Positions 1-64,000 of a DNA stretch of 64,000 nt are shown here, in pieces; positions within the stretch are counted from its first letter, which is position 1, and each line of letters starts with the position of its first letter. The notes below the pieces were generated by a model. The model worked only from the letters and a program-made list of their open reading frames with translations, made no database searches and was not told the origin of the DNA. This DNA comes from Heptranchias perlo. Lineage: Eukaryota. Location of the stretch: contig NC_090339.1 of assembly GCF_035084215.1 (NCBI RefSeq), positions 31,930,001 through 31,994,000 on the forward strand, written 5' to 3'. The translations under genes were made by a program, and so were the position numbers.

Positions 1-225
1 ATTACGCCAGAAAAGGATGCAGAGGTAGGGAACAGCAAGGTTTGGAGGGATGTGAAGATGAAGACGAAGATTTTTAAGTCAATGTGCTTGGTTACAGGGA
101 TCAAATGAAGGCTGATGAAGGTGATAGGTGAGTAGAATTTTGTGTTGCATAGGATACAGGGGGTAAAGTTCTCGATGAGTTGGACCATTTTTAAAGGTGC
201 AGCTCAGGAGGTTGTCAAGGAGAAC
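1..225 (-). mobile_element. L2-type LINE fragment (degenerate)
   Basis: Reverse complement resembles the RT C-terminal/3' region of the L2 copy at 4330-5262 (aaaaattctcatccttgt-like segment). Confidence 0.5.
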
Positions 226-231
226 ATAGGC

Positions 232-557
232 TTCTTTGGCAGCACCTGCCAAACTCACGATCTCCAGCGTCTAGAAGGACAAGGGCAGCAAGTGCATGAG
301 AAAACCAGGTGCATGAGAAAACCATCACCTCCAAATTCCCCTCCAAGTCACCATCACATATCACCATTCCGTCATCGTCAATGGGTCAAAATCTTGGAAC
401 TCCCTACCTAACAGGATTGTGGAGCAAGAAAGCGACCCAGCGAACTGCAGTGGTTCAAGAAGGCGACCCAGTACCAACTTCTCAAGGGCAACTAGGAATG
501 GACAATAAATGCTGGCCTTGCCAATAATGCCCACATCCCAAGAATGAAACAAAAAAG
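232..557 (+). mobile_element. 3' end of a non-LTR retrotransposon common in elasmobranchs, ending in AATAAA and an A-rich tail
   Basis: ctgcagtggttcaagaaggcg...ttctcaagggcaactagg...aataaatgctggccttgcc...cccacatccca followed by an A-tail; clade not assigned. Confidence 0.55.
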
Positions 558-784
558 CTGATTTCAGCCGAGACAGTAGTTATGGTGCTACAACTGCCCT
601 CAGTAATCCTATTCTAGAGAGTGAGGGGGTGGGAAATCAGCCAGGATTCCCATTCCTGATTGTTATGCTGGAAATTCCACTTGTGTAGACATCGGGCATG
701 GACAGGATTGGGTTGAGCAGTGATGCTAAATTGGCTAAACTAGAGAAAGCAAAGTGTGGTTATTAATGGATTGTGTGAGTGTGG

Positions 785-2262
785 CAAGGGTTCAATAGCT
801 GGGATCAGTGCTGGGTCCATTGCTGTTTACGGTGTATAAAAGTGTTAAAGCTGTGGACAGAAACAACTGTGTCCAAATTTGAAAATGTCACCAAATTGGA
901 GGGGGTGGGTTCAAATAATAGGGAAGAGGCAAACCCGTGGATAGATTGACCAGTAACTAGCAAATGGCATTTAATGTAGACAACTGCAAAGTAACAAATT
1001 ATAAAACAATAGAAGTTTACAGCATAGAAGGCGACCATTTGGCCAATCATATCTGAGTCAGCTCTTTGCTGGAGCAATCGAAGAGTGATCCAATTGCCCA
1101 TCTCTCCCTATGGCCGTGTATCTCTCTCTCTGCTTCAAATATTTAGCTAATTTTCGCTTAAAAGCAATGATCTCTGCCTCATCCACTCCCTGCGGCAAAG
1201 CACTCTATAGTCCAACATTCCTTGGTGTAAAGAAATGTATCCTAACCTCTTTGTTTACTGTCAGTAATAGTTTTACAATAATGATCCCTTGTCACTGACT
1301 CCCCAACTGGGGGAAACAGTCTTTCCCTATTCACTATCAATACTCTTCATAATTAAATCTTCTCTGCTCCAGTGGCAACAGATGTAGTATTCAAGTCTCT
1401 CCTTATAACTATATTGTCCAATCCCTGGCATTATCCTAGTGAATCTACGCTGTGTGCTTTCTATCACCTTAATGTCCTTTCTATAATGGAGAGCCCAAAA
1501 TCCCACACATTACTGCAACTGTGGTCTAACCAATATTTTGTAGAAATTCGTTACATTAATGAGACGAAGAAAGGGAAATAAGCAACGGGATTATAGAGTA
1601 CATGGCTCTAAGCTACAGGATGCACATAGGTGGGGTATCTGTGCATACGGGTGGAGAGCTCATTTTAACCAAGAGCGCAGTGTGTGGCAGCAGTTAGGCA
1701 ACTGGATCTTGGCATGTATCGCAGAAAGATAGAGCACCAAAGGGACAGAACACAAATCTCAGGAGGTGATAACAAGGCACTGGTACAGTCACACTTGGAG
1801 GACCATTTACATTGCTGGTCACCATACTACAACAAAAATATCCATGTTAGAGGCAGTGTATAAAAGATAAGCAAACTGATATCTACCTTAAGGCATCAGA
1901 GCTTTGAAATGCAGTTGAAACTTGGGTTAGTTTACTCTGGAGAAGAGCAGGCTCAGGCGAGATACTATTCTAGTTTTCAAGGGAACAGATCAATTGAACG
2001 CCGGTAATATGTTTGAGTTTGCCGCAACTCTAGAACTAGGCTCAAGCTTAGAAGAGGGAAAGTACACAGACAGCTTTGATTGACTATTTTATGTAAAGGG
2101 AGACGAATGTATTGGGCGATTTGTCCAGGGAGGCAGATCGTGTGAAAAAACTTTAGATAATTGGATAGATATTTGAGGGCGTGAATGATTAAGGACTATT
2201 TATTTTTGGGACCTGCCAGATGAACTGCACACATTTTTCTAGTCCTGTACTTTCCTATGTAC
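785..2262 (+). mobile_element. Old CR1 LINE (RT to 3' UTR), interrupted by an antisense CR1 fragment at about 1008-1550
   Basis: gggatcagtgctgggtccattgctgttt (GSVLGPLLF motif), tttaatgtagacaactgcaaagta, and degenerate ALVRxHLE and LGLFxLEKRRLR segments on +; the inner segment reads as a CR1 3' end on -. Confidence 0.7.
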
Positions 2263-2689
2263 AAAGATTTAGAAATTGGGTATTTTTAATCCAGGTTTAT
2301 AGGGAGTTTAAAAGTCTTTGGTAAACTCATTACCTGCTTACAGTTTCACTGCAGTAATTTTATCTACAAATACAACTATTGTGTGTATTACTCCAACAGG
2401 ATATTTCAACATTGTGTGATTTTCCACTATTTGTCTGGAAACCTATAAATATATTTTTGGAAAAACAGCAACAAAATGAAAACTGGCACAGGGTCAACTG
2501 ATAACAGGTAGATCCAGACCAACAAGATATCCAATTATTAAACTGACAGTGCTGCCATTGGCCCAGTATCAGCTGTCCTGCAGTTACACAAATGTTCAGT
2601 AAATGATCAGGGGCATTTATTACATCATTTAAAGTGGCATTACCACTGGAAATTGCATAGCTTTTCAGCCATGTTTATCAACACTCAGC

Positions 2690-3432
2690 ATAATCATAGA
2701 CAACAAATTGGGAGCAATCATTGATTCTTACACCTTCGAAAAAGCCCTTTTGGCCATCAATTCTGCACCAGTGATTTTTTCCCCCCCGCAAGGTACCTAA
2801 TCCAATCCGATAGTCCTGCTTGTTTTATGCGTCCTTAAGTATTCCTCTTTGCCAAACAACTATTTATTTCACTTTTAAAATAGTTTGTGGACTCTGCTTT
2901 AGTAACTCTTAATTGCAGAGAATTCCAAATTCTATCCACTCTTGGTATAAAGAATTTTTTTCTAACCTCCCCTTTAGTTTCTTTTGTAATCATCTTAATT
3001 TTGTGGCCGCCTTTTACCGTCTCGCTGACCTATCACGTTTTGCCTTATCATAACCCTTCATAATCTTGAAGACCTCGATCATGTCATCCCTTAACCTTCT
3101 CAACTCTACTGAAAAAAGCTCTAGCTTCTCATCTTTCTTCATAACTGTAACCCCTCATTCATGGTAAAATCCTACTGAATCTAAGCTGCATCTTTACCAT
3201 CTTTTTTATCCTATAGGGTGCCCAAAACTGCATACAATACTTCAAGTGAAACCTATTTATTTGTCTTCTAACTTTTGTATTTATTCAAAACTAGGGATTC
3301 CATTTGTCTTTTTTATGGCCTTATTTCCTTGCATTGCTGATTTTAATGGCCTGTTTATCTGCACACCTAGATCCCATTTACCATTTTACAGTTTAAGCTG
3401 TTATTTCCTTTCCCACTTTTTGCTTCACATGT
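2690..3432 (-). mobile_element. CR1 LINE 3' fragment
   Basis: Reverse strand gives degenerate ggttaagggatgacatgatcgaggtcttcaagattatgaaggg (RLRxDMIEVFKIMKG). Confidence 0.7.
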
Positions 3433-4329
3433 AACAAGAACGGAGTATTTTGTCCGTGGCTTTTTTCTCCCCATTCATTTCTTTACAACATTTCTAATGT
3501 TAAAATAGGCTCTTAAAAATACTTTCAGTCTTAAAGCTACACATTCTTTCAGCCAATGTATTAGTCAGTAGAATCAAACAGAATACAAACTCCTGCAAAG
3601 AGCCTCAGTGTTATTAATATCATAAAATTTTAATTTCAAAATGTTTAGTCTTAATGCTTCACCAGAGTACCCCCTGGTAACTATCTGCACAGTCAGCCAT
3701 CTTTTGATATCTGGCAGATTGCTAGCTTGTTTGGCTGTGTTGTAATCTCATCAAATTCTCTCAGTTTAGTTCGTCCTGAAAAAGGGGTGGCCAGTTGGCT
3801 GGAAACAGGTTGTGGGAGACGAGCCTTATAACTTTGAACCCAACTGTAATTTACAGCTTTATTTCATTGTAAAAAAAAACTTTTGAGATGCTGTACCTCT
3901 GAAAGACAGGCTTGATTGACAGCTCCTTGCCCTGACAAGAAATATATTTGGCAGCTTCTTGTCTGTTCAGTAGTTCTTATTCCATTGGTGTAGAAGTAAA
4001 TATATGAATGCTGTGTGGGCTGGCCTCAACCTCAAATTTTGAGTTACAGGTTGGTGAATAGTCATATTGTGAACTAAGAAATTGGAAGTTAGGTGTAATC
4101 TAGTGAAATCTGCTGTGTTGATCTTCTACTACTGTTTAAGTTTTATTTTTACTAAACATGATTCATAAGTTCTGGTCTAAGCCACACAGTACAACAATGA
4201 TTATTCTTCCATTATCCAAAGACTATGAGGATGCGAGAAGGCCTGTGTCAGTTCCAGTGAGCACATCAGTCACAATGGGTTCTGTTCAATCCTGGGTAGC
4301 GTTACTTAACTAGATATTGTGTGTATAAT

Positions 4330-5262
4330 GTCACTTCGATTTATATGAAGTGAGGACTCAACTAACACCACCTGCTCTTTCGACCCCTCCACTGCCTCTG
4401 ATTTGTCATGCTGCTTGTCCAGTATTGGATGAGCAGAAATTTCCTCCAGTGAAATATTGGGAAGACCAAAGCCATTGTCTTCTGTCCCTGCCACAAACTC
4501 CGTTCCCCCACCAACAACTGCATCCCTCTCCCTGGCCACTGTCTGAGGCTGAAGCAGACTGTTTGCAGTCCTATTTGACCTTGAGCTGAGCTTCCGATCC
4601 CATATCCTCTCCATCACCAAGACCACCTACTTCCACCTCCATGACATTGCCCGTCTCTGCCTCTGCCTCAGCCAATCTGCTGCTGAAACCCTCATCCATG
4701 CCTCTGTTACCTCCAGACTCCACTATTCCAATGCTCTCCTGGCCACCTACCACCCTCTAAACTTGAGCTCATCCAAAACTCTGCTGCCTGTATTCTAACT
4801 TGCACCAAGTCCCACTCACCCATCACCCTTGTGCGCGCTGACCTACATTGGCTCCCAGTCCGGCAATACCTCGATTTAAAAATTCTCATCCTTGTACTCA
4901 AATCCCTCCATGGCCTTGCCTCTCCGTGTCTCTGTAACCTCCTCCAGCCCTAAACCCCCCCACCCACCCGAGATCTCTGCGCTCCTCCAATTCTGGCCTC
5001 TTACGCATCCCTGATTTCCTTCGCTCCGCCACTGGCGGCCATGCCTTCATCTGTCTCAGCCCTAAGCTCTGGAACTCCCTCTCTACCTCTCTCTTCCTTT
5101 AAGTCACTCCTTAAAACCTGCCTCTTTGACCAAGCTTTTGGTCACCTGTCTTAATATCTCCTTGTGTGGTTCGGTATCAAATTTTGTTTGAAAATAGCTC
5201 CTGTGAAGCGCCTTGGAACGTTTTACTACATTAAAGGTGCTATATAAATGCAAGTTTTTGTT
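4330..5262 (+). mobile_element. L2-type LINE, 5'-truncated, with intact 3' tail
   Basis: LIHAxVTSRLxYSN, QNSAAxILT and LHWLPV motifs, and terminal tgtgaagcgccttggaacgttttactacattaaaggtgctatataaatgcaagtt. Confidence 0.85.
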
Positions 5263-6631
5263 GGTGCACAGCACAAGTAGTATATCTGGTGATCCCCAAA
5301 ATTTTAAGAGAACCCCAACTTCAGTCATTGCCTTTACTTCAGGTAGAGTGGGTTTGTGCTAACTGATGGCACATTTGTCCCTTGTAGCCAGTTAACTCCC
5401 CACCCCCCAATTCAAAATTTCACAGCCCCAGGCACAAAGAGGCTACTGGAGCACAGTTATTAGACAGAGGGGAGAAAGCAGAGCCCAAGTACTCAGTGTG
5501 CCACTGGGCCTCTGTTTTGCTCCCCAAAAGTTTCATACTTATGCAACAGAAATTATCTTTGGGTTGCTCGTACTTGATATGATAACAAGTGGTTTCCATG
5601 TGCTCTTTCCCTCCCCAAAATATCAGTGGTCTCCCTTTAACTCAAGATGTAATGATGGAGATTACGGGTTAACAGTCTTACCTCCCGCTTTACCCAGAAT
5701 TAAAAGACCACTGGCTTTTGGCAGCTGGCGACAATTTTAAAATAACAGCTGTAATGGCCCACTACTGTCCAGTTGAAATCAGCGCACAGAAGATTGAATC
5801 GAGGATCGTGCTGTTCTGCATATTGCTCAGTAATGGGGGGGGGCGAATGGGTTAATCAGCAACAATGCAGTAAATACGTATAGTTATTAAAAGAGCGAAT
5901 TGCACATATTTCTTGCGTCTTTTACGATAAATAAAGCAACGTCATGACTGCTCTCTGTGAACCACAGTCCCGTTGCACACTTTATTTGCCTGTGTTGTTT
6001 CTGAAATGACCGACTACAGGAGCTGCGGGGGAGCTCCGCTGGTGGAGGACTGTTAATCATTTACACAAATAATACATCAGTCCTCGGGCTCTTGCCGCTG
6101 CCTCTTTGCTCCCCGTGCTCCAAAATAAACCTTTCCACTGCCTGCAGGGAAGGGAGCAACAGCCCCTTTGCAACCAAGTCCAGCCTATTTAAAACGCAGA
6201 AAACCTGCAACTTTTTAATGGGAACCATGTCCTTCAAACGCCCACAGCACCTCCAGAAAAAGTTACTTTGAAAAATAGTCATGCAGTCGGGTTTTTGTTT
6301 TTAAAAAATTCTTTTTAAAAAAAGCATACTTTATGCCAGATTTACAGAAGATTCTTTCCTTTTCAATGCGATTTAAAGTGCATTCCCCAAAGTTTCTTCC
6401 AACAGCAGGCTATTGCTACGGGATACAAATTACTATGCACTTCGATTTGAACTTTTTATTTCTGAACTTTTTTTTCTCTCTGCTCCGAGATGGGTCACTC
6501 TGGCAAATGCATGAACAAATAATGCAGAAGCGAACTTCTTTGTCACTTTTTGCAGCAGTTGAATAATGGACACAGTTCACTTTCTCCGTTTACCGGGGGG
6601 GGGGGTGGGTGAAATCGCTTAGAGTTTTTAC

Positions 6632-6757
6632 CTTTGAGATGGTGAGGGACTCTCCATGTTCCAGCCCCCCTTTAAGAGTGAAGCCCCAAGGAGCTCCTCC
6701 TTGCAACTGCACATGAACGTGTTGGTAGATGCTGGCTGTCTCTCTGCTGCGCTCCAT
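6632..6757 (-). CDS. SHROOM4: Shroom family member 4, first coding exon (N-terminal part of the PDZ domain); the rest of the gene lies leftward, with no further exon recognised in this window
   Basis: Manual translation [42 protein letters not shown], then a GT donor (AAG/gtaaaa). Matches the SHROOM4 start motif [19 protein letters not shown]. Divergent from BMP15, as in mammals. Confidence 0.9.
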
Positions 6758-7400
6758 AATCTTCTTTGATTACTCGGAGTTCCATCACATTCCCATTGAT
6801 TTTTTTTCCTTCCCCACTAACTGCTACATTGCGGAAATGACATTGACACACAACCCCCTTCTCCTCCAACCGCCTCCTCTCGGATTGACATCCAGTCCAG
6901 CCAATTATCCCTCCTGGAAAAGTGTGAGAACCGAACCAATGCAGTGCGAGGATCCACAGGTCCAGGCTAGAGGCGGTCGCTCCGACTCTCTGCCCCTCTT
7001 CCGCGACATTCTCCGCGCCTGGGTGGCCCTGGAGAGGGGACATGCGGGTTTCTGCGACCGGTGGGCACCGCAGGGACTGGAGTGTATCCTTGATCAATAT
7101 AATAAAGTTGTTATTTCAATTTGTTTGTTATTTGATTCTGTTTTAATTTTTTTTTTTAAAAATCACCCTCAAACCCCTTACAAAAGGGGCCTAAACACAA
7201 AAAAAGTCTACTTTTCTTAATTGACCAAAATGAGACTCTGGATTGCCCCAGCGTCATCGTGCAAAATCAAAAAAATAGACAAAAAAGAGAAAAAAATGCA
7301 GTGCAAGGGCGGGACTTGGGGAATTTGGGATTATAGCGCTGGTTCTTAGGGAGTTAGTGGTTTTAACCCATTATTTGTCTTGCTAATCCCAAAGAAATCT
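6758..7400 (-). promoter_or_regulatory. Putative SHROOM4 5' UTR/promoter, interrupted by a Tx1 fragment
   Basis: CCAAT motifs near 6901 and 6936 and a GC box gggcgggac near 7307; locally CpG-richer; position upstream of the ATG. Confidence 0.4.
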
Positions 7401-9070
7401 GCGCTCAATTGGTTTCAGAATCTCATTCATGGGAATTTTGGAGACTCGTGTTTTTGTTGGAGGTTTCCTTCAATTCAAGTGGGGATCTGGGAGTGTGTTG
7501 CACGGAGCGTCCCCACAAACTGGCATTTAATCCATTTCATGGACTCACAGGCCGCCTGTAATTTCTGCTCATGTTTATATGGGTTGTATGAGGTTGCAGC
7601 CCTTGTTTTGTTATTTGAGGGAACTACTCCTCAAGTTATGGCTGCACTTCAGTCCCACGCTCCTGATCTTTGGCCGCCCGGTGAGGAGGGGGCGGGCAGG
7701 TCGGTGGACGTCTTCGTGGGCCTGCTCCTGGGCCTGTCCAAGGTGGCTATCCACAGGTCCAGGTTAGAAGTGGCCCGTGGGGGCGGTCGCTCCGACTGTC
7801 TGCCTCTCTTCCACGGCATTCTCTGTGCCCGGGTGGTCCTGGAAAAGGAGCACGCGGTGTCTGCCAGTACGCTTGAGGCTTTCCGCAACTGGGGGTCACT
7901 GCAGGGACTGGAGTGCATCCTCGATCAGGGGAATGAGATTATTATTTGAACTTGTTTATTTGTTTTTTTCTTTGGGTCTGATTTGTGGGTTTTATATTAT
8001 ATATATAAAAAAATGAAAGTTACCCCTTAACCCCCCCCACTTCTATAAAAGGGGGCCTGAATTAAAAGAGTGGCTAAACTACACATCCTTAACTCCCCCC
8101 CCCACCCCCCCCACTTCTAAAAAAAGGGCCTGAATTAAAAGAGTGGAGAAGGAGCACGAGGTGTCTGCCAATAGACTTGAGGCTTTCCGGTGGGCACTGC
8201 AGGGACTGGAGTGCATAGTCGATGAGCACAATGGGATTTTGGTTTAATTCGGCTGTGATTGGGTGTAGCATAAAAAAAAAACATTTTGGTAGCACTTCAG
8301 TAGGTTTTTGGGGTTCTTGACACTGGGGCAACCTGGTGTCTTTTTTCATGGTTTTACACAAAGATTCCTCCAATTCAAGTGGGGGTCTGGGGAGGAGAAT
8401 GTTGCACAGAGCAGTCCCCACAAACCGGCTTTTAATCCACTTTCCGGACTCCCGGCCGCCTGTAATTTCTGCAGCCTGGATGAGTCCGTGTTTCACATCT
8501 ACATGGAATGCGAGAGGTTGCAGCCCCTGTTCCACTATTTAAAGAGGCTGTTCCTCGAGTTCTGGCTGCATTTCAGTCCCACAGTCCTGATCTTTGGCTG
8601 CCCAGCGAGGCGGGGGCAAGCAAGTCGGAAATGATTCGAAATAGTGTCATGGGATTTTTTACATCCACCTGAGAGGGCAGACGGGGCCTCGGTTTTCCAT
8701 CTCATCCAAAAGACGGCACCTCCACATGGGTCTGCTCTTGGGCCTGACCAAGATTACCATCTACAGGTCCAGGTTAGATGCGGCCCGTGGGAGCGCTCGC
8801 TCCAACTGTCTGCCTCTCTTCTACAGCATTCACCGCGCCCTGATGGCCCCGGTGAAGGAGCACATGGTGTCTGCCAGTACACTTGAAGCTTTTCACGACC
8901 AGTGGGTGCTGCAGTGACAGGAATGCATAGTCGATGAGGACAATGGGATTTTGATTTAATGTGGTTGTGATTGGGTGTGCCAAAAAAAAAAACATTTTGG
9001 TTGCACTTTAGTAGGACTTTGAGGTACTTTTATTTTTCACAGGTTTCAATCAAAGATTCCTCCAATTCAA
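6950..9070 (+). mobile_element. Cluster of four co-oriented Tx1-clade LINE 3' fragments (about 6950-7215, 7470-8075, 8143-8290, 8375-8995)
   Basis: ORF2 C-terminal motifs AACNFCxLDESVFHIYMECERLQPLF, WLHFSPT, GLLLGLxKxxIxRSR, EKEHAVS and QGLECILD recur; the spacer ttcct(c/t)caattcaagt is shared. Confidence 0.8.
8640..8725 (-). mobile_element. SINE fragment (SacSINE1/DeuSINE-like) inserted in a Tx1 copy
   Basis: gggattttttacatccacctgagagggcagacggggcctcgg...catccaaaagacggcacctcc interrupts the Tx1 reading frame. Confidence 0.65.
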
Positions 9071-9236
9071 GTAAGAACTCTACAAAAAACAGAAATCTGG
9101 GAAGTAATTTGTTTCATTCTTACAGTCTATATGCAAGTATCCCAAATCTCATATAAAGTTTGTAAATGATAAAACTTTTCTCTGTCTGAATGTACACACT
9201 TGTGTTCTAACTTTTTATTTTCCCTTTATTTTATTT

Positions 9237-9390
9237 TCATAGAATCATACAGCACAGGAGGCCATTCAGCCCATCGTGCCTGTGCCAGCTCTTTGAAAGA
9301 GCTATCCATTTAGTCCCACTCCTCTGCTTTTTCCTCATAGCCCTGCAATTTATTTCCCTTCAAGTATATATCCAATTCCCTTTTCTGAAA
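9237..9390 (-). mobile_element. CR1 LINE 3' terminal fragment
   Basis: catagaatcatacagcacaggaggccattcagcccatcgtgcctgtgcc; similar copy at 17885-18030. Confidence 0.7.
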
Positions 9391-10221
9391 GTGAAGTCTC
9401 ATGCTGAGTTATGATTCAATAGGCACCAGCAGTTCTCCCTTATTTCACTCTACAGCCCATTTTACCATAGCTCAGATAGGGAGGAGGGGGTACCACAGCT
9501 GAACTCAATTCTGTTTTCATTCACAAGAATCACAAGAAAATAGTCAAGGTGAAGGGTATTGAGCTGCTTTTTCTCCTTCACAGCTCAGCGATGGAATCTG
9601 GGGGAACTGGATGATACATTCATCTGCTGAGCTGTTAGGGAAACATAACATTTAGTGAGGCTCTGACAGCGCCACTTTCTACCAGAAGGAATGTGAAAGC
9701 AGTGCAGGTGGGAAAAGTCGCCCTCCTCCAATTTTTCTCTGTTCCTGTGGGGTTGTGGCTGACCTTCACTTGGCACCACCTCACAATGTCACAGCTGAGA
9801 AATTGGTAATTCACTGTGCATAGAATCAGGGCAACATTTGATAATGAGTTGTGCTGCTCACCATGCTACCCGTTAGAGTTCCTAGTACTGGCTGTCTGCC
9901 TATTCAGAGCTCAAACCTACACTTGTCATTTGTCTAATGACCAACTCGTGCCTATTCTCCTTTGTGGAGGAGGTGATCAGACTCTCTTTGGGCCAAGGTA
10001 GCTCCAACGTGATAATGGAAGTTAGGAACCAAGTCAGCCCTCTGTGGAAGACTCAGTAATCGACATCTGAGCGAGGCAGGTCACAGTGCTCCAGGGCACT
10101 GTTCATGATTGATCAGCCAGTCTGGCTCCTTAGTAGGATCTGGAAAGATAGACCTGTAACTGGGGCTGGGATTTTTCCCACTTCTTCCAGATAACCCTGC
10201 AAGCCAAGGTCCTAATGGGTA

Positions 10222-10960
10222 AGAATCATGGAATGGTTACAGCACAGAAGGAGGCCATTCGGCCCATCGAGCCTGTGCCAGCTGGCGATCCAGCTAGTCC
10301 CACTCCCTTGCTTATTCCCCGTAGCCCTGCAAATTTTTCTCCTTCACGTACCTATCTAATTCCTTTTTGAAAGCCACAATTGACCCTGCTTCCCCATCCT
10401 CTCAGGCAGCGCATTTCAGATCCTAACTATTCGATGCGTAAAAATGTTTTTCCTCATGTCGCCTTTGGTTCTATTGCCAATCACCTTAAGCCTGTGTCCT
10501 CTGGTTCGCGACCCTTCCGCCAGTGGGAACAGTTTTTCTTTATTTACTTTGTCTAGACCCTTTATGATTTTGAACACCTCTATCAAATCTCTGCTCAACC
10601 TTCTCTGCTCTAAGGAGAACAATCCCAGCTTTTCCAGTCTATCCACGTAACTGAGGTCCCTCATCACTGGAACCATTCTAGTAAATCTTTTCTGCACCCT
10701 CTCTAAGGCCTTCACATCCTTCCTAAAGTGCAGTGCCCAGAATTGGACACAATACTCCAATTGTGGCCGAACTAGCGTTTTACAAAGGTTCAACATAACT
10801 TCCTCGTTTTTGTATTCTATGTCTCTATTTATAAAGCCCAGAATCCTGTATGCTTTCTTAACTGCTTTCTCAACCTGTCCTGCCACCTTCAATGACCTGT
10901 GTACATATACCCCCACATCTCTCTGTTCCTGCACCCCCTTTAGAGGTGTAACCTTTAGTT
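10222..10960 (-). mobile_element. Relatively young CR1 LINE 3' fragment with open RT C-terminal frame
   Basis: ORF 10416-10997: LVRPQLEYCVQFW, KDVKALERVQKRFTRM, LGLFSLEQRRL, SRTRGH; the 3' UTR follows. Confidence 0.92.
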
Positions 10961-11449
10961 TAGGGTAGGGGCGTCCTGGATGAATGAGCAGCGGCATGTC
11001 TACTAATGCTCTTTGCTGGGCTGTGTACTAAATTCCAGCAGTGCCCATGTTCTGATAACCTACATCTAAGCTTTCTGCACTTAGGTAAACTGGGGCTGTG
11101 CCTACAGGGAGAGAATATGCAGTCCTGAGAAAACTGTGTAGCTTGGTCTGAAGACACAACCATGGTGGTAGGTTTCTATGTGTGAGACACCTGGCTGACC
11201 CAAAAAAGCATGAAGCAGGACCACTTGTGGCTCAGCATGTAGGGGATCCCAGTAGTTTCCACCACCATGGAAACAACTTACATTTTTAAATATTTGCTGG
11301 AATTCCTGGGTTTAGCCTGATCAATGTAGTAGGGGAAGCAGGTGGGCAATGCATTCCTATGACAGAAATAGGGACATCTACATAATGGAATTTGGTGCCA
11401 TTGTGAATTCATCATGTCCATACGCCTGTACTATACTTCAAAGGGCATC

Positions 11450-11745
11450 AAGTTACATTGAGCCTACAGCACAGAAACAGAGCATTCAGCCCAAATAGTC
11501 TATGCAGGCGTTTCTGCTCCACACGAGCCTCCTCCCTCCCTACTTCATCTAACCCTATCAGCATGCCCTTCTATTTCTTTCTCCCTTTTGTGCTTATCTA
11601 GCTTCCCTTTAAATGCATCTACGCTATTTGCCTCAACTACTCCTTGAGGTAGCATGTTCCACATTCTAACCATTCTTTGGGTAAAGAAGTTTCTCCTGAA
11701 TTCCCTATTGGATTTGTTAATGACTATCTTATATTTATGACCTGA
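11450..11745 (-). mobile_element. CR1 LINE 3' fragment
   Basis: ORF 11545-11778: GHKYKI...RRNFFTQRMVRMWNMLP...FKGKLDKH. Confidence 0.85.
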
Positions 11746-12371
11746 TGTATGGTGTTTATTTAAGTAATTTGATTTCAAATGCCCAGAAATGCAGGCAAAG
11801 GGGAAGAGAGAACTATGGCAGTGACATAATTATTTACTATAAGGCAGAATGTTTTGTAATTAAATTCAAACTATTAAATATTCCTGGGAAGCCAAGAAAT
11901 CAACAAGTCACATATTAGGTTTAACAGTCCTTTTTAACATTCAAACAAGCAAATCTCTGTTGCAGTTAGAACAGTAGCTGTTTTACATTCAATAACTCAC
12001 TTCCAAAACGAAATGATCCTGGGCTAAGAAAGGAAAAAAGGTCAGCTAATATTCTCACCATGAATGCAAACTAGAGACAAAGTGGAATGATGGACTCTTG
12101 AGAGATCAGAGTTTGGGAGTCAGGAGAAGATCCAGGGAAACAGATAATGTTGAATTTGAGATAATTAACCTGATAATAAGAAAAAATATCTGAACTATTA
12201 GTAGCTTGTAGTTTACACCCATTCTGTTGGTTAATAAATTACAGACTAGTAAAGTAACCATTTAATTAAGCAATTAACCAATTAACATTCCGAGAGTTAA
12301 ACTGCCATTTATGTGTTTGATGTATAAAGTCTGCAGGCCCATGAGATTTTCTTTGTACATGTTGTTTTACA

Positions 12372-12600
12372 ATGGTAGAAAATGCTGGAAACATAGCAGG
12401 TCAGTCCGCATTTGGAGAGAGAACTGACAAGTTAACGTTTCAGTTGCTGACACTTCTTCTGTATTTTGAAGAAGGGCCTGTACCCAAAACATTAAGTTAT
12501 CTGTTCTCTCCACAAATGCGGACTGACCTGCTGTGTGTTTCTAACATTTTTGTTTTTGTATCAGATTTTCAGCATCTGCATTTTTTTTGCTTTTTACTTG
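12372..12600. mobile_element. Penelope-like (pseudo-LTR) inverted-repeat element, decayed; further fragments near 12645-12725 and 13095-13135
   Basis: Arms aaaatgctggaaacatagcaggtcagtccgcatttggagagagaac and gttctctccacaaatgcggactgacctgctgtgtgtttctaacatttt are reverse complements; same family as 33270-33403. Confidence 0.6.
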
Positions 12601-14659
12601 ATTTACAATAAGGAAGCTCAGCACCATATGTCTACGTAAAAAAATAAAAACAGAAAATGTTGGAAACACATATGTACAACAGGTCCGTCAAGGGAAAAGA
12701 CAGATGAATGTTTCAGGTGTAGACCCGCGCTAATTTTTTTTAAAAGTCAATATTACAGAACTGCTCAAGGAGAAATGGGTCTGCCACATCTCACAGTCCC
12801 CGAGCTAGAGAATCTGTGGTGCATTGCAGCAACAGACAAACAGTGCTGCATACATAGTTGTTTGAAAGTCTTAGTTTGTGGCTTCATTTCTGGCCACGGG
12901 ACCTACCTTGATGGGAGATGCATCTGTACAGGCAAAAAATCGAAAAGGTGAGGATTGGAGGCACTAGTGATAGAGAGGAATTTGGGTATCTATGAAGAGG
13001 CCAGTGGAGTGTTGGTTCTGAAGCATATTAATAAGTTGAGAGGAGGGGACTTGAAGGAAGAGGACATAAAGAGCTGGTAAAAATATAAACTATGAATGCT
13101 GAAAATCTAAACTAAAAATAGAAAATGCTGGAATTGCATCATAGGCCAAATAGCACGAAAGGTGAATCAAAAAGTGAGGGTTGGAGTGAAATGCATATGG
13201 GAGGAGAATCAGCATAGGCAGGAAGGAAGAATAATGATGAGTTGACACCATTGTCTAATTTTTTTCTAAAGAAAGAAATCCAGGGGCCTAAATGCCGCGT
13301 GTTATCTGATACCCCATTATAGTACAGGGTTGTTTCCAATGACCATAGTACTATGTTAAATCTATCTGATGAACTCAATGGAAAATGATGCTGATGACAT
13401 TTGGTGTCAAATCTAGCATTCTGGCTGCAGGTGGGCTGACCTCATAGCCTACCGATACAGACCAGCAATGTGCTTTTGGTATTACTGACTTGTACAGACC
13501 TTCCCTGAACATCAGAGATTTTGCACTAACTTGCATACACAATTTTTCTGTTGTTGTTGGATCAGTCTCCGCAGTATAAACAGTATAAATAGCACCAATA
13601 GAACTAGCACAATTACGGCAATACTTCAAATGGAAGCAGGTACAACTTGTTCACATTGAACCATCTATGGGATCCCATACCTTACAATCCACCCAGAAGG
13701 ATTCCAGATTTCCCTGTATTACCTGTATGGAAAGAAGAACTTGCATTTATATAGTGCCTTTTGCATCTTCAGGATGTGACTAAGCGCTTTACAATCAATT
13801 ACTTTTGAGCAGTACATTTGGTAGCCTTGCCTGTCAAATTGGGAGTTGGGAGCAACACAGGTGATCTCACATCTGCCTGAATAGATTGATTGACTGGTAA
13901 AGTATACCCATGCTTTTTAAATGTATTACGCACTCTAAAAAGTGTTCTGCTATAGGATTTAATGAGGTGGTGTCACCATGAAAAATTGAATGTTGATTTT
14001 GTTTCTCTGGAGAGAATGAAGAACCATAAGATCTGTATGTCATTCTTATCACAAAGACATTACAAGCAAGTATGTGATAATATGTTTCAATGAGATTTAA
14101 ATTTTGCATTGTGTAGTTGTTCCTTTAAATGCAATCGACATAAAGGCTTTCCAAACACTTTTTTGTGAAGATGCTACCCCTTATAAAAATCATCAGTGAC
14201 CTTTGAAATTAGTATCTAGCACCTATGGCAATAAATTTATTAATAATTTATTTTCTAAAGACATATGGCTTAATTTCCTTCCAGTTTTTTCATATTATTA
14301 GTTCTTCCCAGACCAGAGACCTCCAGCAACAAAGAGGGCTGCCTGTTCTTAGATTACAGCCAATGCTGCTCTTGACTGTCCAGCAGGCAGCACAGGAGAG
14401 TGTCCTGGAGAAGACTCCCCATTTGATTTTCCTTCCCATCATCGTAGCAATACACTTGGGTCCTGCTCACTGTCCTTCCCCCGCCCCCCAGCAGTGTGGC
14501 TGAAAGCAGGAACACAGCAGAGTGGGGAGTAAAACATGAGCAGCTTTTTATGATGGTATTTACTCTGTCAAGTGACTCAATGCATGTACTGCTTCAATCC
14601 CTGGCCTGTGCCGATTTCAGAAAAGAAAGCAGTGACAGCACATCAATTTTCTTAAGTCT

Positions 14660-14930
14660 CTACAGACTAGGGAGGGGTGGGGGGGCGGGGGGGAAATCAG
14701 TCATGATTTCTATTCCTGATCCCTATACTGTGACCCCTGCTGTAAAAGTTCTCATGTGACAACATCTGTTTGAACAGGATTGGGCTAAGCTGTGCTACCC
14801 TTCACTATCAATAATTTTGCTGACACTGTCCAGGTTAACACATGAAAAATTGCCATTTGGGTGAGGTACTGGAGGCCTGTGCTCATGAAACTTCACCCTA
14901 GGATGAGTCAGTACTTTCAAGAGATCAGGG
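14660..14930 (+). mobile_element. Ancient dispersed SINE-like repeat; other copies near 557-730(+), 15290-15620(-), 18780-19130(-), 20700-20930(+), 23370-23660(+), 37880-38190(+), 52800-53130(+)
   Basis: Shared motifs gctgagtt-gctgatctcag, aaaatcagc, caggattgggct-gctgtg and ttgggtgaggtactggagg recur in the copies; family not named. Confidence 0.6.
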
Positions 14931-16384
14931 AAGAAAGTTGTAGAAAAAATAATGTAAACACCAGCATTGAAGAGCTTTTTATTTTATTTTGAATGCTGCT
15001 TATTTGTAAATGTTGCTAAAGCATAGAAAATATATGAAGAATTTAGTGTCCACTTTTGACCTTTTTCTGAAATAGATCACAGTTTATTTTAATATCCCCA
15101 TAGAGTTAGATCATAAACTGAAATCGCACTGAGGCAGTGGCAGTCAGTATAAGCCACAGGAACTGAGTCATCAATAATTTGGTTTGAATTCTTCAAATAT
15201 TATACACAGACCCAAGTAGAGTTACTTCCTCATAGCAGAGAATGGAGGTCAGATAGTTCTGTTTGTCTTTATCAATCTTCACACCCTTTTCTCCCCTTCT
15301 CTCCTGAAGGTGCTGACTCTTGATAGGGTATAGTTTGTTAGTTGCTAGCCCTCCAGTGACTATGTTTCACACATAAGTTTAGTCAATGAGTGGTGACTGG
15401 CTATTTGGCCATGTAGAATTTCATTGCTGAGCCCAATCTTGTCCTCACCTGACATTATACATGCACACTTTCCAAATACGGTCACCAAATAGTTGTCAGG
15501 AGCAAGAGTCCTGGCTGATTTTTCCCTCCCTTTCTAAGTGTGCTGAGGTTAATTAGAACATGGCAATGGCTACTCGAGCTGAGGGCAATTGATTCAGCAC
15601 AGAACAAACATCAGACCAAACTGCAAGTCTGGCATTTAAAGCTTAGTACCACTTCATGCCATTGACGCTGTTTATGCAAACAAGTCCCATTGCTGCTAGA
15701 AAATACAATTTGCAATTATGTTTTTTGGGCGCAAAAACATACTTGGGCTTTACCAGATTTGTGTAATGCATGTTTTGTCTGAAATAGTGGATAATACTGA
15801 ATGGCATGGTAATGTGGAGTTCGGACAGGCCATGTAAAGGAAAGGTAGGTTCAGGATCCTTCTTTGTGATCCTCCAAAAAGTGAGTTCCTAAATGGACAG
15901 AGTGCTTCCTAAGATGGTGGAAGAGCCATTCTTATGTGGTTTCCATTAATGAGACTTGACAATTTCATGCACTATGGATCCATATCACCAGGGACTGGGT
16001 TGGGACTAAGCAAGCACTTAGACTGTTTGTTATGGTTCAGACTTTCTCACAATGCTTTTAACTTGTATTCACAGCAAAAAGGCGGTTTCCATAAGCAGAC
16101 CGATTCTCCTATGAGCCAAAAGCTGCAGCCTATGTATACCGTCAGTGGGAAAGCAGCCGATGGGGTGAACAATTTTCTTTTACCTATGCTCACCATGCTT
16201 TCCTGTCTAGTTCAAAAGATGGCAAATATCACACTGTTAGACCATTGTTTCAGGCTAAAACCAATCATCAGGTTTATTTACAAAATAATAACACAGAAGC
16301 AGAAAAACACAGCAAGAAACTAAGAGAACAATACTTGAATTATACAACATATAAACTGTTTCAAAATAAGAGACAATTGAAACT

Positions 16385-16725
16385 TGCATTTACATAACAC
16401 ATCCCAAAGCATTACAAAAGTAACAATAACTTACTTCTGAAGCACTGTCACTGTTATGTTGGCAAATATTTGGGCACAATAATGTTCCACTTAATCTGTT
16501 TTTGATGATGTTAGTTGAGAGAGTAATGTTGCCCAGGACCCTGGGAGAATGCCTGCTCCTCTTCACATATGAGTTTGAACTACCACAGGAATTAATTTTA
16601 GCAATGCATCCAAAAGACAGTACCTTTAACAACGCAGTCTAGATTATGTACTCAAGTCCTTGAGTGGGACTTGAACTTACAACCTACTGACTCAGATGGG
16701 AATGCTACTAACTGAGCCAAGCTGA
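16385..16725 (-). mobile_element. tRNA-headed SINE with L2-type tail (SacSINE1/DeuSINE-like)
   Basis: Reverse strand begins tggctcagttagtagcattccc...gttcaagtcccactc (A/B boxes) and ends in an L2-like tail; related pieces at 50040-50230 and 63830-64000. Confidence 0.7.
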
Positions 16726-16949
16726 TACTTTTCTTTTTATTAACTTTCAATGGAGTCTCTGATGAACATTATGCTAGACATTTACCTCATACAAAACCTG
16801 TTACTTCCTCGTGGTTGAGGAAGTGCAAAACAAGGAACTGGGGTCCATATGGTTGCACCCCAATTATCATTCCTTTGATGTTAAAAGACATTCATTTGAT
16901 TATCAAACAAATTCTCTTCAATTATCAGGCAACCAATACTTATGCAGAA

Positions 16950-17427
16950 AAAGGTGAAAACAGGCAGGAAGGGCCGGAGTCATGAGGTGAGTACCTTTAT
17001 TGCACTACTTGTGGGCCAGAAGGAGCAGGAGTGTTTCATCCAGGCCCAACAAGCTCACCTGGCCAACAGGACCCCCGTGATCGACCGACACAACCCCCCC
17101 CCCACCCACCACAATGCTGGACCCCCCCTGTCGCGCTGGTTGATCCTCTATCCCCCCATCTCCATTGCTGGTTGACCCCGCCCCCCCCCCCCCCCCCCCC
17201 GCCATGATGTCGTCCGCGTCATCTCCCCTCTCTGATTTGTAGCTCCTTTCACTGCCGACAGGCAGCCAGCCTGTCAATCTGGAGTGTGGGAAACCCGTAA
17301 GCTCAAATACTTACCTTAAATTGAGTTGCGATCACAGATTGCAATGCATTCAATTCACTTCCGGGTTCCCCACGTGAATATCTGCGGACTTGTGGGGTAC
17401 CCAACTCCGAGTAAAAGTCATCCCCCT
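16950..17427. mobile_element. Degenerate non-autonomous DNA transposon, probably Harbinger-related
   Basis: GC-rich block with cacttccgggttcccc (also in the elements at 59532 and 63370) and a TIR-like end gtaaaagtcatcccc. Confidence 0.45.
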
Positions 17428-17584
17428 GGTTATTTTTAGAACAAAGCTTCCTTGATAGTGCAGCTGATTGAAGTAATGAATTTCATGTGCTTTCCCAATG
17501 TGTACACTTGCACACATTGACACTAACTGAAAACCCCGTCAGACCCTGCGCTAAAATTTGAGCCATTTCTTGGAAATTCCCTTC

Positions 17585-17880
17585 CTACCATTCCATCCTA
17601 CATGGAAAGTTACCTGCGTCCATTCCTGTTTCACATTTTCCATTTCCTTGCCTGGGTGCACAGGCTGGAGGTCCTTCTCATGGATCTGCTCCTGAGCTTG
17701 ACTAAATCAGCCATACACAAATGGGTAGTGTCTTCCCAACTGCTTGCACATTTTTGGAGCTATAGTAAATGTCCGGGTCACGATGCAGTGATCATTGGGT
17801 CACTACAAGTTTTCTGCAACTAGAGGGTACTGCAGGCAGTTGAGTGCATGGTTAATCCAAATTTAGGAATTGTTATTTGA
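17585..17880 (+). mobile_element. Old Tx1 LINE 3' fragment
   Basis: DLLLSLTKSAIH and gtactgcaggcagttgagtgcat resemble the 6950-9070 copies. Confidence 0.55.
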
Positions 17881-20800
17881 ATTATCATAGAATCATACAG
17901 CATAGAAGGAGGCCAATCGGACCATCGTGCCTGTGCTGGCTCTTTGAAAGAGCTATCCAATTAGTCCCACTCCCCTGCTCTTTCCCCATAGCCCTGCAAA
18001 AATTTCCTTTTCCAGTATTTAGTCTATTCCCCATTATTTGTTTTAGTTTGGACAGACTGCCCATTTCATTTTATTAGTGAAGCTCTTCTTGTGGGCTGGG
18101 GGAGCGCTTGTACTTGTTCTGGTGAGTTGGGCTTTGGCCAAAGCCACCCAACATAAGTCTGAATAAAACAGGACATGTACCAGTAATTGATACCATTCCT
18201 ACATCTGATTGGCATGATTTGAAATCTACAATTAAAATACCTGATTTCTTTTAAAGGGCCAATAATTTTATTAGCACCGAGAACCAAACATCTGTATTCG
18301 AGGCAATCTATAGATCAAAGAACCTACCTTTGGCTTGCAGTCAGCTTTCTCTAAACTCTATGTTTAATAGAAAAATTCAGACTCCATCTTAATTGTAGCT
18401 ATTTGTAAAACGCATCATATAAAAAAATCTGTCACATAAAAAATCATCAGATGCTTACATGTAAAGAGAGAGGAGACTATCATCATTCTGTGCTGGATTC
18501 AAATCCAGTACACAGATGTTGTAATCAACTACACCACCCACTCCCCTACGTGAACTGTTTGAGAGCTGCCAGCCACCGCACCAGAAACCTTGTCCAAACA
18601 GCTACAAGAATTATGTTTAACACATTTACAATGTTTTTTTAAACCCTTTCAGTAGCCAAGGAGGCTTTCATCACAGCTGTTTTAGTTTAGTGATGAGTAC
18701 TGAGAAAATTAATTGAGAAAACTCTAGGAAAACAACCTAAAAGACAGTATAAAATAAAAGTCCTTCAATCTTTTTTTTATTGTGGCTACCCATCCTCTCA
18801 TGCAGAGTATACTTCTGTAGGGCTGGTAGCCTTTCAGTACCTCATTTTTCACTTCTAACTGGACAGTGAATATTTGCAGGTTAATCAATGGCAAAGCCCA
18901 TCACAGCCAAGCCTGATCCTGTCCTCATCCAATGTCCATGCTTATGTTTTCCTTAAGGGAGTATGAATATAGGACATGGACCCCTAGCTGGTTTTTCATT
19001 CCCTAACTTGCGGACATTGAAGCCCCTGGCTGAGATCAGCTAATTCAAACTCACAGAGCAGTGATCAAACCTGAAATCATCCTGATCTGTATAGCTCAGT
19101 AACACACCATCTGGTATATTCACCTACTGAGCTTGGGAGGGTGTGGGGTGGGGGGGAGTGGCAAAGATGATCCTTAAAAGAACTATGTTATTCTTAGTAG
19201 TGGGTCTAGTGCCTCTCCAACCCAGTTGTTCCTTGCTCCTTTCAGTTGGTAGCACAGTCTGTTGGATAACTGGTACCTGAGTTCACCTGGGGTATTATAA
19301 TTCTGCTTCCACAATTATCTACGTAGCAAATTTTTCAAACTCAGCTATGCCATCGGGCAGGGATGTGAAATTGAAAGACAAGTCACACCTCCTCACACCA
19401 GATTGCAGAGGTCAGAGATCATTGTTCTTACCTACTACTTCCACTGGGTACAGTGGGGCAGGGAAACCAATAAAGGAAAAAATTCCAATATATGTATTTT
19501 TACAGCCTGATTTGAATTAGATCATCATAATAAATGTTAACTTTCAGTGCTGTGCTCTGAGGGCTCAATTGCTTTCAATATACCCTGTCAGCAATCCCAA
19601 CCTACCAAACTTTTTGGTGTTGGTATCAAAGTCTTGTTTAATGAACTGAATCTAACATTCACTCTGCACTTTATTCACACACACTATTGTTCAAAATGCA
19701 ATAAAGGGAAAAAACACCCACTTGTTCCAATTCTGGAAGATAATGCTGCAGAGAAAAGGTGAGAGTTATAATCCTATATTACCCACACATGCACATCCCT
19801 CCAAACCAAAATTGCTGATGACAGGAACATATTCGGGAGATACTCAAGGCTTGTTTATGACTCATTTTTCTTGTATTTAGTAAACTTTCCACTTCTTCTT
19901 TACAAACTCCTTGAACAGATGGAGATCTGGATGATGAGGTAATTATATGTGACAAATTCCTATTACATGCTTGTGCTGTGTTTTGATTATAATGTTCATT
20001 CTGGGAAGATTTGGAAGTATATTTAATCCAAGTTTTGCTGACCTAGGTTTTTGGTCAAATCATAGGATATTGTAGTTTTACATGACTTGGCACAGTAGTG
20101 AAATCCAGGGTCACTAGGTTATGGTCCATAGTGGAACAAATAAATTTGCTCTGCAGGGTGGTTTTTGCACTGGTGCTGGAGTGCACACTTCATTTCTATC
20201 AGGAGTACATGTTTTAAGGATTCCATTCAGCTAAAGAAGTGTCTGTCTGAGATCTGTTACTGTTCCCCACTACAATTATGTTAAGGTGGCATATTGGGTT
20301 GCCATCTTCTACCAGGCCCAAAATTAAACTTGGGGCAGAATAGAAGTAGGGTAAGGCGGGGATGGGAGGGGGGCGGGGCTGTAATTTGAATTTTGATGTT
20401 TATTTTTATGATGATGCAAATTTATTGAAACTCCCAGTAACTTTAAAAATGAATTCCTTCAAATCAAAAGACGCAGAAGTAAATGGAACAAATGGCTTCT
20501 AGTTTAAAAACAAAACTTTTTGATGCCCAGTTTTCATTTTAGAAATTTCCAGACATAGTCTGGTTTCTGAGCGCTATCAGACCTATAATTGGATGGTGGA
20601 AACCATACTTGCATCAATCGACGAGCTCCTTAAACATAATGGAATGCACCATTCAACAACAGAAAGATCTTTTTTTCTGCATGCTTCAGCAAATTAATGC
20701 ACAAGATGGTGCAGTACTGACCCATACCGATAAGGAAGATCTCCAGTTTGATCATGATCTGCTGGTCAATGTCAGCCTGGGTGTGGGCACAGTTGGCCCA

Positions 20801-20949
20801 GGTCCCTGTGCTAGAGAGGGGGAAAAAAATTTAGTCTTGATCACTATCCATCGATCACTACTGGAAATGTGTGAAGGTCACATTGTGCTGGGCTGTTACA
20901 TCCTTCATGGTTAAATAGCCTGTCAATACTCAATGTCAGTGTTGCAGAA

Positions 20950-21335
20950 TGAAATATTTTTTCCTGTTTGTCATCTAGTGTCACCATGAAGCACTCCCAG
21001 GTGAGAGAAAGCATGGTCAGGTGGAAAATATGGCTCCACCAATGCCCCAACCTCATAAAAGCAATGGCAACTACATCTGTGCAAATTTTCTTTGTTTTCC
21101 ATTGCAGCCTTTATTATAGCATTGTGAGATTGGCAATGTTGTGACAATTTGTGTGGAATCATGGACAGTGTTATTTTATGGGGTTCACTAAGAACTGGGT
21201 TAACTACCACATCTAATCTATTGCACATAGGAGTCTTACAAAAAAAGGATACTTTCATCCCATAAGTTTGGTCCAGATTTAAACCTTGACTGTTGAAGTA
21301 TAAAGACTGCATGCTACCCCAATGCACCATCCATT
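20950..21335 (-). mobile_element. Ancient SINE resembling LF-SINE
   Basis: Reverse strand shows a tRNA-like head, cctatgtgcaatag..., acccagttcttagtg and gaggttggggcattggtggagc, similar from memory to the LF-SINE consensus. Confidence 0.4.
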
Positions 21336-21839
21336 TCCCCTTAATGCAGCATTTAACTCAACAGTGAAGTTGACCTTACTTAACTGAAGATGTCCTCTAA
21401 CAGAAATTAGACATTTTATAGTTCTGAATAACATGCATAATCCCCATGAGACACTGAGGTCCTTTCGGGGAATCTACAATAAAACAAAGGTAGTCCTGAA
21501 TGTGAAGCCAATTTCAAAGGATTTTATTAAGTGCCCTAATGATCTGAGAATGTACGAACAAGAAAAATTGACAGTCAGTTGGAGGTTAAAGGATTTCTCC
21601 TGAATTTCTGTGCTCATCTCAGTGAAAATAAAATAGTAAGCTGTTTTGACTGGATGTCATAGGCAATCCCACAAAGTGAAGGTGAGTGTGGAAATCATAC
21701 TATTGACTCCTGGGTGGACAAGTCTTCAATGCAGTATAATCACCTATATATATATGTTATGATTGTGTTCTTGTCCCTAAACCAAAACCACCAAAAACAG
21801 ATTAACTGGTTATTCACCACCTGAGAGGCAGCAGAATCA

Positions 21840-22900
21840 TGTGATTGCCTTCCTGCCATGGATCTGCATGGCCACTGATCAACAGGAAAGACCGAATGGC
21901 ATCAATCATTTCATTGAAATCCTGGGAGATGTTTGTCTGTATCCCAGTCTCAATAGCTGAAAGGCCAGAAGAGATAGCCCTGTCCCAGCTGGTGCCAAGA
22001 CCTCTATGGCAGTATTCTGAGCATCCAAGGAGGAAATAGCAGTTGCTGAGAGAGCCTCTATGATGGGGGCATCCACCGTGGATCTGCCTGGAGCTGCCAA
22101 ATGTTACAGGTTGTCCTGCAATGCTATGACGGCATCTATCGTGGTATAGCAGACACTGGCAGTCAACTCCTCCACTACCCTGCCATCTCCTACATATTCT
22201 GGGAGACCATCCCAGTGCCTGAACATAGATCTAATGCTCAGCAAGCACCCTTCTTTTAAAACCAGGACCTATGAGATTGGGATTTCTAGGCTCTTCAGTT
22301 GAACGCAGACATTTCCTGAGCCTCTGCTCATAAACGTCTGCCTCCTCAACTTCAACCCGACATACTCCTGTCCACTTGTGCCCTTGCATCATCCTGTGTG
22401 ATATCGTGTGGCTCACTCTCTAATATGCCCTGGGTGACTATCTCAGTGCTGGTATTTGCCAAGGAGAGAGCAGGTAGTGCTCTGCTAGTAGATACTGAAG
22501 GATAGGGATCTAACAGATCTTGGTCATCCTCCTCTGCTTCTTGTTACTGTGTGACATCTGGAGGAGGAGAAGAAGAGAGGTTAGCATTGGAAGTTACAAG
22601 CAGAATTAGAACAGTGCATTATTGAAGGTATGGCAGTCAATTCTTATCTTGCCTGATCTGATTAGGTCATTAAACTTCTTTCAACACAGAATGTTGATGG
22701 GGGAGGAGGGCATGGAGATGGCACTAACTGCTAAGACCACTTCTATCTACCACAGTTAAGTGGCCTGCTCTCTGCATTCCCTGCCACCCCCCACCCCAAG
22801 CAATTGTGTCCGTCCTCTCTTAGTTTCCTGCAGTAGGACCTCCATTACTGCTGGGTTCATACTGCCCATAGCTGCCCTTTTGCATTAACTTGGCTGCTTC
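21840..22900 (-). pseudogene. Decayed Harbinger Myb/SANT-like gene
   Basis: Reverse strand reads MEVLLQETKRGRTQLLG...KKFNDLIRSGK with stops/frameshifts, homologous to exon 1 of the intact gene (CRKRFNDLTRSGK). Confidence 0.65.
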
Positions 22901-24249
22901 CTTCAAGTCTAAGGTCTCCCTAAAGATGACTGGCACTTTAAGTGGTTTAAATTTTCCAGCAACACACAATTTCCAACCCTTGCCCACAAAGGTGAACTCC
23001 AAATTGCAGGCAGTAATGATGTTGCCAGTCTGCCTTGGAAATTAATTGGAGTCAGTGGTGGATGCACCAGGTGATCAAAGTCCCTTCCCACAAATCTAAA
23101 GCTAGCTTTCAAGTAGAGAGGAAAATTGAGACTCAGGGGTGGTTGGGGATGGCAGGGGTGTCCCAAATTATGTTAGAGTGGAAAGTGATGAGTATTCTAC
23201 AGCCTGCACACAAAGTGGACAAAACAACATTCATATATTTCAAGACAAAGCCTTGTACATATATTACAAAAAATAAAATTACCTGTGAGATAACAAAACA
23301 AAAAAAAAATCTCACATACTCTTCTGATAGCTCAGTTGATATGCACCGCCTCATGTGGAGTGGTACAACTTAGGAAGGCCCCAGATTTTATCCTTGGTCT
23401 ATGCTGAGTTAACTGATCTGAACTGGGTGACAGTTGCGGCAATATAATTGGTCTCAATACCATGGGCTAGGAAAGGGATAAATGATACTAGGTCCCACTC
23501 CTGTTCACTGGATAGTGCATGTGTGTGGATGTCAGGTGAGAATGGGATTGGGCTTGGCTGTATTGTCCTCTCGCTGTTGAATTGCCTGTTGACACTCGGC
23601 CCTATTTTGTGATGGTATGTTAAGCGTAAACATGGCTGATATTTGGGAAGGGTGTCAGCAGTCAAAATGTGGGACTTAGAGAGGATATGCCACCTTTAAA
23701 TTCAGCCTTAAATTCCGCTGGAAGTGAGTGATGGTGTAAATTAAGTCCACCCTAGCTGACGTGCAGCCATGCGAATGATGGGTTGAGACACTGATGACAC
23801 AAATTCTAAATTCCAACATTTATACCTAGGATCTGCTGATCTAACTTATGCCAGTATAAAACAGAGGTAACTTAGAACAGCAGCTGAAGAAGGCTGATGT
23901 TGGAATCTTAGAGGTGAATTGCTGTGTTCCATTGTGCTATTAGATAGATGCTCATAACTTTACTTTCAATTGGTCTTTTGTCAATTTTTAAAAATCTTTA
24001 TTTTGGAGGCTCGCACATTCAATGTAGGAGCCTTAGTTGGGTAATTTCCTTAAAATGAAGAGTATGGCAGCAAAATGTTTTCCCCATGGGGATTCCCATC
24101 CTTATCAATTATTGGGTGGAGGAGGAGGAATAGCTGGCAAAGCAAGAAGCCAGGCTTATAAGGAGCACTGCAGGAAATCCAGATCCTCCTGCAACTACCC
24201 ACCCACTGGGGTATATAGCCCCAGAGGATCATTATTTAATATATCCATG

Positions 24250-27200
24250 GAATTATGTGTCAGGAGCCCTGTGTTCTATGGAACTTGTGCAGAAGTTCCT
24301 GGAGCTGCCACTTAGTCCAGTATGCTCTGAACAGTAAAGGAGCCCCTCTGATAGTGTTTCAAAAGGATGGCATTGGACTCTGCCATCATCCCTGCCATCT
24401 GCCGCACATCTTCAGAGAGTCTTTGCAATGCCTTTATATGGTTCTGAAGTTCTCCAAGTATTTGTCTTTTTATGAGAGGACTCCTGAGATTATCGTCTGA
24501 ATTCTCAAAAGCCAGGGTGGTACATCTCTTAAGCCTCCACTCTGTTACATCATGCTCCATCTCCAAATCTCCAATCTGTCATCCTCTGGTTTCCTAGTGC
24601 ATTGTGAATCACCCCATGTCAATTATCCATATCACCCTGAGATAACCTATCTAGGCTGTGAGTGCAAGTGATAGGATTCATGACAGAGTGGGCCAATTCC
24701 TGCTGGCAGTGCCAGATGGTGAAAATTCCGGCGTTAGTTCCTTTTCACTCTGAAGCATTTTTCTTGCTTCCGACTTCGGTGGAGATAAGAAGAATGAAAA
24801 ATGAGAAGAGTTTCCTGAAGTCCACTTTTTGTTCCTGTTAGGTTCATGTAAGAGTCTCCTCAGAGTATGAGCCTCAAAACAGAAAAAAACATTTCTGATT
24901 TTTGACCATTAGCACTTAGTTAGCCAAAACCATCTGTGGATGCAGGACCTCCCACATCTCTATCCCATTCAGGATTTGCTTTGACTCCTCCTCCTGCTGT
25001 CCCTCCTCCTGTAACTTGTACCTTCTTGGGAATTGTGCACAATCTTCATTGGTGTTGTGGGAAAAGGGATACATTTCCTTACTTACATGAGGTCATTCGG
25101 CTGCTATATTTATACCAGCCACACAAACATGCACCCTTTTATTTACACTGGGATATCCTATATTGCACCTAATTTGTGATGCACTGGTGGAAGTTTATTC
25201 TTCCCTTTTCTCTCCTTCTTTCCTGCTAGACCATTAGACCATCGGAGGGCTGCAAGGAGTGGACGAAGATATCACTACTTTTCATGGCAGTGTCATTATA
25301 CTAGCATCAGTGCAGCCCCTTTCAAAGCCAACATAGGAGGGAACTTTTGATCTGCTCCCTGTACACATTGGCAAGTGAAATGACACTGGAAACAGATCCT
25401 TGGTTTCATTGAGATGAGTACATTTTTAGTCTTCAAGGGGTCCATCAGTACAGTCCCTGCTAAAACCCTCAACCTGCTGACATGGAGGTAATACTAAGTA
25501 GAAGTAAAAGGTTAGGATCATGCATTAAAAGAATTTTAGACACAAGGGGTAGTCACAGTGATGAGAAGTAGCAGCAGTAGTAGGGCACAATGAAGAAACA
25601 AGACGTTAGTAAACATGTGCATTTCTGGCAATTTGGATGTTGTATATCTTTTTCCAGAGAGGTCTTCTGTTAGCCCTCTTATATGGTGATTATTGTTTGC
25701 AACTGTCCCCTCCCAGGGAGGGTATTAGAGGTATTGCAGTTTAACTGAGTAGAGAGCAACTCAAGGGATCATGAAGGACTTTATTGTGTCATGCAGATAG
25801 AGGAAGAATTTGGTTGATGATCTCCTGCCTGATGTTACGTGTTGTTGGCAGTAGGGTTTCTGAGCCCACCTGTCCCCTCTCCTGGGATTCTTTGGCATGA
25901 GCAGGGGATTGATCTCCAGCACCTTCATCCCTCTCTTCACCTTCTGTGCTTGGAAGGCCCAATATCTTTGTAATGGCCAAATTATAAAGGGTGCAGCAAA
26001 CCACTACATTTCTGGGAATCCTTGCTGGATTATAGTGCAGTGCCCCTTCCGACCTTTTCAGGCCCCAGAAACAGGACTTGAGAATTTAAATGGTCTATTC
26101 CACATTGATAATGGTAGCACCCAAGACCTTGTTGAACATGTTTTCAACCTCTGTCCCTTGGATTCTGAAAAGATGTCATTAGGCAAGTCTGAATTGGATC
26201 TCTTACCAGTCACCCTGTCAAGTTTCTTTGGCTGAGCAGCGCTGGTATCCTGGATTGTCTGAGAATAAACAAGTAATGGCTACTGCATGCATAGCATGCA
26301 CTGAGATGCATAATGAAGTGGCTATGGCTACCGTCACTCACTATCTGGACATCCAGGGAGCGCAAACCCTTCAGGTTCATGAAGTTGATGGGGCTTTCAG
26401 ACAGGGCTTTCTGGCCACATGGGTGACATTAATGCCACCCTGCACTTGTAGGAGTCCAGCCGCTCAGCAGAAGTTGATGGCTGTCTCTCTCTCTCTCTCT
26501 CTCTGCTTTGCTGTGTCCATGTGGAACTGAATGAACTCAGAGACGTACCTGAACAAGGCATCTATAATGTATCCAATGCAGCAATAAACTGCTAACTAAC
26601 TGATGTGACGAATGTCACCAGAGGCTGCATGGAAAGACCTGGATGCACAAAAGTTAAGTGATGTCTCACCTTCACAGCCACTGACAAAGCAGTGTCCCTG
26701 GTGAGAAGAGGCTGCAAGTCAGGTTCGAACAGCTGGCACATTATCGTTACAGTGTCAAGGGGAAAATGCAGCCTACTCAGACAGAGCCTACAGGAAAAAT
26801 GGTCTGTAGATTCTGTGACGTGGATACTTGCGGGTGTTGCCTGCATGCATGATGCTGCACTCTCCTGGCTTCCATTCTTTCATGCTCCATGTCCTGGTCA
26901 TCCTCCTCCTTAAAACACAGGATCAATGGAATTTCACTATGCAGAGCTCCCTTTAAATTCTCAGCAAGTTTCACAAAGTACCTTTAAATGTTCAGAAGCT
27001 GCAGCTTCGAAGTAATGGCAATGACACCCAGCCAAAATAGTGTTGCAGAATCACACTCCTATGTGACCGTTAACCGTCCCAACCTCTTCTCACCTGTGGG
27101 GCACCAAAAATGGCTCAGCATCACCACCTTTACCGTAGTGATTCTCAAGAGGCATTAAATGTGCGGAAACACAGGTTAATCTCAGGGGCACTTGGTTATG

Positions 27201-27382
27201 CCCCACTTAATTAAATGCACTTCCAGCAGGCGGATCAGGGTCATAATGGGGTCATGGGAGGGAAATGTAAAGGCCATTCTTAGGTGCTGAGTTTCAGTGG
27301 AGGCCCTGTCCGCCCCATTTCACTTGCCGGACTGCCTTTACACCACCTGAAAATAAGCGTTTGTTTAAGGAAAATCCAGGCC
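24250..27382 (-). mobile_element. Decayed Harbinger element: transposase remnant at about 25790-26900, possible Myb/SANT remnant at about 24310-25320
   Basis: VCCTLYNLA, ALSVAVKV and YPGxxHD-like segments on -; TIR-like end gaaaatccaggcc at 27370-27382; left boundary uncertain. Confidence 0.65.
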
Positions 27383-28445
27383 GACATCTGAAATGTTAAC
27401 CTATCTTTTCTCTAAACAACATGAAGTTGTGTTTGTCACATTTTTAAACCAAAATGAGTGGGTCTCACTCCAAATAAGTCAAACTTGATAGACCTGGTAT
27501 TGTCTGATTACCTAATAGGGCATTCATTACAGTCGTCAACATTGGGGAAATGTGAGCAGCAAGATTTATCATAAAAAGTGAGGCACTATTAGACCCATTT
27601 AAACAAATAGAGTTCTGGTTTAATCACTTGTAGCTCACATCTGGCCTTTCATTTATGTGCAAATATATTGGGATAGATTTTGTTGTGAGCGGCGAACGAA
27701 CAGCGCCTGCTGTTCGTTAGACTTGCCCTTGTCCATAGACTTTCCATGAGGTTTTGCACGGCAAGTTACTGTCAGCGGGAGATCCAAACAGTGCGGCGCC
27801 CTCTACAGGGCATCTGGGACCTGTGTGACCAGGACAAGCAACTGTCTATCTCCTTAACCAATCAGATTCAAGAGTCGTTAATGAGCAGTGCCGAGTCTGA
27901 ACCAGGAATTGTGGGCTCGATTTTAGGGTCGGGTTACCTGCGGGTTTCCAGCGGGGGGGCCCCGAAAATCCCGATCTCCGATCACGTGACCGGATTCGGA
28001 CGAAATCCCGGCCACTTCCGGGTACCGCGCTGACGTGCGGGGCTGCGCACGAAAGCCCCGCTGGTGGGAATCCCGCAGGCAATTAAAGCCAGCGGGGTTC
28101 CACTTGAGAGCACTTAACTTGCTCGTTGTGGTCAGTTAATGAGCTGAAGCAGCTGTCAAAAGAGGAAGTGTGGGATTTTAGGTTCAACGCAGTCAGTTTC
28201 CCACACTGGGGGAAACAGTACCCTTCAAACCAGGCGTGTTGCAGCCAGCAGCCTGTGGCAGGTGCCAAGGTGCGCTCCACGGGGGAGAGCCCTCACCCAC
28301 GCAGGAGGCCACCGCGTCACATAGGGCAACCCCTGCCCTCCACCAACCCCCGCCAAGCCAGAGGACAGACCGACACGAAACCGCAGCCCCAGTCCGAGGA
28401 CCCACCCACCTACCCTGCACAACCCCTCACACCAACACCTGCCAG

Positions 28446-29678
28446 ATGGGTGGTGCGTTGACATCGTCGGAGGACGAACAGGATGACCAGCCCCAGCAGC
28501 CTCGCAGTCCACGCCGTCCGCCTCGGAGAGGTGGGGCCCCCCAACACGGTGCTGCGGCACACCCACCTGCACAGCAGGAGGGAGGGCAACCGCAGAGAGA
28601 GATGCGTCGCAGGAGGCACTACCCTCCGCACAGGGTGTACAGAGCGAGGCTCAGCTTCATGGACCTCTCCGAGGAGCAGTGCATACGGAGGCTCAGAGTC
28701 AATCGCCAGGTAGTCGCCGACATCTGCAGCCTCCTTAACGACGAGCTGCTCCCTGATGGACCAAGCAGCATCTTCTTACCTGTCGCCGTCAAAGTCACCA
28801 CTGCCCTCGACTTCTTCGCATCCGGTTCCTTCCAGGGTGCCACCGGGGACATCACCGGGGTCTGTCAGTCCTCTGCACACAAGTGCATAAGGCAGGTCAC
28901 CGATGGGTTGTTCCGCAGGGCCTCCCACTACATCAACTTCGCCATGGACGAGCGCAGCCAGATGGAGAGGGCGGTTGGATTCCATGCCATGGCCGGCTTC
29001 CCACGGGTGCAGGGTGTAATCGACTGCACCCACATCGCAATACGGGCACCTCCGCATGAGCCAGGGCTGTTCATCAACAGGAAGGGGTATCACTCCATGA
29101 ACGCCCAGCTCATCTGTGACCACCGCCAGAGATTCCTACACGTGTGCGCCAGATACCCCGGCAGCTGCCACGATGCCTTCGTCCTCAGGGAGTCCGCCGT
29201 CCCGCCCATCCTGCAGGCACCCAACGCCGGCAACGGCTGGCTCCTCGGCGACAAGGGGTATCCCCTCCACACGTGGCTCATGACACCTCTGAGGAACCCC
29301 ATCACCGAGCCGGAGCGTCGGTACAATGACAGCCACACTGCTACCAGGTCTACAATTGAGCAGACCATAGGGCTTCTCAAGATGCGCTTCAGGTGCCTTG
29401 ATCGTTCTGGGGGAGCGCTCCAATACACACCATTCAGAGTGGGACGAATCATAGTTGTCTGCTGTGCCCTGCACAACATGGCCCAACAGAGAGGGGTGCC
29501 GCTGGAGGAGGCCCCATCCACACCCGCCACCCACATTGAGGAAGGCGAGGGCGAGGAGGAGGAGGAGGAGGAGGAGGAGGACGCGCCAGAGGATGTTGGA
29601 CGCCCCATGCGCCGAGCCGCGACTCACCGGGATGGTCGCCGGGCCAGGGACGCACTCATACGTCAACGGTTCTCCTAG
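28446..29678 (+). CDS. Harbinger DDE transposase (HARBI1-like), 410 aa from the first in-frame ATG
   Basis: Open frame with GVIDCTH, NRKGYHSMN, YPGSCHD, LLGDKGY, RSTIEQTIGLLKMRFRCL and CCALHN; acidic Glu run at the C terminus; AATAAA at about 29945. Confidence 0.95.
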   Translation: MGGALTSSEDEQDDQPQQPRSPRRPPRRGGAPQHGAAAHPPAQQEGGQPQREMRRRRHYPPHRVYRARLSFMDLSEEQCIRRLRVNRQVVADICSLLNDELLPDGPSSIFLPVAVKVTTALDFFASGSFQGATGDITGVCQSSAHKCIRQVTDGLFRRASHYINFAMDERSQMERAVGFHAMAGFPRVQGVIDCTHIAIRAPPHEPGLFINRKGYHSMNAQLICDHRQRFLHVCARYPGSCHDAFVLRESAVPPILQAPNAGNGWLLGDKGYPLHTWLMTPLRNPITEPERRYNDSHTATRSTIEQTIGLLKMRFRCLDRSGGALQYTPFRVGRIIVVCCALHNMAQQRGVPLEEAPSTPATHIEEGEGEEEEEEEEEDAPEDVGRPMRRAATHRDGRRARDALIRQRFS

Positions 29679-29975
29679 AGTCAGACACTGCGAGGCGCTC
29701 GCATCTCCTCACCTGCACATGCGAGCGGCCATACCAGCCCCCTCCACTGAAGAGTGCTGCCAGTAATCCTGCACCCACAGCAGTGTGCCCAATGGGTGGC
29801 AGCAGGTGTTCGCCGTCATGATGGCCTCCACTGAACGCAACTATTGCACAAGCCGCGGAAGAATGGACGAGAGGTGGCAGGAGTGGTGAGAATAGACTAT
29901 TTAATATCTGGAATGTGACATTATATAAGAAACAAAGTACAAAATAATAAACACCCTCGTGTATTCCCTTTGTGA

Positions 29976-30973
29976 TTATAAGGCCTTTGCAATTCTTCTC
30001 CGGGAACCCCTACGTGGTGCTACCCCCGTGGCTCCAGCAGAGGTAGTGGCAGGTTGCTCGTCTTCTTGCCTTGACCGGGTAGATGCTTTTGGCGGACGGC
30101 CCCTGGGTTTCGGTGCCCGTGAGGGCACCTCCACAGACTGCTCCTCCTGCACCGGGGCAGGGGCAGACTCGGCCACCTGGAGAGGAGGCACCATTGCGGG
30201 TACTGGTTGAGAGGTGGGTGACGGGTGGGACGTGGGGACGCCTTGAGAGGCGTCCCCGCTTCCATGTCCCCGGTCACCATCATCCCTCTCTTGGCCTCGG
30301 CCCACATCACCCCTTCCACCCTGCTGGACGGCAGTTTGGATGGCATGTGTGAGGCCTTGCAAGGCCACCCCTAGTGTATCCCTCAGCCTGTTGGTGGCGT
30401 CGGAATGTTGCTCACCCTGAATCCGTACAGACGTTGTCAGGGCCTGCAAGGACTCGAAGTGGAGCTGTGCGTGACGCTCGAGGGAGGCCAGCCTGTCCTC
30501 CACTGCAGACAGTCCCGCACCTACCCGCGACACTGTGTCGCCGGTACCCTCCTGTGCCTGCGCCACCAATGCCCACATGCAGGAGGTGGACTCCTCCATC
30601 GCCTGCGCTATTGTGGACAATGCGCGTGGCACCTCTGCCAGTACCTCAGCAATTAGCTGGTGGCCCTCGACGACTCTCCTTTTCACTGGTGGCCCCCTGG
30701 GTTCAGCATCTGGGTCCGGCTGAGCAGAGCCTGGAGATGAGTGCTCCCTCCGTCGCGGACCCTCCGCGGCTGCCCCTGCCACCAGGGTCTGCTCATGCTC
30801 ACTCGTGCGCAGTGACTCACCAAGTGCTACCCCAACTAGTTGGCGAGGGGGACCCACCGAGGTGCGTGTCTCTGCGCTGGTGGATGGTTGGCTCTGATGT
30901 GACGATGCACCCTCAGAGACCGCCATGTCCTCTGAGGAATCGCCCTCCACGCTCGCTTGACCCAAAGACGGAC
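29976..30973 (-). CDS. Harbinger Myb/SANT-like protein, exon 3 (spliced product 465 aa)
   Basis: ctcttgcag acceptor in compatible phase; open to TAA at 29976; helical central region and basic C terminus (PRGRP, RRGSRRR). Confidence 0.8.
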
Positions 30974-31089
30974 CTGCAAGAGAACAGAGGGCACTTTGAG
31001 GCATGTGGACCAACTTGACAGTGCGCCTGATGGCAGGTGATGAGACGGTAACTCGCGATCATGGGTGTTGAGTGTCAGCTTTCCCTTAC

Positions 31090-31249
31090 CGGCCGTTTCG
31101 GCAGCGACACACTCGCCATCGGCCACCGACAGGCAATGTCGCGTGCGGGCGAGGTCGAGCGCCTCCACCTCTGCGTCGGTGAGCTCCACCACTTGCGGCG
31201 GCCCACCTCCGGTGCGTGCCCTTTCCCTATTGTTCTTGCTTCTCTTCTC
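31090..31249 (-). CDS. Harbinger Myb/SANT-like protein, exon 2
   Basis: ttgccttcacag acceptor; EKRSKNNRERARTGGGPP...LTDAE; gtaagg donor (phase 1). Confidence 0.85.
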
Positions 31250-31575
31250 CTGTGAAGGCAAAACACAGATGTGTGAGTGGGTGCGTCTTGCATCGTGAGA
31301 CGCATCGAGCATCGGTGTGGTTGGGTTGAGCGTGGCGCGGAATGGATGGGGGGAAGCGTGGGCCACGTGGCCATCCCATTGCATGGGGATTGGGGTGTGT
31401 GGTAGTGTTCGGGTGGGGTCAGGGACGGTGGGTACTTGCGTGCACGGCGAGGATGGTGAATGAGTGGCTGTGAGGATTGCTGATGGAGCGCAGTGGTGGC
31501 TGTGCAGGAGGGGGTTGTGATCTGCTTGGCGTGATGGTGGGGACGGGATGTGGGAGGGTGCGTTGGTGTACTCAC

Positions 31576-31815
31576 CTTGCCAGACCTAGTCAGGTCATTG
31601 AAGCGCTTGCGGCACTGCTCCCAAGTCCTTGGGGTGTTGCACCTGCTGCTCACCTCCGCCGCCACCTCGGCCCATGCCTTCCTGGTTGCGGCGGCAGGGA
31701 ACTTGCGCCCATCTTCTGGGAAGAGTGTTTCCCTCCTCCTCCTCACGCCCTCCAGCATCAGCTGCAGTGCCAGATCTGAAAAACGGGGCGCAGCCTTTCC
31801 CCTTTGTTGAGCCAT
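31576..31815 (-). CDS. Harbinger Myb/SANT-like DNA-binding protein, exon 1
   Basis: MAQQRGKAAPRFSD...AWAEVAAEV...RTWEQCRKRFNDLTRSGK, then gtgagt donor (phase 0). Confidence 0.9.
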
Positions 31816-32728
31816 TCTCCCAGACCTCTTGCTTGCAGCAGGAGGGGCTTTGGGAGACTGCCCCTTTAACTGGAGCTCCTACATCGCGTCGAAGGTACTG
31901 CGCATGCGCAGCCGGCCGGCACGCAGCTGGGGAGCGCAGAACCCGGAAGCTGGGCTTAATGGGTCCAATTATCCCGCGGGGGACGCACACGATTAGCCGT
32001 CCGCGTTTTCCACGCTCCCGGAGGACCACCCGCTGGGAACCCGCAGGCCTGCTAAATTCGAGCCCTGTAAGTTAGAATAGTGAATTCAATGTCAAATCAG
32101 GTACAGAAAGTTAAATAAAGAGAGTGAAAAAAAGATTGGATTAAGATTGGATTAAGAGAGAGAAATAAAAGAGACAGAAAGAAATAGTTTTAAAAAATTA
32201 TTTAAATTTCCAAAGAAAATCTCCAGCAACAATTAAAAGCTGAAGGAATGAGACTCCACACTTGTAAAAGTTAGTTTTCAGTGCCAGAGAGGTTGTTTGG
32301 CAATAATTAAGACTTATCATGCCATTAAAAGAGTGCTTAGACTGGTATAGACTAGCCCTAACTTTTCTGGTGAGTTTAGTCCGTATCTAAAGGAACTTCA
32401 CGTCATTCAATACATGTGAATGGGGAGCCAGATGGCGAGATGCCATTTTCACGCAGCTTACGGATTTTCGCGTTTAACTGTGCATCTCCGCTTGTCTGAA
32501 GTTGCTGCGATTTGCACATAAGTAACGGTGAGTGCTGTTAGCCTCACCCTTATTTTGGAAGTAAAGTCTGGCCCATTGTCCTCTGGTGTCTGAACTTGGG
32601 GGGGATTTGCACAATCCAACACACTGCCATCTGGTGCTCCAGTCGGAACTATTGCTTCAAAGCCACTGAGCTGAATTTTCCTCAAGCATTTTATAACAGG
32701 ACACAGTGGAACTCCCCAAAATATGGCT

Positions 32729-34100
32729 GGGGCTAAATTAATGGATACGTTCATCCAACCCTGAGGAGATTTTTCTCATGTATATGTGTGTAACCCCTCT
32801 GCAGAAAGGGCATTAAACTCATGGACGGTATGGTCTTGGGCAGTAACGCAAAACTGGTGATATTGAATCGGGAGCCTGTTTTACACCTTGTCCGAATTTC
32901 TTGCCTTTTCCATTGACTTTGCCCATTTTTCACTACTGCCCAAGACCAATTTCATCCTCTATGAATGTGGTGAGATATTACGTTGGGACATTTTCACAAT
33001 TTGTTTTATTGCTGCACCAATGTCATTTCCCACATCAAACCCTTTTTTATGCCAATTTAGTGAAAATTTGTGCTGAATTATTGCTAATTTTGGGCATGAT
33101 TGTAACTGGGTGGGACGCAACATGCAGGATTGGTCTTTAAACTGATTGACATGACTGGAAGAACTATTTAAAGGGGCGTTCACCTGCAGGTATTTGGACC
33201 ATTAGGATTTGGGTGTTTTTGGCTTTCCCTGGCTCTGAACTTGCTCAAAAACCTTAACTCTTTTAAATCTTCCAGTTCTGATGAAAGGTCTTCGACCTGA
33301 AATGTTATCTCTGTTTCTTTCTCCACAGATGCTGCTGAGCTTCTCCAGCATTTTCCGCTTTTATTTCAGATTTCCAGCATCCGCAGTATTTTGCTTTTGT
33401 TTTTGTGATTGGTGGATTATCAAGGCATTTCAGAACTCGGAGATTGCTTCTTTTTGATTTGTTTGCCTTACTCACCTTGACTAAGCATTTTCAACTTATC
33501 TTGGGCACTATTTTTACTTCTTTTTTCCGGATGGTGGTAGAGGAGCAGCAGCAGCCTCGGCAACCAGGACAAGCAGTGGCTGAGCCTGTTAGAACACTGC
33601 AGATGAGAGGTGGAGGTGGGGTGGCTGCTTGTAGAATGACTTATCCAGCCATCAGGGCCTATAGGCCAAGTCATTTTCCTGGACATGTCAGAGGAGCAGT
33701 GCGTCAGGACGCTGCGCTTCACCAGGCTGTCTGTTGCAGATCGGTGCAGCCTCCTGCTGGACCAGGGATCTTTCAAGTCTGTGCCAGCTTTGTTGGCAGC
33801 TGCCACGATGCTTTCATCCTAAGACACACATCCATCCCCCCACTATTCCACCCCTCCAGGAATGTCAGAGGTGGCTGCTAGGGACAAAGGATACCCCCTC
33901 CACACCTGGATGATGACACCCCTCAGCAACCCCATTATACCTGAGCAGCATAGCTACAATAATAGCCGTGGGACCACCAGGTACATCACTGAACACAGTA
34001 CTGGCATCTTGAAGCGCTTTGAGAAATTCTGATGTAGGATGGGTGGCCGCTTCTTCTGCCTGGGCCAACTCCATCTTGACGCCACAGTTGGAGGTGGGTC
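32729..34100 (+). mobile_element. Decayed, internally deleted Harbinger element with transposase remnants (about 33530-34020)
   Basis: DMSEEQCVR, GSCHDAFILR and WLLGDKGYPLHTWMMTPL segments with frameshifts; TIR-like ggggctaaatt at 32729; right end uncertain. Confidence 0.75.
33270..33403 (+). mobile_element. Penelope-like pseudo-LTR fragment containing a degenerate hammerhead motif
   Basis: ctgatga-a-aggtc-ttc-gacct-gaaa-tgtt at 33278-33306. Confidence 0.6.
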
Positions 34101-34699
34101 TGGCAGGATGCTGAGTGCTCCCGGAAATCCCATCAGTTCTGCCCAGTGTTCAGCAAACAGAATGTGGACCTACGTAATGCCATAAGTGGGGCCCACAGTA
34201 GCGTATCCCAACATTAATCGATCTCAGAGATTGATTGCCTTTAGGAAAGCAGCAAATCAGCAAAGGAACCGCTAGCAGCAAAAATTTGACCAGAATGACC
34301 CTCAGTAGAGCAGCAAGGTGCCACACTGAAATTCTGGTGCCCCCACATGGAGGGTGCCCAGTTGTGCCGTTTTTTTTTGCAAATGACCCTGTGCTTGGGA
34401 TTTGGGATGGAATCATCGCCAGGGAAGACTGGTGGAGGAAGTCCTGCCCTGCTGCACTTCCAAAAGTGTAGCTGTCAAACTGGAATATTGAGCTTGTGAG
34501 TCTACCATTTCTGAGCATTGAAAGTCAATAGGTGGATAATTTAGTGCAAGGTACTTTTTTTTCAAAAAATCTATACCTTTTAAAAATAAAACTTATTTCT
34601 GATATTGACTCTGCTTCCAGATCTTTTACAGGATCACCCATCCTGAGACAGCAGTAACAGAAGACACTGTATGTTTTCATCCACTTGCAGTCTGATCCC

Positions 34700-36195
34700 T
34701 GATACCACTTGCTACCTCGATTCTCTCCCATCCCAGCTCCTGACCATCTGACTTCACCCCCTCATTCTTGTGCTTGCCAATATGATCATCTTGTCTCACT
34801 CATCTGGCACTGCTCCCACCTTCTTCAAAACCACCATAAGTACTCTCCTCCTCAACCCCTCCATTCTCTACAATTGATGCACAATCTCAAACCTTCCCTG
34901 TCTCTCCAAAGTCCTGGAATATGTTCTTCCCTTACAAGTATGTCTCACCTCTCATCACTCCCTCTTCAAGTCCCATGCATTCTACTTTCTGCCTCACTCA
35001 TGGTACTGTGATCACTCTGATCAAAATCACAAATGAAGTCCTCAGAGATTGAGGCTCCCTATCTCTCTTCATTCCCTTCAATCCTTCTGCTGCCTTTGAC
35101 CTAGTTTCCCATTCTATTTTCCTCCAATGTCTCTCCTCTACACTCCACCTCTAGTGCACTGTTCTCTCCCATTGATGCACTTATCTGACTCAATGCTGAC
35201 ACTTTATTGCTAATAATGACTTCTCCTCCTTTGCTCACCTCTGTTCTATTCCAGGAGTCCATCCTTGCACCCTCCTGTTCACTTGCTACCACTTGGCAAC
35301 ATTATCCAGAAGCACAGGATAAGCTTTCACATGTATGCTGATGACAGAAAGCTCCATCTCTATTGATGCAAAGTTTGCTGCCAAACTCTCAAATTGCCTG
35401 ACTGATATTAAGATCTAGATAAGCCAAAACTTCTTCCAACTGAATTGTAACCTCGGGTCCATCGACCTACCCGACTATCATCTCAAGCTGATTCAGGAAA
35501 TGTAGAACCTTGGTGTCCTGCTTGATCCCGAGCTCCTTTCTCACATCCACTCAAAAACTCTTTCTTCCACCTCACCCCATCTCTGTACTTATGCTGCCAA
35601 AACCCTAGTCCATGCCTTCATCACCTCAAGGATTAACTTTTCCAGTGCTCTTCCAGTTGGCCTCCATGCAGAAACTATCCACAAGCTTCAACTCATCCAA
35701 AACACCACAGCCTGCATCCTCACCCACACCGAGTCTAAATTTCCATCACTCGAGTCCTCCTCAAGCTCCACTGGTTGCCTGTGTCCCAGCAAGTCAATTT
35801 CAAAATTCTAATCTTTGTGTTAAAATCTTTCCATGGCCTTGTTCCACTGTACCTTAATGATCTCCTCCTGGCATACATCTCTGCATGTAATCTCTGTCGT
35901 TGTAACACCGAACTTTTCTCACTCCCTACCACTTCATCTTCGACACCAATGGCAATCACTTGTTCTATCACTACACTCCCAGATTTTTTCCCAGATCCCT
36001 CTATCTTGCCACTCTTTCCATTTTCAAAAACCTCCTCAAAACCTTCCTTTTTGACCATGCTTTCAATTCCCCATTGTAGCCTTTCCATTCCCTTCCCCTT
36101 TCCCCAAGCTTTCTAGCCACATTCTTTCTATAACAAAACACTCTGAGATGTCTTTCTGCACAAGAAGAGCATTATATAAATGCAAGCTGTTGTTA
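34700..36195 (+). mobile_element. Old L2-type LINE fragment
   Basis: ctgctgcctttgac, caggagtccatccttgcacc, HMYADD, LVHAFITSR motifs and tail attatataaatgcaagctgttgtt. Confidence 0.8.
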
Positions 36196-36694
36196 CTACC
36201 TGGAGGTAGGCTGCTTGTGCTGTTTTAATAATATTCTGGGCAGTACATTCCACATACAACTCTATAATTTGAGCTCTGCATTGGAACTAGCAAGCATCAC
36301 TCCTATTTGGTGACATAATTAAGAACTATGATTTATAATTTTGAGTGTGATTCTGCTGCTAATGGTAGATTCTCTATTGATAAAATGACTATCCTAATAT
36401 CAACTGAATAGTACACTTATAGCCCTTAAACGTCCTCCAGTCCTTTTATCAGGATCATAGAATTTTTTTATAACTAAAATTAATGATAATATTTACCATA
36501 TTTTTAAAGACAGGATAAATTTTCCGTTTAAATATACACTGGGACCTATTTGTGGACCCAAGAACATTGGGTGAAGTATAGGTTCAGTTGGTGATACGTG
36601 GAGTCAAATGGTCATTAACTTCTCAGTAAAGTACTAAGTAAGGAATTTTAGAATGGTCACGAACATAGTGCATATCAGGATATCAAATAGGTTA

Positions 36695-37652
36695 TCCTGG
36701 ATATCATTTATTAATGTCTTAGATAACACAATAGAGAGCCGTATATCCAAGTTTGCCTTTGACACAAAGATTGGTGGCATAGTAAGTAGTGTAGACGGGA
36801 GCATAAAATTACAAAGAGACATTGATAGAATAAGTGAGTGGGCAAAACTGTGGCAGATGGATTTCAACACAAGTAAGTGTGAGGTCATCCATTTTGGACC
36901 AAAAAGGGATAGATCAGAGTATTTTTTAAATGGTGGAAAGCTAGGAATTGTGGAGGTCCATAGAGATTTGGGGGTCCATGTACACAGATCACTAAACTGT
37001 AGTAGTCAGGTACAAAAAATAATCAAAAAGGCCAATGGAATGTTAGCCTTTATAACTAGAGGGCTAGAATATAAAGGGGAGGAAGTTTTGCTACAGCTGT
37101 ACAAAGCCCTGATTAGATGACATCTGGAATAACGTGTACAATTCTGGGCACTGCACCTTAGAAAGGATATATTGGCCTTGGAAGGAGTGCAGCCCAGATT
37201 CACCAGAATGTTACCAGGGCTCCAAGGGTTAAATTATGAGGAGAGATTACATAAACTAGGCTTGTATATCCTGGAATATAAAAGGTTAAGGGGTGATTTG
37301 ATTGAGGGTTTTAGAATTTTGAAAGGACTTGATAGGGAGAAACTTTTTTCACTGGGAGACAAGGGAACATAACCTTAAAATCAGAGCCAGGCCATTCAGG
37401 AGAGAAGTTAGGAAACACTTCTTCATGTAAAGGGTGGTAGAAGTGTGATACTCTCTCCCATAAAAAGCAGTAGATACAAGGTCAATTAATAATTTTAATT
37501 CTGAGATCGAAAGATTTTTGCTAGCCAATGGTATTAAGGGATATGGAACCAAGGTGGGTGGATGGAGTTAGGATACAGATCAGCCATGATCTCATTAAAT
37601 GTTGGAAATGTCTTGAGGGGCTGAATAGCCTACTCCTGTTCCTATGTTCCTA
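36695..37652 (+). mobile_element. CR1 LINE 3' fragment
   Basis: ISKFAFDTKIGG, LQRDIDRISEWAKLWQMDFNTSKC, LYKALIR; ends in cctactcctgttcctatgttcc. Confidence 0.92.
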
Positions 37653-39043
37653 AGGGTAGGCTTGTTAAGTCAAATGGCTTTTTTCCTGCTCCTAAAATTT
37701 CCTCTATCTCCAAGGGTCTTCCTATAGCAATGAAAGCGTGACCCTCTCATGAAAATCACTAAACTTTAAAACAAACCTCTTTTCATCTGCAATGCTAAAC
37801 ATGCCAAAATATTAAATCAACAGAAAGCTTAATGATTCATTGGGTAAATATACTGTGTTGTGGCACTGCACCATTCACACCAGAAAGATGTCAGCCTTTA
37901 TCCTCGGTCTGTGCTGAGTTAACTGATTTCAGCTGAAATGGTAGTAGGGGTGTCACAATTCCCTCAATCCAGGGAGGGGAATATTCAGCTAGGCCTCCTG
38001 CCCCTGACCACAATCTAGTGTTCTCTGGTGGAAAATGCACTTGTATGGCTATCAATGAAAAGCAACATAATTCTTAGTTGTGATGCCCCACTGCAGTTAT
38101 ATAGTTTGCTGAAACTCATTGTTTAGGTTTACAGATGAGGTACTGGAGGACCACGGACACGGTGGAAACATACCCCAGCATCAGTCAACACCTTCAGGAA
38201 AGGGAGAACTTTGGGAGAAAGTAAACTTTTTAATGTCAGCACATGTACATGGTGGATAAACAGAGTAAATGAAAAGTGATATTCTATGTAGTAGGCAACA
38301 TTTTTCTGTGAGAGTAATAAACTTAATTTTTTCCCCTTTCTCCTACTTAGTCTGTCCTTGCCTTGCACCATTCAGATACGAGAGCATACCTCCAGTAATA
38401 TCCTTCTTAAACTCCCTACTGGGAGATACACTAATGCACCCTAGAAGTGATTCAGGGTCTAATTTTCCTTCTCTCCTTTGGGAGGAGATGGCCTACCTGT
38501 AGTCTGTACTTCATCATGGGATAGCTCAGATTGAAAATGTAGCATGGGAGGGTATTACACATGAAAACAGTCTTTTATAAAGCAATGTGTTGGTCCTCCA
38601 ATGTGCGGGGCTACCAGGCACTGTTGAAAATGCCCCTTTAAGATAATTAAGAATCCAATTAGCTCTTAACTTGATATTTTCCAAACTTTGGGCAATATGT
38701 CACTACCTGCACTTCCATCCCACACGAAAAAAAAGAAAAAAAGTCAATACCGGATTTATAACTTCTTTATAATAAAAAACGATACCTCCGATTGAACAAA
38801 CTATTATAGTGCAGCCATTCGAATCCAAAAAGTTCATTAAATGATGTCAAATGAAAATGAAGGTACGTCACGTACAACTGATTGATTTGATGACATCACA
38901 CGAGAACACCCTTAATTAGGAGATAATTTGCACAAGCTGTTTTATGGAGCATTCAGAGAAACGCTTTTGAGTTAATAGTGCCTTGGAGTTATGGTCCCAT
39001 CTGGTCTGCAGATACCTGTACGGTGATACCTTTAGGAGCTAAC

Positions 39044-39380
39044 ATGTGCTGGGTTATGATTTGGAGTCGCCACGTATTCCGTGTCTTGATACTTTTACTG
39101 GAGCTTGTAGCATTGCATGGAGGTGCTGGGGTGAGTGAAGAGCCTGGCGGTAGGGAGGTAAGGGACTTGGGTCCCCTAATCGAGATGTTGGCTGGGAAGG
39201 TCAGCCCCCGCCCTCCGCTGCTCTCTGAACAGAAGGTAGATGATCAACACATGGAATACATGGCCTATCTCTACAAACAGTCGGCAGATCAGGATGGGAA
39301 GCCCAAAACTAACCGGACCATTACGACCAACACCATTCGGCTGGTGAAACCCAGCACGAGTGTCTTGCTCGCCAGCTCAG
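39044..39380 (+). CDS. BMP15: Bone morphogenetic protein 15, exon 1 (signal peptide and start of prodomain)
   Basis: MCWVMIWSRHVFRVLILLLELVALHGGAG signal peptide; MEYMAYLYKQSAD..G.PK..NTIRLVKP prodomain motif; CAG/gtaaat donor, phase 1. Confidence 0.9.
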
Positions 39381-40604
39381 GTAAATCGCCCCCTTTCTCG
39401 AAACTTGGCTTCGAATTCAAAGGAAGCTTTATTTTTTCCTTGCCTTAATCTCACCTTTTTAAATTTCCTTTTGGCGAATTATAATAGCCTAAGTATCATG
39501 GTTACTAGTAAGACTAATATTGTCTTCCGCTTTATATCGGAACTCGTGGTTTTACAGAATCTGAGCGATTTAATTTTGACTTAATCCCACGAACACATTC
39601 TCTTTACAAAAATTATTCAATTTTGCAGCTGATTTTTTTAAGAGATGAATGACCTGTTAAGATTTTTGCTTCCATGCAGTTTTTTAAAAAAAAATTCAAG
39701 TACCCAAACTGAGTTTTGTGTGATAATTACATTTTCGTAAGCAAAAGATTGGCCATTCATACCCAGTTTCCTTTTGCGAGATCGCCTGCATTTGCTCCTT
39801 TTTCTATTGGCACCCTCCCAATAGGATAGTACTCTAATCGCCTTTTTCTTGCTCCTGGCCCAAGCTAAGAACTTGTTCATGTGTTCTACCTCACCTTGGT
39901 ATGTTTAAGCGTACCACTGGTCCTTTTGTAAGGTGGTTAGTGGGAGGGAGTGACTGATTTCGAGCTCTCGGAGGTCACTGCACTACAGACCATCTGAAAT
40001 TGAATTGCAGCTTCATTTTTAATGCAAAATGTATTTTTGAGGATGGCTGTGATGGCTGTGAGCTGACATGGCTTTTATGGAGCTTGCTGTCTGATATCTT
40101 GATCAAGTAGTGGATACTCTAGAGGATTGGGGATGAAGTAGATTTTGAAGCTTCTGGCTTCAATAGTCCATTTAATATCTGGAAGAATGCAGGCATGGTG
40201 GTCATAGTGGCATAAATGTGAAATGCTCAAACAAGTGCTTTGTCCCCTAGGTGTGTTAGACTTTTCTAATTTATACCAATATAAATTACATGCTTGAAAC
40301 AGTATAATTTGGCTTGTATTTTGAATACTAAGTTGAAGTCCATTTCAATAGAGACTGAATAGTTGTGGCTGATTTTATTTTTGTACTTTTTTTAAGAGCT
40401 CAAAAAAATCATAATTTCTGAGCTTCCAGCAAAGAAGCCCATTCTTTGTTTAACCTTGTACTTCTGATTTTAGCTAGACAGGGGCAACATTGCTGGCTCT
40501 TTAAAGTTTCTACTAGAAAGAGAAATTGGAGGGAGAAAAGGAAGAGTAGGGACATTAAATTTATGAATGAATGGTAAAATGCTAATATCTTTTTTTTAAT
40601 GCAG

Positions 40605-41479
40605 GTCCTTGGCATGCCCATCATGTTCAATACAATCTGCACTATCTTCCAGAGCTGGAACATTTGATTAAAGTTGTTGTTGTGTATTTGCACAGCCCTC
40701 TTCCCAATCACTTCCAGGTTTCTTGTGAGATCAAATGTCTCCTTGCAAATTATGTTAACCTAAACTCTATTCAGAATGCCACTGCCATAGAATTGCCAAT
40801 CAGGTTTGTGCTAAAGCTGAATGACCAATGGGCAGAAGCTGACATAACTCCATGTGTCTTCCTCCCAACTGGTAATTCTGTGAAGAAAGTAGATCTACAC
40901 ATCAGTTACAAGTGTGCTGAGCTAGTAAAGGCCAGTCAAAGAACTCTGGACAAAAAAAGGAACTCTGCTGTTCATCTGCAAGTGCCCTCACTGCTGCTGT
41001 ACTTAAATGATACTGATGAGACTGCACATCAAAGAAGGGAGAAACGGGAAAAGCAAATTCCAGAGAGGCCATCCAAATCCCGTGTACTGTCTAGGAAGCC
41101 CCGGCAATTAAGTAACATTGGCTCAGACATTCCGAACTATCTCCATAAGAAAAGTCCTCCAAGGAACAAATGCAAACTCCATTCATTCTGGGTAAGCTTT
41201 GAGCAGCTGGGATGGGATCACTGGATTGTGGCTCCTCACAAGTACAATCCAAAATTTTGCAGGGGAGACTGTCCTAGAATTCTCAACTATGGGTACCACT
41301 CTCCAAACCATGCAATAGTGCAGAATTTTATCAATGAAATTGTTGATAAAAATGTCCCCCGTCCATCTTGTGTCCCCTTGAAATACAGCCCAATTAGTGT
41401 TCTTATGAAGGAGCAGAATGATCACATTGTATACAAGGAGTACAAGGACATGATTGCAGTGTCTTGTACATGCAAATAG
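40605..41479 (+). CDS. BMP15: Bone morphogenetic protein 15, exon 2 (prodomain, RKPR furin site, TGF-beta mature domain)
   Basis: ttttttaatgcag acceptor in phase; PSLLLYLNDT; CKLHSFWVSFEQLGWDHWIVAPHKYNPKFCRGDC...SPNHAIVQ...RPSCVP...CTCK, with Ser replacing the dimerisation Cys; SHROOM4 synteny. Confidence 0.95.
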
Positions 41480-41990
41480 AGACACTTGATCTAGAATTGC
41501 CAACTGACACCATAAATTTGGTAGCCAGTACAGGAAAGAATTATGTGCACTGCAACTTGTTATAAGGTGGTTATCATAAAATGCATGTGGCAGTAAATAA
41601 TTTGAATTGGGCTGGTGTTCATAATGTTACACACTGTATCTTAACCACATCTATTAGGCAGTCATTCCATGACTTGCTGTTGGATTTAAATGCAGTGAAG
41701 GCTTCTTACTCCTTTTGTGTTCTTCCTGCTATCAATTATGGGTAATTTATGTCTGAATTCATAGTGCAATTATAGCACTACAGTATTAACACTTCATTCC
41801 CTTAATAGTAAGAGGGTTTTTAGATGACTATTTGCAGCAGGAAAAAGGCAAAGTGGTGGCCCAAATGTGAAGAACATTCTGCAAAGACAACGAAATGAAG
41901 AAATGACTAATAGACTTAATGTAATAATGAATAATATAACTTCATAGTTTTGTAGTGTGAAGTTGATTGTATTTATAATTGTGATTTGTT

Positions 41991-42064
41991 TGTAAATATT
42001 GCTGAAATTTTCCAGTCATAAATGTTTATGCTAAAACTCATCATTGTCTATCTTTTATATTAAA
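41991..42064 (+). promoter_or_regulatory. BMP15 3' UTR signals: Pumilio element, CPE and ATTAAA poly(A) hexamer
   Basis: TGTAAATA 41991-41998, TTTTAT 42053-42058, ATTAAA 42059-42064; distal AATAAA at 43210-43215. Confidence 0.45.
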
Positions 42065-44949
42065 CTGTCAAGCCTGCTACTCTTGACCCATTCAAATAGA
42101 AATCCTTTCAAGCCAAATGTAAATATAGGCTCATTTTAACTCAACAGAATTAGGAATGCTCCAATAGTTGTTTAACCTGACCTGCAGTAACCTTTTTTAA
42201 GCCATACTGTGGGGAAAATACTATTCCTTCAGTAGCTGAAGTTTCACTTGAGGGTAATCAACAAGGTGGCTCAGGAAGCTCTGATATATAAATTACACAA
42301 GTGAATGTCTGCACCTTCATTGTGGGAAGCCCTTTTTCTAGCTGATCAATGCACAGGATTGAGGAGGGGGTGGGGGGAGGGAAACTCACTTAATGAGCAA
42401 CAGTTTTGTTCATTAGTTCACTGGGAATTATATACAAGTCCAACAATGGAACAGTAAACTTCAACAATTTTAAATAACTAGCTAATGCACATGTTTTTTA
42501 ACCCCCCCAAACTTTTGCATCTTAACTTTTTTTTTCTTTTTTTAAAAGAACTTCCACAGTGCCAAGAGATTGGAACTGGAATAAAATTAATCTTGGCTAC
42601 TGCAGTCCTCAAGGGGTTAACAGAATCTGAAATGTATGCAGGTAGAATTGAAAGCTATATTACAATCTAGAGTCTAAAATGTCCATTCCAGTTTATCTAA
42701 TGTTTTGAATTCCTGTCACCTAGGTTAATCTTGTCTAGATTTGTCATCTTAATGTTACTCAACTTGTTGCTTCATTCTCTTCAAGCAATAGTTGAAGTAT
42801 TTGCAGTACATGCTCAGCTACTAATTTCAATGTACAGGAGATCTCTATGGGGTAAAATGCTGATTTTTGGCTGTTGTACATGTACTGTTTAATCAGTGAA
42901 AGGTCTCCTACTTAAGTTAGTAACTTAAATACAGAAATCCTAAGTGACCAATGCAGTCTGAGTTATTGACTCTTCTGATGTATGTACTTTGTATTCAGCC
43001 TTCCCATTAGATCTAGTCAAACTAGATGTGTAAATTGGGAGGTGGGGTGTTGCATATACTTGTAGACTGACAATGCAAAAATTTTGTCTTTGATGTAAAC
43101 ACCTTTTGTGTAAGCTGTGCAAAAGTACTGTAAATGCTGTAGCTATTAACACTGAAGAGTCTATTGAGCTGACCCTGGTCTTGTACTGTCTTATCTAACT
43201 TGCATACTCAATAAAGAAATGGCTTGAAAACCTTGTGTAAAGCAGAATTGAACTTTAATTGTTCTTGATTTTGAGACTTTGCATCTCCACTGGAGCTGAG
43301 ATTTCAGACTTGGTATGTAAATTCATTATAGAGCAATGTTTGATCCAATTAACCACCCTTTTCAAAATGGTAACAGTATCTAAGTGCTACACAGGCTGTT
43401 GTAATGGAAGGGATAGCTTTTACTGTTTTCCTTGATCATGCAAGAGGGGATATGATTACCCCATTTTGGAAATGTTGTCCTCTAATTGGAGGGAGGGTTC
43501 AACTGTAACTAGGATGTTTGACTCTGCCTAATTTGATTTTTAATTGGGCTAATGTATAATCAATACATATCCACAAGCAACTTGACAAATTTTACAGAAA
43601 TGTAAAATATCAATTTTGTGTCTTGGGCTACATTTTTGTGGGGGAAGAAAAGTGAAACACTTTTTTCCCCTCCTGATTGTAGTTGAGTACACATGAAGCT
43701 AAACCCTTAGACAAGAGCACAGCCACCTTCACCCACTAAGATTCTATGCCTGTCAAAAGAGCTGGGAACAGTTTGGTCAGACCTTGAGCATTCTATTAAC
43801 TTGTAAATGCAATGATTTTGAAGTGCCTATTGCAGCTCATTATGTCCAGTTGAATGCTAACTTGGATAGTCACATGCTTACACTTAACTGAATTGATCTT
43901 AATTTGCTGGAAAATATTTAATACACAAATCCAGGATTTGAATGTAGCCTGCTTTAGTGGTAGCTATGGATATGTGAACCACTGTTCCTATCACAAGATG
44001 GTCTTCAGATTAGGTGCTTGTGTAGTATACATACCTGACAATGTTTGCAGGTTAGCAATTTTTCATGCCCTCACTTCCCTATACATCACAGCTGCCACTT
44101 ATTGAGGCAGATACATTACTTTTTACTTCCTTGGCTAGAGGGCAGTAAGTGGGGTACATGTACCAGATTTTAAAATGCACATGTACACCTGCACTTGGAT
44201 TGTCTCTCATTCCTATTAATGAGTCTGTAAGCCAATTTTTCTCCTTGTTTAGTTGTGATTTGAGTCTGTTTGAATAGTAAACTACCTGAGGTAATTCTTT
44301 TCCCCACTTCCAGCAGTGATATTTTTGGTTTCTTTGACAATCTCTTGCTCCTTTTGGTTGGTGACTGCAATATATTTTGCTTTCAGTGTAGCAGTTACCA
44401 GAAATGACCTTGCACAGTTGATTTTATTGCTTTGCTTTAACATTCACAATTATAGATTATTTTTTCATTGAATGCATAACATTAACTTTTTGAAACATGT
44501 TTCAATGAGGTGTTTCATACCATCCTGGATTTTTGGAAGAGCAATACCAAACCTACTTATTTAGTTTTCTCCACTATGGGTGGAATTGCAACTTCAGTGG
44601 GAAAATAAGGGGAAAAGTCTTCTATAAATAACTGGAGGACAAAAGTTTGAAGTTAAGTGGAAGAACAAAAGTACTTGCATAGCATACTAAATATTGCAAC
44701 ACTAATGAGACCAAAAAATGTAAATGACAAGATTGTGGGAAGACATAACCAGTAGTTACATGATCTGTGCTAAGTACATAAAGAATACTGGCATCTGTAC
44801 ATTTCAGTATTAAGATGGGCATTACCATGCTTAACTTTATAATACATTGCTTCAATAAGTTTGCTGTGTTAGTGGGCAAATCTAGACTGCAGTAAAGCAT
44901 TGGTCAGGTCTTTAATTACCTTGAGAGTGTTGGGGAGGGGAAAGGAGGA

Positions 44950-45690
44950 AGGAAAATTTTCTGTAGCACCAAATTGGGCATAGGAGATTGAAAGATGACC
45001 TAAACAGATTAGAGAATCAGGCAGAGAGAAATGTAGTTCAATGTGCATTTTTGGAATGAGACTACAAATGTATTCTAAATGGTAAAATCTTTAATGGAGG
45101 AACAGATCTTTAGAAGTAGAATTTCAGCTGGAGGAGGGGAAAAAGGCAAATGCTATCCTGGCTTATGTAATTTACTAGTTGATCTAGACCAAATGCAGTT
45201 AGAGGGAAGGGGATAATTGAAGCGGGGTGTGCAGATGTAATTTAGTTATTTTAAAGTCTTGCATTCTGTACTTTGTAATTTATTATGGAAATCTAATAGA
45301 CTTTGTAACTGTCACACTGTAATTACACCTTCCCTCCACTAACTAGAGCAGTAAGTTTACATAAGTAGTTTTGATTAAATGTGGGCATAAGGATTTATAA
45401 TGGAAAAACTGAGACTTTAATTAAAATTTACAATTCAAGTACTATGTGGTGTTTGAGTATCCTGTTATAGAAAGGATATTGGAGTTCTGGAAAAGGTGTA
45501 ATATAGTTCACTTACAATATAAGATTCACCAGTGGTTGAGGAAGATCTAGAAGTCTTCAAAGTTTTGAAAGGATTTGGAAGATTAAACAGACTCTTAACT
45601 TTAGTGAATCAATAACCAGGGTATAAAGTCAGAAATGCTACGTGAAGGGTCAGCAGAATTACTTCATACAAACCTACCACTATAATCAAT
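44950..45690 (+). mobile_element. Highly degenerate CR1 fragment(s)
   Basis: caccaaattggg, aagatgacctaaacagattagag, agaaaggatattggagttctggaaaaggtg and gatctagaagtcttcaaagttttgaaagga remnants. Confidence 0.5.
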
Positions 45691-45787
45691 GTATATATGT
45701 CTTTCTGTGGAGATGCCGGTGATGGACTGGGGTTGACAATTGTAAACAATTTTACAACACCAAGTTATAGTCCAGCAATTTTATTTT

Positions 45788-45832
45788 AAATTCACAAGCT
45801 TTCGGAGGCTACCTCCTTCCTCAGGTAAATTT
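45788..45832 (-). ncRNA. Minimal type I hammerhead ribozyme motif (antisense twin)
   Basis: Reverse strand reads aaatttac-CTGAGGA-a-ggagg-tag-cctcc-GAAA-gc-tt-gtgaattt. Confidence 0.72.
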
Positions 45833-45871
45833 ACCTGACGAAGGAGGAAGCCTCCGAAAGCTTGTGAATTT
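45827..45871 (+). ncRNA. Minimal type I hammerhead ribozyme motif
   Basis: Stem I aaatttac/gtgaattt; core CTGACGA plus an extra A; stem II ggagg-aag-cctcc; GAAA; palindromic AGCT in place of stem III; CUU cleavage triplet. Confidence 0.75.
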
Positions 45872-45989
45872 AAAATAAAATTGCTGGACTATAACTTGGT
45901 GTTGTAAAATTGTTTACAATTGTATGTCTTTCACATAACTTATCAAACGTGCCATTATGCCTAAACAAAAAGTAACTGCTGAACTGCAT

Positions 45990-46340
45990 TGCCCCCTTGA
46001 CCTGGCTCCGCACCTGCTGTCTCTCTCGATCAGGAAGTGGCTATTACTACTGCCGCTGATTGGCTGCGAGGTTCTTGCCTCTACAGGTGAGCAGGACGTC
46101 ACTTCCCGAGAGACGAGACGATAAATAGTTGACCAGGTGAGAATCGGGGAGAGGGAAAACCTCGCGGCTGGTCCGATCAAACCAAAGGGCGAGAAGAGGC
46201 CCGGCGAGCGGACCAAGACCAGGAGGGAGTGCGAGGCTGCGGGCGGGCCCTCAGCCCGCCTCAGAGGAATAAACCTAAATAGAGCGACTGAAGGCCGGAG
46301 TCAGTCCGGGAGGAGCGGACGGGAGCAGGAGGTGTTTCTA
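45990..46340 (+). promoter_or_regulatory. CpG-rich promoter and probable non-coding first exon of the NEK-family gene
   Basis: ETS caggaagt 46031-46038, reverse CCAAT (attgg) 46059-46063, CRE/ETS composite gacgtcacttcc 46095-46106; candidate donor cag/gtgaga near 46137; candidate acceptor tatag near 48315 before the ATG. Confidence 0.65.
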
Positions 46341-46344
46341 CCTC

Positions 46345-47865
46345 CATTCTACCATAAATTCCAGCTCCAGTTTGGCAAGTCCGAAGTCATCATCTTCGGT
46401 CCCTGCCACAAACCCGGTTCCTTCACAGATTGCATACCCTTCCCTGATGCAGCCTCAGGCTGAGTCAGACTATTCCCATACTTCCCTGTAACAGCCTCAG
46501 GCTGAGTCAGACTATTCCCATCCTTCCCTGATGCAGCCTCAGGCTGAGTCAGACTATTCCCATACTTCCCTGTAACAGCCTCAGGCTGAGTCAGACTATT
46601 CCCATACTTCCCTGATGCAGCCTCAGGCTGAGTCAGACTATTCCCATACTTCCCTGTAACAGCCTCAGGCTGAGTCAGACTATTCCCATACTTCCCTGAT
46701 GCAGCCTCAGGCTGAGTCAGACTATTCCCATACTTCCCTGTAACAGCCTCAGGCTGAGTCAGACTATTCCCATCCTTCCCTGATGCAGCCTCAGGCTGAG
46801 TCAGACTATTCCCATCCTTCCCTGATGCAGCCTCAGGCTGAGTCAGACTATTCCCATACTTTCCTGATGCAGCCTCAGGCTGAGTCAGACTATTCCCATA
46901 CATTCCTGATGCATCCTCAGGCTGAGTCAGACTATTCCCATACTTCCCTGTAACAGCCTCAGGCTGAGTCAGACTATTCCCATCCTTCCCTGATGCAGCC
47001 TCAGGCTGAGTCAGACTATTCCCATACTTCCCTGTTACAGCCTCAAACTGAGTCAGACTATTCCCATACTTCCCTGTAACAGCCTCAGGCTGAGTCAGAC
47101 TATTCCCATACTTTCCTGATGCAGCCTCAGGCTGAGTCAGACTATTCCCATACTTCCCTGATGCAGCCTCAGGCTGAGTCAGACTATTCCCATCCTTCCC
47201 TGATGCAGCCTCAGGCTGAGTCAGACTATTCCCATACTTCCCTGTAACAGCCTCAGGCTGAGTCAGACTATTCCCATCCTTCCCTGATGCAGCCTCAGGC
47301 TGAGTCAGACTATTCCCATCCTTCCCTGATGCAGCCTCAGGCTGAGTCAGACTATTCCCATACTTTCCTGATGCAGCCTCAGGCTGAGTCAGACTATTCC
47401 CATACATTCCTGATGCATCCTCAGGCTGAGTCAGACTATTCCCATACTTCCCTGTAACAGCCTCAGGCTGAGTCAGACTATTCCCATCCTTCCCTGATGC
47501 AGCCTCAGGCTGAGTCAGACTATTCCCATACTTCCCTGTTACAGCCTCAAACTGAGTCAGACTATTCCCATACTTCCCTGTAACAGCCTCAGGCTGAGTC
47601 AGACTATTCCCATACTTTCCTGATGCAGCCTCAGGCTGAGTCAGACTATTCCCATACTTCCCTGATGCAGCCTCAGGCTGAGTCAGACTATTCCCATACT
47701 TCCCTGTAACAGCCTCAGGCTGAGCCAGACTATTCCCATACTTTCCTGATGCAGCCTCAGGCTGAGCCAGACTATTCGCATCCTCACTACTTTGTTCTAC
47801 TCTGAATGGAGTTTCAGACCCCGTATTCTCCCCGTCACTAAGATTGCCTATTCCATCTCTGCAAC
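46345..47865 (+). mobile_element. L2 LINE fragment hosting the minisatellite
   Basis: Flanks aagtccgaagtcatcatcttcggtccctgccacaaac and gagtttcagaccccgtattctccccgtcactaagattgcctattcc align with consecutive parts of the L2 at 4436-4640. Confidence 0.75.
46433..47777. repeat. 42-bp minisatellite, 32 units
   Basis: Unit cttccctgatgcagcctcaggctgagtcagactattcccata; units counted from the 14-aa periodicity of the antisense ORF. Confidence 0.97.
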
Positions 47866-48348
47866 TTTGCTTGCCCCTGCTCCTGTACCTGGTTGGGAGA
47901 TATGATGTGGTGGATACTAAGCAGTTTGATCCTCTACAAAAAAAAATTGTAATTTTTTGCTGCAGGTAGGAGAAATTATAAATAATTTTGTAGTACTTAT
48001 CGAGATGACGAGTATGTAAAGATCGAAAGTTGCTTCCCTTCTCCTCTTCTCTTCCCCCCACCGCCCCCAAAAGGAGTATTGACCTTTTAGTCTTTTAATA
48101 AACATCAGGAGCTTGCATGTAGAGGATCACAAATTGCAGTCTGTGCCCTACAGATCAATGGCACTTCACTGTTGGTTTGCCACTGAAATAATTCATGCTA
48201 ACTAACTGAAGAGTAATTGTTAATTAAATAATCATATAAATTACTGTTTCTTCACTGCCTAGTTATGCAAACTGAGCAGAAATAATCTTTGTCATCTGTC
48301 TTTGTGTATATATAGCGCAAACTCTCAACTGTAACTGAACAGAATAAC

Positions 48349-49507
48349 ATGGAGAAGTATGAGAAAATCATGACAATAGGAAGGGGTGCAAGTGCAGAGG
48401 TCCACTTGATGAATAATTTAGAAACAAAAAAGCTGTATGCTGTCAAAAGAATAAAGATTGATTCCTCACTCAAGACTAGAACCAAAGAAGCTGTTATGCA
48501 GGAAGCGACCATTTTGACCAGACTCAAGCACCCTCACATTGTCACTTGTCATGAGTACTTCATTGACCTAGAGGAAGAGTATGTCTTCATAGTGCAAGAT
48601 TATTGTGATGGTGGCACTTTGGATGACTTAATCCAGTCTAAAAAAGAGAAGGGGTATTTTGCTGAGAAGGATATTATGCAGTGGTTTGTTCAGTTAGTTA
48701 TGGCCATTCAGTATATTCACTCCCTGAAAATTCTTCATCGAGATATTAAAACATCCAATGTCTTTCTTACAAAGAAAGGTACAGTTAAACTTGGTGATTT
48801 TGGAATTTCTAAAGTAATGACCCACACTTTGGATATGGCAAGTACCTGTGTTGGCACACCATGCTATTTGAGCCCAGAACTCTGTCAAGATATTCCATAC
48901 AGCTCCAAGTCTGATATCTGGGCACTTGGTTGCCTTTTATTTGAACTTTGTGCTTTGAAACCTGCCTTTCATGCAAGGAACCTAATTAGCTTGTTTTATA
49001 AAATTGTAAAAGGAGAGTATGCCTGTGTACCCAAGAGCTATTCTAAAAACCAGCATAATTTGATCAAAAACATTCTCAACCAGTGCCCTGAAGAAAGGCC
49101 TAGTGCCAGCATTATCCTCAAAATACCTTATGTCCAAGAACATCTCAAGCTCTTCATCAGGGATCAGGAATCTCAGCTTACAAAATATCATTCTCTGAAG
49201 CATCTACACTCTGCCAAGTCGGAGAGTGATGAGCTCACTGGTGACCTACACAAATCTCTGCATCTTTGTGAAGGGGGCATGTGTACTAGGAACATCAAAC
49301 CAGACTCAGCACCACATTGCCTTAGTGATGAAAATGTAGAGGAGGCAGTCTCGGAGGTGTGCGAAAATATGGAGCCCAGTGACGAAGAAGATAAATGTAA
49401 TTACTCTGACGACTTTGATCAGGATAGTTTGTCCTCTGTAGAAGAGGATACAGAGGATGAAATATCAGTACCACCTCCAAGTGTTGAAACCCCTGAAGAG
49501 ACAGAAG
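48349..49507 (+). CDS. nek12: NIMA-related serine/threonine kinase, coding exon 1 (entire kinase domain plus acidic linker); nek12 assignment tentative
   Basis: [62 protein letters not shown] are NEK1/3/4/5-type motifs; GAAG/gtagtt donor, phase 1. Symbol recalled from the fish-annotated gene, not verified. Confidence 0.85.
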
Positions 49508-51991
49508 GTAGTTTGACATTTAGAATCTTTTGATACTTGTTTAATCCCCAATGTAACTGAATACTTCCAGTGTTGTCACCAGGTGTTTTTAGTATATTGT
49601 TACCAGTATGCCAAAGCAAATATTGCACCTAAGCTAATACTTTTTAATATTAATCCAATATATTTCTTAGTAATGCTCTTAATTCATCACCTCAAATCAT
49701 TCTCACCACAGCCATCATCAGTGAGAAACCAGTAAATCACCAGTACTTCATAGTGTTATAAAAACAAATCACATTTATGTAGTACTTGCTACGTTAGACA
49801 TAACTAAGTACTATTTCTGGCACCACCCAAGTTTGGAAGAAAATCTAAAAACACTGTTGTGTTTTCATATTATGTCCACTTAAACTGAACATTTCACACC
49901 CTATGCTTTACTGCAAGCCTGGTGACAATGCTATTGAAGTCTTCCGTATTGCAATAGCTAATGTCTTGTTAAAAATCCAGATTCTACACTTTTGTCATTT
50001 TATTTTCTCTCTCTTGATGTTCTGGCCAATATTCATCCATTAACCAATAGCATCAAAAAAACCCATATGAATTGTTGGTTAATCTCATTGCTATTTGTGG
50101 GATCTTGTTAAGCACAAGATGGCTGCTGCTTTTATCCACATGATAGTAAATGGACAATTCTATGTGAAGATCTTTGGGACACTTATGAGAAATGTGATAA
50201 GATGCTACATAGATACAAGTTGTTTCTATGAAGTTGTCATACTTGCCCCCAAATGATAGAAATGCTGTCTATAGCTGATGCCTAAGAGGGGGTGAATGCC
50301 CTTTCACTCCCAGTGGGTAGTGCTTGGCCTCTGGATGGAACAGTTGAGGTCAGGCATTGCAGGCACAATCCCACATCCAACCACTCCATGTGCAATGTAT
50401 TTTAGTCCAATGTACTCTGCCACCATATTGCCTCACCTGAAATTTCCATTTTAAATTTCATTGCTATTCATGGTTCCACTTCTTGCTGTCATGTGTTGAA
50501 CAGACAATAGTAATGGTTTGCTTGAGATTCACCAATGATTACATCAGTGGAACAGTTGGGAGCAGGAGTAACTAAAGAAAAAGGGCAATACAATCTGAAG
50601 GAATATACTTGAGGATTGTTTGTCAAAGTGTTAAGATTAGTGATTTACTTCATGAATTTATCTAAAAGGGAAGTTTCATTTGTGATTTGCATCTTAGCCA
50701 AACTATAACTAAGCTCTGCAATCCTTGCAAACAGGGTAAGCATGTACTTTTTATTCAAACATTTCAAAAGGGATTAAAAGATAAATTTCTTCTGATTTGC
50801 TGCTGTTCATTTTCTTATTCCAGCAAGCCCCATTCCTTGCTTCCTCTTATTTACATTTGTCTTCTTTAGTTCAAATTACTGTAGGAGGCAGGGTTGATGG
50901 TATGGCATTATACAATGATTGACAGGTGTCCCATATCAGCAATACATATAAAAAATATTAAAATACTTTGCACCTGGAAGGGAAAAAGCACTCTAAAATG
51001 CATGGATAAGAATTGCTATTTATTAGAGATTCTGCCCACTTGTTTCCAGGAAACCCTGCATTATCTGAGCTTAACAAGCAGTGGGAAACTTACCAGTGCT
51101 CTGGGCTGGTAAGCTGCATGGTTTAGACTGTTAAACTACAACAGTAATCCTATGCATACTTGGATTTGTAAGCCTTGGCAGTTGGCAATCCGTGTCTAAA
51201 TTCTTTGGGCTTGGGTATGTGGAGTTTGTCCCTATGGAGAAAAATGTGTACTCCATATTAGGCAAACAAACTACTTACATGGGTTTTTTAGATTAGTTTG
51301 TTGAACATAGTGCATGTCAGACCCCCGCTCCCCCAAGAAAAGTTTAAAGAAATACAGTAATTAATGTAAAAGAGAGGAAAGCTAAACAGAATGAATCGTC
51401 ATAGCTACTATCTATTTATTTTCCTCACATGCTAAATTACCTATTCTACTGTTGGTACCTTCTGGGCAAAAATTCCTTCACTTATGGATGCACTTTATTG
51501 CATGTATAGACACTGATGCACAGGAACACTGGCCGAGAGGACATTATCGTACAATTCATCTGGTGTTCAGCTAAGTGGAAATTAGGATTGAAGCAGCTTT
51601 TCCCCACCTTCCCCTCAGCTGTTACCTTCACAAAGTTACCATGCAGTCCTTGGCTAGGAGCAACTGGAGTCCATATATGGGTGCCAAAATAATTTGGTCA
51701 GCTGGTTCTTATCGTTAAGCAGCTGCAAACTGTACAACCCACTTCTGTGCCAGGTGCAATACAAAGCCATTTCTGTATGTGTGCACAGAGGTACTTGAGG
51801 TAGGTGTGCCATGCTTAAGTTTCCTTTTAAAAATATACCATTTAGCAAACCTGGAGCCATCTACCGCTAAGATGGCTCCATCTATCGCCATATAATAGAA
51901 GGTGTGAGTTGGATATCCTGAGAGTGTATGAATGAGTTTTGACCAAGTATAGATACCGGTTATAAACTTTGTTTATATTTATGATTGGTAG

Positions 51992-52192
51992 CCACTGATG
52001 AGGTGGACTTTATAGAGTACCCAGATGACTTTGAGGAGGGAGAGGACGATGTTGCGGACATAGTATGTAACGCTCGCACTGCCATAGAAATTGAGGCTAA
52101 TAATGAGGCATTTCGAGAGGAAGGTGATGGTCAAGAAGAAGCTGCTGTCAACCTGTCCACCACCATTAAGATTCTGCGAGAGAGGTGTATAG
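51992..52192 (+). CDS. nek12: NEK-family kinase, coding exon 2
   Basis: ttggtag acceptor; TDEVDFIEYPDDFEE...KILRERCI; G/gtagga donor; phase 1 at both ends. Confidence 0.78.
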
Positions 52193-53549
52193 GTAGGAAG
52201 GCATATGAAATTTATTTTTATTCTGCAATGGAAAAGAGAAAGCCTGGATCCTGGCTTACTGTCCACCAGTTAGTACATGGGTTGTTAGATCATTACGTTA
52301 TATGATTGCATCAGAATGTTGTGTGGCTTAAAAAAAAGTATAAATTTGTGCAACGGGAACTCCAGAGTCATTTCTGTTTTTTTTCTTCGGGTTCCTTTTT
52401 TTCCTGCGTTAATTTAGATGAGAAGCAGAGAGAATACTTTATATTAATATTCAAAGTTTGTGAGGTTATTTAAAGTCACCCTAATTATTTTCTCCTTTGA
52501 GTCTCTCCCTGTTATACACTAACCAGCTGAGAGGACAGACTGGAGACCTGTTACCAGGCCTTCACCAATACCGTACTATCGTTGGTTCCTAAAAGTGGCA
52601 AAAGAGCAACAGGAGATGACTGACCCTCTGATTGTCCTTCTCTCCCTTGCCTACGCTTCATCCTCCCTTGTGACTGTACAACTCGCAGTGTGAGAAGTCA
52701 TGGATGAACACCTGCATCTTATTATGTCATGATATGATATTTTAAAGATCCAACTCAATGTGCAATCCTCAAATCAATTTAAACCTGTTTGTTTTCTCAG
52801 TATATGTGATACTGAGCCATTCAAACCAGAAGGTCCTAGATTCGGTGCCCACCTTAACTGAGTTGGCTGATCTCAGTTAAGCCAGCAGTTAATACTACAA
52901 TTAGCCTCTGTGGTTAGGGAAAAATCAGCTTGGATTCCCACTCCTAATTGCTACTCTGTGAAGCCTGCTGGCATATACATGTGTTTGTGGAAGTTGAGTG
53001 AGGGCAGGATGTCTTCCACAGTTGAATAGCCTGCCAGAACTCACTGTCTAGACTTATTCGTGAAAGGTGGACACTTGGGTGAGGTAGCGTTATCAGCTTT
53101 GGATGCATAATCCCACAAATAAGGATAAGAAGGCAGAACATTTTAAAAAAATGATTCATGTATTTCGAACTTGAGATCTGTGTTTCAATGTGATTATCCT
53201 TTTGGAATGGGAGGATTCTCTAAAGTAATAGAGGTTTAAGAAACCAGTTTAAATTAGCAGCACAGAATACTGGTCTTATTTATAGACCATTTTGCTCTAT
53301 AGGTTCCTACAGTTGTATTGGACAATACTACACGCTTTTGTAACTGTGTCTAAAGCTTCCAAGGCTATTTGTGAAAGGTTACAAAATTTCCTGCTCCATG
53401 CATTGGGTACAAAATGTTCTGGTGAAAGTTGTGCTGACTGTGGTGCACAGGAAGCTATTTGATTATGGCAGGTATATTTCTAGGAATACTTCATGCTTTC
53501 ACATGGAAAGAAGATTTAAATCTATTTTTATACACTTAAAAAGCATACA

Positions 53550-53870
53550 GTTATCTTTCACCTTTCACATAACAAAATGCCCCAAGGTGATTTGCAAGAA
53601 GGAGCAATGGATGCTGAGCAAGAAGTGAGAGAGAAGTTAGGAGAGGTGGCTGAAAGTACGTCAAGGAGATCTGTTTTGAGGACTGGGTAAGCGATAGCAA
53701 GATGAAGAGATCTAGGAAGGGTATTCCAGATTGCTCTGGTGTGGTGGCTGAAGACTCTGTCACTGAGGGTTAAAGGGGGGTTGGGGCAGAAAATGCACAA
53801 TACATCAGAGTTGGAAAAATGAGGGTGCTTACTTAGATGTAGGGTTGGAGAAGTCTTGACAGACTGCACA
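53550..53870 (-). mobile_element. L2-type LINE 3' fragment
   Basis: Reverse strand has gtcttcagccac...tctggaatacccttcc and an L2 tail. Confidence 0.65.
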
Positions 53871-55413
53871 TGTAGACTGGACAGCAGTATTTGAAATGTT
53901 TTTGTTAAAGTGCACTGTATTTTTTCAAACGTGATGATTCTTCTCCCCCCATCCCCCCAATCTTAATACTGTTCTGACACAGCACTGAGGGGCTCAGGTG
54001 GCAAAAGGCTTTTAATTGTGAATTCCTCAGTTTTAGTTTGACTTTTTCTTCCACTGTTGACTAATTATTCTTTTGTTTGAGGTGTCTGCCTTAAGTTGAC
54101 TTGAACTGGCGAACAATATCAACTTTGGGTGCCTTATCTCAAAACTCCACCCTTCCAAAAAACTTGCACTTGGGCTCTGTGTAACAGATGATCTGATATT
54201 AGGAGCTTTGATTAGATTTTCCTTTTAATAAAGGTTTTTGATCAGTCAGAACCATTGTACTTATGTACTTGTAAAAACTGGATTGGACCCCATAGTGTTT
54301 TGTTTGGCTGGTTACGAAAGTTTTTCATTGGGATTTGTTTGTGAAAATCTGACCCATTTTTCCAAGAATACTCCTAATATCACCACTTTCTTTCTCCCAC
54401 CCCTATATAAATACCATCTGATACAGAAATCTGAGTCCACATAACACATTCTGCCTTTTCATGTATCTTTTGTGAACTTTAAAATAGATCCATCCTCTTA
54501 CAAGGGAAAAGGTGCAGGGACAGTGCCTTTTTAAAGCTACTCATCTTGTGATAGATATGAAACTGAATGTTGTAACTGTGACACTCTTCAGTTACATGTT
54601 ATATAAGTACTGCTACCATAAACCATTTTGTTGCAAGATAACAGACCAGTGAGCCATTGTTAGGGAATTTCTGAGAATTCTGCATAACATTTGAGCAGAG
54701 TAACAAATACATCATGATAATCTCCATAGTAGCTGAGGAAAGGAATCTGCACTGTTTACAGTGACTTTCTAAATTCTGGTGGAGGAGGAACACGGTCAGA
54801 TCTTCTGCCGCCCTCACACATCAAGGGGGTGTGCCTGGGGAGTTCCCAGGCTGCCCCTGGAAATACCACCCATTGCGCCCTTTTAAGGCCTCAGTGGAAC
54901 TCACACCAGCAGAGAGGTGGCTTGAGTCATACTGAGGGCCTTAAGAAGACCCCAGACATTTACGAGGGAAAAGTAGTTAACTCTGGAGGGAATCGATTGC
55001 CTTCCCCAAGAAGTCCACTTGCTCCAATGGGTGCAGAAGATTGAAGAAATTAAATTTTCCATTGGGCTCTTGCCAGGCCTCCTCTCCACCGTCAGATTCT
55101 GACTGATGCTTCGGGGAGGATGCTGCTGAGGCTCCCTGGCAGGCACAATGTGCCTGCTGCAGTTATGCAAATGACCCTGTCCCCACACTTTGGGATGGGG
55201 TCCGCATCTTTGGTCATGGGCAGAAGGGGTTGTAGCTCTGCTGCGCTTGCGTTGGTGGAGTGGATATCAGCAATTTTAGGTCTAATGCATTTACGGTTGG
55301 AGTGAGCACTTTAGAAATTGTTCTTGAATTGATATTTGATCCATTTGTTTTTATCTTTAACAGCAATCAGCCCAGTTTGAAACCGAATTATTGACAATGT
55401 TCTGTGTTTACAG

Positions 55414-55568
55414 ATGATGTTGGTCAGACTCTTTTCCATGAAATTGCTTCTCAATTTCTCAAGGGCTTGACCCCCGAAGATCTCCAACCTCAGTTTGAGC
55501 ATCGGTTGGGCTCAGATCACTTGGAGACTTGCTACATTATCTTCAACATGGATCAAGAAAATGCTTGA
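55414..55568 (+). CDS. nek12: NEK-family kinase, last coding exon
   Basis: gtgtttacag acceptor; DVGQTLFHEIASQFLKGLTPEDLQPQFEHRLGSDHLETCYIIFNMDQENA-stop in compatible phase; total 504 aa. Confidence 0.75.
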
Positions 55569-57753
55569 CTCAGTGTACAACTGCAAAGGATGAACTGAAT
55601 CATTGCTGTTTTTTATTTTTTAAAAACGCCAGCGCTACCTGACTGATTCTTGCAAGTACAACTGATTGATGAGCACTCCATTATACATATTGTTATTGAG
55701 TCTCTGAGCTACCTGCCACACTCTGTTGCCCCTGTGAGCACGACAACATCTCTATCTTTTGAGCAGGAGTTTTGCGCCCTTTCTCACTTTTTTGTGGACA
55801 GTTGGTTACCACGTGGTTGTGAAATATTCTAAATTTAAGGGAAATATTACACTTCTGTATTTTATGCAGTCTTTCTCTTGATGTCTCCCATTGCTTTTCC
55901 CAAGTTTTGTTTGGTATTATTTTCCCTTCACTTCGGTCTGCACATTTCCCCTAAGCGTTGACAGATGACTTGTGCCTAAACTTTTGCCTATGGCACTATG
56001 AATCTGGCATGTTAGGAAGTCAAGGATGTTTCACCAATTTCATTTTTCCTTCCCTCTTTGGGAAAGCTTCACCCACTGGTGCCTCAGCTTTGACTGCGAG
56101 CTTATGCTGCAGGCATTGCAGGGGCTGTGGGGACAGGACACTGGACTAATTTGAAAAACAACTAGATACTGTAATGAGAAGAAGGTAGGGTTGATGGTCT
56201 GGAAGGATGAGATCAAATGGACTGAAGGCTTTCTTCATTCTAACCTGTTTTGTGAATGAAAGTTTAGATGGGGAGTATTTGAAAAAAAATTATCCCATTT
56301 TTATAGCAAAAAATATACTTTTACCAGATATTTCTATAACTATTTTTTTTAAAAAAGCATAAATTTTCCTACGGGCATAGAGACTCTTTAATAGGACCCC
56401 TTCCCTGCTAGGCTGTTCAAACATCCTGAGAATTCCAGTTTAGAAGAGCCTGGTGGCAGCTTCAGAGCCGCTCAATCCTGTGAAATCATGATACAGGTTG
56501 GGAAACTTGGATTCCCAGCTTGTAGCCTGGTTTCCTATGGTTGGGAGGTGGTGGGATTTTGCAGTGGCTTTCTAGTCAGTATGAAGTTGAACCCTGTAAT
56601 TGGTATCGGTGGAGCAGCCAGGCTTGAAGGTCTCTGTGCAGGCAGGAAAATTGACTTTAAAAAAAGTCAAATAAATATCTAGTAAGAGTATTTTGAAAAA
56701 GATAGAGTAGTTTGGATAAAAATGTGGAATACTTTGAACAAAAAGTACCACCCTGCCCCCTCCCTACACTTTCTTTTCCCTTTATTATATGGTGGTGCAG
56801 TGGATTAGCATATTATCCTTTATCTCTGGAAAAATGGATTCAACTCAGGCACAGACATGAAAGTCTTCTGACACTTTATACATCCCACATTAAATGTTTT
56901 TGAGATAGTGTTAACTCCATTCCTAGTGGGCCACACCACAAAACTACAAATTAATGGTAACCAGAGTTAGAGGCCACACGATTGTTGGTGTAGGTATTGG
57001 AAATATTGCACTAAAGCAGTAGGAGATGCTGTCCTGAGGTTGGGTTAAGGCACAATGTTGGTGTGCATGAAGTCTTTTTCTCCATAGCTGACTAGGAGTT
57101 CTTAATGCTCACCATGGACTCATTGCATCAAGGATGTTCCAGTATCCTGAGATTGTTGCCATACTGTTTTTTTTCCCCCTCGCTCCTCATTTTTATCTTC
57201 ACTCCGCCTACCTGTTCACTCTGTTTCATTCCTCTTCTGCTCTTGTCAACCTCAGTGATATGCTGCACTATGGGCCTTAGCCCTTCACTGAGGTTTCTTC
57301 ATTAAAAATAGTTCTCAGCACTTGCTGAAAAATCTCAGAAAAAACAGATGACAATATCCTTTGTTGTCCCATGTAGCTGGGATTTAACCATTCAACAAAA
57401 ACATTTTGGAAACTTCCATTTTCATTTTCACATTTGGGTGGGTGAGGGTAAACTTGAATTGAGAATTAAGACTACACAACATTTAGTTTCATATCTATCC
57501 CAAGATTCTCAAAGTGGGAAGCATGTTAAAAAGGAAAATTTTTCATTCCAAGAGAATGGGCTTTAGGTTAAAAGGTGTAGTTCAATGAACTTTTTGTCTT
57601 AATGTTAGTGGATAATGAAGTAACCGTTTTAAAAACCTGTGGGGATGATTTCCTCTAGTTGCTTTGTGTAGCTTCTTCATAAATTAATGAGGGATGATTT
57701 CCTTTATTTGGTAAATTCTAAGTATGTTCTTTTTGAATATATAGCCATACATA

Positions 57754-58469
57754 GGCCCAGAATTTGCTGGCAAAATAATGGCGAATTAAAGGCGCTTGCC
57801 TTTAGTGTGCAAAAAATCTAGCAATTTGTGGTGAGGAAGAGATACAGCATGAGTTGCGAATTATAAACAAATTGCTGGACTATTTGCATCGCTCCACTGT
57901 TAACCTCACAAAAAATAAAGCTCGCCGTTAACCTCCCCATGAGTGTCAAGAAATTTCTGCATTTGGCTGTATAAACAAATTAAACTCATCGCAGAAAGTT
58001 AGGGCTGCTATTTAATGGCGTAAGGACCCTGTTTCCAAAAATGGCCTTCCATTTTGAAACCAGTTAGTGATTAAATTATAATTTTTCTGCACATGCCACA
58101 TAAAGAAAGCAACAAACTAATTTGTTTAACTGGTTAAACCGATTTGTTAAATTGATTTGTTCCATAGCAAAAAAACTTTGAACAACACATTTTCCTGCAC
58201 GTAATTCGGTGATAAACTTTGTTTAAATAATGCTCAAGCTGCCACTTCAGAGCTTTGCTAACCATTCAATTCCTTAAATCCCATTGTTTAAGGAGATAGA
58301 CTATTGATCCAGTCATTCACCAAGGCCCCAAATGCCCTGTTGACCTTGCCATGTGGTTATCGGCTCGCACATCCAGCAATATGTTGTGCAAAAGTAATTG
58401 GAGCTGAAGGGTGAGGTAAAAACAACCAGCGCACGCCGCAAGAAGTCCCGCTCCAGCAAATTCTGGGCC
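57754..58469. mobile_element. Harbinger-type MITE (716 bp)
   Basis: Perfect 17-bp TIR ggcccagaatttgctgg / ccagcaaattctgggcc with an ATA duplication (57751-57753, 58470-58472). Confidence 0.88.
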
Positions 58470-59431
58470 ATAGTGACTGGCAGAAATTATCTCCCCTTTC
58501 TGAAGAATATTTGAAATCCTATTTAATATGAAAGTTCTTTAATTTAATCATGACTAAAGTAATACTCCTGGTGAATGTCTGTAATGGTGTTTGACACATT
58601 GTATTGTTAAATGTTTTAAGAATGTATAATTTTAGAGCAGGTTGCAATATAGGAATTGTATAATTTGATAACTTTAATACACAGCCAAACCTGGCTAGCA
58701 AAGACATTTTAAATACAGTGTCTCTTTTCATCAGACAAGTAGTGATTGCATTTTTTTTACATAAAATCTTTGATATCCTCTGGTTAGGTAGTTTATAAAC
58801 TCTTTAAGTTAGTTCAATCAAGCTTCATGTGCAGCAACCACTATCTTGTTGAATCGTGTATGAATGCAGATATCATTTGATATAAAGATTATAATAGATT
58901 TGATCAGGTTTAGGAAATGTATATATTGCAAAAGGCCAAATTCAGCAAATACTAGTGATGGCCTTAGTAGTGATTAAAAACATTTTAAGAATTGGTGAGG
59001 AGAGGAAAAACATATTTTACAATTTCAATTTTTATTTTATAATTCTTAAAAATTATTTGGTAGTACTGATTGAAAGGCTCTTGTGGATTGTTTAATAGTA
59101 TCAATTGAAAGGGTTTCACAGATTCTCCAGCCCTCCTTTAAAAAAAATCAAAGGAAGAGTATATCCCTTTTTGATGTGGGAATCAGCTGGGCGGGGGGGG
59201 AGACAAGATGGGTTATGACACTCCTACAGTTGGGGTTTGAGGAAGGATACTTTTACCTGTATTGTGTGGGTGTATGAAATGTGTTTTCTACTAAAATTAG
59301 TGCATGTGGTTAAAATGGTACCACCGTAGCCACACCTGTGGCGAGTCAGTAATTTCTATTGTCAACACTGCACTAAATAATATAACACACTCAGTACATA
59401 TAACAAACTACCATATTTGAATTGAAACATG

Positions 59432-61425
59432 GGGCTCGATTTTACCAGTGGGTTTCGTGTGCGTTTCCAGCGGGGGGGCCCCGAAAATCCCGATATCCAG
59501 GCACGTGACCGGATCGCGCCACGATCCCGCCCACTTCCGGGTTCCCCGATGACGTGTGGGGGTGCGTGCGCAGCCCCCGCTGGTGGGAATCCCGCAGGCA
59601 ATTAAAGCCAGCGGGATGCCACTTGAGTGTATTTATTTTGCTTGTTCAGGTCATTAACTGACCTGATTAAGGGACTGTGTGTGATTTTGGAGAAACATGG
59701 GACTGTATCACACACTGGGGGAAACAGTCCTAGTTGAACTGGACGTGTTGCAGCCGTCAGCCTGTGGCAGCTGCAAAGGTCCATTTGACAGTTGGGAGGT
59801 GGGGGGAGACCCTCACCCATTGCAGGAGGCCGCTCTGTCACTTGGGACAAAGTGTGGCCTCCACCACCCCCCACCTGACGGTCAAAGTCACCAACCTGCA
59901 CACTCACCCCGGGGTCCGGAGACATATGCCTACCTTGCGGACCCCCTCAGATGTACATATTGCGGATGGGGGCCGCCGTAGCTGCAGTCATGACCTCCTC
60001 GGAGGGCGCCAGCCTCGCCATCCACGCCGTCCACCTCTGAAACGTGGAGCTCCACAACAGAGTGCTGTGACACATCCACCTGTACAGCAGGAGGGAGGGC
60101 TACCGCAGAGAGAGACGCGTCGCAGAGGGCACTACCCTCGCCACAGGGTCCACAGACCGAGGCGCAGCTCCCCGGACCTCTCTGAGCAGCAGTGCACACG
60201 GAGGCGCAGATTCACTCGACATGTAGTTGTGGATATCTGCAGCCTCTTTCATGCCGAGCTGCTCCTGGCTGGCCCCAGCACCATCTGCTTACCTGTCGCT
60301 GCCAAAGTCAGCACTGCCCTCCACAACTTCTCCTCCGCATCCTTCCTGGGTGCAGCCGGGTATACCGCCGATGTCTCTCAGTCGTCTGCGCGGAAGAGCC
60401 CTGCAAATACACCTGCACCTACTCTGCAGTAACACAATGGGTGGCATCAGTGGTGGGTCCTCATAGTGATACCCAGGAGCAGGCATTATTGCACAAAACA
60501 GACAGGATTCGCGGAGACATGGCAGTGGTGGTGCCAATATAATGTGTGATGTGAGTTGTTCTGAAATTCAATATAGGTAACACCCATGACAAACCCTCAA
60601 ACACCCTTGTGCATCCCCTTCATGCTCACGACACGTTTGCCTTACGCTGCCTACTGCACATATGTGATGCATGCCCTGTGGCTGCAGCACAGGTGGTGGC
60701 AGGTTGAGTGAGGCTGGCCGTGAGGGAGATGCACGAGAGGGTGCGTATGGGATAGAGCCATGAGATTATGTGAGGATAGGGTTGCGTGTTATTGGCGGGG
60801 TGAGTACTCGCGAGGTGAGTAGGTGCAGGTAAGATGAGGATGGGGTTTGAGTGGGTATGAGGGGTGATGTGACAGAGTGGTGTTGGCGGTGCCGAAGGAG
60901 ATGTGGGGTGGGGGCAGTGTTGTGGCAGACGGAGTGTAGGGGAAAGACTACGTGTTCTCACTGTGGCTGACCTACTGCGGTCATTGGAGCGCCTCCTGCA
61001 CTGTATGCAGGTGGGCGATATGTTGGTGGTGCAGGTGACCTCCTCTGCCACCTCGAGCCAGGCCTTCTTGGTGGCAGAGGCAGGCCGCTTCCTCCCGCCC
61101 GCCGGGTGGAAGAGCTCTGTCCTCCCCCTCCTCCTCACCCCATCTGATGATACCTGGGGTGAGGCATCATTAAACTGGGAGCAGCCTTCCCCCTGGGCTG
61201 CTCCATGCTGTAATGTGTTCTATTGGTTGCAGCATCTGTCAGTGGAGGACTGCCCCTTTAACTAGAGAGCCTCCAGCTGACAGATCGTACTGCGCATGCG
61301 CAGCCCGCCCGACGCGCAGACCAGCAGCGCGGAGCCCGGAGGAGCAGGTAAGTGGATCCAATTAGTGTGTTGCCTGCTACGATCGCGCGGGCAACCCACT
61401 AATTTCACCGAGCTTGTTAACCACG
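59432..61425 (+). mobile_element. Non-autonomous internally deleted Harbinger, copy A, lacking its right terminal ~50 bp
   Basis: Left TIR gggctcgattttacc; transposase 5' remnant (LPVAAKVSTAL) and Myb/SANT exon 1 remnant (KKAWLEVAEEV); stops abruptly at gttaaccacg. Confidence 0.92.
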
Positions 61426-61437
61426 GCTGTTAACCTG

Positions 61438-63483
61438 GGGCCCGATTTTACCAGGCCTGCGGGTTTCCGGCGGGTTGGGTTTCGGGAGCGTGGTTAACAC
61501 GCTCGGTGAAATTAGTGGGTTGCCCGCGCGATCGTAGCAGGCAACACACTAATTGGATCCACTTACCTGCTCCTCCGGGCTCCGCGCTGCTGGTCTGCGC
61601 GTCGGGCGGGCTGCGCATGCGCAGTACGATCTGTCAGCTGGAGGCTCTCTAGTTAAAGGGGCAGTCCTCCACTGACAGATGCTGCAACCAATAGAACACA
61701 TTACAGCATGGAGCAGCCCAGGGGGAAGGCTGCTCCCAGTTTAATGATGCCTCACCCCAGGTATCATCAGATGGGGTGAGGAGGAGGGGGAGGACAGAGC
61801 TCTTCCACCCGGCGGGCGGGAGGAAGCGGCCTGCCTCTGCCACCAAGAAGGCCTGGCTCGAGGTGGCAGAGGAGGTCACCTGCACCACCAACATATCGCC
61901 CACCTGCATACAGTGCAGGAGGCGCTCCAATGACCGCAGTAGGTCAGCCACAGTGAGAACGCGTAGTCTTTCCCCTACACTCCGTCTGCCACAACACTGC
62001 CCCCACCCCACATCTCCTTCGGCACCGCCAACACCACTCTGTCACATCACCCCTCATACCCACTCAAACCCCATCCTCATCTTACCTGCACCTACTCACC
62101 TCGCGAGTACTCACCCCGCCAATAACACGCAACCCAATCCTCACATAATCTCATGGCTCTATCCCATACGCACCCTCTCGTGCATCTCCCTCACGGCCAG
62201 CCTCACTCAACCTGCCACCACCTGTGCTGCAGCCACAGGGCATGCATCACATATGTGCAGTAGGCAGCGTAAGGCAAACGTGTCGTGAGCATGAAGGGGA
62301 TGCACAAGGGTGTTTGAGGGTTTGTCATGGGTGTTACCTATATTGAATTTCAGAACAACTCACATCACACATTATATTGGCACCACCACTGCCATGTCTC
62401 TGCGAATCCTGTCTGTTTTGTGCAATAATGCCTGCTCCTGGGTATCACTATGAGGACCCACCACTGATGCCACCCATTGTGTTACTGCAGAGTAGGTGCA
62501 GGTGTATTTGCAGGGCTCTTCCGCGCAGACGACTGAGAGACATCGGCGGTGTACCCGGCTGCACCCTGGAAGGATGCGGAGGAGAAGTTGTGGAGGGCAG
62601 TGCTGACTTTGGCAGCGACAGGTAAGCAGATGGTGCTGGGGCCAGCCAGGAGCAGCTCGGCATGAAAGAGGCTGCAGATGTCCACGACTACATGTCGAGT
62701 GAATCTGCGCCTCCGTGTGCACTGCTGCTCAGAGAGGTCCGGGGAGCTGCGCCTCGGTCTGTGGACCCTGTGGCGAGGGTAGTGCCCTCTGCGACGCGTC
62801 TCTCTCTGCGGTAGCCCTCCCTCCTGCTGTACAGGTGGATGTGTCACAGCACTCTGTTGTGGAGCTCCACGTGTCAGTGGTGGACGGCGAGGCTGGCGAT
62901 GTTGTGCGCCCTCCGAGGAGGTCATGACTGCAGCTACGGCAGCCCCCATCCGCAATATGTACATCTGAGGGGGTTCGCAAGGTAGGCACATGTCTCCGGA
63001 CCCCGGGGTGAGTGTGCAGGTTGGTGACTTTGACCGTCAGGAGGGGGGTGGTGGAGGCCACACTTTGTCCCAAGTGACAGAGCGGCCTCCTGCAATGGGT
63101 GAGGGTCTCCCCCCACCTCCCAACTGTCAAATGGACCTTTGCAGCTGCCACGGGCTGACGGCTGCAACACGTCCAGTTCAACTAGGACTGTTTCCCCCAG
63201 TGTGTGATACAGTCCCATGTTTCTCCAAAATCACACACAGTCCCTTAATCAGGTCAGTTAATGACCTGAACAAGCAAAATAAATACACTCAAGTGGCATC
63301 CCGCTGGCTTTAATTGCCTGCGGGATTCCCACCAGCGGGGGCTGCGCACGCACCCCCGCACGTCATCGGGGAACCCGGAAGTGGTCGGGATCGTGGCGCG
63401 ATCCGGTCGCGTGCCTGGATATCGGGATTTTCGGGGCCCCCCCGCTGGAAACGCACACGAAACCCGCTGGTAAAATCGAGCCC
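61438..63483 (-). mobile_element. Non-autonomous Harbinger, copy B, complete (2046 bp) and inverted relative to copy A
   Basis: TIRs gggcccgattttacc / ggtaaaatcgagccc with a CTG duplication (61435-61437, 63484-63486); ORF track is a mirror image of copy A. Confidence 0.94.
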
Positions 63484-63827
63484 CTGTTGTTGGGAGAGTA
63501 CCGAGGCAAGTTGTTTCTTGCCCTCTGGCAACGTCCCTTTCCCTCCTACGATCATGACTCCAGCACTGCCTTATTATTTGCCTATGCTTAAGCCAGACCT
63601 CAATGTCTATGTCATGAACCTCAGTATTCTGTATCTATTCCAACAGCACAAAGTAGCATTAGTAGTTTTACATACTACTTCCTGCCCCTGCAACTTTCTG
63701 TCAGTCATTGTTGATGTCTAGAACTATGCTTTAAAAGTCCAAAAAAAGAATTAACCATCACATTCTAACCCTGGGCTATCGGTGCATGAATTAGGCTATC
63801 GGAAATTTGTGGCTTGAAAAAAAGAAA

Positions 63828-64000
63828 GACTTCCATTCATATAGCGCCTTTCACAACCTCAGGACGTCCCAAAGCGCTTTACAGCCAATTAAATACTTTT
63901 GAATTGCGGTCACTGTTGTAATGTAAGAAACGTGGCAGCCAACTTGCGCACAGCAAGGTCCCACAAACAGTAATGTGAAAATGACAGGTAATCTGTTTTT
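63828..64000 (-). mobile_element. SINE 3' part (SacSINE1/DeuSINE-like, L2-type tail), continuing beyond the window
   Basis: atatagcgcctttcacaacctcaggacgtcccaaagcgctttac...gcacagcaaggtcccacaaacag. Confidence 0.8.

Follow-up and report, generated by a model that had tools for sequence, protein, structure and literature searches.

The mechanism of vertebrate Harbinger transposition rests on one reconstructed zebrafish element, Harbinger3_DR, for which a 15-bp target consensus centred on CWG has been reported (PMC3016246). Intact natural copies are known from sea kraits: 269 fully intact copies of Harbinger-Snek occur in Laticauda colubrina, and RNA covers both ORFs of the one intact copy of L. 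laticaudata (PMC8437027). Furthermore, a 2015 survey listed 11 NuwaI families in which both ORFs are intact; its main text names no cartilaginous fish among its 16 host genomes (PMC4482050). A 2022 survey found no Harbinger in the elephant shark, suggested a loss in cartilaginous fish and called for tests of other species (PMC9179366).

The window analysed here, a stretch of 64 kb of shark DNA, contains a 4,153-bp element at 27913-32065. The best explanation, held at a probability of about 85%, is a full-length, autonomous-type Harbinger of the GGG-ended, CWG-preferring vertebrate group (Harbinger3_DR-like/NuwaI). On this reading, it belongs to a young sub-lineage within a large family that has expanded in a sevengill-type shark (Heptranchias perlo or a species close to it), and is most likely a survivor of the last burst that has aged only lightly, not a proven current jumper. 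The element inserted with a TGT duplication into an older repeat and has kept both reading frames, its ends and its catalytic residues. A preliminary description had implied that intact natural vertebrate Harbingers are rare; given the sea krait copies, this is overstated.

Termini and genes of the element

The two-gene Harbinger structure proposed earlier is confirmed: a DDE transposase gene and a three-exon Myb/SANT gene, convergent, lie between two TIRs and a 3-bp duplication. The TIRs, which had been claimed as well, are of the GGGCTCGA type. The left one (27913-27961, plus strand, imperfect) starts with GGGCTCGATTTTAG at 27913, and the right one (32023-32065, minus strand) reads GGGCTCGAATTTAG in reverse from 32065; 13 of the 14 terminal nucleotides match. 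Further inward, an imperfect block of 25 nt (27937-27961 vs. 32023-32047) is 88% complementary. With up to two mismatches, the 13-nt terminal motif occurs seven times in the window, where 2.0 are expected and none of 100 shuffles reaches seven; five of the seven are ends of the element or of its relative at 59432-63483. The convergent stop codons are separated by a 297-bp spacer (29679-29975) with candidate poly(A) signals recognized by motif, AATAAA at 29946 (plus strand) and ATTAAA at 29900-29905 (minus strand). The CpG retention taken earlier as a sign of recent insertion is indeed high in the element (observed/expected 0.67 vs. 0.29 in the remaining window), but it does not single out an active element, because the dead, non-coding relative at 59.4-63.5 kb has it too (0.57-0.58, 2-kb bins, 60001-64000).

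The intronless transposase gene (28446-29678, plus strand) is uninterrupted from its ATG to its stop, as first read, and encodes 410 aa with a PF13359 domain (E 5e-37). Its catalytic acidic residues D193, D243, D269 and E305 are retained, each being the commonest in its homologue column (93/119, 80/113, 105/120 and 80/117). Domain and residues together make it a DDE_Tnp_4-type transposase, as in PIF/Harbinger. In the AlphaFold2 model (pLDDT 84.3, pTM 0.83), the first D is placed at a strand end, the second after a strand and the E within a helix, as in NuwaI. Three residues are off-consensus, M72 (L in 62/79), D122 (N in 73/110) and C140 (S in 93/114), all in the modelled N-terminal helical region; the nearest homologue, P0004, has L, N and S there, and column 122 also takes H, S, T and A. 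A contig of run X10 differs from the element at exactly three positions over 28583-28924 and one of run X5 at exactly one over 28672-28816; these counts, which do not give the positions, are compatible with the three residues being copy-specific.

No protein more than 79% identical to the transposase was found in the protein collection searched. Its shark and ray homologues (62-79% identical) are annotated "putative nuclease HARBI1", and many HARBI1-annotated homologues have lost catalytic residues (E305, for example, is K or R in 27/117). A quick tree without bootstrap, of 104 of the 121 rows (17 short rows, P0004 among them, were dropped) and without labelled Nuwa or Repbase sequences, groups the transposase with seven H. 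perlo proteins (SH-aLRT 91), within a chondrichthyan clade of 81 rows (97). A motif of true HARBI1 had no match among these rows, so that HARBI1 orthology is outside the reach of this tree. Sequence search of the PDB with the transposase gave one chance row (E 0.13), and Foldseek found no PDB match at E ≤ 0.001, its weak top rows being DDE transposases and integrases.

The Myb/SANT gene is on the minus strand. Exon 1 (31576-31815, 240 nt) encodes the trihelix DNA-binding domain (PF13873, E 9e-10) and is identical to protein P0123 at 72/80 aa; exon 2 (31090-31249, 160 nt) agrees with P0123 at 47/53 aa and with P0130 at 51/53; exon 3 (29976-30973, 998 nt) has low-complexity regions on both sides of a conserved central block. 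The introns of 326 and 116 nt are both GT-AG, and the spliced frame of 465 aa has only its terminal stop. The earlier three-exon model is supported by P0123 (XP_067827223.1), an H. perlo RefSeq protein likewise of 465 aa and colinear across all three exons. The element has, hence, the separate Myb/SANT (trihelix) gene of PIF/Harbinger. Among the 15 joints listed of 130, none falls at the predicted splice sites, and the deepest contig of X5, a run only guessed to be RNA, reads through intron 1; neither observation speaks for or against expression.

All eight matches to Myb exon 3 are H. perlo proteins, 87-98% identical. The nearest cluster has four members on at least five contigs, several of them chromosome-scale: P0121 (XP_067842251.1) and P0130 each differ from the element at 3/321 aa, P0129 at 5/321 and P0131 at 12/316; P0123 and P0122 differ at 38/321 and 40/321. 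Over aa 145-465, the element and the sister cluster have 21 derived residues in common and no residue is private to the element, so that private divergence in this part is at most about 0.44% (95%). A joint structure prediction of transposase residues 52-352 with the central block of exon 3, made without alignments, scored 0.00 and is no evidence either way; the best ESM Atlas score for this block, 0.78, is uninformative.

Insertion site, family and age

The interrupted host sequence is an older high-copy repeat, whose left part covers about 27800-27909 (left limit approximate) and whose right part covers 32069-32430 (right limit approximate). In the DNA run X3, joints from 27868-27908 to 32066-32080 skip the element, and the bins at 32025-32426 have a summed depth of 169,000-235,000 vs. 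10-24 in unique flank bins. A further partial copy of the repeat, 75% identical, lies at 58273-58343. The loose ends of 95 X3 contigs before 32066 have a consensus that ends GAACCAGGAAG; other copies of the host repeat therefore carry a single TGT and no element. The TGT copies flanking the element (27910-27912 and 32066-32068) are thus a real 3-bp target site duplication, in agreement with the first reading. A shifted boundary, with GTG or CTG duplicated, is rejected, as the empty paralogues read GGAAG-TGT-AAG. An exact empty allele was not seen among the 15 joints listed of 130, in one sample of organism A.

The TWA duplication of PIF/Harbinger sensu Han et al. (2015) was not found, the target being TGT here and CTG in a sister unit. 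Four junctions were seen: TGT/TGT (the element), CTG/CTG (the sister unit), ATG on one side of an inverted copy and CTT on one side in X10. The element's own site fits the Harbinger3_DR target consensus at 4-5/15, the background level; scored by eye, the CTG site of the relative fits at 8-9/15 and the X10 junction at 7/9. The GGG-ended, CWG-targeting (NuwaI) type would fit these sequences, with the element's own TGT target off-consensus.

The runs compared are X3, X5, X9 and X10, 4 of the 12 listed; the other eight include X11 (share 0.21) and X12 (share 0.11). In X3, 33,512 contigs match the element, 5,025 of them at 99% identity or more, 9,744 at 95-99% and 18,743 at 90-95%. The summed X3 depth within the element is 40,000-620,000, against 10-24 in unique flank bins, a figure of depth and not of copy number. 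Judged from these matches, the element belongs to a relatively young shark family with many copies. About 10 of the 40 variant sites among those listed are nearly fixed against the element (<3% residual depth in X3), three of them through CpG decay. The five deepest X5 contigs differ from it at 30/1,693 bp (1.8%), with an additional 8-bp indel 88 bp from the right end; coding-only pieces account for 6/643 bp and pieces with non-coding DNA for 24/1,050 bp.

With an assumed indel rate, the probability that both ORFs stay open is 0.63-0.31 at 0.2-0.5% neutral decay and 0.009 at 2%; at 1%, some 10% of copies are computed to keep both frames. The pedigree mutation rate reported for a shark is 7e-10 per site per generation (CI 1.4-14.1e-10; PMC10587355), at which a private divergence of 0.1-0.5% corresponds to about 1.4-7 million generations. 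The recent insertion read from the sequence earlier therefore stands for a young, multi-copy sequence, but only in a relative sense, because this rate is very low: "under 0.5% diverged" can mean millions of generations.

The preliminary description also saw in the element a mobiliser of local MITEs. No short MITE with its termini was found within the 64-kb window, but a non-autonomous relative with the same termini is present at 61438-63483 (minus strand, 2,046 bp), with both TIRs and a CTG duplication (61435-37/63484-86). Its identity to the element is 73% over the latter's first 964 bp and 65% over the last ~680 bp, both genes being internally deleted, and its terminal 13 nt have 0-1 mismatch to those of the element. 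An inverted copy of this unit (59432-61425, plus strand) starts exactly at a left TIR and stops 51 bp short of a complete right end. Together, they form a 4.05-kb palindrome (59432-63483) with a 63-nt centre, whose ends match those of the element. The arms differ by 23 substitutions and one gap column over 1,994 nt (~1%); eight of the substitutions are CpG transitions. Since derived alleles occur on both arms, an assembly artefact is unlikely, as judged from the assembled sequence. The local cargo candidate is a 2-kb unit derived by deletion from a sister family that is older.

Present activity, decay and spread

By analogy with Harbinger3_DR and Ping/Pong, the spliced 465-aa trihelix protein would bind the termini and the transposase and carry the latter into the nucleus, where the transposase would excise the element and insert it with a 3-nt stagger, giving a 3-bp duplication. 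Its sequence makes the element a reasonable candidate for a still-working transposon. That the native proteins mobilise their cognate element in a cell assay has somewhat less than an even chance, and transposition of the family in the wild today is unlikely. It is similarly doubtful that the family is transposing now with the element as a working source which also mobilises the 2-kb family in trans. The open ORFs, the catalytic residues, both TIRs, the absence of private Myb residues in aa 145-465, the 5,025 contigs at 99% identity or more and a non-autonomous unit with the same terminal 13 nt and arms just ~1% apart all speak for it. However, some private changes are near-fixed, including CpG decay, three transposase residues are unusual, the target is off-consensus, and at the very low shark mutation rate even 0.2% is old (PMC10587355); internal identity to the non-autonomous family is just 65-73%, which leaves cross-mobilisation unproven. 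A fossil that is intact by chance and already disabled by missense or cis changes comes not far below even odds. The 1.8% distance from the deepest X5 contigs agrees with this, as do the ~10% of copies open at 1% decay, a share that should leave numerous such survivors in a large family, and the position of M72, D122 and C140 in the predicted N-terminal helical region. On the other hand, most of the 1.8% is common to the sub-lineage, with 21 shared derived Myb residues against no private one, the coding-only X5 pieces differ less than those with non-coding DNA, and homologues have H, S, T or A in column 122 as well.

A domesticated host gene pair of the HARBI1/NAIF1/MSANTD kind is suggested by the database name of the homologues and by the repeated domestication of both Harbinger genes in vertebrates (PMC9392472). 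Such a pair, single-copy, syntenic and free of TIRs or a duplication, is refuted by the empty paralogous sites and the copy number; with the TIRs, the 3-bp duplication, the insertion in another repeat and near-identical sisters on several chromosome-scale contigs, this explanation has hardly any probability left. Two other organisms contain pieces that are nearly identical and low in copy number, a hint of horizontal transfer or of contamination. That the young sub-lineage moved horizontally, organisms B and C now carrying one to few near-identical full-length copies, is possible but somewhat unlikely. X9 has 18 matching contigs (depth 5-14) and X10 22 (depth 2-7), covering coding, intron and 5' parts; in the eight listed pieces of each, 63/2,635 bp and 53/1,969 bp differ from the element, several differences being the majority alleles of organism A, and the pieces without differences include 143 bp inside intron 1. 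Both runs lack the unique flanks and the host repeat, whose depth in organism A is very high, their profiles are nearly flat while the left end in A has 5-10 times the depth of the Myb region, the X10 left end is joined to a different flank, and Harbinger transfer among marine animals has been published (PMC8437027). A low-level carry-over of A-like DNA would, however, also assemble as a low-depth consensus when the repeat is young and high in copy number; the three runs are all from 2024, and neither end of the element is covered in X9. B and C might be slowly evolving, related sharks, and part of the older sister family turns up in them as well (loose ends 30024-30056). Transfer into A is not indicated, because in the tree the transposase falls among older families of H. 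perlo itself. The full combination, in which the native proteins still transpose, near-identical full-length copies have recently spread to at least two other species and this activity drives inverted duplications bounded by transposon ends, like the 4-kb palindrome, is quite improbable.

Comparison with described systems

The element, together with its numerous homologues in sharks and rays, shows that elasmobranchs have the superfamily in abundance and that it has expanded in them recently. An intact natural pair plus a natural cargo is a convenient substrate for assays and structures, because the mechanism is known from one reconstructed element and no PDB entry matches by sequence or clearly by fold. 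This value is real but modest, since intact copies exist in sea kraits and in the NuwaI families listed in 2015. If the native proteins still transposed and the family had also spread horizontally, it would be a ready, unreconstructed two-component vertebrate transposon with an extended target preference, and a major source of mutations in a lineage whose point-mutation rate is among the lowest known. The titles and abstract openings searched, outside Repbase, Dfam and subscription journals, contain no description of this shark family.

Like NuwaI of the PHIS superfamily, the element has two ORFs, a DDE transposase and a Myb/SANT protein, and TIRs that start with GGG and fall within the 12-61 bp range; the average NuwaI length is ~4.46 kb vs. 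4,153 bp here, and the CWG duplication is matched by the CTG of the sister unit, not by the element's TGT (PMC4482050). This likeness follows the group description, and the family tables of Han et al. (2015) may bear on the assignment. The two-protein design is common to the zebrafish Harbinger3_DR/Harbinger3N_DR system (PMC2836001, PMC3016246, PMC9392472). Two other junctions of the shark family fit its CWG-centred 15-bp target whereas the element's site does not, a comparison of targets and not of the sequences themselves; Harbinger3_DR was rebuilt from a consensus, while the shark element is a natural copy. The shark and ray HARBI1-annotated proteins and H. perlo XP_067827223.1 and XP_067842251.1 represent the same or sister families, annotated as host genes and not as a transposon. 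Coelacanth LatiHarb1, which makes up 9.3% of its host's genome and is reported as expressed from a genomic insert, is likewise an abundant Harbinger of a marine vertebrate that evolves slowly; it is of a different lineage and resembles the shark element by description (PMC3787270, PMC9179366). Harbinger-Snek is also natural, high-copy and two-ORF, with intact copies, deletion derivatives and a suspected history of horizontal transfer in marine animals, by description rather than by sequence comparison (PMC8437027). Its burst has been dated, its intact copies counted and RNA found over an intact copy, whereas the shark element is known from sequence (PMC8437027).

Structure, insertion site and encoded proteins

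The Harbinger transposon at 27913-32065 is 4,153 bp long, with a GC content of 61% vs. 43% in the remaining window. Its left terminus reads GGGCTCGATTTTAG and its right terminus, on the reverse strand, GGGCTCGAATTTAG; these motifs are followed by an imperfect 25-nt block (88% match between the ends), and TGT flanks the element on both sides. An intronless transposase ORF of 410 aa (28446-29678, plus strand) matches DDE_Tnp_4 (E 5e-37). Convergent to it lies a minus-strand Myb/SANT gene of three exons (240, 160 and 998 nt), which encodes 465 aa after splicing; its introns (326 and 116 nt) are both GT-AG, and exon 1 carries a Myb_DNA-bind_5 domain (E 9e-10). Between the two genes lies a 297-bp spacer holding one candidate poly(A) signal per strand. 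The element has all four features that define two-ORF PIF/Harbinger transposons, and the TIRs, TGT duplication and two genes listed in the preliminary description were all recovered in the sequence. A reading of the element as a domesticated gene was refuted.

The element is nested in an older high-copy repeat. In the DNA run X3 of organism A (organism names are coded), loose ends before 32066 occur in 95 contigs, their consensus terminating in GAACCAGGAAG, and several contigs connect the left flank straight to 32066-32080, skipping the element. These joints represent paralogous copies of the repeat and not an empty allele at the element's own locus, of which no exact example was present among 15 joints listed of 130. 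The loose ends and the skipping joints indicate that other copies of the host repeat read GGAAG-TGT-AAG. This single TGT in the empty copies settles the boundaries of the element and its 3-bp duplication, so that the duplication proposed earlier is genuine.

Homologues of the transposase are mainly shark and ray proteins annotated as "putative nuclease HARBI1", with best identities of 62-79%. The catalytic residues D193, D243, D269 and E305 are all conserved. In a quick tree built without bootstrap (104 of 121 rows, after dropping 17 short ones), the transposase and seven H. perlo proteins form one group (SH-aLRT 91), nested in a chondrichthyan clade of 81 rows (SH-aLRT 97). The AlphaFold2 model is confident (pLDDT 84.3). 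A PDB sequence search returned no relative, and a PDB fold search nothing at E<=0.001, its weak rows being DDE transposases and integrases. M72, D122 and C140 stand where L, N and S, respectively, predominate among the homologues; contigs differ from the window 3 times over 28583-28924 and once over 28672-28816 (counts whose positions are not displayed), which is compatible with these residues being copy-specific.

The same tree contains three short-branched, strongly supported clades (proteins P0015/P0016/P0033/P0049, P0003/P0005 and P0010/P0024/P0025/P0026) uniting sharks and rays from different orders. P0003 and P0005 are without the catalytic E. They may represent Harbinger transposases that were domesticated specifically in elasmobranchs, or else additional transfers.

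For exon 3 of the Myb/SANT gene, all eight protein matches are H. perlo RefSeq proteins. One of them, XP_067827223.1, is also 465 aa long and aligns colinearly across both splice junctions, with per-exon identities of 72/80, 47/53 and 288/332. The three-exon model put forward from the sequence is thereby independently backed. These named homologues also suggest H. perlo, or a species close to it, as the host. Another H. perlo protein, P0128, annotated as a "CDK2-like isoform", has a C-terminus derived from exon 3 of this family's Myb gene, possibly by exonisation or annotation fusion.

Family size, age and related sequences in other organisms

In X3, 33,512 contigs match the element at >=90%, 5,025 of these at 99% or more. 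Summed depth, which does not equal copy number, is 40,000-620,000 within the element vs. 10-24 in unique flank bins; the difference, three to four orders of magnitude, implies that the family is large. Four members on at least five contigs make up the nearest Myb cluster: three differ from the window by 3-5 of 321 aa and one by 12 of 316, against 38-40 of 321 for older relatives. The window and its sister proteins have 21 derived residues in common, and none is private to the window in aa 145-465, which limits private divergence there to <= ~0.44%. Counted against youth are residues M72, D122 and C140, the five deepest contigs of run X5 (30 differences in 1,693 bp and, close to the right end, an indel of 8 bp), and about 10 of the 40 variant sites listed that are almost fixed against the window allele, three by CpG decay. 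In our reading, the majority of these differences would be marks of a young sub-lineage, the private share amounting to a few tenths of a percent.

At the pedigree mutation rate given for the epaulette shark (7e-10 per generation, CI 1.4-14.1e-10; PMC10587355), a divergence of 0.1-0.5% corresponds to ~1.4-7 million generations. With such a low rate, a "recent" insertion need not be a current one. High CpG retention had also been taken as a pointer to recent insertion; the retention itself is observed (o/e 0.67), but it does not discriminate, since the non-coding relative described below has 0.57-0.58.

Matching pieces were also found in X9 (organism B, 18 contigs) and X10 (organism C, 22 contigs), at depths of 2-14. 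The eight listed pieces of X9 show 63 differences to the window in 2,635 bp, those of X10 53 in 1,969 bp, and some pieces are identical, e.g., 143 bp in intron 1. In both runs, the element's flanks and the host repeat, very deep in A, are uncovered, and in X10 the left element end is joined to a different flank. Such near-identity without A's surroundings is what horizontal transfer of the lineage would leave, and transfer has a precedent in the portion of PMC8437027 consulted; X9, however, contains neither element end, and transfer appears rather doubtful. Low-level carry-over of A-like DNA is possible, as is close kinship combined with slow evolution.

The 2-kb relative and neighbouring features

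A non-autonomous unit of 2,046 bp (61438-63483, minus strand) has a CTG duplication and both TIRs, whose outermost 13 nt carry at most one mismatch. It is 73% identical to the element over its left 964 bp and 65% over the right ~680 bp. An inverted copy (59432-61425, plus strand) begins exactly at a left TIR and stops 51 bp short of a complete right end. Together they form a 4.05-kb palindrome (59432-63483) with a 63-nt centre and the left TIRs as exact bounds. The arms are ~99% identical: across 1,994 nt they are set apart by 23 substitutions and a single gap column, of which roughly seven fall in one indel cluster and eight are CpG transitions. An assembly fold-back is disfavoured by these differences, and the palindrome looks genomic. 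Because its outer boundary is a TIR, its origin was presumably transposase-linked, for instance through local transposition or an event between sister chromatids, and then a small deletion at the centre. As for the suggested mobilisation of local MITEs, no short MITE with the element's ends was found within the 64-kb window; the relative is a candidate local cargo.

Older, broken Harbinger transposase relics lie on either side of the element (25909-26832, minus; 33618-34014, plus), their pieces showing 33-63% aa identity. Counting the intact element and the relative, the superfamily is represented inside 40 kb by at least three age classes. About 7 kb to the right of the element begins a two-exon TGF-beta-family gene (39044-41479, plus; PF00019, E 8e-31), whose motifs appear BMP15-like; if so, the element would have an oocyte-expressed neighbour. 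A Ser/Thr protein kinase, presumably NEK-like, forms a single uninterrupted ORF of ~394 aa (48349-49533, plus; PF00069, E 4e-63), either an intronless gene or a retrocopy; its exact sequence is absent from the protein collection. Immediately upstream, in divergent orientation, a tandem array (46439-47781; 32 x 42 bp, 92% matches) can be read on the minus strand as a 14-aa repeat in a 581-codon stop-free frame. The near-perfect 188-bp hairpin at 45736-45923 (94-nt arms, 98%, no spacer) is probably another fold-back element, and several tandem segments at 6972-9029 (72-89% similar, some with A-run ends) are probably retrotransposon 3' ends.

Activity and comparison with known Harbinger elements

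The reconstructed zebrafish system requires both proteins, the Myb-like one binding the TIRs and the transposase and mediating nuclear import of the latter (PMC2836001, PMC9392472, as excerpted). By analogy, the 465-aa protein would bind the TIRs and the transposase and take the transposase into the nucleus, and integration would yield a 3-bp duplication inside an extended target preference. In X5, whose RNA nature is only guessed, the deepest contig runs through intron 1 and no listed joint falls at a predicted Myb/SANT splice site. The element is a fair, as yet unproven, candidate for activity: we put its competence in an assay at about 0.4, and consider activity in the wild unlikely.

Insertion of Harbinger3_DR, the zebrafish element rebuilt from consensus, yields a 3-bp duplication with the extended preference AAACACCWGGTCTTT (PMC3016246, in part). 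The relative's site matches this consensus at 8-9 of 15 positions, which places it in the top 1-5% of the window's 15-mers; the X10 junction, scored by eye, matches at 7 of 9 (0.3% of window 9-mers). The element's own TGT site, at 4-5 of 15, is at background. The family probably targets as Harbinger3_DR does, with the TGT insertion as a putative off-consensus event.

Natural intact vertebrate Harbingers have already been published. The sections consulted report, for sea kraits, 269 intact copies in Laticauda colubrina together with RNA across the intact copy of L. laticaudata (PMC8437027), LatiHarb1 in the coelacanth (PMC9179366, PMC3787270) and, outside vertebrates, a fresh insertion captured in Caenorhabditis inopinata (PMC13668399). 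In the literature on Harbinger in sharks and H. perlo, with Repbase and Dfam outside the comparison, no description of this family was found. A 2022 survey, in its relevant passages, did not find Harbinger in the elephant shark and called for tests in other cartilaginous fish (PMC9179366). Yet a Callorhinchus milii "putative nuclease HARBI1" (P0107, 42% identity) lies on a long branch inside the chondrichthyan clade. The element resembles the CWG-targeting NuwaI group, for which 11 families with two intact ORFs are described in the part of PMC4482050 consulted, in its GGG termini, two ORFs and length near 4.4 kb, the four junctions being too few to decide membership by target. Its novelty is its host, a cartilaginous fish.

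Follow-up and report, generated by a model that had tools for sequence, protein, structure and literature searches.

Relationship to Known Penelope-Like Elements

Insertions of EN+ Penelope-like elements (PLEs) place an inverted, 5'-truncated copy beside a direct copy, carry a tail of 30-40 nt on one side and a short target duplication, and have a TATA box and an initiator in the pLTR (PMC3846280; PMC8557442); the PLE "tail" has been described in PMC3846280 and PMC11167929. All of these features recur in the shark insertions described here, which are represented by a palindromic stub in a 64-kb window (the whole 64,000-nt stretch of Heptranchias perlo DNA that was analysed). The origin of the inverted repeats and of the one-sided tail is an open question that PMC3846280 and PMC8557442 defer to experiment. 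In contrast to the published insertions, the stub has no ORF unit between its repeats and occurs in thousands of copies rather than a few, and the present data point to twin priming instead of the self-priming favored in those papers.

The Poseidon-clade element PAc of Anolis carolinensis has been studied in vitro; two internal initiation sites bound its tail, both target strands were extended, and uncleaved RNA was the main substrate, with a dimer predicted (PMC11167929). Two tail-bounding end sites, AT-rich targets and an uncleaved template are shared with the shark family. The PAc ORF begins inside the hammerhead (PMC11167929), whereas the shark parent element has the cysteine linker of the Neptune and Nematis clades and carries the hammerhead and both end sites in its 5'UTR, before the ATG. 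Strand-specific use of the two sites lay outside the tests of the Anolis paper, and no discussion of inverted arms was found in its available sections. The thousands of young insertions in the shark genome yield specific predictions for this in vitro system (PMC11167929).

Metazoan PLE hammerheads (PMC4209133) share with those of the window the CUGANGA core, an extra nucleotide at 9/10.1, the G10.1-C11.1 pair and a palindromic 15.2-16.2; the minimal type I anatomy proposed in a preliminary description of this locus fits these features. In Schistosoma, dual hammerhead motifs occur on opposite strands 100-700 bp apart (PMC4209133), whereas in the shark a distance of 0-50 nt separates the paired motifs at 7,404 or more sites; the hammerhead count of 44,037 compares with approximately 9,000 in Xenopus (PMC4209133), with the qualification that the search methods differ. 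Non-LTR retrozymes (bioRxiv 10.64898/2026.07.22.740005) are likewise short, non-coding, hammerhead-bearing and PLE-derived; yet they form head-to-tail tandems that are thought to be amplified through circles, whereas the stub is a single head-to-head unit with no evidence of a lineage of its own. Assignment of the window copy to the non-LTR retrozymes was rejected on the same grounds, a single head-to-head unit with no tandem repeat at the site. Both the inverted-pLTR-plus-tail architecture and the hammerheads are already known PLE features; within the limited coverage of the literature searched, neither a twin-priming account of PLE inverted repeats nor a description of shark PLE palindromes was found.

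In the twin priming of LINE-1, a second nick primes a second cDNA, with the result of an inverted segment and an end-joined junction; the inverted part represents a different, upstream portion of the RNA. In the shark insertions, in contrast, both cDNAs would represent one and the same stretch, begun at two fixed sites approximately 35 nt apart. If true, such a mechanism of two nicks and two sites would constitute a retrotransposition mode of its own, in a group whose reverse transcriptases are the closest retroelement relatives of telomerase; the near-perfect palindromes, at least 7,404 in number, may in addition supply hairpin RNA and cruciform DNA.

Anatomy of the Palindromic Insertion

The insertion at 45706-45923 is the only copy of the palindromic element in the 64-kb window. 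Its two arms (45736-45829 and 45830-45923) measure 94 nt each, are 98% complementary and meet with zero spacer, and in this respect the spacerless palindrome of the preliminary description is real. Positions in the arms are numbered from u1, the base preceding the hammerhead core, with the parent ATG at u123. The features, with coordinates in the window, are as follows:

45696..45705, plus strand: target-site duplication, left copy, 10 bp (direct repeat)
45706..45829, minus strand: long arm, a copy of the parent 5'UTR from approximately 4-5 nt upstream of the hammerhead core to u120
45706..45735, minus strand: unpaired 30-nt PLE tail, which spans the interval from the short to the long 3' end site
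45714..45777, minus strand: predicted stem-loop u49-u112, low confidence (parent 5'UTR fold)
45780..45785, minus strand: AATAAA of the long arm
45790..45830, minus strand: minimal type I hammerhead motif of the long arm, with N7 = G and loop UAG (motif anatomy as in PMC4209133)
45826..45833, no strand: head-to-head junction
45829..45869, plus strand: minimal type I hammerhead motif of the short arm, with N7 = C and loop AAG (motif anatomy)
45830..45923, plus strand: short arm, the other copy of the parent 5'UTR, tailless and reaching to u90
45874..45879, plus strand: AATAAA of the short arm
45923..45932, plus strand: target-site duplication, right copy, its first base common to the element end

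The flanking direct repeat is genuine, but its length is 10 bp (45696-45705 and 45923-45932), not the 9 bp first reported; the shorter count arose because position 45923, the first base of the repeat, doubles as the end of the element. A loose motif scan of the whole window found exactly two hammerhead motifs, one on each strand, as described before; GAAAGCTT at 45856-45863 on the plus strand gives the previously proposed predicted cut after 45863, and the mirror predicted cut on the minus strand falls at 45796/45795. The reported AATAAA was found in both arms, at 45874 (+) and at 45780-45785 (-), and the two arm mismatches lie exactly where they had been placed, in the stem II loop (45811/45848) and at the variable core position N7 (45820/45839); both mismatch states of the window copy segregate within the family. 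The unpaired left end at 45706-45735, left uninterpreted in the preliminary description, is the PLE tail. The long arm ends at u120, 3 nt before the parent ATG, and the head-to-head junction can be accounted for by joining through a 2-nt microhomology (AT) at 45829-45830, approximately 3 nt inside the predicted transcription start. In the low-confidence stem-loop u49-u112, the short end site would be located at the apical hairpin and the long site just 3' of the base; the parent 5'UTR fold is no stabler than shuffled sequences (z-score -0.85).

A covariance-model search, proposed earlier as a check, returned no hammerhead family from Rfam: at the gathering score there were zero matches for the palindrome, and at a relaxed threshold (E <= 10) none of 23 matches belonged to a hammerhead family. 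The matches were all to hairpin-shaped families below threshold, among them microRNA precursors; the latter reflect the hairpin shape.

The Parent Penelope-Like Element

The pattern of the tail plus the bases that follow it occurs at 1,331 sites of the genome, some of them 3,081-3,083 bp apart; these include tandem parent units of 3,083 and 3,081 bp with an intact 902-aa ORF (loci L106-L108). The ORF contains a reverse transcriptase domain (RVT_1, E 3e-10) with DKG and YIDD motifs, a CX4CX2C linker at residue 753, and, at the C terminus, a GIY-YIG match (E 5e-4) that scores 20.9 bits, under the Pfam cut-off of 22.6. In the Atlas look-alike cluster of the parent protein, GIY-YIG is found in 13% of the members, and a PDB search with this protein returned only a reverse transcriptase, at E 0.85. 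The long arm matches the 5'UTR of the L106-L108 units at 96% over 125 nt and differs by one base from that of a closer parent, L104, in which TATAAA lies at -38 from the hammerhead start; the stub almost certainly derives from the parent 5'UTR. The Penelope link of the preliminary description, including similarity to a GIY-YIG/RT element, has thereby been borne out by the parent with its 902-aa ORF, and the presumed youth of the insertion agrees with the best matches of the 40 scored copies, which are 98-100% identical.

The hallmarks of EN+ PLEs were found in combination: an ORF with RT and GIY-YIG (the latter below the cut-off), tandem pLTR units, and an inverted copy with a tail and a short duplication. 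A CX2-5CxxC linker between RT and EN marks the Neptune and Nematis clades (PMC8557442); the label "Neptune-type", chosen over Nematis, is provisional and leans on the report of Neptune from fishes (PMC4209133). The parent element is probably active. Identification of the parent also bears on the alternative of a MITE-like DNA transposon with long terminal inverted repeats; the insertion is short, palindromic, present in high copy number and flanked by a duplication, as a MITE would be, but its ends are asymmetric and ragged, the duplication varies from 7 to 15 bp, and its sequence represents the 5'UTR of an RT element. Contradicted by the parent identification, a MITE origin was rejected and retains practically no probability.

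The L106-L108 loci on chromosome C1 are tandem arrays of three to four almost identical PLE units; within L106, a single residue distinguishes the two 902-aa ORFs, and both arrays terminate at or near the short site. Assembled contigs in four sets from one sample cover the parent stretch; they may represent DNA. Several assembled contigs start or stop near L093:1606-1640, within the ORF and approximately 90-120 nt from its beginning, and one run shows small deletions; the contig breaks may reflect an assembly branch.

Family Size, Outer Ends and Target Sites

The exact hammerhead pattern occurs at 44,037 sites in the 3.25-Gb genome and forms 3,340 head-to-head pairs with centers of 0-20 nt and 4,064 with centers of 21-50 nt, 7,404 in total; controls with the reversed pattern yielded zero pairs in all. 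Since 3,340 pairs stand against none in the reversed control, the head-to-head arrangement is far beyond chance. The genome-wide count suggested earlier, of copies with the same symmetric center, found the 3,340 short-centered pairs; their centers are diverse.

Outer ends were located in 111 arms from a consecutive run of sites on chromosome C1. The 3' ends are bimodal: u82-91 accounts for 51 arms and u119-133 for 48, the interval u96-118 is empty, and 12 arms end elsewhere. A long arm is combined with a short arm in 115 of 120 head-to-head pairs, or in 85 of 90 after removal of the 30 loci that were chosen by BLAST with the window element; independent choice of ends would be expected to give this combination in about half. 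Among the complete blocks of the consecutive chromosome sample in which each side has a 3' end of the long or the short type, the ratio is 34 of 35, and these long-plus-short blocks include insertions of 901, 2,296 and 3,328 bp. The five exceptions among the 120 pairs consist of three short-plus-short pairs, one truncated pair and one that runs into the ORF.

Single-arm insertions are common; 14 of 74 complete blocks are one arm with a duplication of at least 9 bp, which shows that a second arm is not obligatory and counts against twin priming. A further 21 single-arm blocks have no duplication, and some of these are halves split by foreign sequence. Single arms terminate at the same two 3' end sites as paired arms. 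The target duplication is 12-13 bp long in 83 of the 115 long-plus-short pairs (range 7-15 bp) and has a G+C content of 30%. The outer ends overlap with the duplication by means of 2.4 and 1.9 nt, compared to 1.1 and 0.9 nt in 300 simulated insertions, and the short end shows target microhomology as the long end does; the excess at both ends is a modest signal for priming at both.

A Proposed Twin-Priming Model

The insertion is probably a promoterless by-product of an active Neptune-type PLE, generated by twin target-primed reverse transcription. The parent would be transcribed from its TATA promoter, with an RNA start 8-16 nt upstream of the hammerhead core, and the RNA passes through the 5'UTR of approximately 130 nt to the ATG. 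The GIY-YIG domain would then nick both strands of an AT-rich target approximately 11-13 nt apart, in keeping with the duplications. Synthesis of cDNA would be primed by one nick at the long site, close to the ATG, and by its partner at the short site, approximately 35 nt upstream; the templates would mostly be one uncleaved RNA or RNAs from one source, and sometimes different RNAs. The observations behind this priming step are the end positions, the long-plus-short rule and the concordance of the arms. Both cDNAs would extend to the 5' end of the RNA, or beyond it on read-through transcripts of tandem arrays, and host end-joining would fuse the cDNA ends, with the microhomologies, blunt joints, local insertions and captured filler seen at the junctions as products. 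The outcome is a palindrome that is tailed on one side and contains two hammerheads copied along as passengers. Full-length copies could stem from priming on the downstream unit of a tandem read-through RNA, which fits loci L135-L137, L152 and L153. The 5 of 120 pairs that break the long-plus-short rule count against twin priming.

Inner Ends, Centers and Junctions

The parent TATAAA is located at -37 to -39 in subfamily A, to which the window copy belongs, and at -45/-46 in subfamily B. Transcription starts approximately 30 nt downstream of a TATA box; this spacing together with the TATA positions predicts starts at -8 (A) and -16 (B). In the unbiased sample, in which 21 of the 111 arms were too short for subfamily assignment, the inner end falls at -8 to -10 in 8 of 31 subfamily A arms, and 16 extend past -60; among 36 subfamily B arms, 13 stop at -14 to -18, 9 at -7 to -11, and 8 pass -60. 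Across the genome, -7 is reached by 17,267 A arms and -21 by 8,508, the latter counted with an exact motif that undercounts variants. Since the arm stops differ between A and B, the center of the palindrome moves with the TATA box, with trimming. This start-site signal is blurred by trimming; the second cluster of B-type inner ends at -7 to -11, where 29 of 62 palindrome-selected B arms also end (-7 to -10), is a point against twin priming.

The ribozyme cut left no comparable trace: only 164 palindromes genome-wide are centered at or after stem III, there is no pile-up at the cut, and cleaved RNA as the usual template was rejected on this count. Among 50 listed short palindromes, 23 are joined exactly across the stem III palindrome, and by eye both arms start at or after the cut in approximately 8.

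The junctions of 83 pairs that were not selected by BLAST comprise 34 with microhomology, 11 blunt joints and 38 with extra bases; some of these bases are no more than variants absent from the reference set. In five loci (L203, L205, L215, L217, L218) both arms reach the predicted start, with 0-3 nt between them or overlapping. Foreign filler separates the arms within a single duplication of 12-14 bp in L122, L164 and L170; in the last two it is 100-180 nt long and matches other repeats at approximately 95%. As an alternative source, such filler could derive from later repair of a cruciform break. In L041, L049 and L092 the hammerhead is partly tandem-duplicated beside the junction, which suggests template jumps or templated insertions; L080/L081, L086, L090 and L102 are head-to-head joins of long, ORF-containing arms truncated at different points.

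The centers also bear on the possibility that the PLE enzyme copies, in full length, the transcript of a non-autonomous palindromic master of SINE-like or retrozyme-like kind. PLE-derived non-autonomous retrozymes do exist (bioRxiv 10.64898/2026.07.22.740005), and some centers recur, the 8-nt center of the window being present in 24 of 30 copies, which had been selected by BLAST for similarity. Yet the centers are very diverse, an asymmetric 10-nt center is found with either N7 state and in either orientation with respect to the tail, the stubs have no TATA box since that of the parent lies outside of them, the long-plus-short rule extends to kilobase insertions with ORF sequence, and retrozymes are head-to-tail tandems; a master element is improbable, and a minor secondary lineage may exist. 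The self-standing mini-retroelement of the preliminary description is not supported, in view of the wide variation of centers among copies and the missing parent TATA box.

Concordance of the Arms and Their Templates

Arms of one insertion usually agree with each other. Across the 3,340 pairs, N7 is C/C in 1,071, G/G in 2,141 and discordant in 128, compared to approximately 1,500 discordant pairs expected from random pairing if subfamily structure is ignored; among the listed pairs with longer centers (21-50 nt), 5 of 50 are discordant. In a set that omits the BLAST-selected and discordance-selected loci, 38 of 64 pairs have identical arms over 72 nt, compared to 8.5% of random pairings. Five loci (L143, L217, L030, L063, L072) carry two different segregating haplotypes on their arms. 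By their sequences, the arms appear usually to mirror one template, with a minority of two-template chimeras; alternatively, chimeric arms could result from later gene conversion.

High concordance is also what fold-back copying predicts, and to that extent it counts against twin priming. In the published self-priming hypothesis, one cDNA or antisense template folds back, copying itself into the inverted arm, and the tail results from endonuclease resolution; head-to-head palindromes are best read as self-priming on an antisense template according to PMC3846280, and PMC8557442 derives the tail from EN-mediated resolution. The identity of the arms in most pairs is accommodated, as are the many centers that are short palindromic microhomologies. 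But the two-haplotype arms and the 100-180 nt of other repeats between the arms of L164 and L170 would each need a second event; arms that meet at the template end, as in the five start-reaching loci, leave no loop; and single arms stop at the same two sites, with target microhomology at the short end too. Self-priming is therefore considered unlikely, and twin priming is preferred.

The window copy is a candidate two-template chimera. Its long-arm haplotype occurs in an A-type context at 16 sites genome-wide, and the six of these with an A-type partner arm in view (the window included) are all unmirrored; a private loop mutation is as likely as two templates.

Conservation and Fate of the Hammerheads

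Among 18 hand-picked haplotypes the hammerhead core is invariant except at N7, and its stems are 90.9% paired, a value as high as that being reached in 2 of 500 shuffles; two-sided change is found in only 2 of 11 stem pairs, and the sequences are related. The extra nucleotide at 9/10.1, G10.1-C11.1, the palindromic 15.2-16.2, and stems I and II are all present. At the level of sequence, this conservation across the family points to selection in the parent.

The first reading of the window copy was that of a functional bidirectional self-cleaving and terminating unit, intact on both strands. Both cores are indeed intact, with mismatches at variable hammerhead positions, AATAAA is present on each strand, and the family keeps the core and stems of the hammerhead. 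But intact cores are expected from recent copying of a conserved parent, and the placement of the mismatches loses its value as evidence for selection on this copy, given that 26 of 29 other close copies have arms without any difference in their first 72 nt and that both mismatch states segregate in the family. Whichever strand is transcribed, the antisense arm comes ahead of the sense ribozyme. Folding of the full palindrome into a 94-bp hairpin yields -158.8 kcal/mol, compared to about -14 for the ribozyme fragment, which upholds the competition between hairpin and ribozyme folding foreseen in the preliminary description; with the antisense arm made first, such a hairpin would render cleavage and poly(A) signaling by the stub unlikely. 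In addition, metazoan minimal hammerheads did not cleave as monomers and cleaved little as dimers (PMC4209133), and the Anolis hammerhead required protein (PMC11167929). A bidirectional unit is very improbable; under the preferred twin-priming reading, the ribozymes of the stub are probably passengers buried in the 94-bp hairpin, and the window copy shows no sign of a function of its own.

A doubtful extension of twin priming is that two uncleaved RNAs of the same source pair via stem III on a dimeric PLE protein, each being primed at a different nick and site. If true, the hammerhead would be mainly a template-pairing device rather than a cutter; this would explain the conserved motif with uncleaved templates, the shared haplotypes and the minority of chimeras, and would account for the 23 of 50 listed joins across stem III, which plain microhomology does equally. 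ViennaRNA cofolding led to an extended duplex, not to a stem III dimer.

Genomic Surroundings

On one side of the stub lies a C-terminal exon of the TGF-beta family (40586-41479; E 8e-31), GDF9/BMP15-like by eye. On the other is a protein kinase ORF (48316-49533), NEK-like by eye, that carries an entire kinase domain in a single uninterrupted frame (Pkinase, E 3e-63). At 100-200 bp from the stub, the G+C-rich, CpG-containing stretch 45990-46400 looks, from its composition, like a promoter or first exon, and has near 46095 what we take to be a CRE/ETS-like motif. Approximately 500 bp from the stub follows a 42-bp minisatellite (46439-47781; 32 copies, 92% matches) with an open frame of 581 aa on the minus strand. 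Elsewhere in the window, a G+C-rich transposon at 28182-32075, presumably Harbinger-like, has an intact DDE_Tnp_4 transposase ORF (E 5e-37) and convergent ORFs, and two related, decayed transposon pieces lie inverted at 59734-63181, with near-identical ORFs on opposite strands.

Follow-up and report, generated by a model that had tools for sequence, protein, structure and literature searches.

Foldback transposons of the FB/Galileo type are marked by an identical target duplication outside long inverted arms and by several copies that share a centre. Dimers of DNA transposons, as described in Drosophila, form by double insertion and commonly carry junction deletions, and head-to-head P-element dimers were recorded in 8 of 85 strains (10.1101/158386). 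Mu killer of maize derives from an active MuDR element and is described as silencing dominantly, by perfectly matching 21–22-nt RNAs and a plant pathway (PMC3440606; 10.1101/2020.01.09.900282). Within the PHIS superfamily of transposons, the PIF/Harbinger group is described as having a TWA target duplication and the NuwaI group a CWG target duplication (PMC4482050). No Harbinger element was found in the elephant shark, and other cartilaginous fish were suggested for examination (PMC9179366).

The window analysed here, a 64,000-nucleotide stretch of the Heptranchias perlo genome (NC_090339.1, positions 31,930,001 to 31,994,000), has no Rfam match and carries a 4-kb inverted repeat. Its arms (59432–61425 and 61489–63483) are 98.8% identical over 1,995 aligned columns, differing by 19 substitutions and two short indels. 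Transposase-side termini lie at the outer ends on both sides, with both outer terminal repeats intact, and folding of the 303 nt around the centre gives z = −38.9 against 100 shuffles. An earlier note on this DNA described two ~2-kb, internally deleted copies around a 63-bp spacer. The inverted, near-identical arms are borne out, but the spacer is not unique loop DNA: 51 of its 63 bases (61438–61488, + strand) are the Myb-side terminal repeat and subterminal sequence of the right-hand element, unpaired in the left copy, and the remainder is a 12-bp junction (61426–61437) made of 9 bp plus CTG. Only this junction is unique in the interval 61415–61445 that had been called a unique junction; the rest is element sequence.

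The right-hand element is a complete non-autonomous unit of 2,046 bp (61438–63483, transposase reading on the − strand). Both its terminal repeats are present, matching each other at 16 of their first 17 bases, and it is flanked by a CTG target duplication with an inner copy at 61435–61437 and an outer copy at 63484–63486. We rejected a reading in which the terminal repeat begins with four G, because the flanks then mismatch. The left-hand unit, also non-autonomous and Harbinger-type (59432–61425, + strand), has its transposase-side terminal repeat outermost, next to an ATG flank, and lacks 51 bp at its Myb-side end. Because the right unit is complete with CTG on both sides and the left unit has ATG at its outer flank, we favour a double insertion: in this cartilaginous fish, two copies of a long-decayed, non-autonomous element of Harbinger type (PHIS superfamily) probably make up an inverted dimer that has since lost sequence from its middle. 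As in older dimers, there is a small deletion at the junction, where the left unit ends exactly 51 bp short. The left unit's inner target-duplication copy is lost and the right unit's CTG is present at the junction; the absence of any surviving partner to the left arm's target duplication is a point against two insertions.

Each copy also lacks bases that the other has kept: 10 bp after 60009 are missing from the left copy and 9 bp (60020–60028 in the left copy) from the right. The Heptranchias perlo protein P0004, colinear with the two arms combined, polarises both of these reciprocal losses. The losses argue against a read artefact and are consistent with two separate copies. Both indels sit in a single slippage-prone 9-bp repeat, so they could postdate a duplication, which likewise speaks against two insertions. 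Long inverted repeats are difficult to sequence, and a folded-back long read or a mis-join of two loci might be suspected, but an assembly artefact of either kind is barely credible. The window contains no N, the internal terminal repeat and the coherent target duplication occur once each, the indels make sense against an outside protein, and the 19 substitutions carry a CpG bias, with 8 of the 12 transitions between the arms falling at CpG-type sites (P = 0.005). Relative dating of the arms gives no single order, as outgroup polarity and CpG logic conflict at three sites.

A different origin by aberrant transposition or re-replication would have the right element insert its transposase-side end nearby on the sister chromatid, after which 1,994 bp were copied and the broken end was sealed 12 bp away from the original; the arms would have been identical at first and have diverged where they now lie. 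It accounts for arms that are 99% alike, for a left unit with a clean terminal repeat outside and a break with possible filler inside, and for the same terminus at both outer ends, as described for Ac/Ds composite insertions in maize (10.1101/2020.01.07.897926). The 12-bp junction repeats an 8-mer located 8 bp ahead of the left copy's break; judged post hoc, it is perhaps templated filler and not flanking genomic DNA. However, the reciprocal losses would then require two separate deletions at one spot afterwards, and one of the two copies here is complete and carries a target duplication of its own, whereas both Ac pieces are fractured in the maize cases described. At 7e-10 per base per generation, the rate in another shark species (PMC10587355), 19 substitutions over two 2-kb arms also translate by our own arithmetic into palindrome survival for about 7 million generations. 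We regard this origin as unlikely, although it deserves some weight.

The whole 4-kb structure might instead be, or have been, a foldback unit that moves by means of the two termini at its outer ends. Those terminal repeats are intact and the outer flanks, ATG and CTG, are one base apart, but the flanks are not identical, the right unit has an exact CTG match at its inner end, and with 0.5% divergence per arm any one 3-mer is unlikely to have mutated. This makes a mobile foldback very improbable.

The intact relative reported 27 kb away is present as an apparently intact autonomous element (27913–32065, + strand) with terminal repeats and TGT/TGT flanks; we preferred these, as an exact match, to GTG/CTG with a shorter repeat. 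It encodes a DDE transposase (+ strand, reading frame to 29678) and a Myb/SANT gene of three exons (31815 to 29976, − strand; open for 465 codons, exon ends read by eye), with PF13359 and PF13873 above cut-off. The element thus shows the hallmark of the PHIS superfamily, a DDE transposase and a Myb/SANT gene between terminal repeats, and both arms of the inverted repeat hold remnants of this arrangement. Two more Harbinger remnants lie at 25.9–26.7 kb and 33.6–34.0 kb, so the family is dense here. The "oocyte gene" said to lie beside the intact relative is a TGF-beta/BMP-family gene (38927–41479), which we take to be BMP15-like.

As had been proposed, the arms carry transposase 5′ and Myb/SANT 5′ sequence, both matching the element at 27913–32065. 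The left arm has a decayed transposase 5′ fragment of about the first 143 codons (59966–60389, + strand; mirror ~62525–62949, −), frameshifted by the 10-bp loss and lacking the DDE domain, and the right arm a decayed, frameshifted Myb/SANT exon 1 (61708–61950, + strand; mirror ~60964–61206, −). In tblastn the transposase pieces are 60–64% identical to the intact element (residues 1–145 and 29–145) and the Myb/SANT exon 48%. The best protein matches are shark and ray transposases. Overall, identity between the arms and their intact neighbour is about 73%, confirming the visible divergence described before, and the difference is decay on the arm lineage: the arm has 29 private residues per 100, the neighbour 3 and P0004 4 (P = 2.6e-6), and dN/dS is 0.66. 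Arm transposase changes fall 14/23/20 by codon position, and 11 of 39 conserved columns are broken in the arm against 4 and 1 in two coding relatives. A near-identical coding "sister subfamily", suggested as the main target of the locus, is therefore unlikely to exist, although the arm N terminus is closer to P0004 than to the neighbour. P0004 was matched to the arm transposase by local search. A word-indexed protein search missed it, so the blanks from that search carry no weight, whether for the arm transposase fragment (0 of 1,460 candidates) or for the 197-residue Myb-containing frame (0 of 234). HMMER with the arm Myb piece, against a library of one protein per 50% cluster, gave 11 matches, all at most 52% identical, and no close coding relative.

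We suggest the following history for the inverted dimer. As the arms show, an internally deleted lineage shed the DDE domain, the bulk of the Myb gene and the two poly(A) signals and afterwards drifted without coding constraint. A transposase inserted one copy at a CTG site, as is evident from the right unit, which still has both ends. A second, slightly different copy may have landed close by in inverted orientation, through a local hop or reuse of a favoured site. A toy model with an assumed 4-Gb genome and an assumed copy number predicts <0.1 close inverted pairs among 1,000 randomly placed copies; chance alone therefore requires thousands of copies or local hopping. The resulting near-perfect palindrome would then have lost the 51 bp now missing from the left copy, along with any intervening DNA, presumably yielding a more stable, 63-bp asymmetric centre; in eukaryotic cells a 12-bp spacer is described as stalling replication and a 52-bp spacer as not doing so (PMC7999016). 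Since then the dimer may have remained as a passive stretch of germline-methylated DNA, its arms perhaps converting each other close to the centre. Observed/expected CpG is still 0.57–0.60 in the repeat, against 0.19–0.22 in two flanking stretches, and promoter-like motifs persist, which weighs against taking the passive state as given.

The earlier note had read the locus as a candidate vertebrate counterpart of Mu killer. Its geometry is indeed Mu killer-like, inverted with transposase-side termini outermost at both ends. A killer function is unsupported: the locus joins one complete element that has a target duplication of its own to a truncated copy, rather than duplicating an active element, and the arms are well diverged from the neighbour. 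A transcript across the repeat would form a stem of about 1.8–2 kb; the repeat is probably no more than an incidental source of double-stranded RNA. If either outer transposase promoter fires, the folded RNA would in a vertebrate most likely be edited or degraded, and small RNAs, if made, should chiefly match further non-coding copies of this unit.

The AATAAA that follows the transposase in the intact neighbour (29946) is replaced by non-signal sequence in the derivative, in line with the original observation, and a minus-strand ATTAAA at 29900 is also lost. A + strand transcript from the left arm would meet its first AATAAA at 63278–63283 (mirror at 59632, −), but variant ATTAAA hexamers occur earlier, at 59601 and at 61169, and the latter could terminate the transcript ahead of the centre. 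The first 200 bp of the arms are 83% identical to the intact element, and the outer ends retain promoter-like motifs of ETS, CRE and E-box type in a consensus scan. The kinase gene proposed as a source of read-through is present about 3.9 kb upstream, as a NEK-like gene on the + strand (48316–55570; kinase exon 48316–49533, putative further exons around 51985 and 55414). Its last exon, read by eye, appears to end near 55,570. Read-through from it would cross eight poly(A)-like hexamers, two AATAAA and six ATTAAA.

None of the 1,974 arm 21-mers occurs exactly in the neighbour's transposase coding region, and none in its Myb coding region, the longest exact run being 17 nt; 33 of the 1,974 match its subterminal region exactly. 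Under relaxed PIWI/AGO targeting rules (PMC10338343), 275 of 1,969 26-nt guides (14%) and 81 of 1,974 21-nt guides are predicted to cut the neighbour's transposase coding region, compared with 0 and 0–3, respectively, in five random controls. Some cross-targeting of the neighbour is thus possible under these rules.

These guides, the exact subterminal matches, the late AATAAA and the surviving motifs are what a functional killer locus could draw on, one transcribed in the germline from an outer promoter, dampening the Harbinger lineage in trans through hairpin siRNAs or piRNAs, and retained for that. Substitutions are also fewer in the inner half of the arms (4) than in the outer half (15; P = 0.02, post hoc). 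Yet an intact relative with open frames survives only 27 kb away, and two CpG losses are polarised to the left arm within its first 130 bp (59449 and 59557). Production of piRNAs does not need a hairpin, and the same antisense RNA could come from each solo copy, since its promoters converge and it lacks poly(A) signals. Mu killer silencing uses RDR6/SGS3 amplification, which vertebrates are not known to have. Long hairpins are described as giving rise to siRNAs in mouse oocytes (PMC7930956), but the read-through hairpin model is disputed even in maize (PMC3440606). We therefore consider a killer function very unlikely. Its fullest form is hard to credit: the outer transposase promoter would make a ~3.8-kb RNA ending past 63278, with a ~1.8-kb stem, Dicer or PIWI products would target the subterminal and 5′ transposase sequence conserved in the shark's Harbinger lineage, and conversion around the centre would have preserved the match between the arms over millions of generations. 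If true, one hairpin locus could silence a DNA-transposon family in a vertebrate. Our literature search found no report of a vertebrate hairpin locus silencing such a family, which is weak evidence of absence, and our search of the piRNA literature found no shark-focused paper among those listed.

For the present, the locus is of value as a clean case of an inverted transposon dimer that has lost part of its middle, from a group in which Harbinger elements are little described (PMC9179366). Its arm-specific bases and 12-bp junction make tests of transcription, editing and small RNAs easy.

Among the systems compared, the head-to-head P element and hobo dimers of Drosophila, as presented by McGurk and Barbash (10.1101/158386), share adjacent copies of one family, a junction target duplication and a small deletion that removes a terminus. 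The shark dimer differs in being a vertebrate, Harbinger-type and non-autonomous case, old rather than recent, in which one target duplication survives and nine extra bases separate the copies. With the PIF/Harbinger and NuwaI groups, as characterised in PMC4482050, the family shares the DDE transposase and Myb/SANT gene, terminal repeats and a 3-bp target duplication. The CTG of the right unit fits the CWG of NuwaI, which covers one of three insertions by target site rather than by a tree against named Nuwa families, whereas the neighbour's TGT and the left arm's ATG fit neither CWG nor TWA, and none of the three fits TWA. The Ac/Ds composites of maize (10.1101/2020.01.07.897926) likewise have inverted pieces joined at a break, but are described as recent and as built from two broken copies, without the reciprocal deletions of the shark arms. 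Inverted Alu pairs and the hairpin sources of endo-siRNAs in mammalian oocytes, as described in PMC7930956 and PMC7999016, share inverted copies that yield intramolecular double-stranded RNA if co-transcribed; the shark case is a DNA transposon with 2-kb arms, known here from DNA. Mu killer resembles the shark repeat in its ~4-kb size, inverted arrangement, transposase-side outer ends, internal deletion and neighbouring gene pointing at the locus (PMC3440606; 10.1101/2020.01.09.900282). A silencer of that type would be expected to be a partial duplication without the other terminus, nearly identical to its autonomous target, whereas the shark repeat includes a unit that is complete, having both termini and a CTG/CTG duplication, and its arms are only ~73% identical to the single intact element in the window.

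When compared with itself, the window yields a single dominant inverted match at 59426-63488, the feature that an earlier note had located correctly as a pair of near-identical inverted arms. The arms proper (59432-61425 and 61489-63483) are 98.8% identical across 1,995 columns, with 19 substitutions and two short indels between them, and the right unit contains an exact match for 1,604 of the 1,974 left-arm 21-mers. As RNA, the central 303 nt have a predicted folding energy of -296 kcal/mol (z = -38.9). The proposed 63-bp spacer between two equal copies did not survive analysis. A relaxed terminal-repeat scan of the whole window returns six matches against an expectation of 0.58: the two ends of an apparently intact neighbouring element, the two outer foldback ends, 54355 (a probable chance match) and 61438, which lies inside the supposed spacer. 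The right unit is a complete element of 2,046 bp (61438-63483) with ends that agree at 16 of 17 bases and CTG flanking each side. The left copy (59432-61425), with ATG as its outer flank, is 51 bp short at its Myb-side end. Merely 12 bp (61426-61437) fall outside both copies, and an 8-mer from just before the left copy's break recurs there (noticed post hoc); this junction may be templated filler. The foldback is real, and comprises a complete element and a truncated neighbour copy.

The intact element (27913-32065) is a candidate active shark DNA transposon. Its DDE transposase (PF13359) is open, and its Myb/SANT gene (PF13873) has 465 open codons in three exons, the exon ends being placed by eye. 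The best of the 120 transposase matches listed come from sharks and rays, Heptranchias perlo first, at no more than 77% identity, which makes a cartilaginous fish the very probable host; the Myb product is 87.5% identical to another protein, P0123, over 465 residues. In line with the earlier note, both foldback arms hold the related 5' third of the transposase and Myb exon 1, and the AATAAA of the intact element (29946) has no counterpart in either arm. Of the transposase, the foldback unit has nothing past about codon 143, and the entire DDE domain is missing; most of the Myb gene is missing too, and Myb exon 1 is frameshifted. By the definitions in PMC4482050, it belongs to the PHIS superfamily. 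There the NuwaI target duplication is CWG, and TWA defines the other group; the CTG of the right unit fits NuwaI, whereas TGT (intact element) and ATG (left copy) fit neither. The intact element, with both frames open, has a CpG o/e of 0.67 and unusual TGT/TGT flanks, and older Harbinger transposase remnants lie on either side (25909-26664, - strand; 33618-34014, + strand).

The arms share about 73% identity with the transposase side of the intact element and 64-67% with its Myb side. Over 100 residues aligned with the intact element and P0004, a coding transposase relative from Heptranchias perlo, private changes number 29 in the left arm, 3 in the intact element and 4 in P0004 (60 common, 4 all different). 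Arm differences are distributed 14/23/20 over codon positions, with a dN/dS of 0.66, and in the arm 11 of 39 conserved columns (kept in 35/39 homologues examined) are broken, compared with 4 and 1 in the coding relatives. These are the patterns of decay within a non-coding lineage. The arm N-terminus is colinear with P0004 and not with the intact element, which makes the arm parent a related subfamily. This supports one part of the earlier suggestion that the main target may be a sister subfamily, but any coding member of that subfamily would now be about as distant from the arms as the intact element.

The left arm lacks 10 bp present in the right, and the right lacks 9 bp present in the left. 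Both segments are represented by residues in P0004, so the arms as they now stand are not copies of each other, a point that also speaks against a folded read. Transitions between arms show a CpG bias (8 of 12 at CpG-type sites; expected 27%; p = 0.005), a mark of methylated germ-line DNA. The pair probably arose as an inverted dimer by double insertion followed by junction deletion. Two transposon copies would have inserted close together in opposite directions. A deletion that left a wider, 63-bp centre would make the pair more stable, because inverted Alus in eukaryotic cells stall forks with a 12-bp spacer and not with a 52-bp one (reviewed in PMC7999016). Drosophila DNA-transposon dimers form by repeated same-site insertion, with junction deletions frequent in older ones, and head-to-head P-element dimers are reported from 8 of 85 strains (10.1101/158386). 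Counting against a dimer, a toy model would produce a double-insertion pair by chance only with copies in the thousands, or else with local hopping. Copying through aberrant transposition, like Ac/Ds composite insertions (10.1101/2020.01.07.897926), is an unlikely origin given the reciprocal losses, yet it keeps some weight because the two indels share a single slippage-prone repeat and may have arisen after a duplication.

Substitutions are concentrated in the outer arm halves (15, versus 4 in the inner; p = 0.02, post hoc), and the arms are identical over about 460 bp before 61414. CpG counts (56-60 outer, 40 inner) do not seem enough to explain this imbalance. Arm-to-arm conversion around the palindrome centre is possible; long inverted repeats that stay matched have been reported from nematodes (PMC1803023).

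Hairpin-forming repeats are not rare in the window. An AT-rich 188-bp palindrome (45736-45923) is 97.9% identical to its own reverse complement and is likely to be a miniature inverted-repeat element. At 12379-12550 there is a weaker palindrome. Two inverted remnants, 10416-11027 (-) and 36638-37307 (+), are 68.5% alike and presumably resemble the terminal part of the reverse transcriptase from a CR1-type LINE; no Pfam match was found for the first. A two-exon TGF-beta/BMP-family gene (38927-41479) is probably BMP15-like, judging by its C-terminal motif. Upstream of the foldback, a NEK-like kinase domain is complete in one intronless open stretch of 405 codons (48316-49533). Just upstream of the kinase exon are 32 copies of a 42-bp unit (46439-47781; 92% matches) in a region with a 581-codon open frame (46349-48094, - strand), perhaps a minisatellite, perhaps an exon that encodes repeats.

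It is very improbable that the foldback is a killer locus silencing a Harbinger lineage. Over its first 200 bp it shares 83% identity with the intact element and retains promoter-like motifs, ETS- and CRE-like at the arms' outer ends and E-box-like in the left arm. A + strand transcript would meet its first AATAAA at 63278, but an ATTAAA at 61169 precedes the foldback centre, and two AATAAA and six ATTAAA lie between the kinase's apparent stop (about 55,570) and the repeat. Under the cutting rules used in PMC10338343, 275 of 1,969 26-nt and 81 of 1,974 21-nt guides are predicted to cut the intact element's transposase coding region (five random controls: 0 and 0-3, respectively), and 74 and 16 its Myb gene. 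Mu killer small RNAs, however, match MuDR perfectly and are amplified via RDR6/SGS3 (10.1101/2020.01.09.900282). Exact matches to the intact element number 33 of 1,974 arm 21-mers, every one inside the first 185 bp, and none of the 1,974 falls in its transposase or Myb coding region. Vertebrates are not known to have such an RDR6/SGS3 route, a further point against a killer locus. Maize silencing itself tracked short antisense RNAs instead of read-through in one study (PMC3440606). In mouse, a long hairpin yielded siRNAs in oocytes and was lightly edited in somatic cells (reviewed in PMC7930956). piRNA-type guides would need no hairpin, so solo copies would serve equally.

The foldback is most likely passive DNA. 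No vertebrate Mu killer analogue was found in the literature searched, whose coverage left out most subscription journals. Compared with Mu killer, the foldback differs on two tested features of membership, and it would behave as an inverted-repeat source of dsRNA solely if transcribed. The inverted transposon dimer is an already-known kind of structure, of which the shark foldback is a further case.
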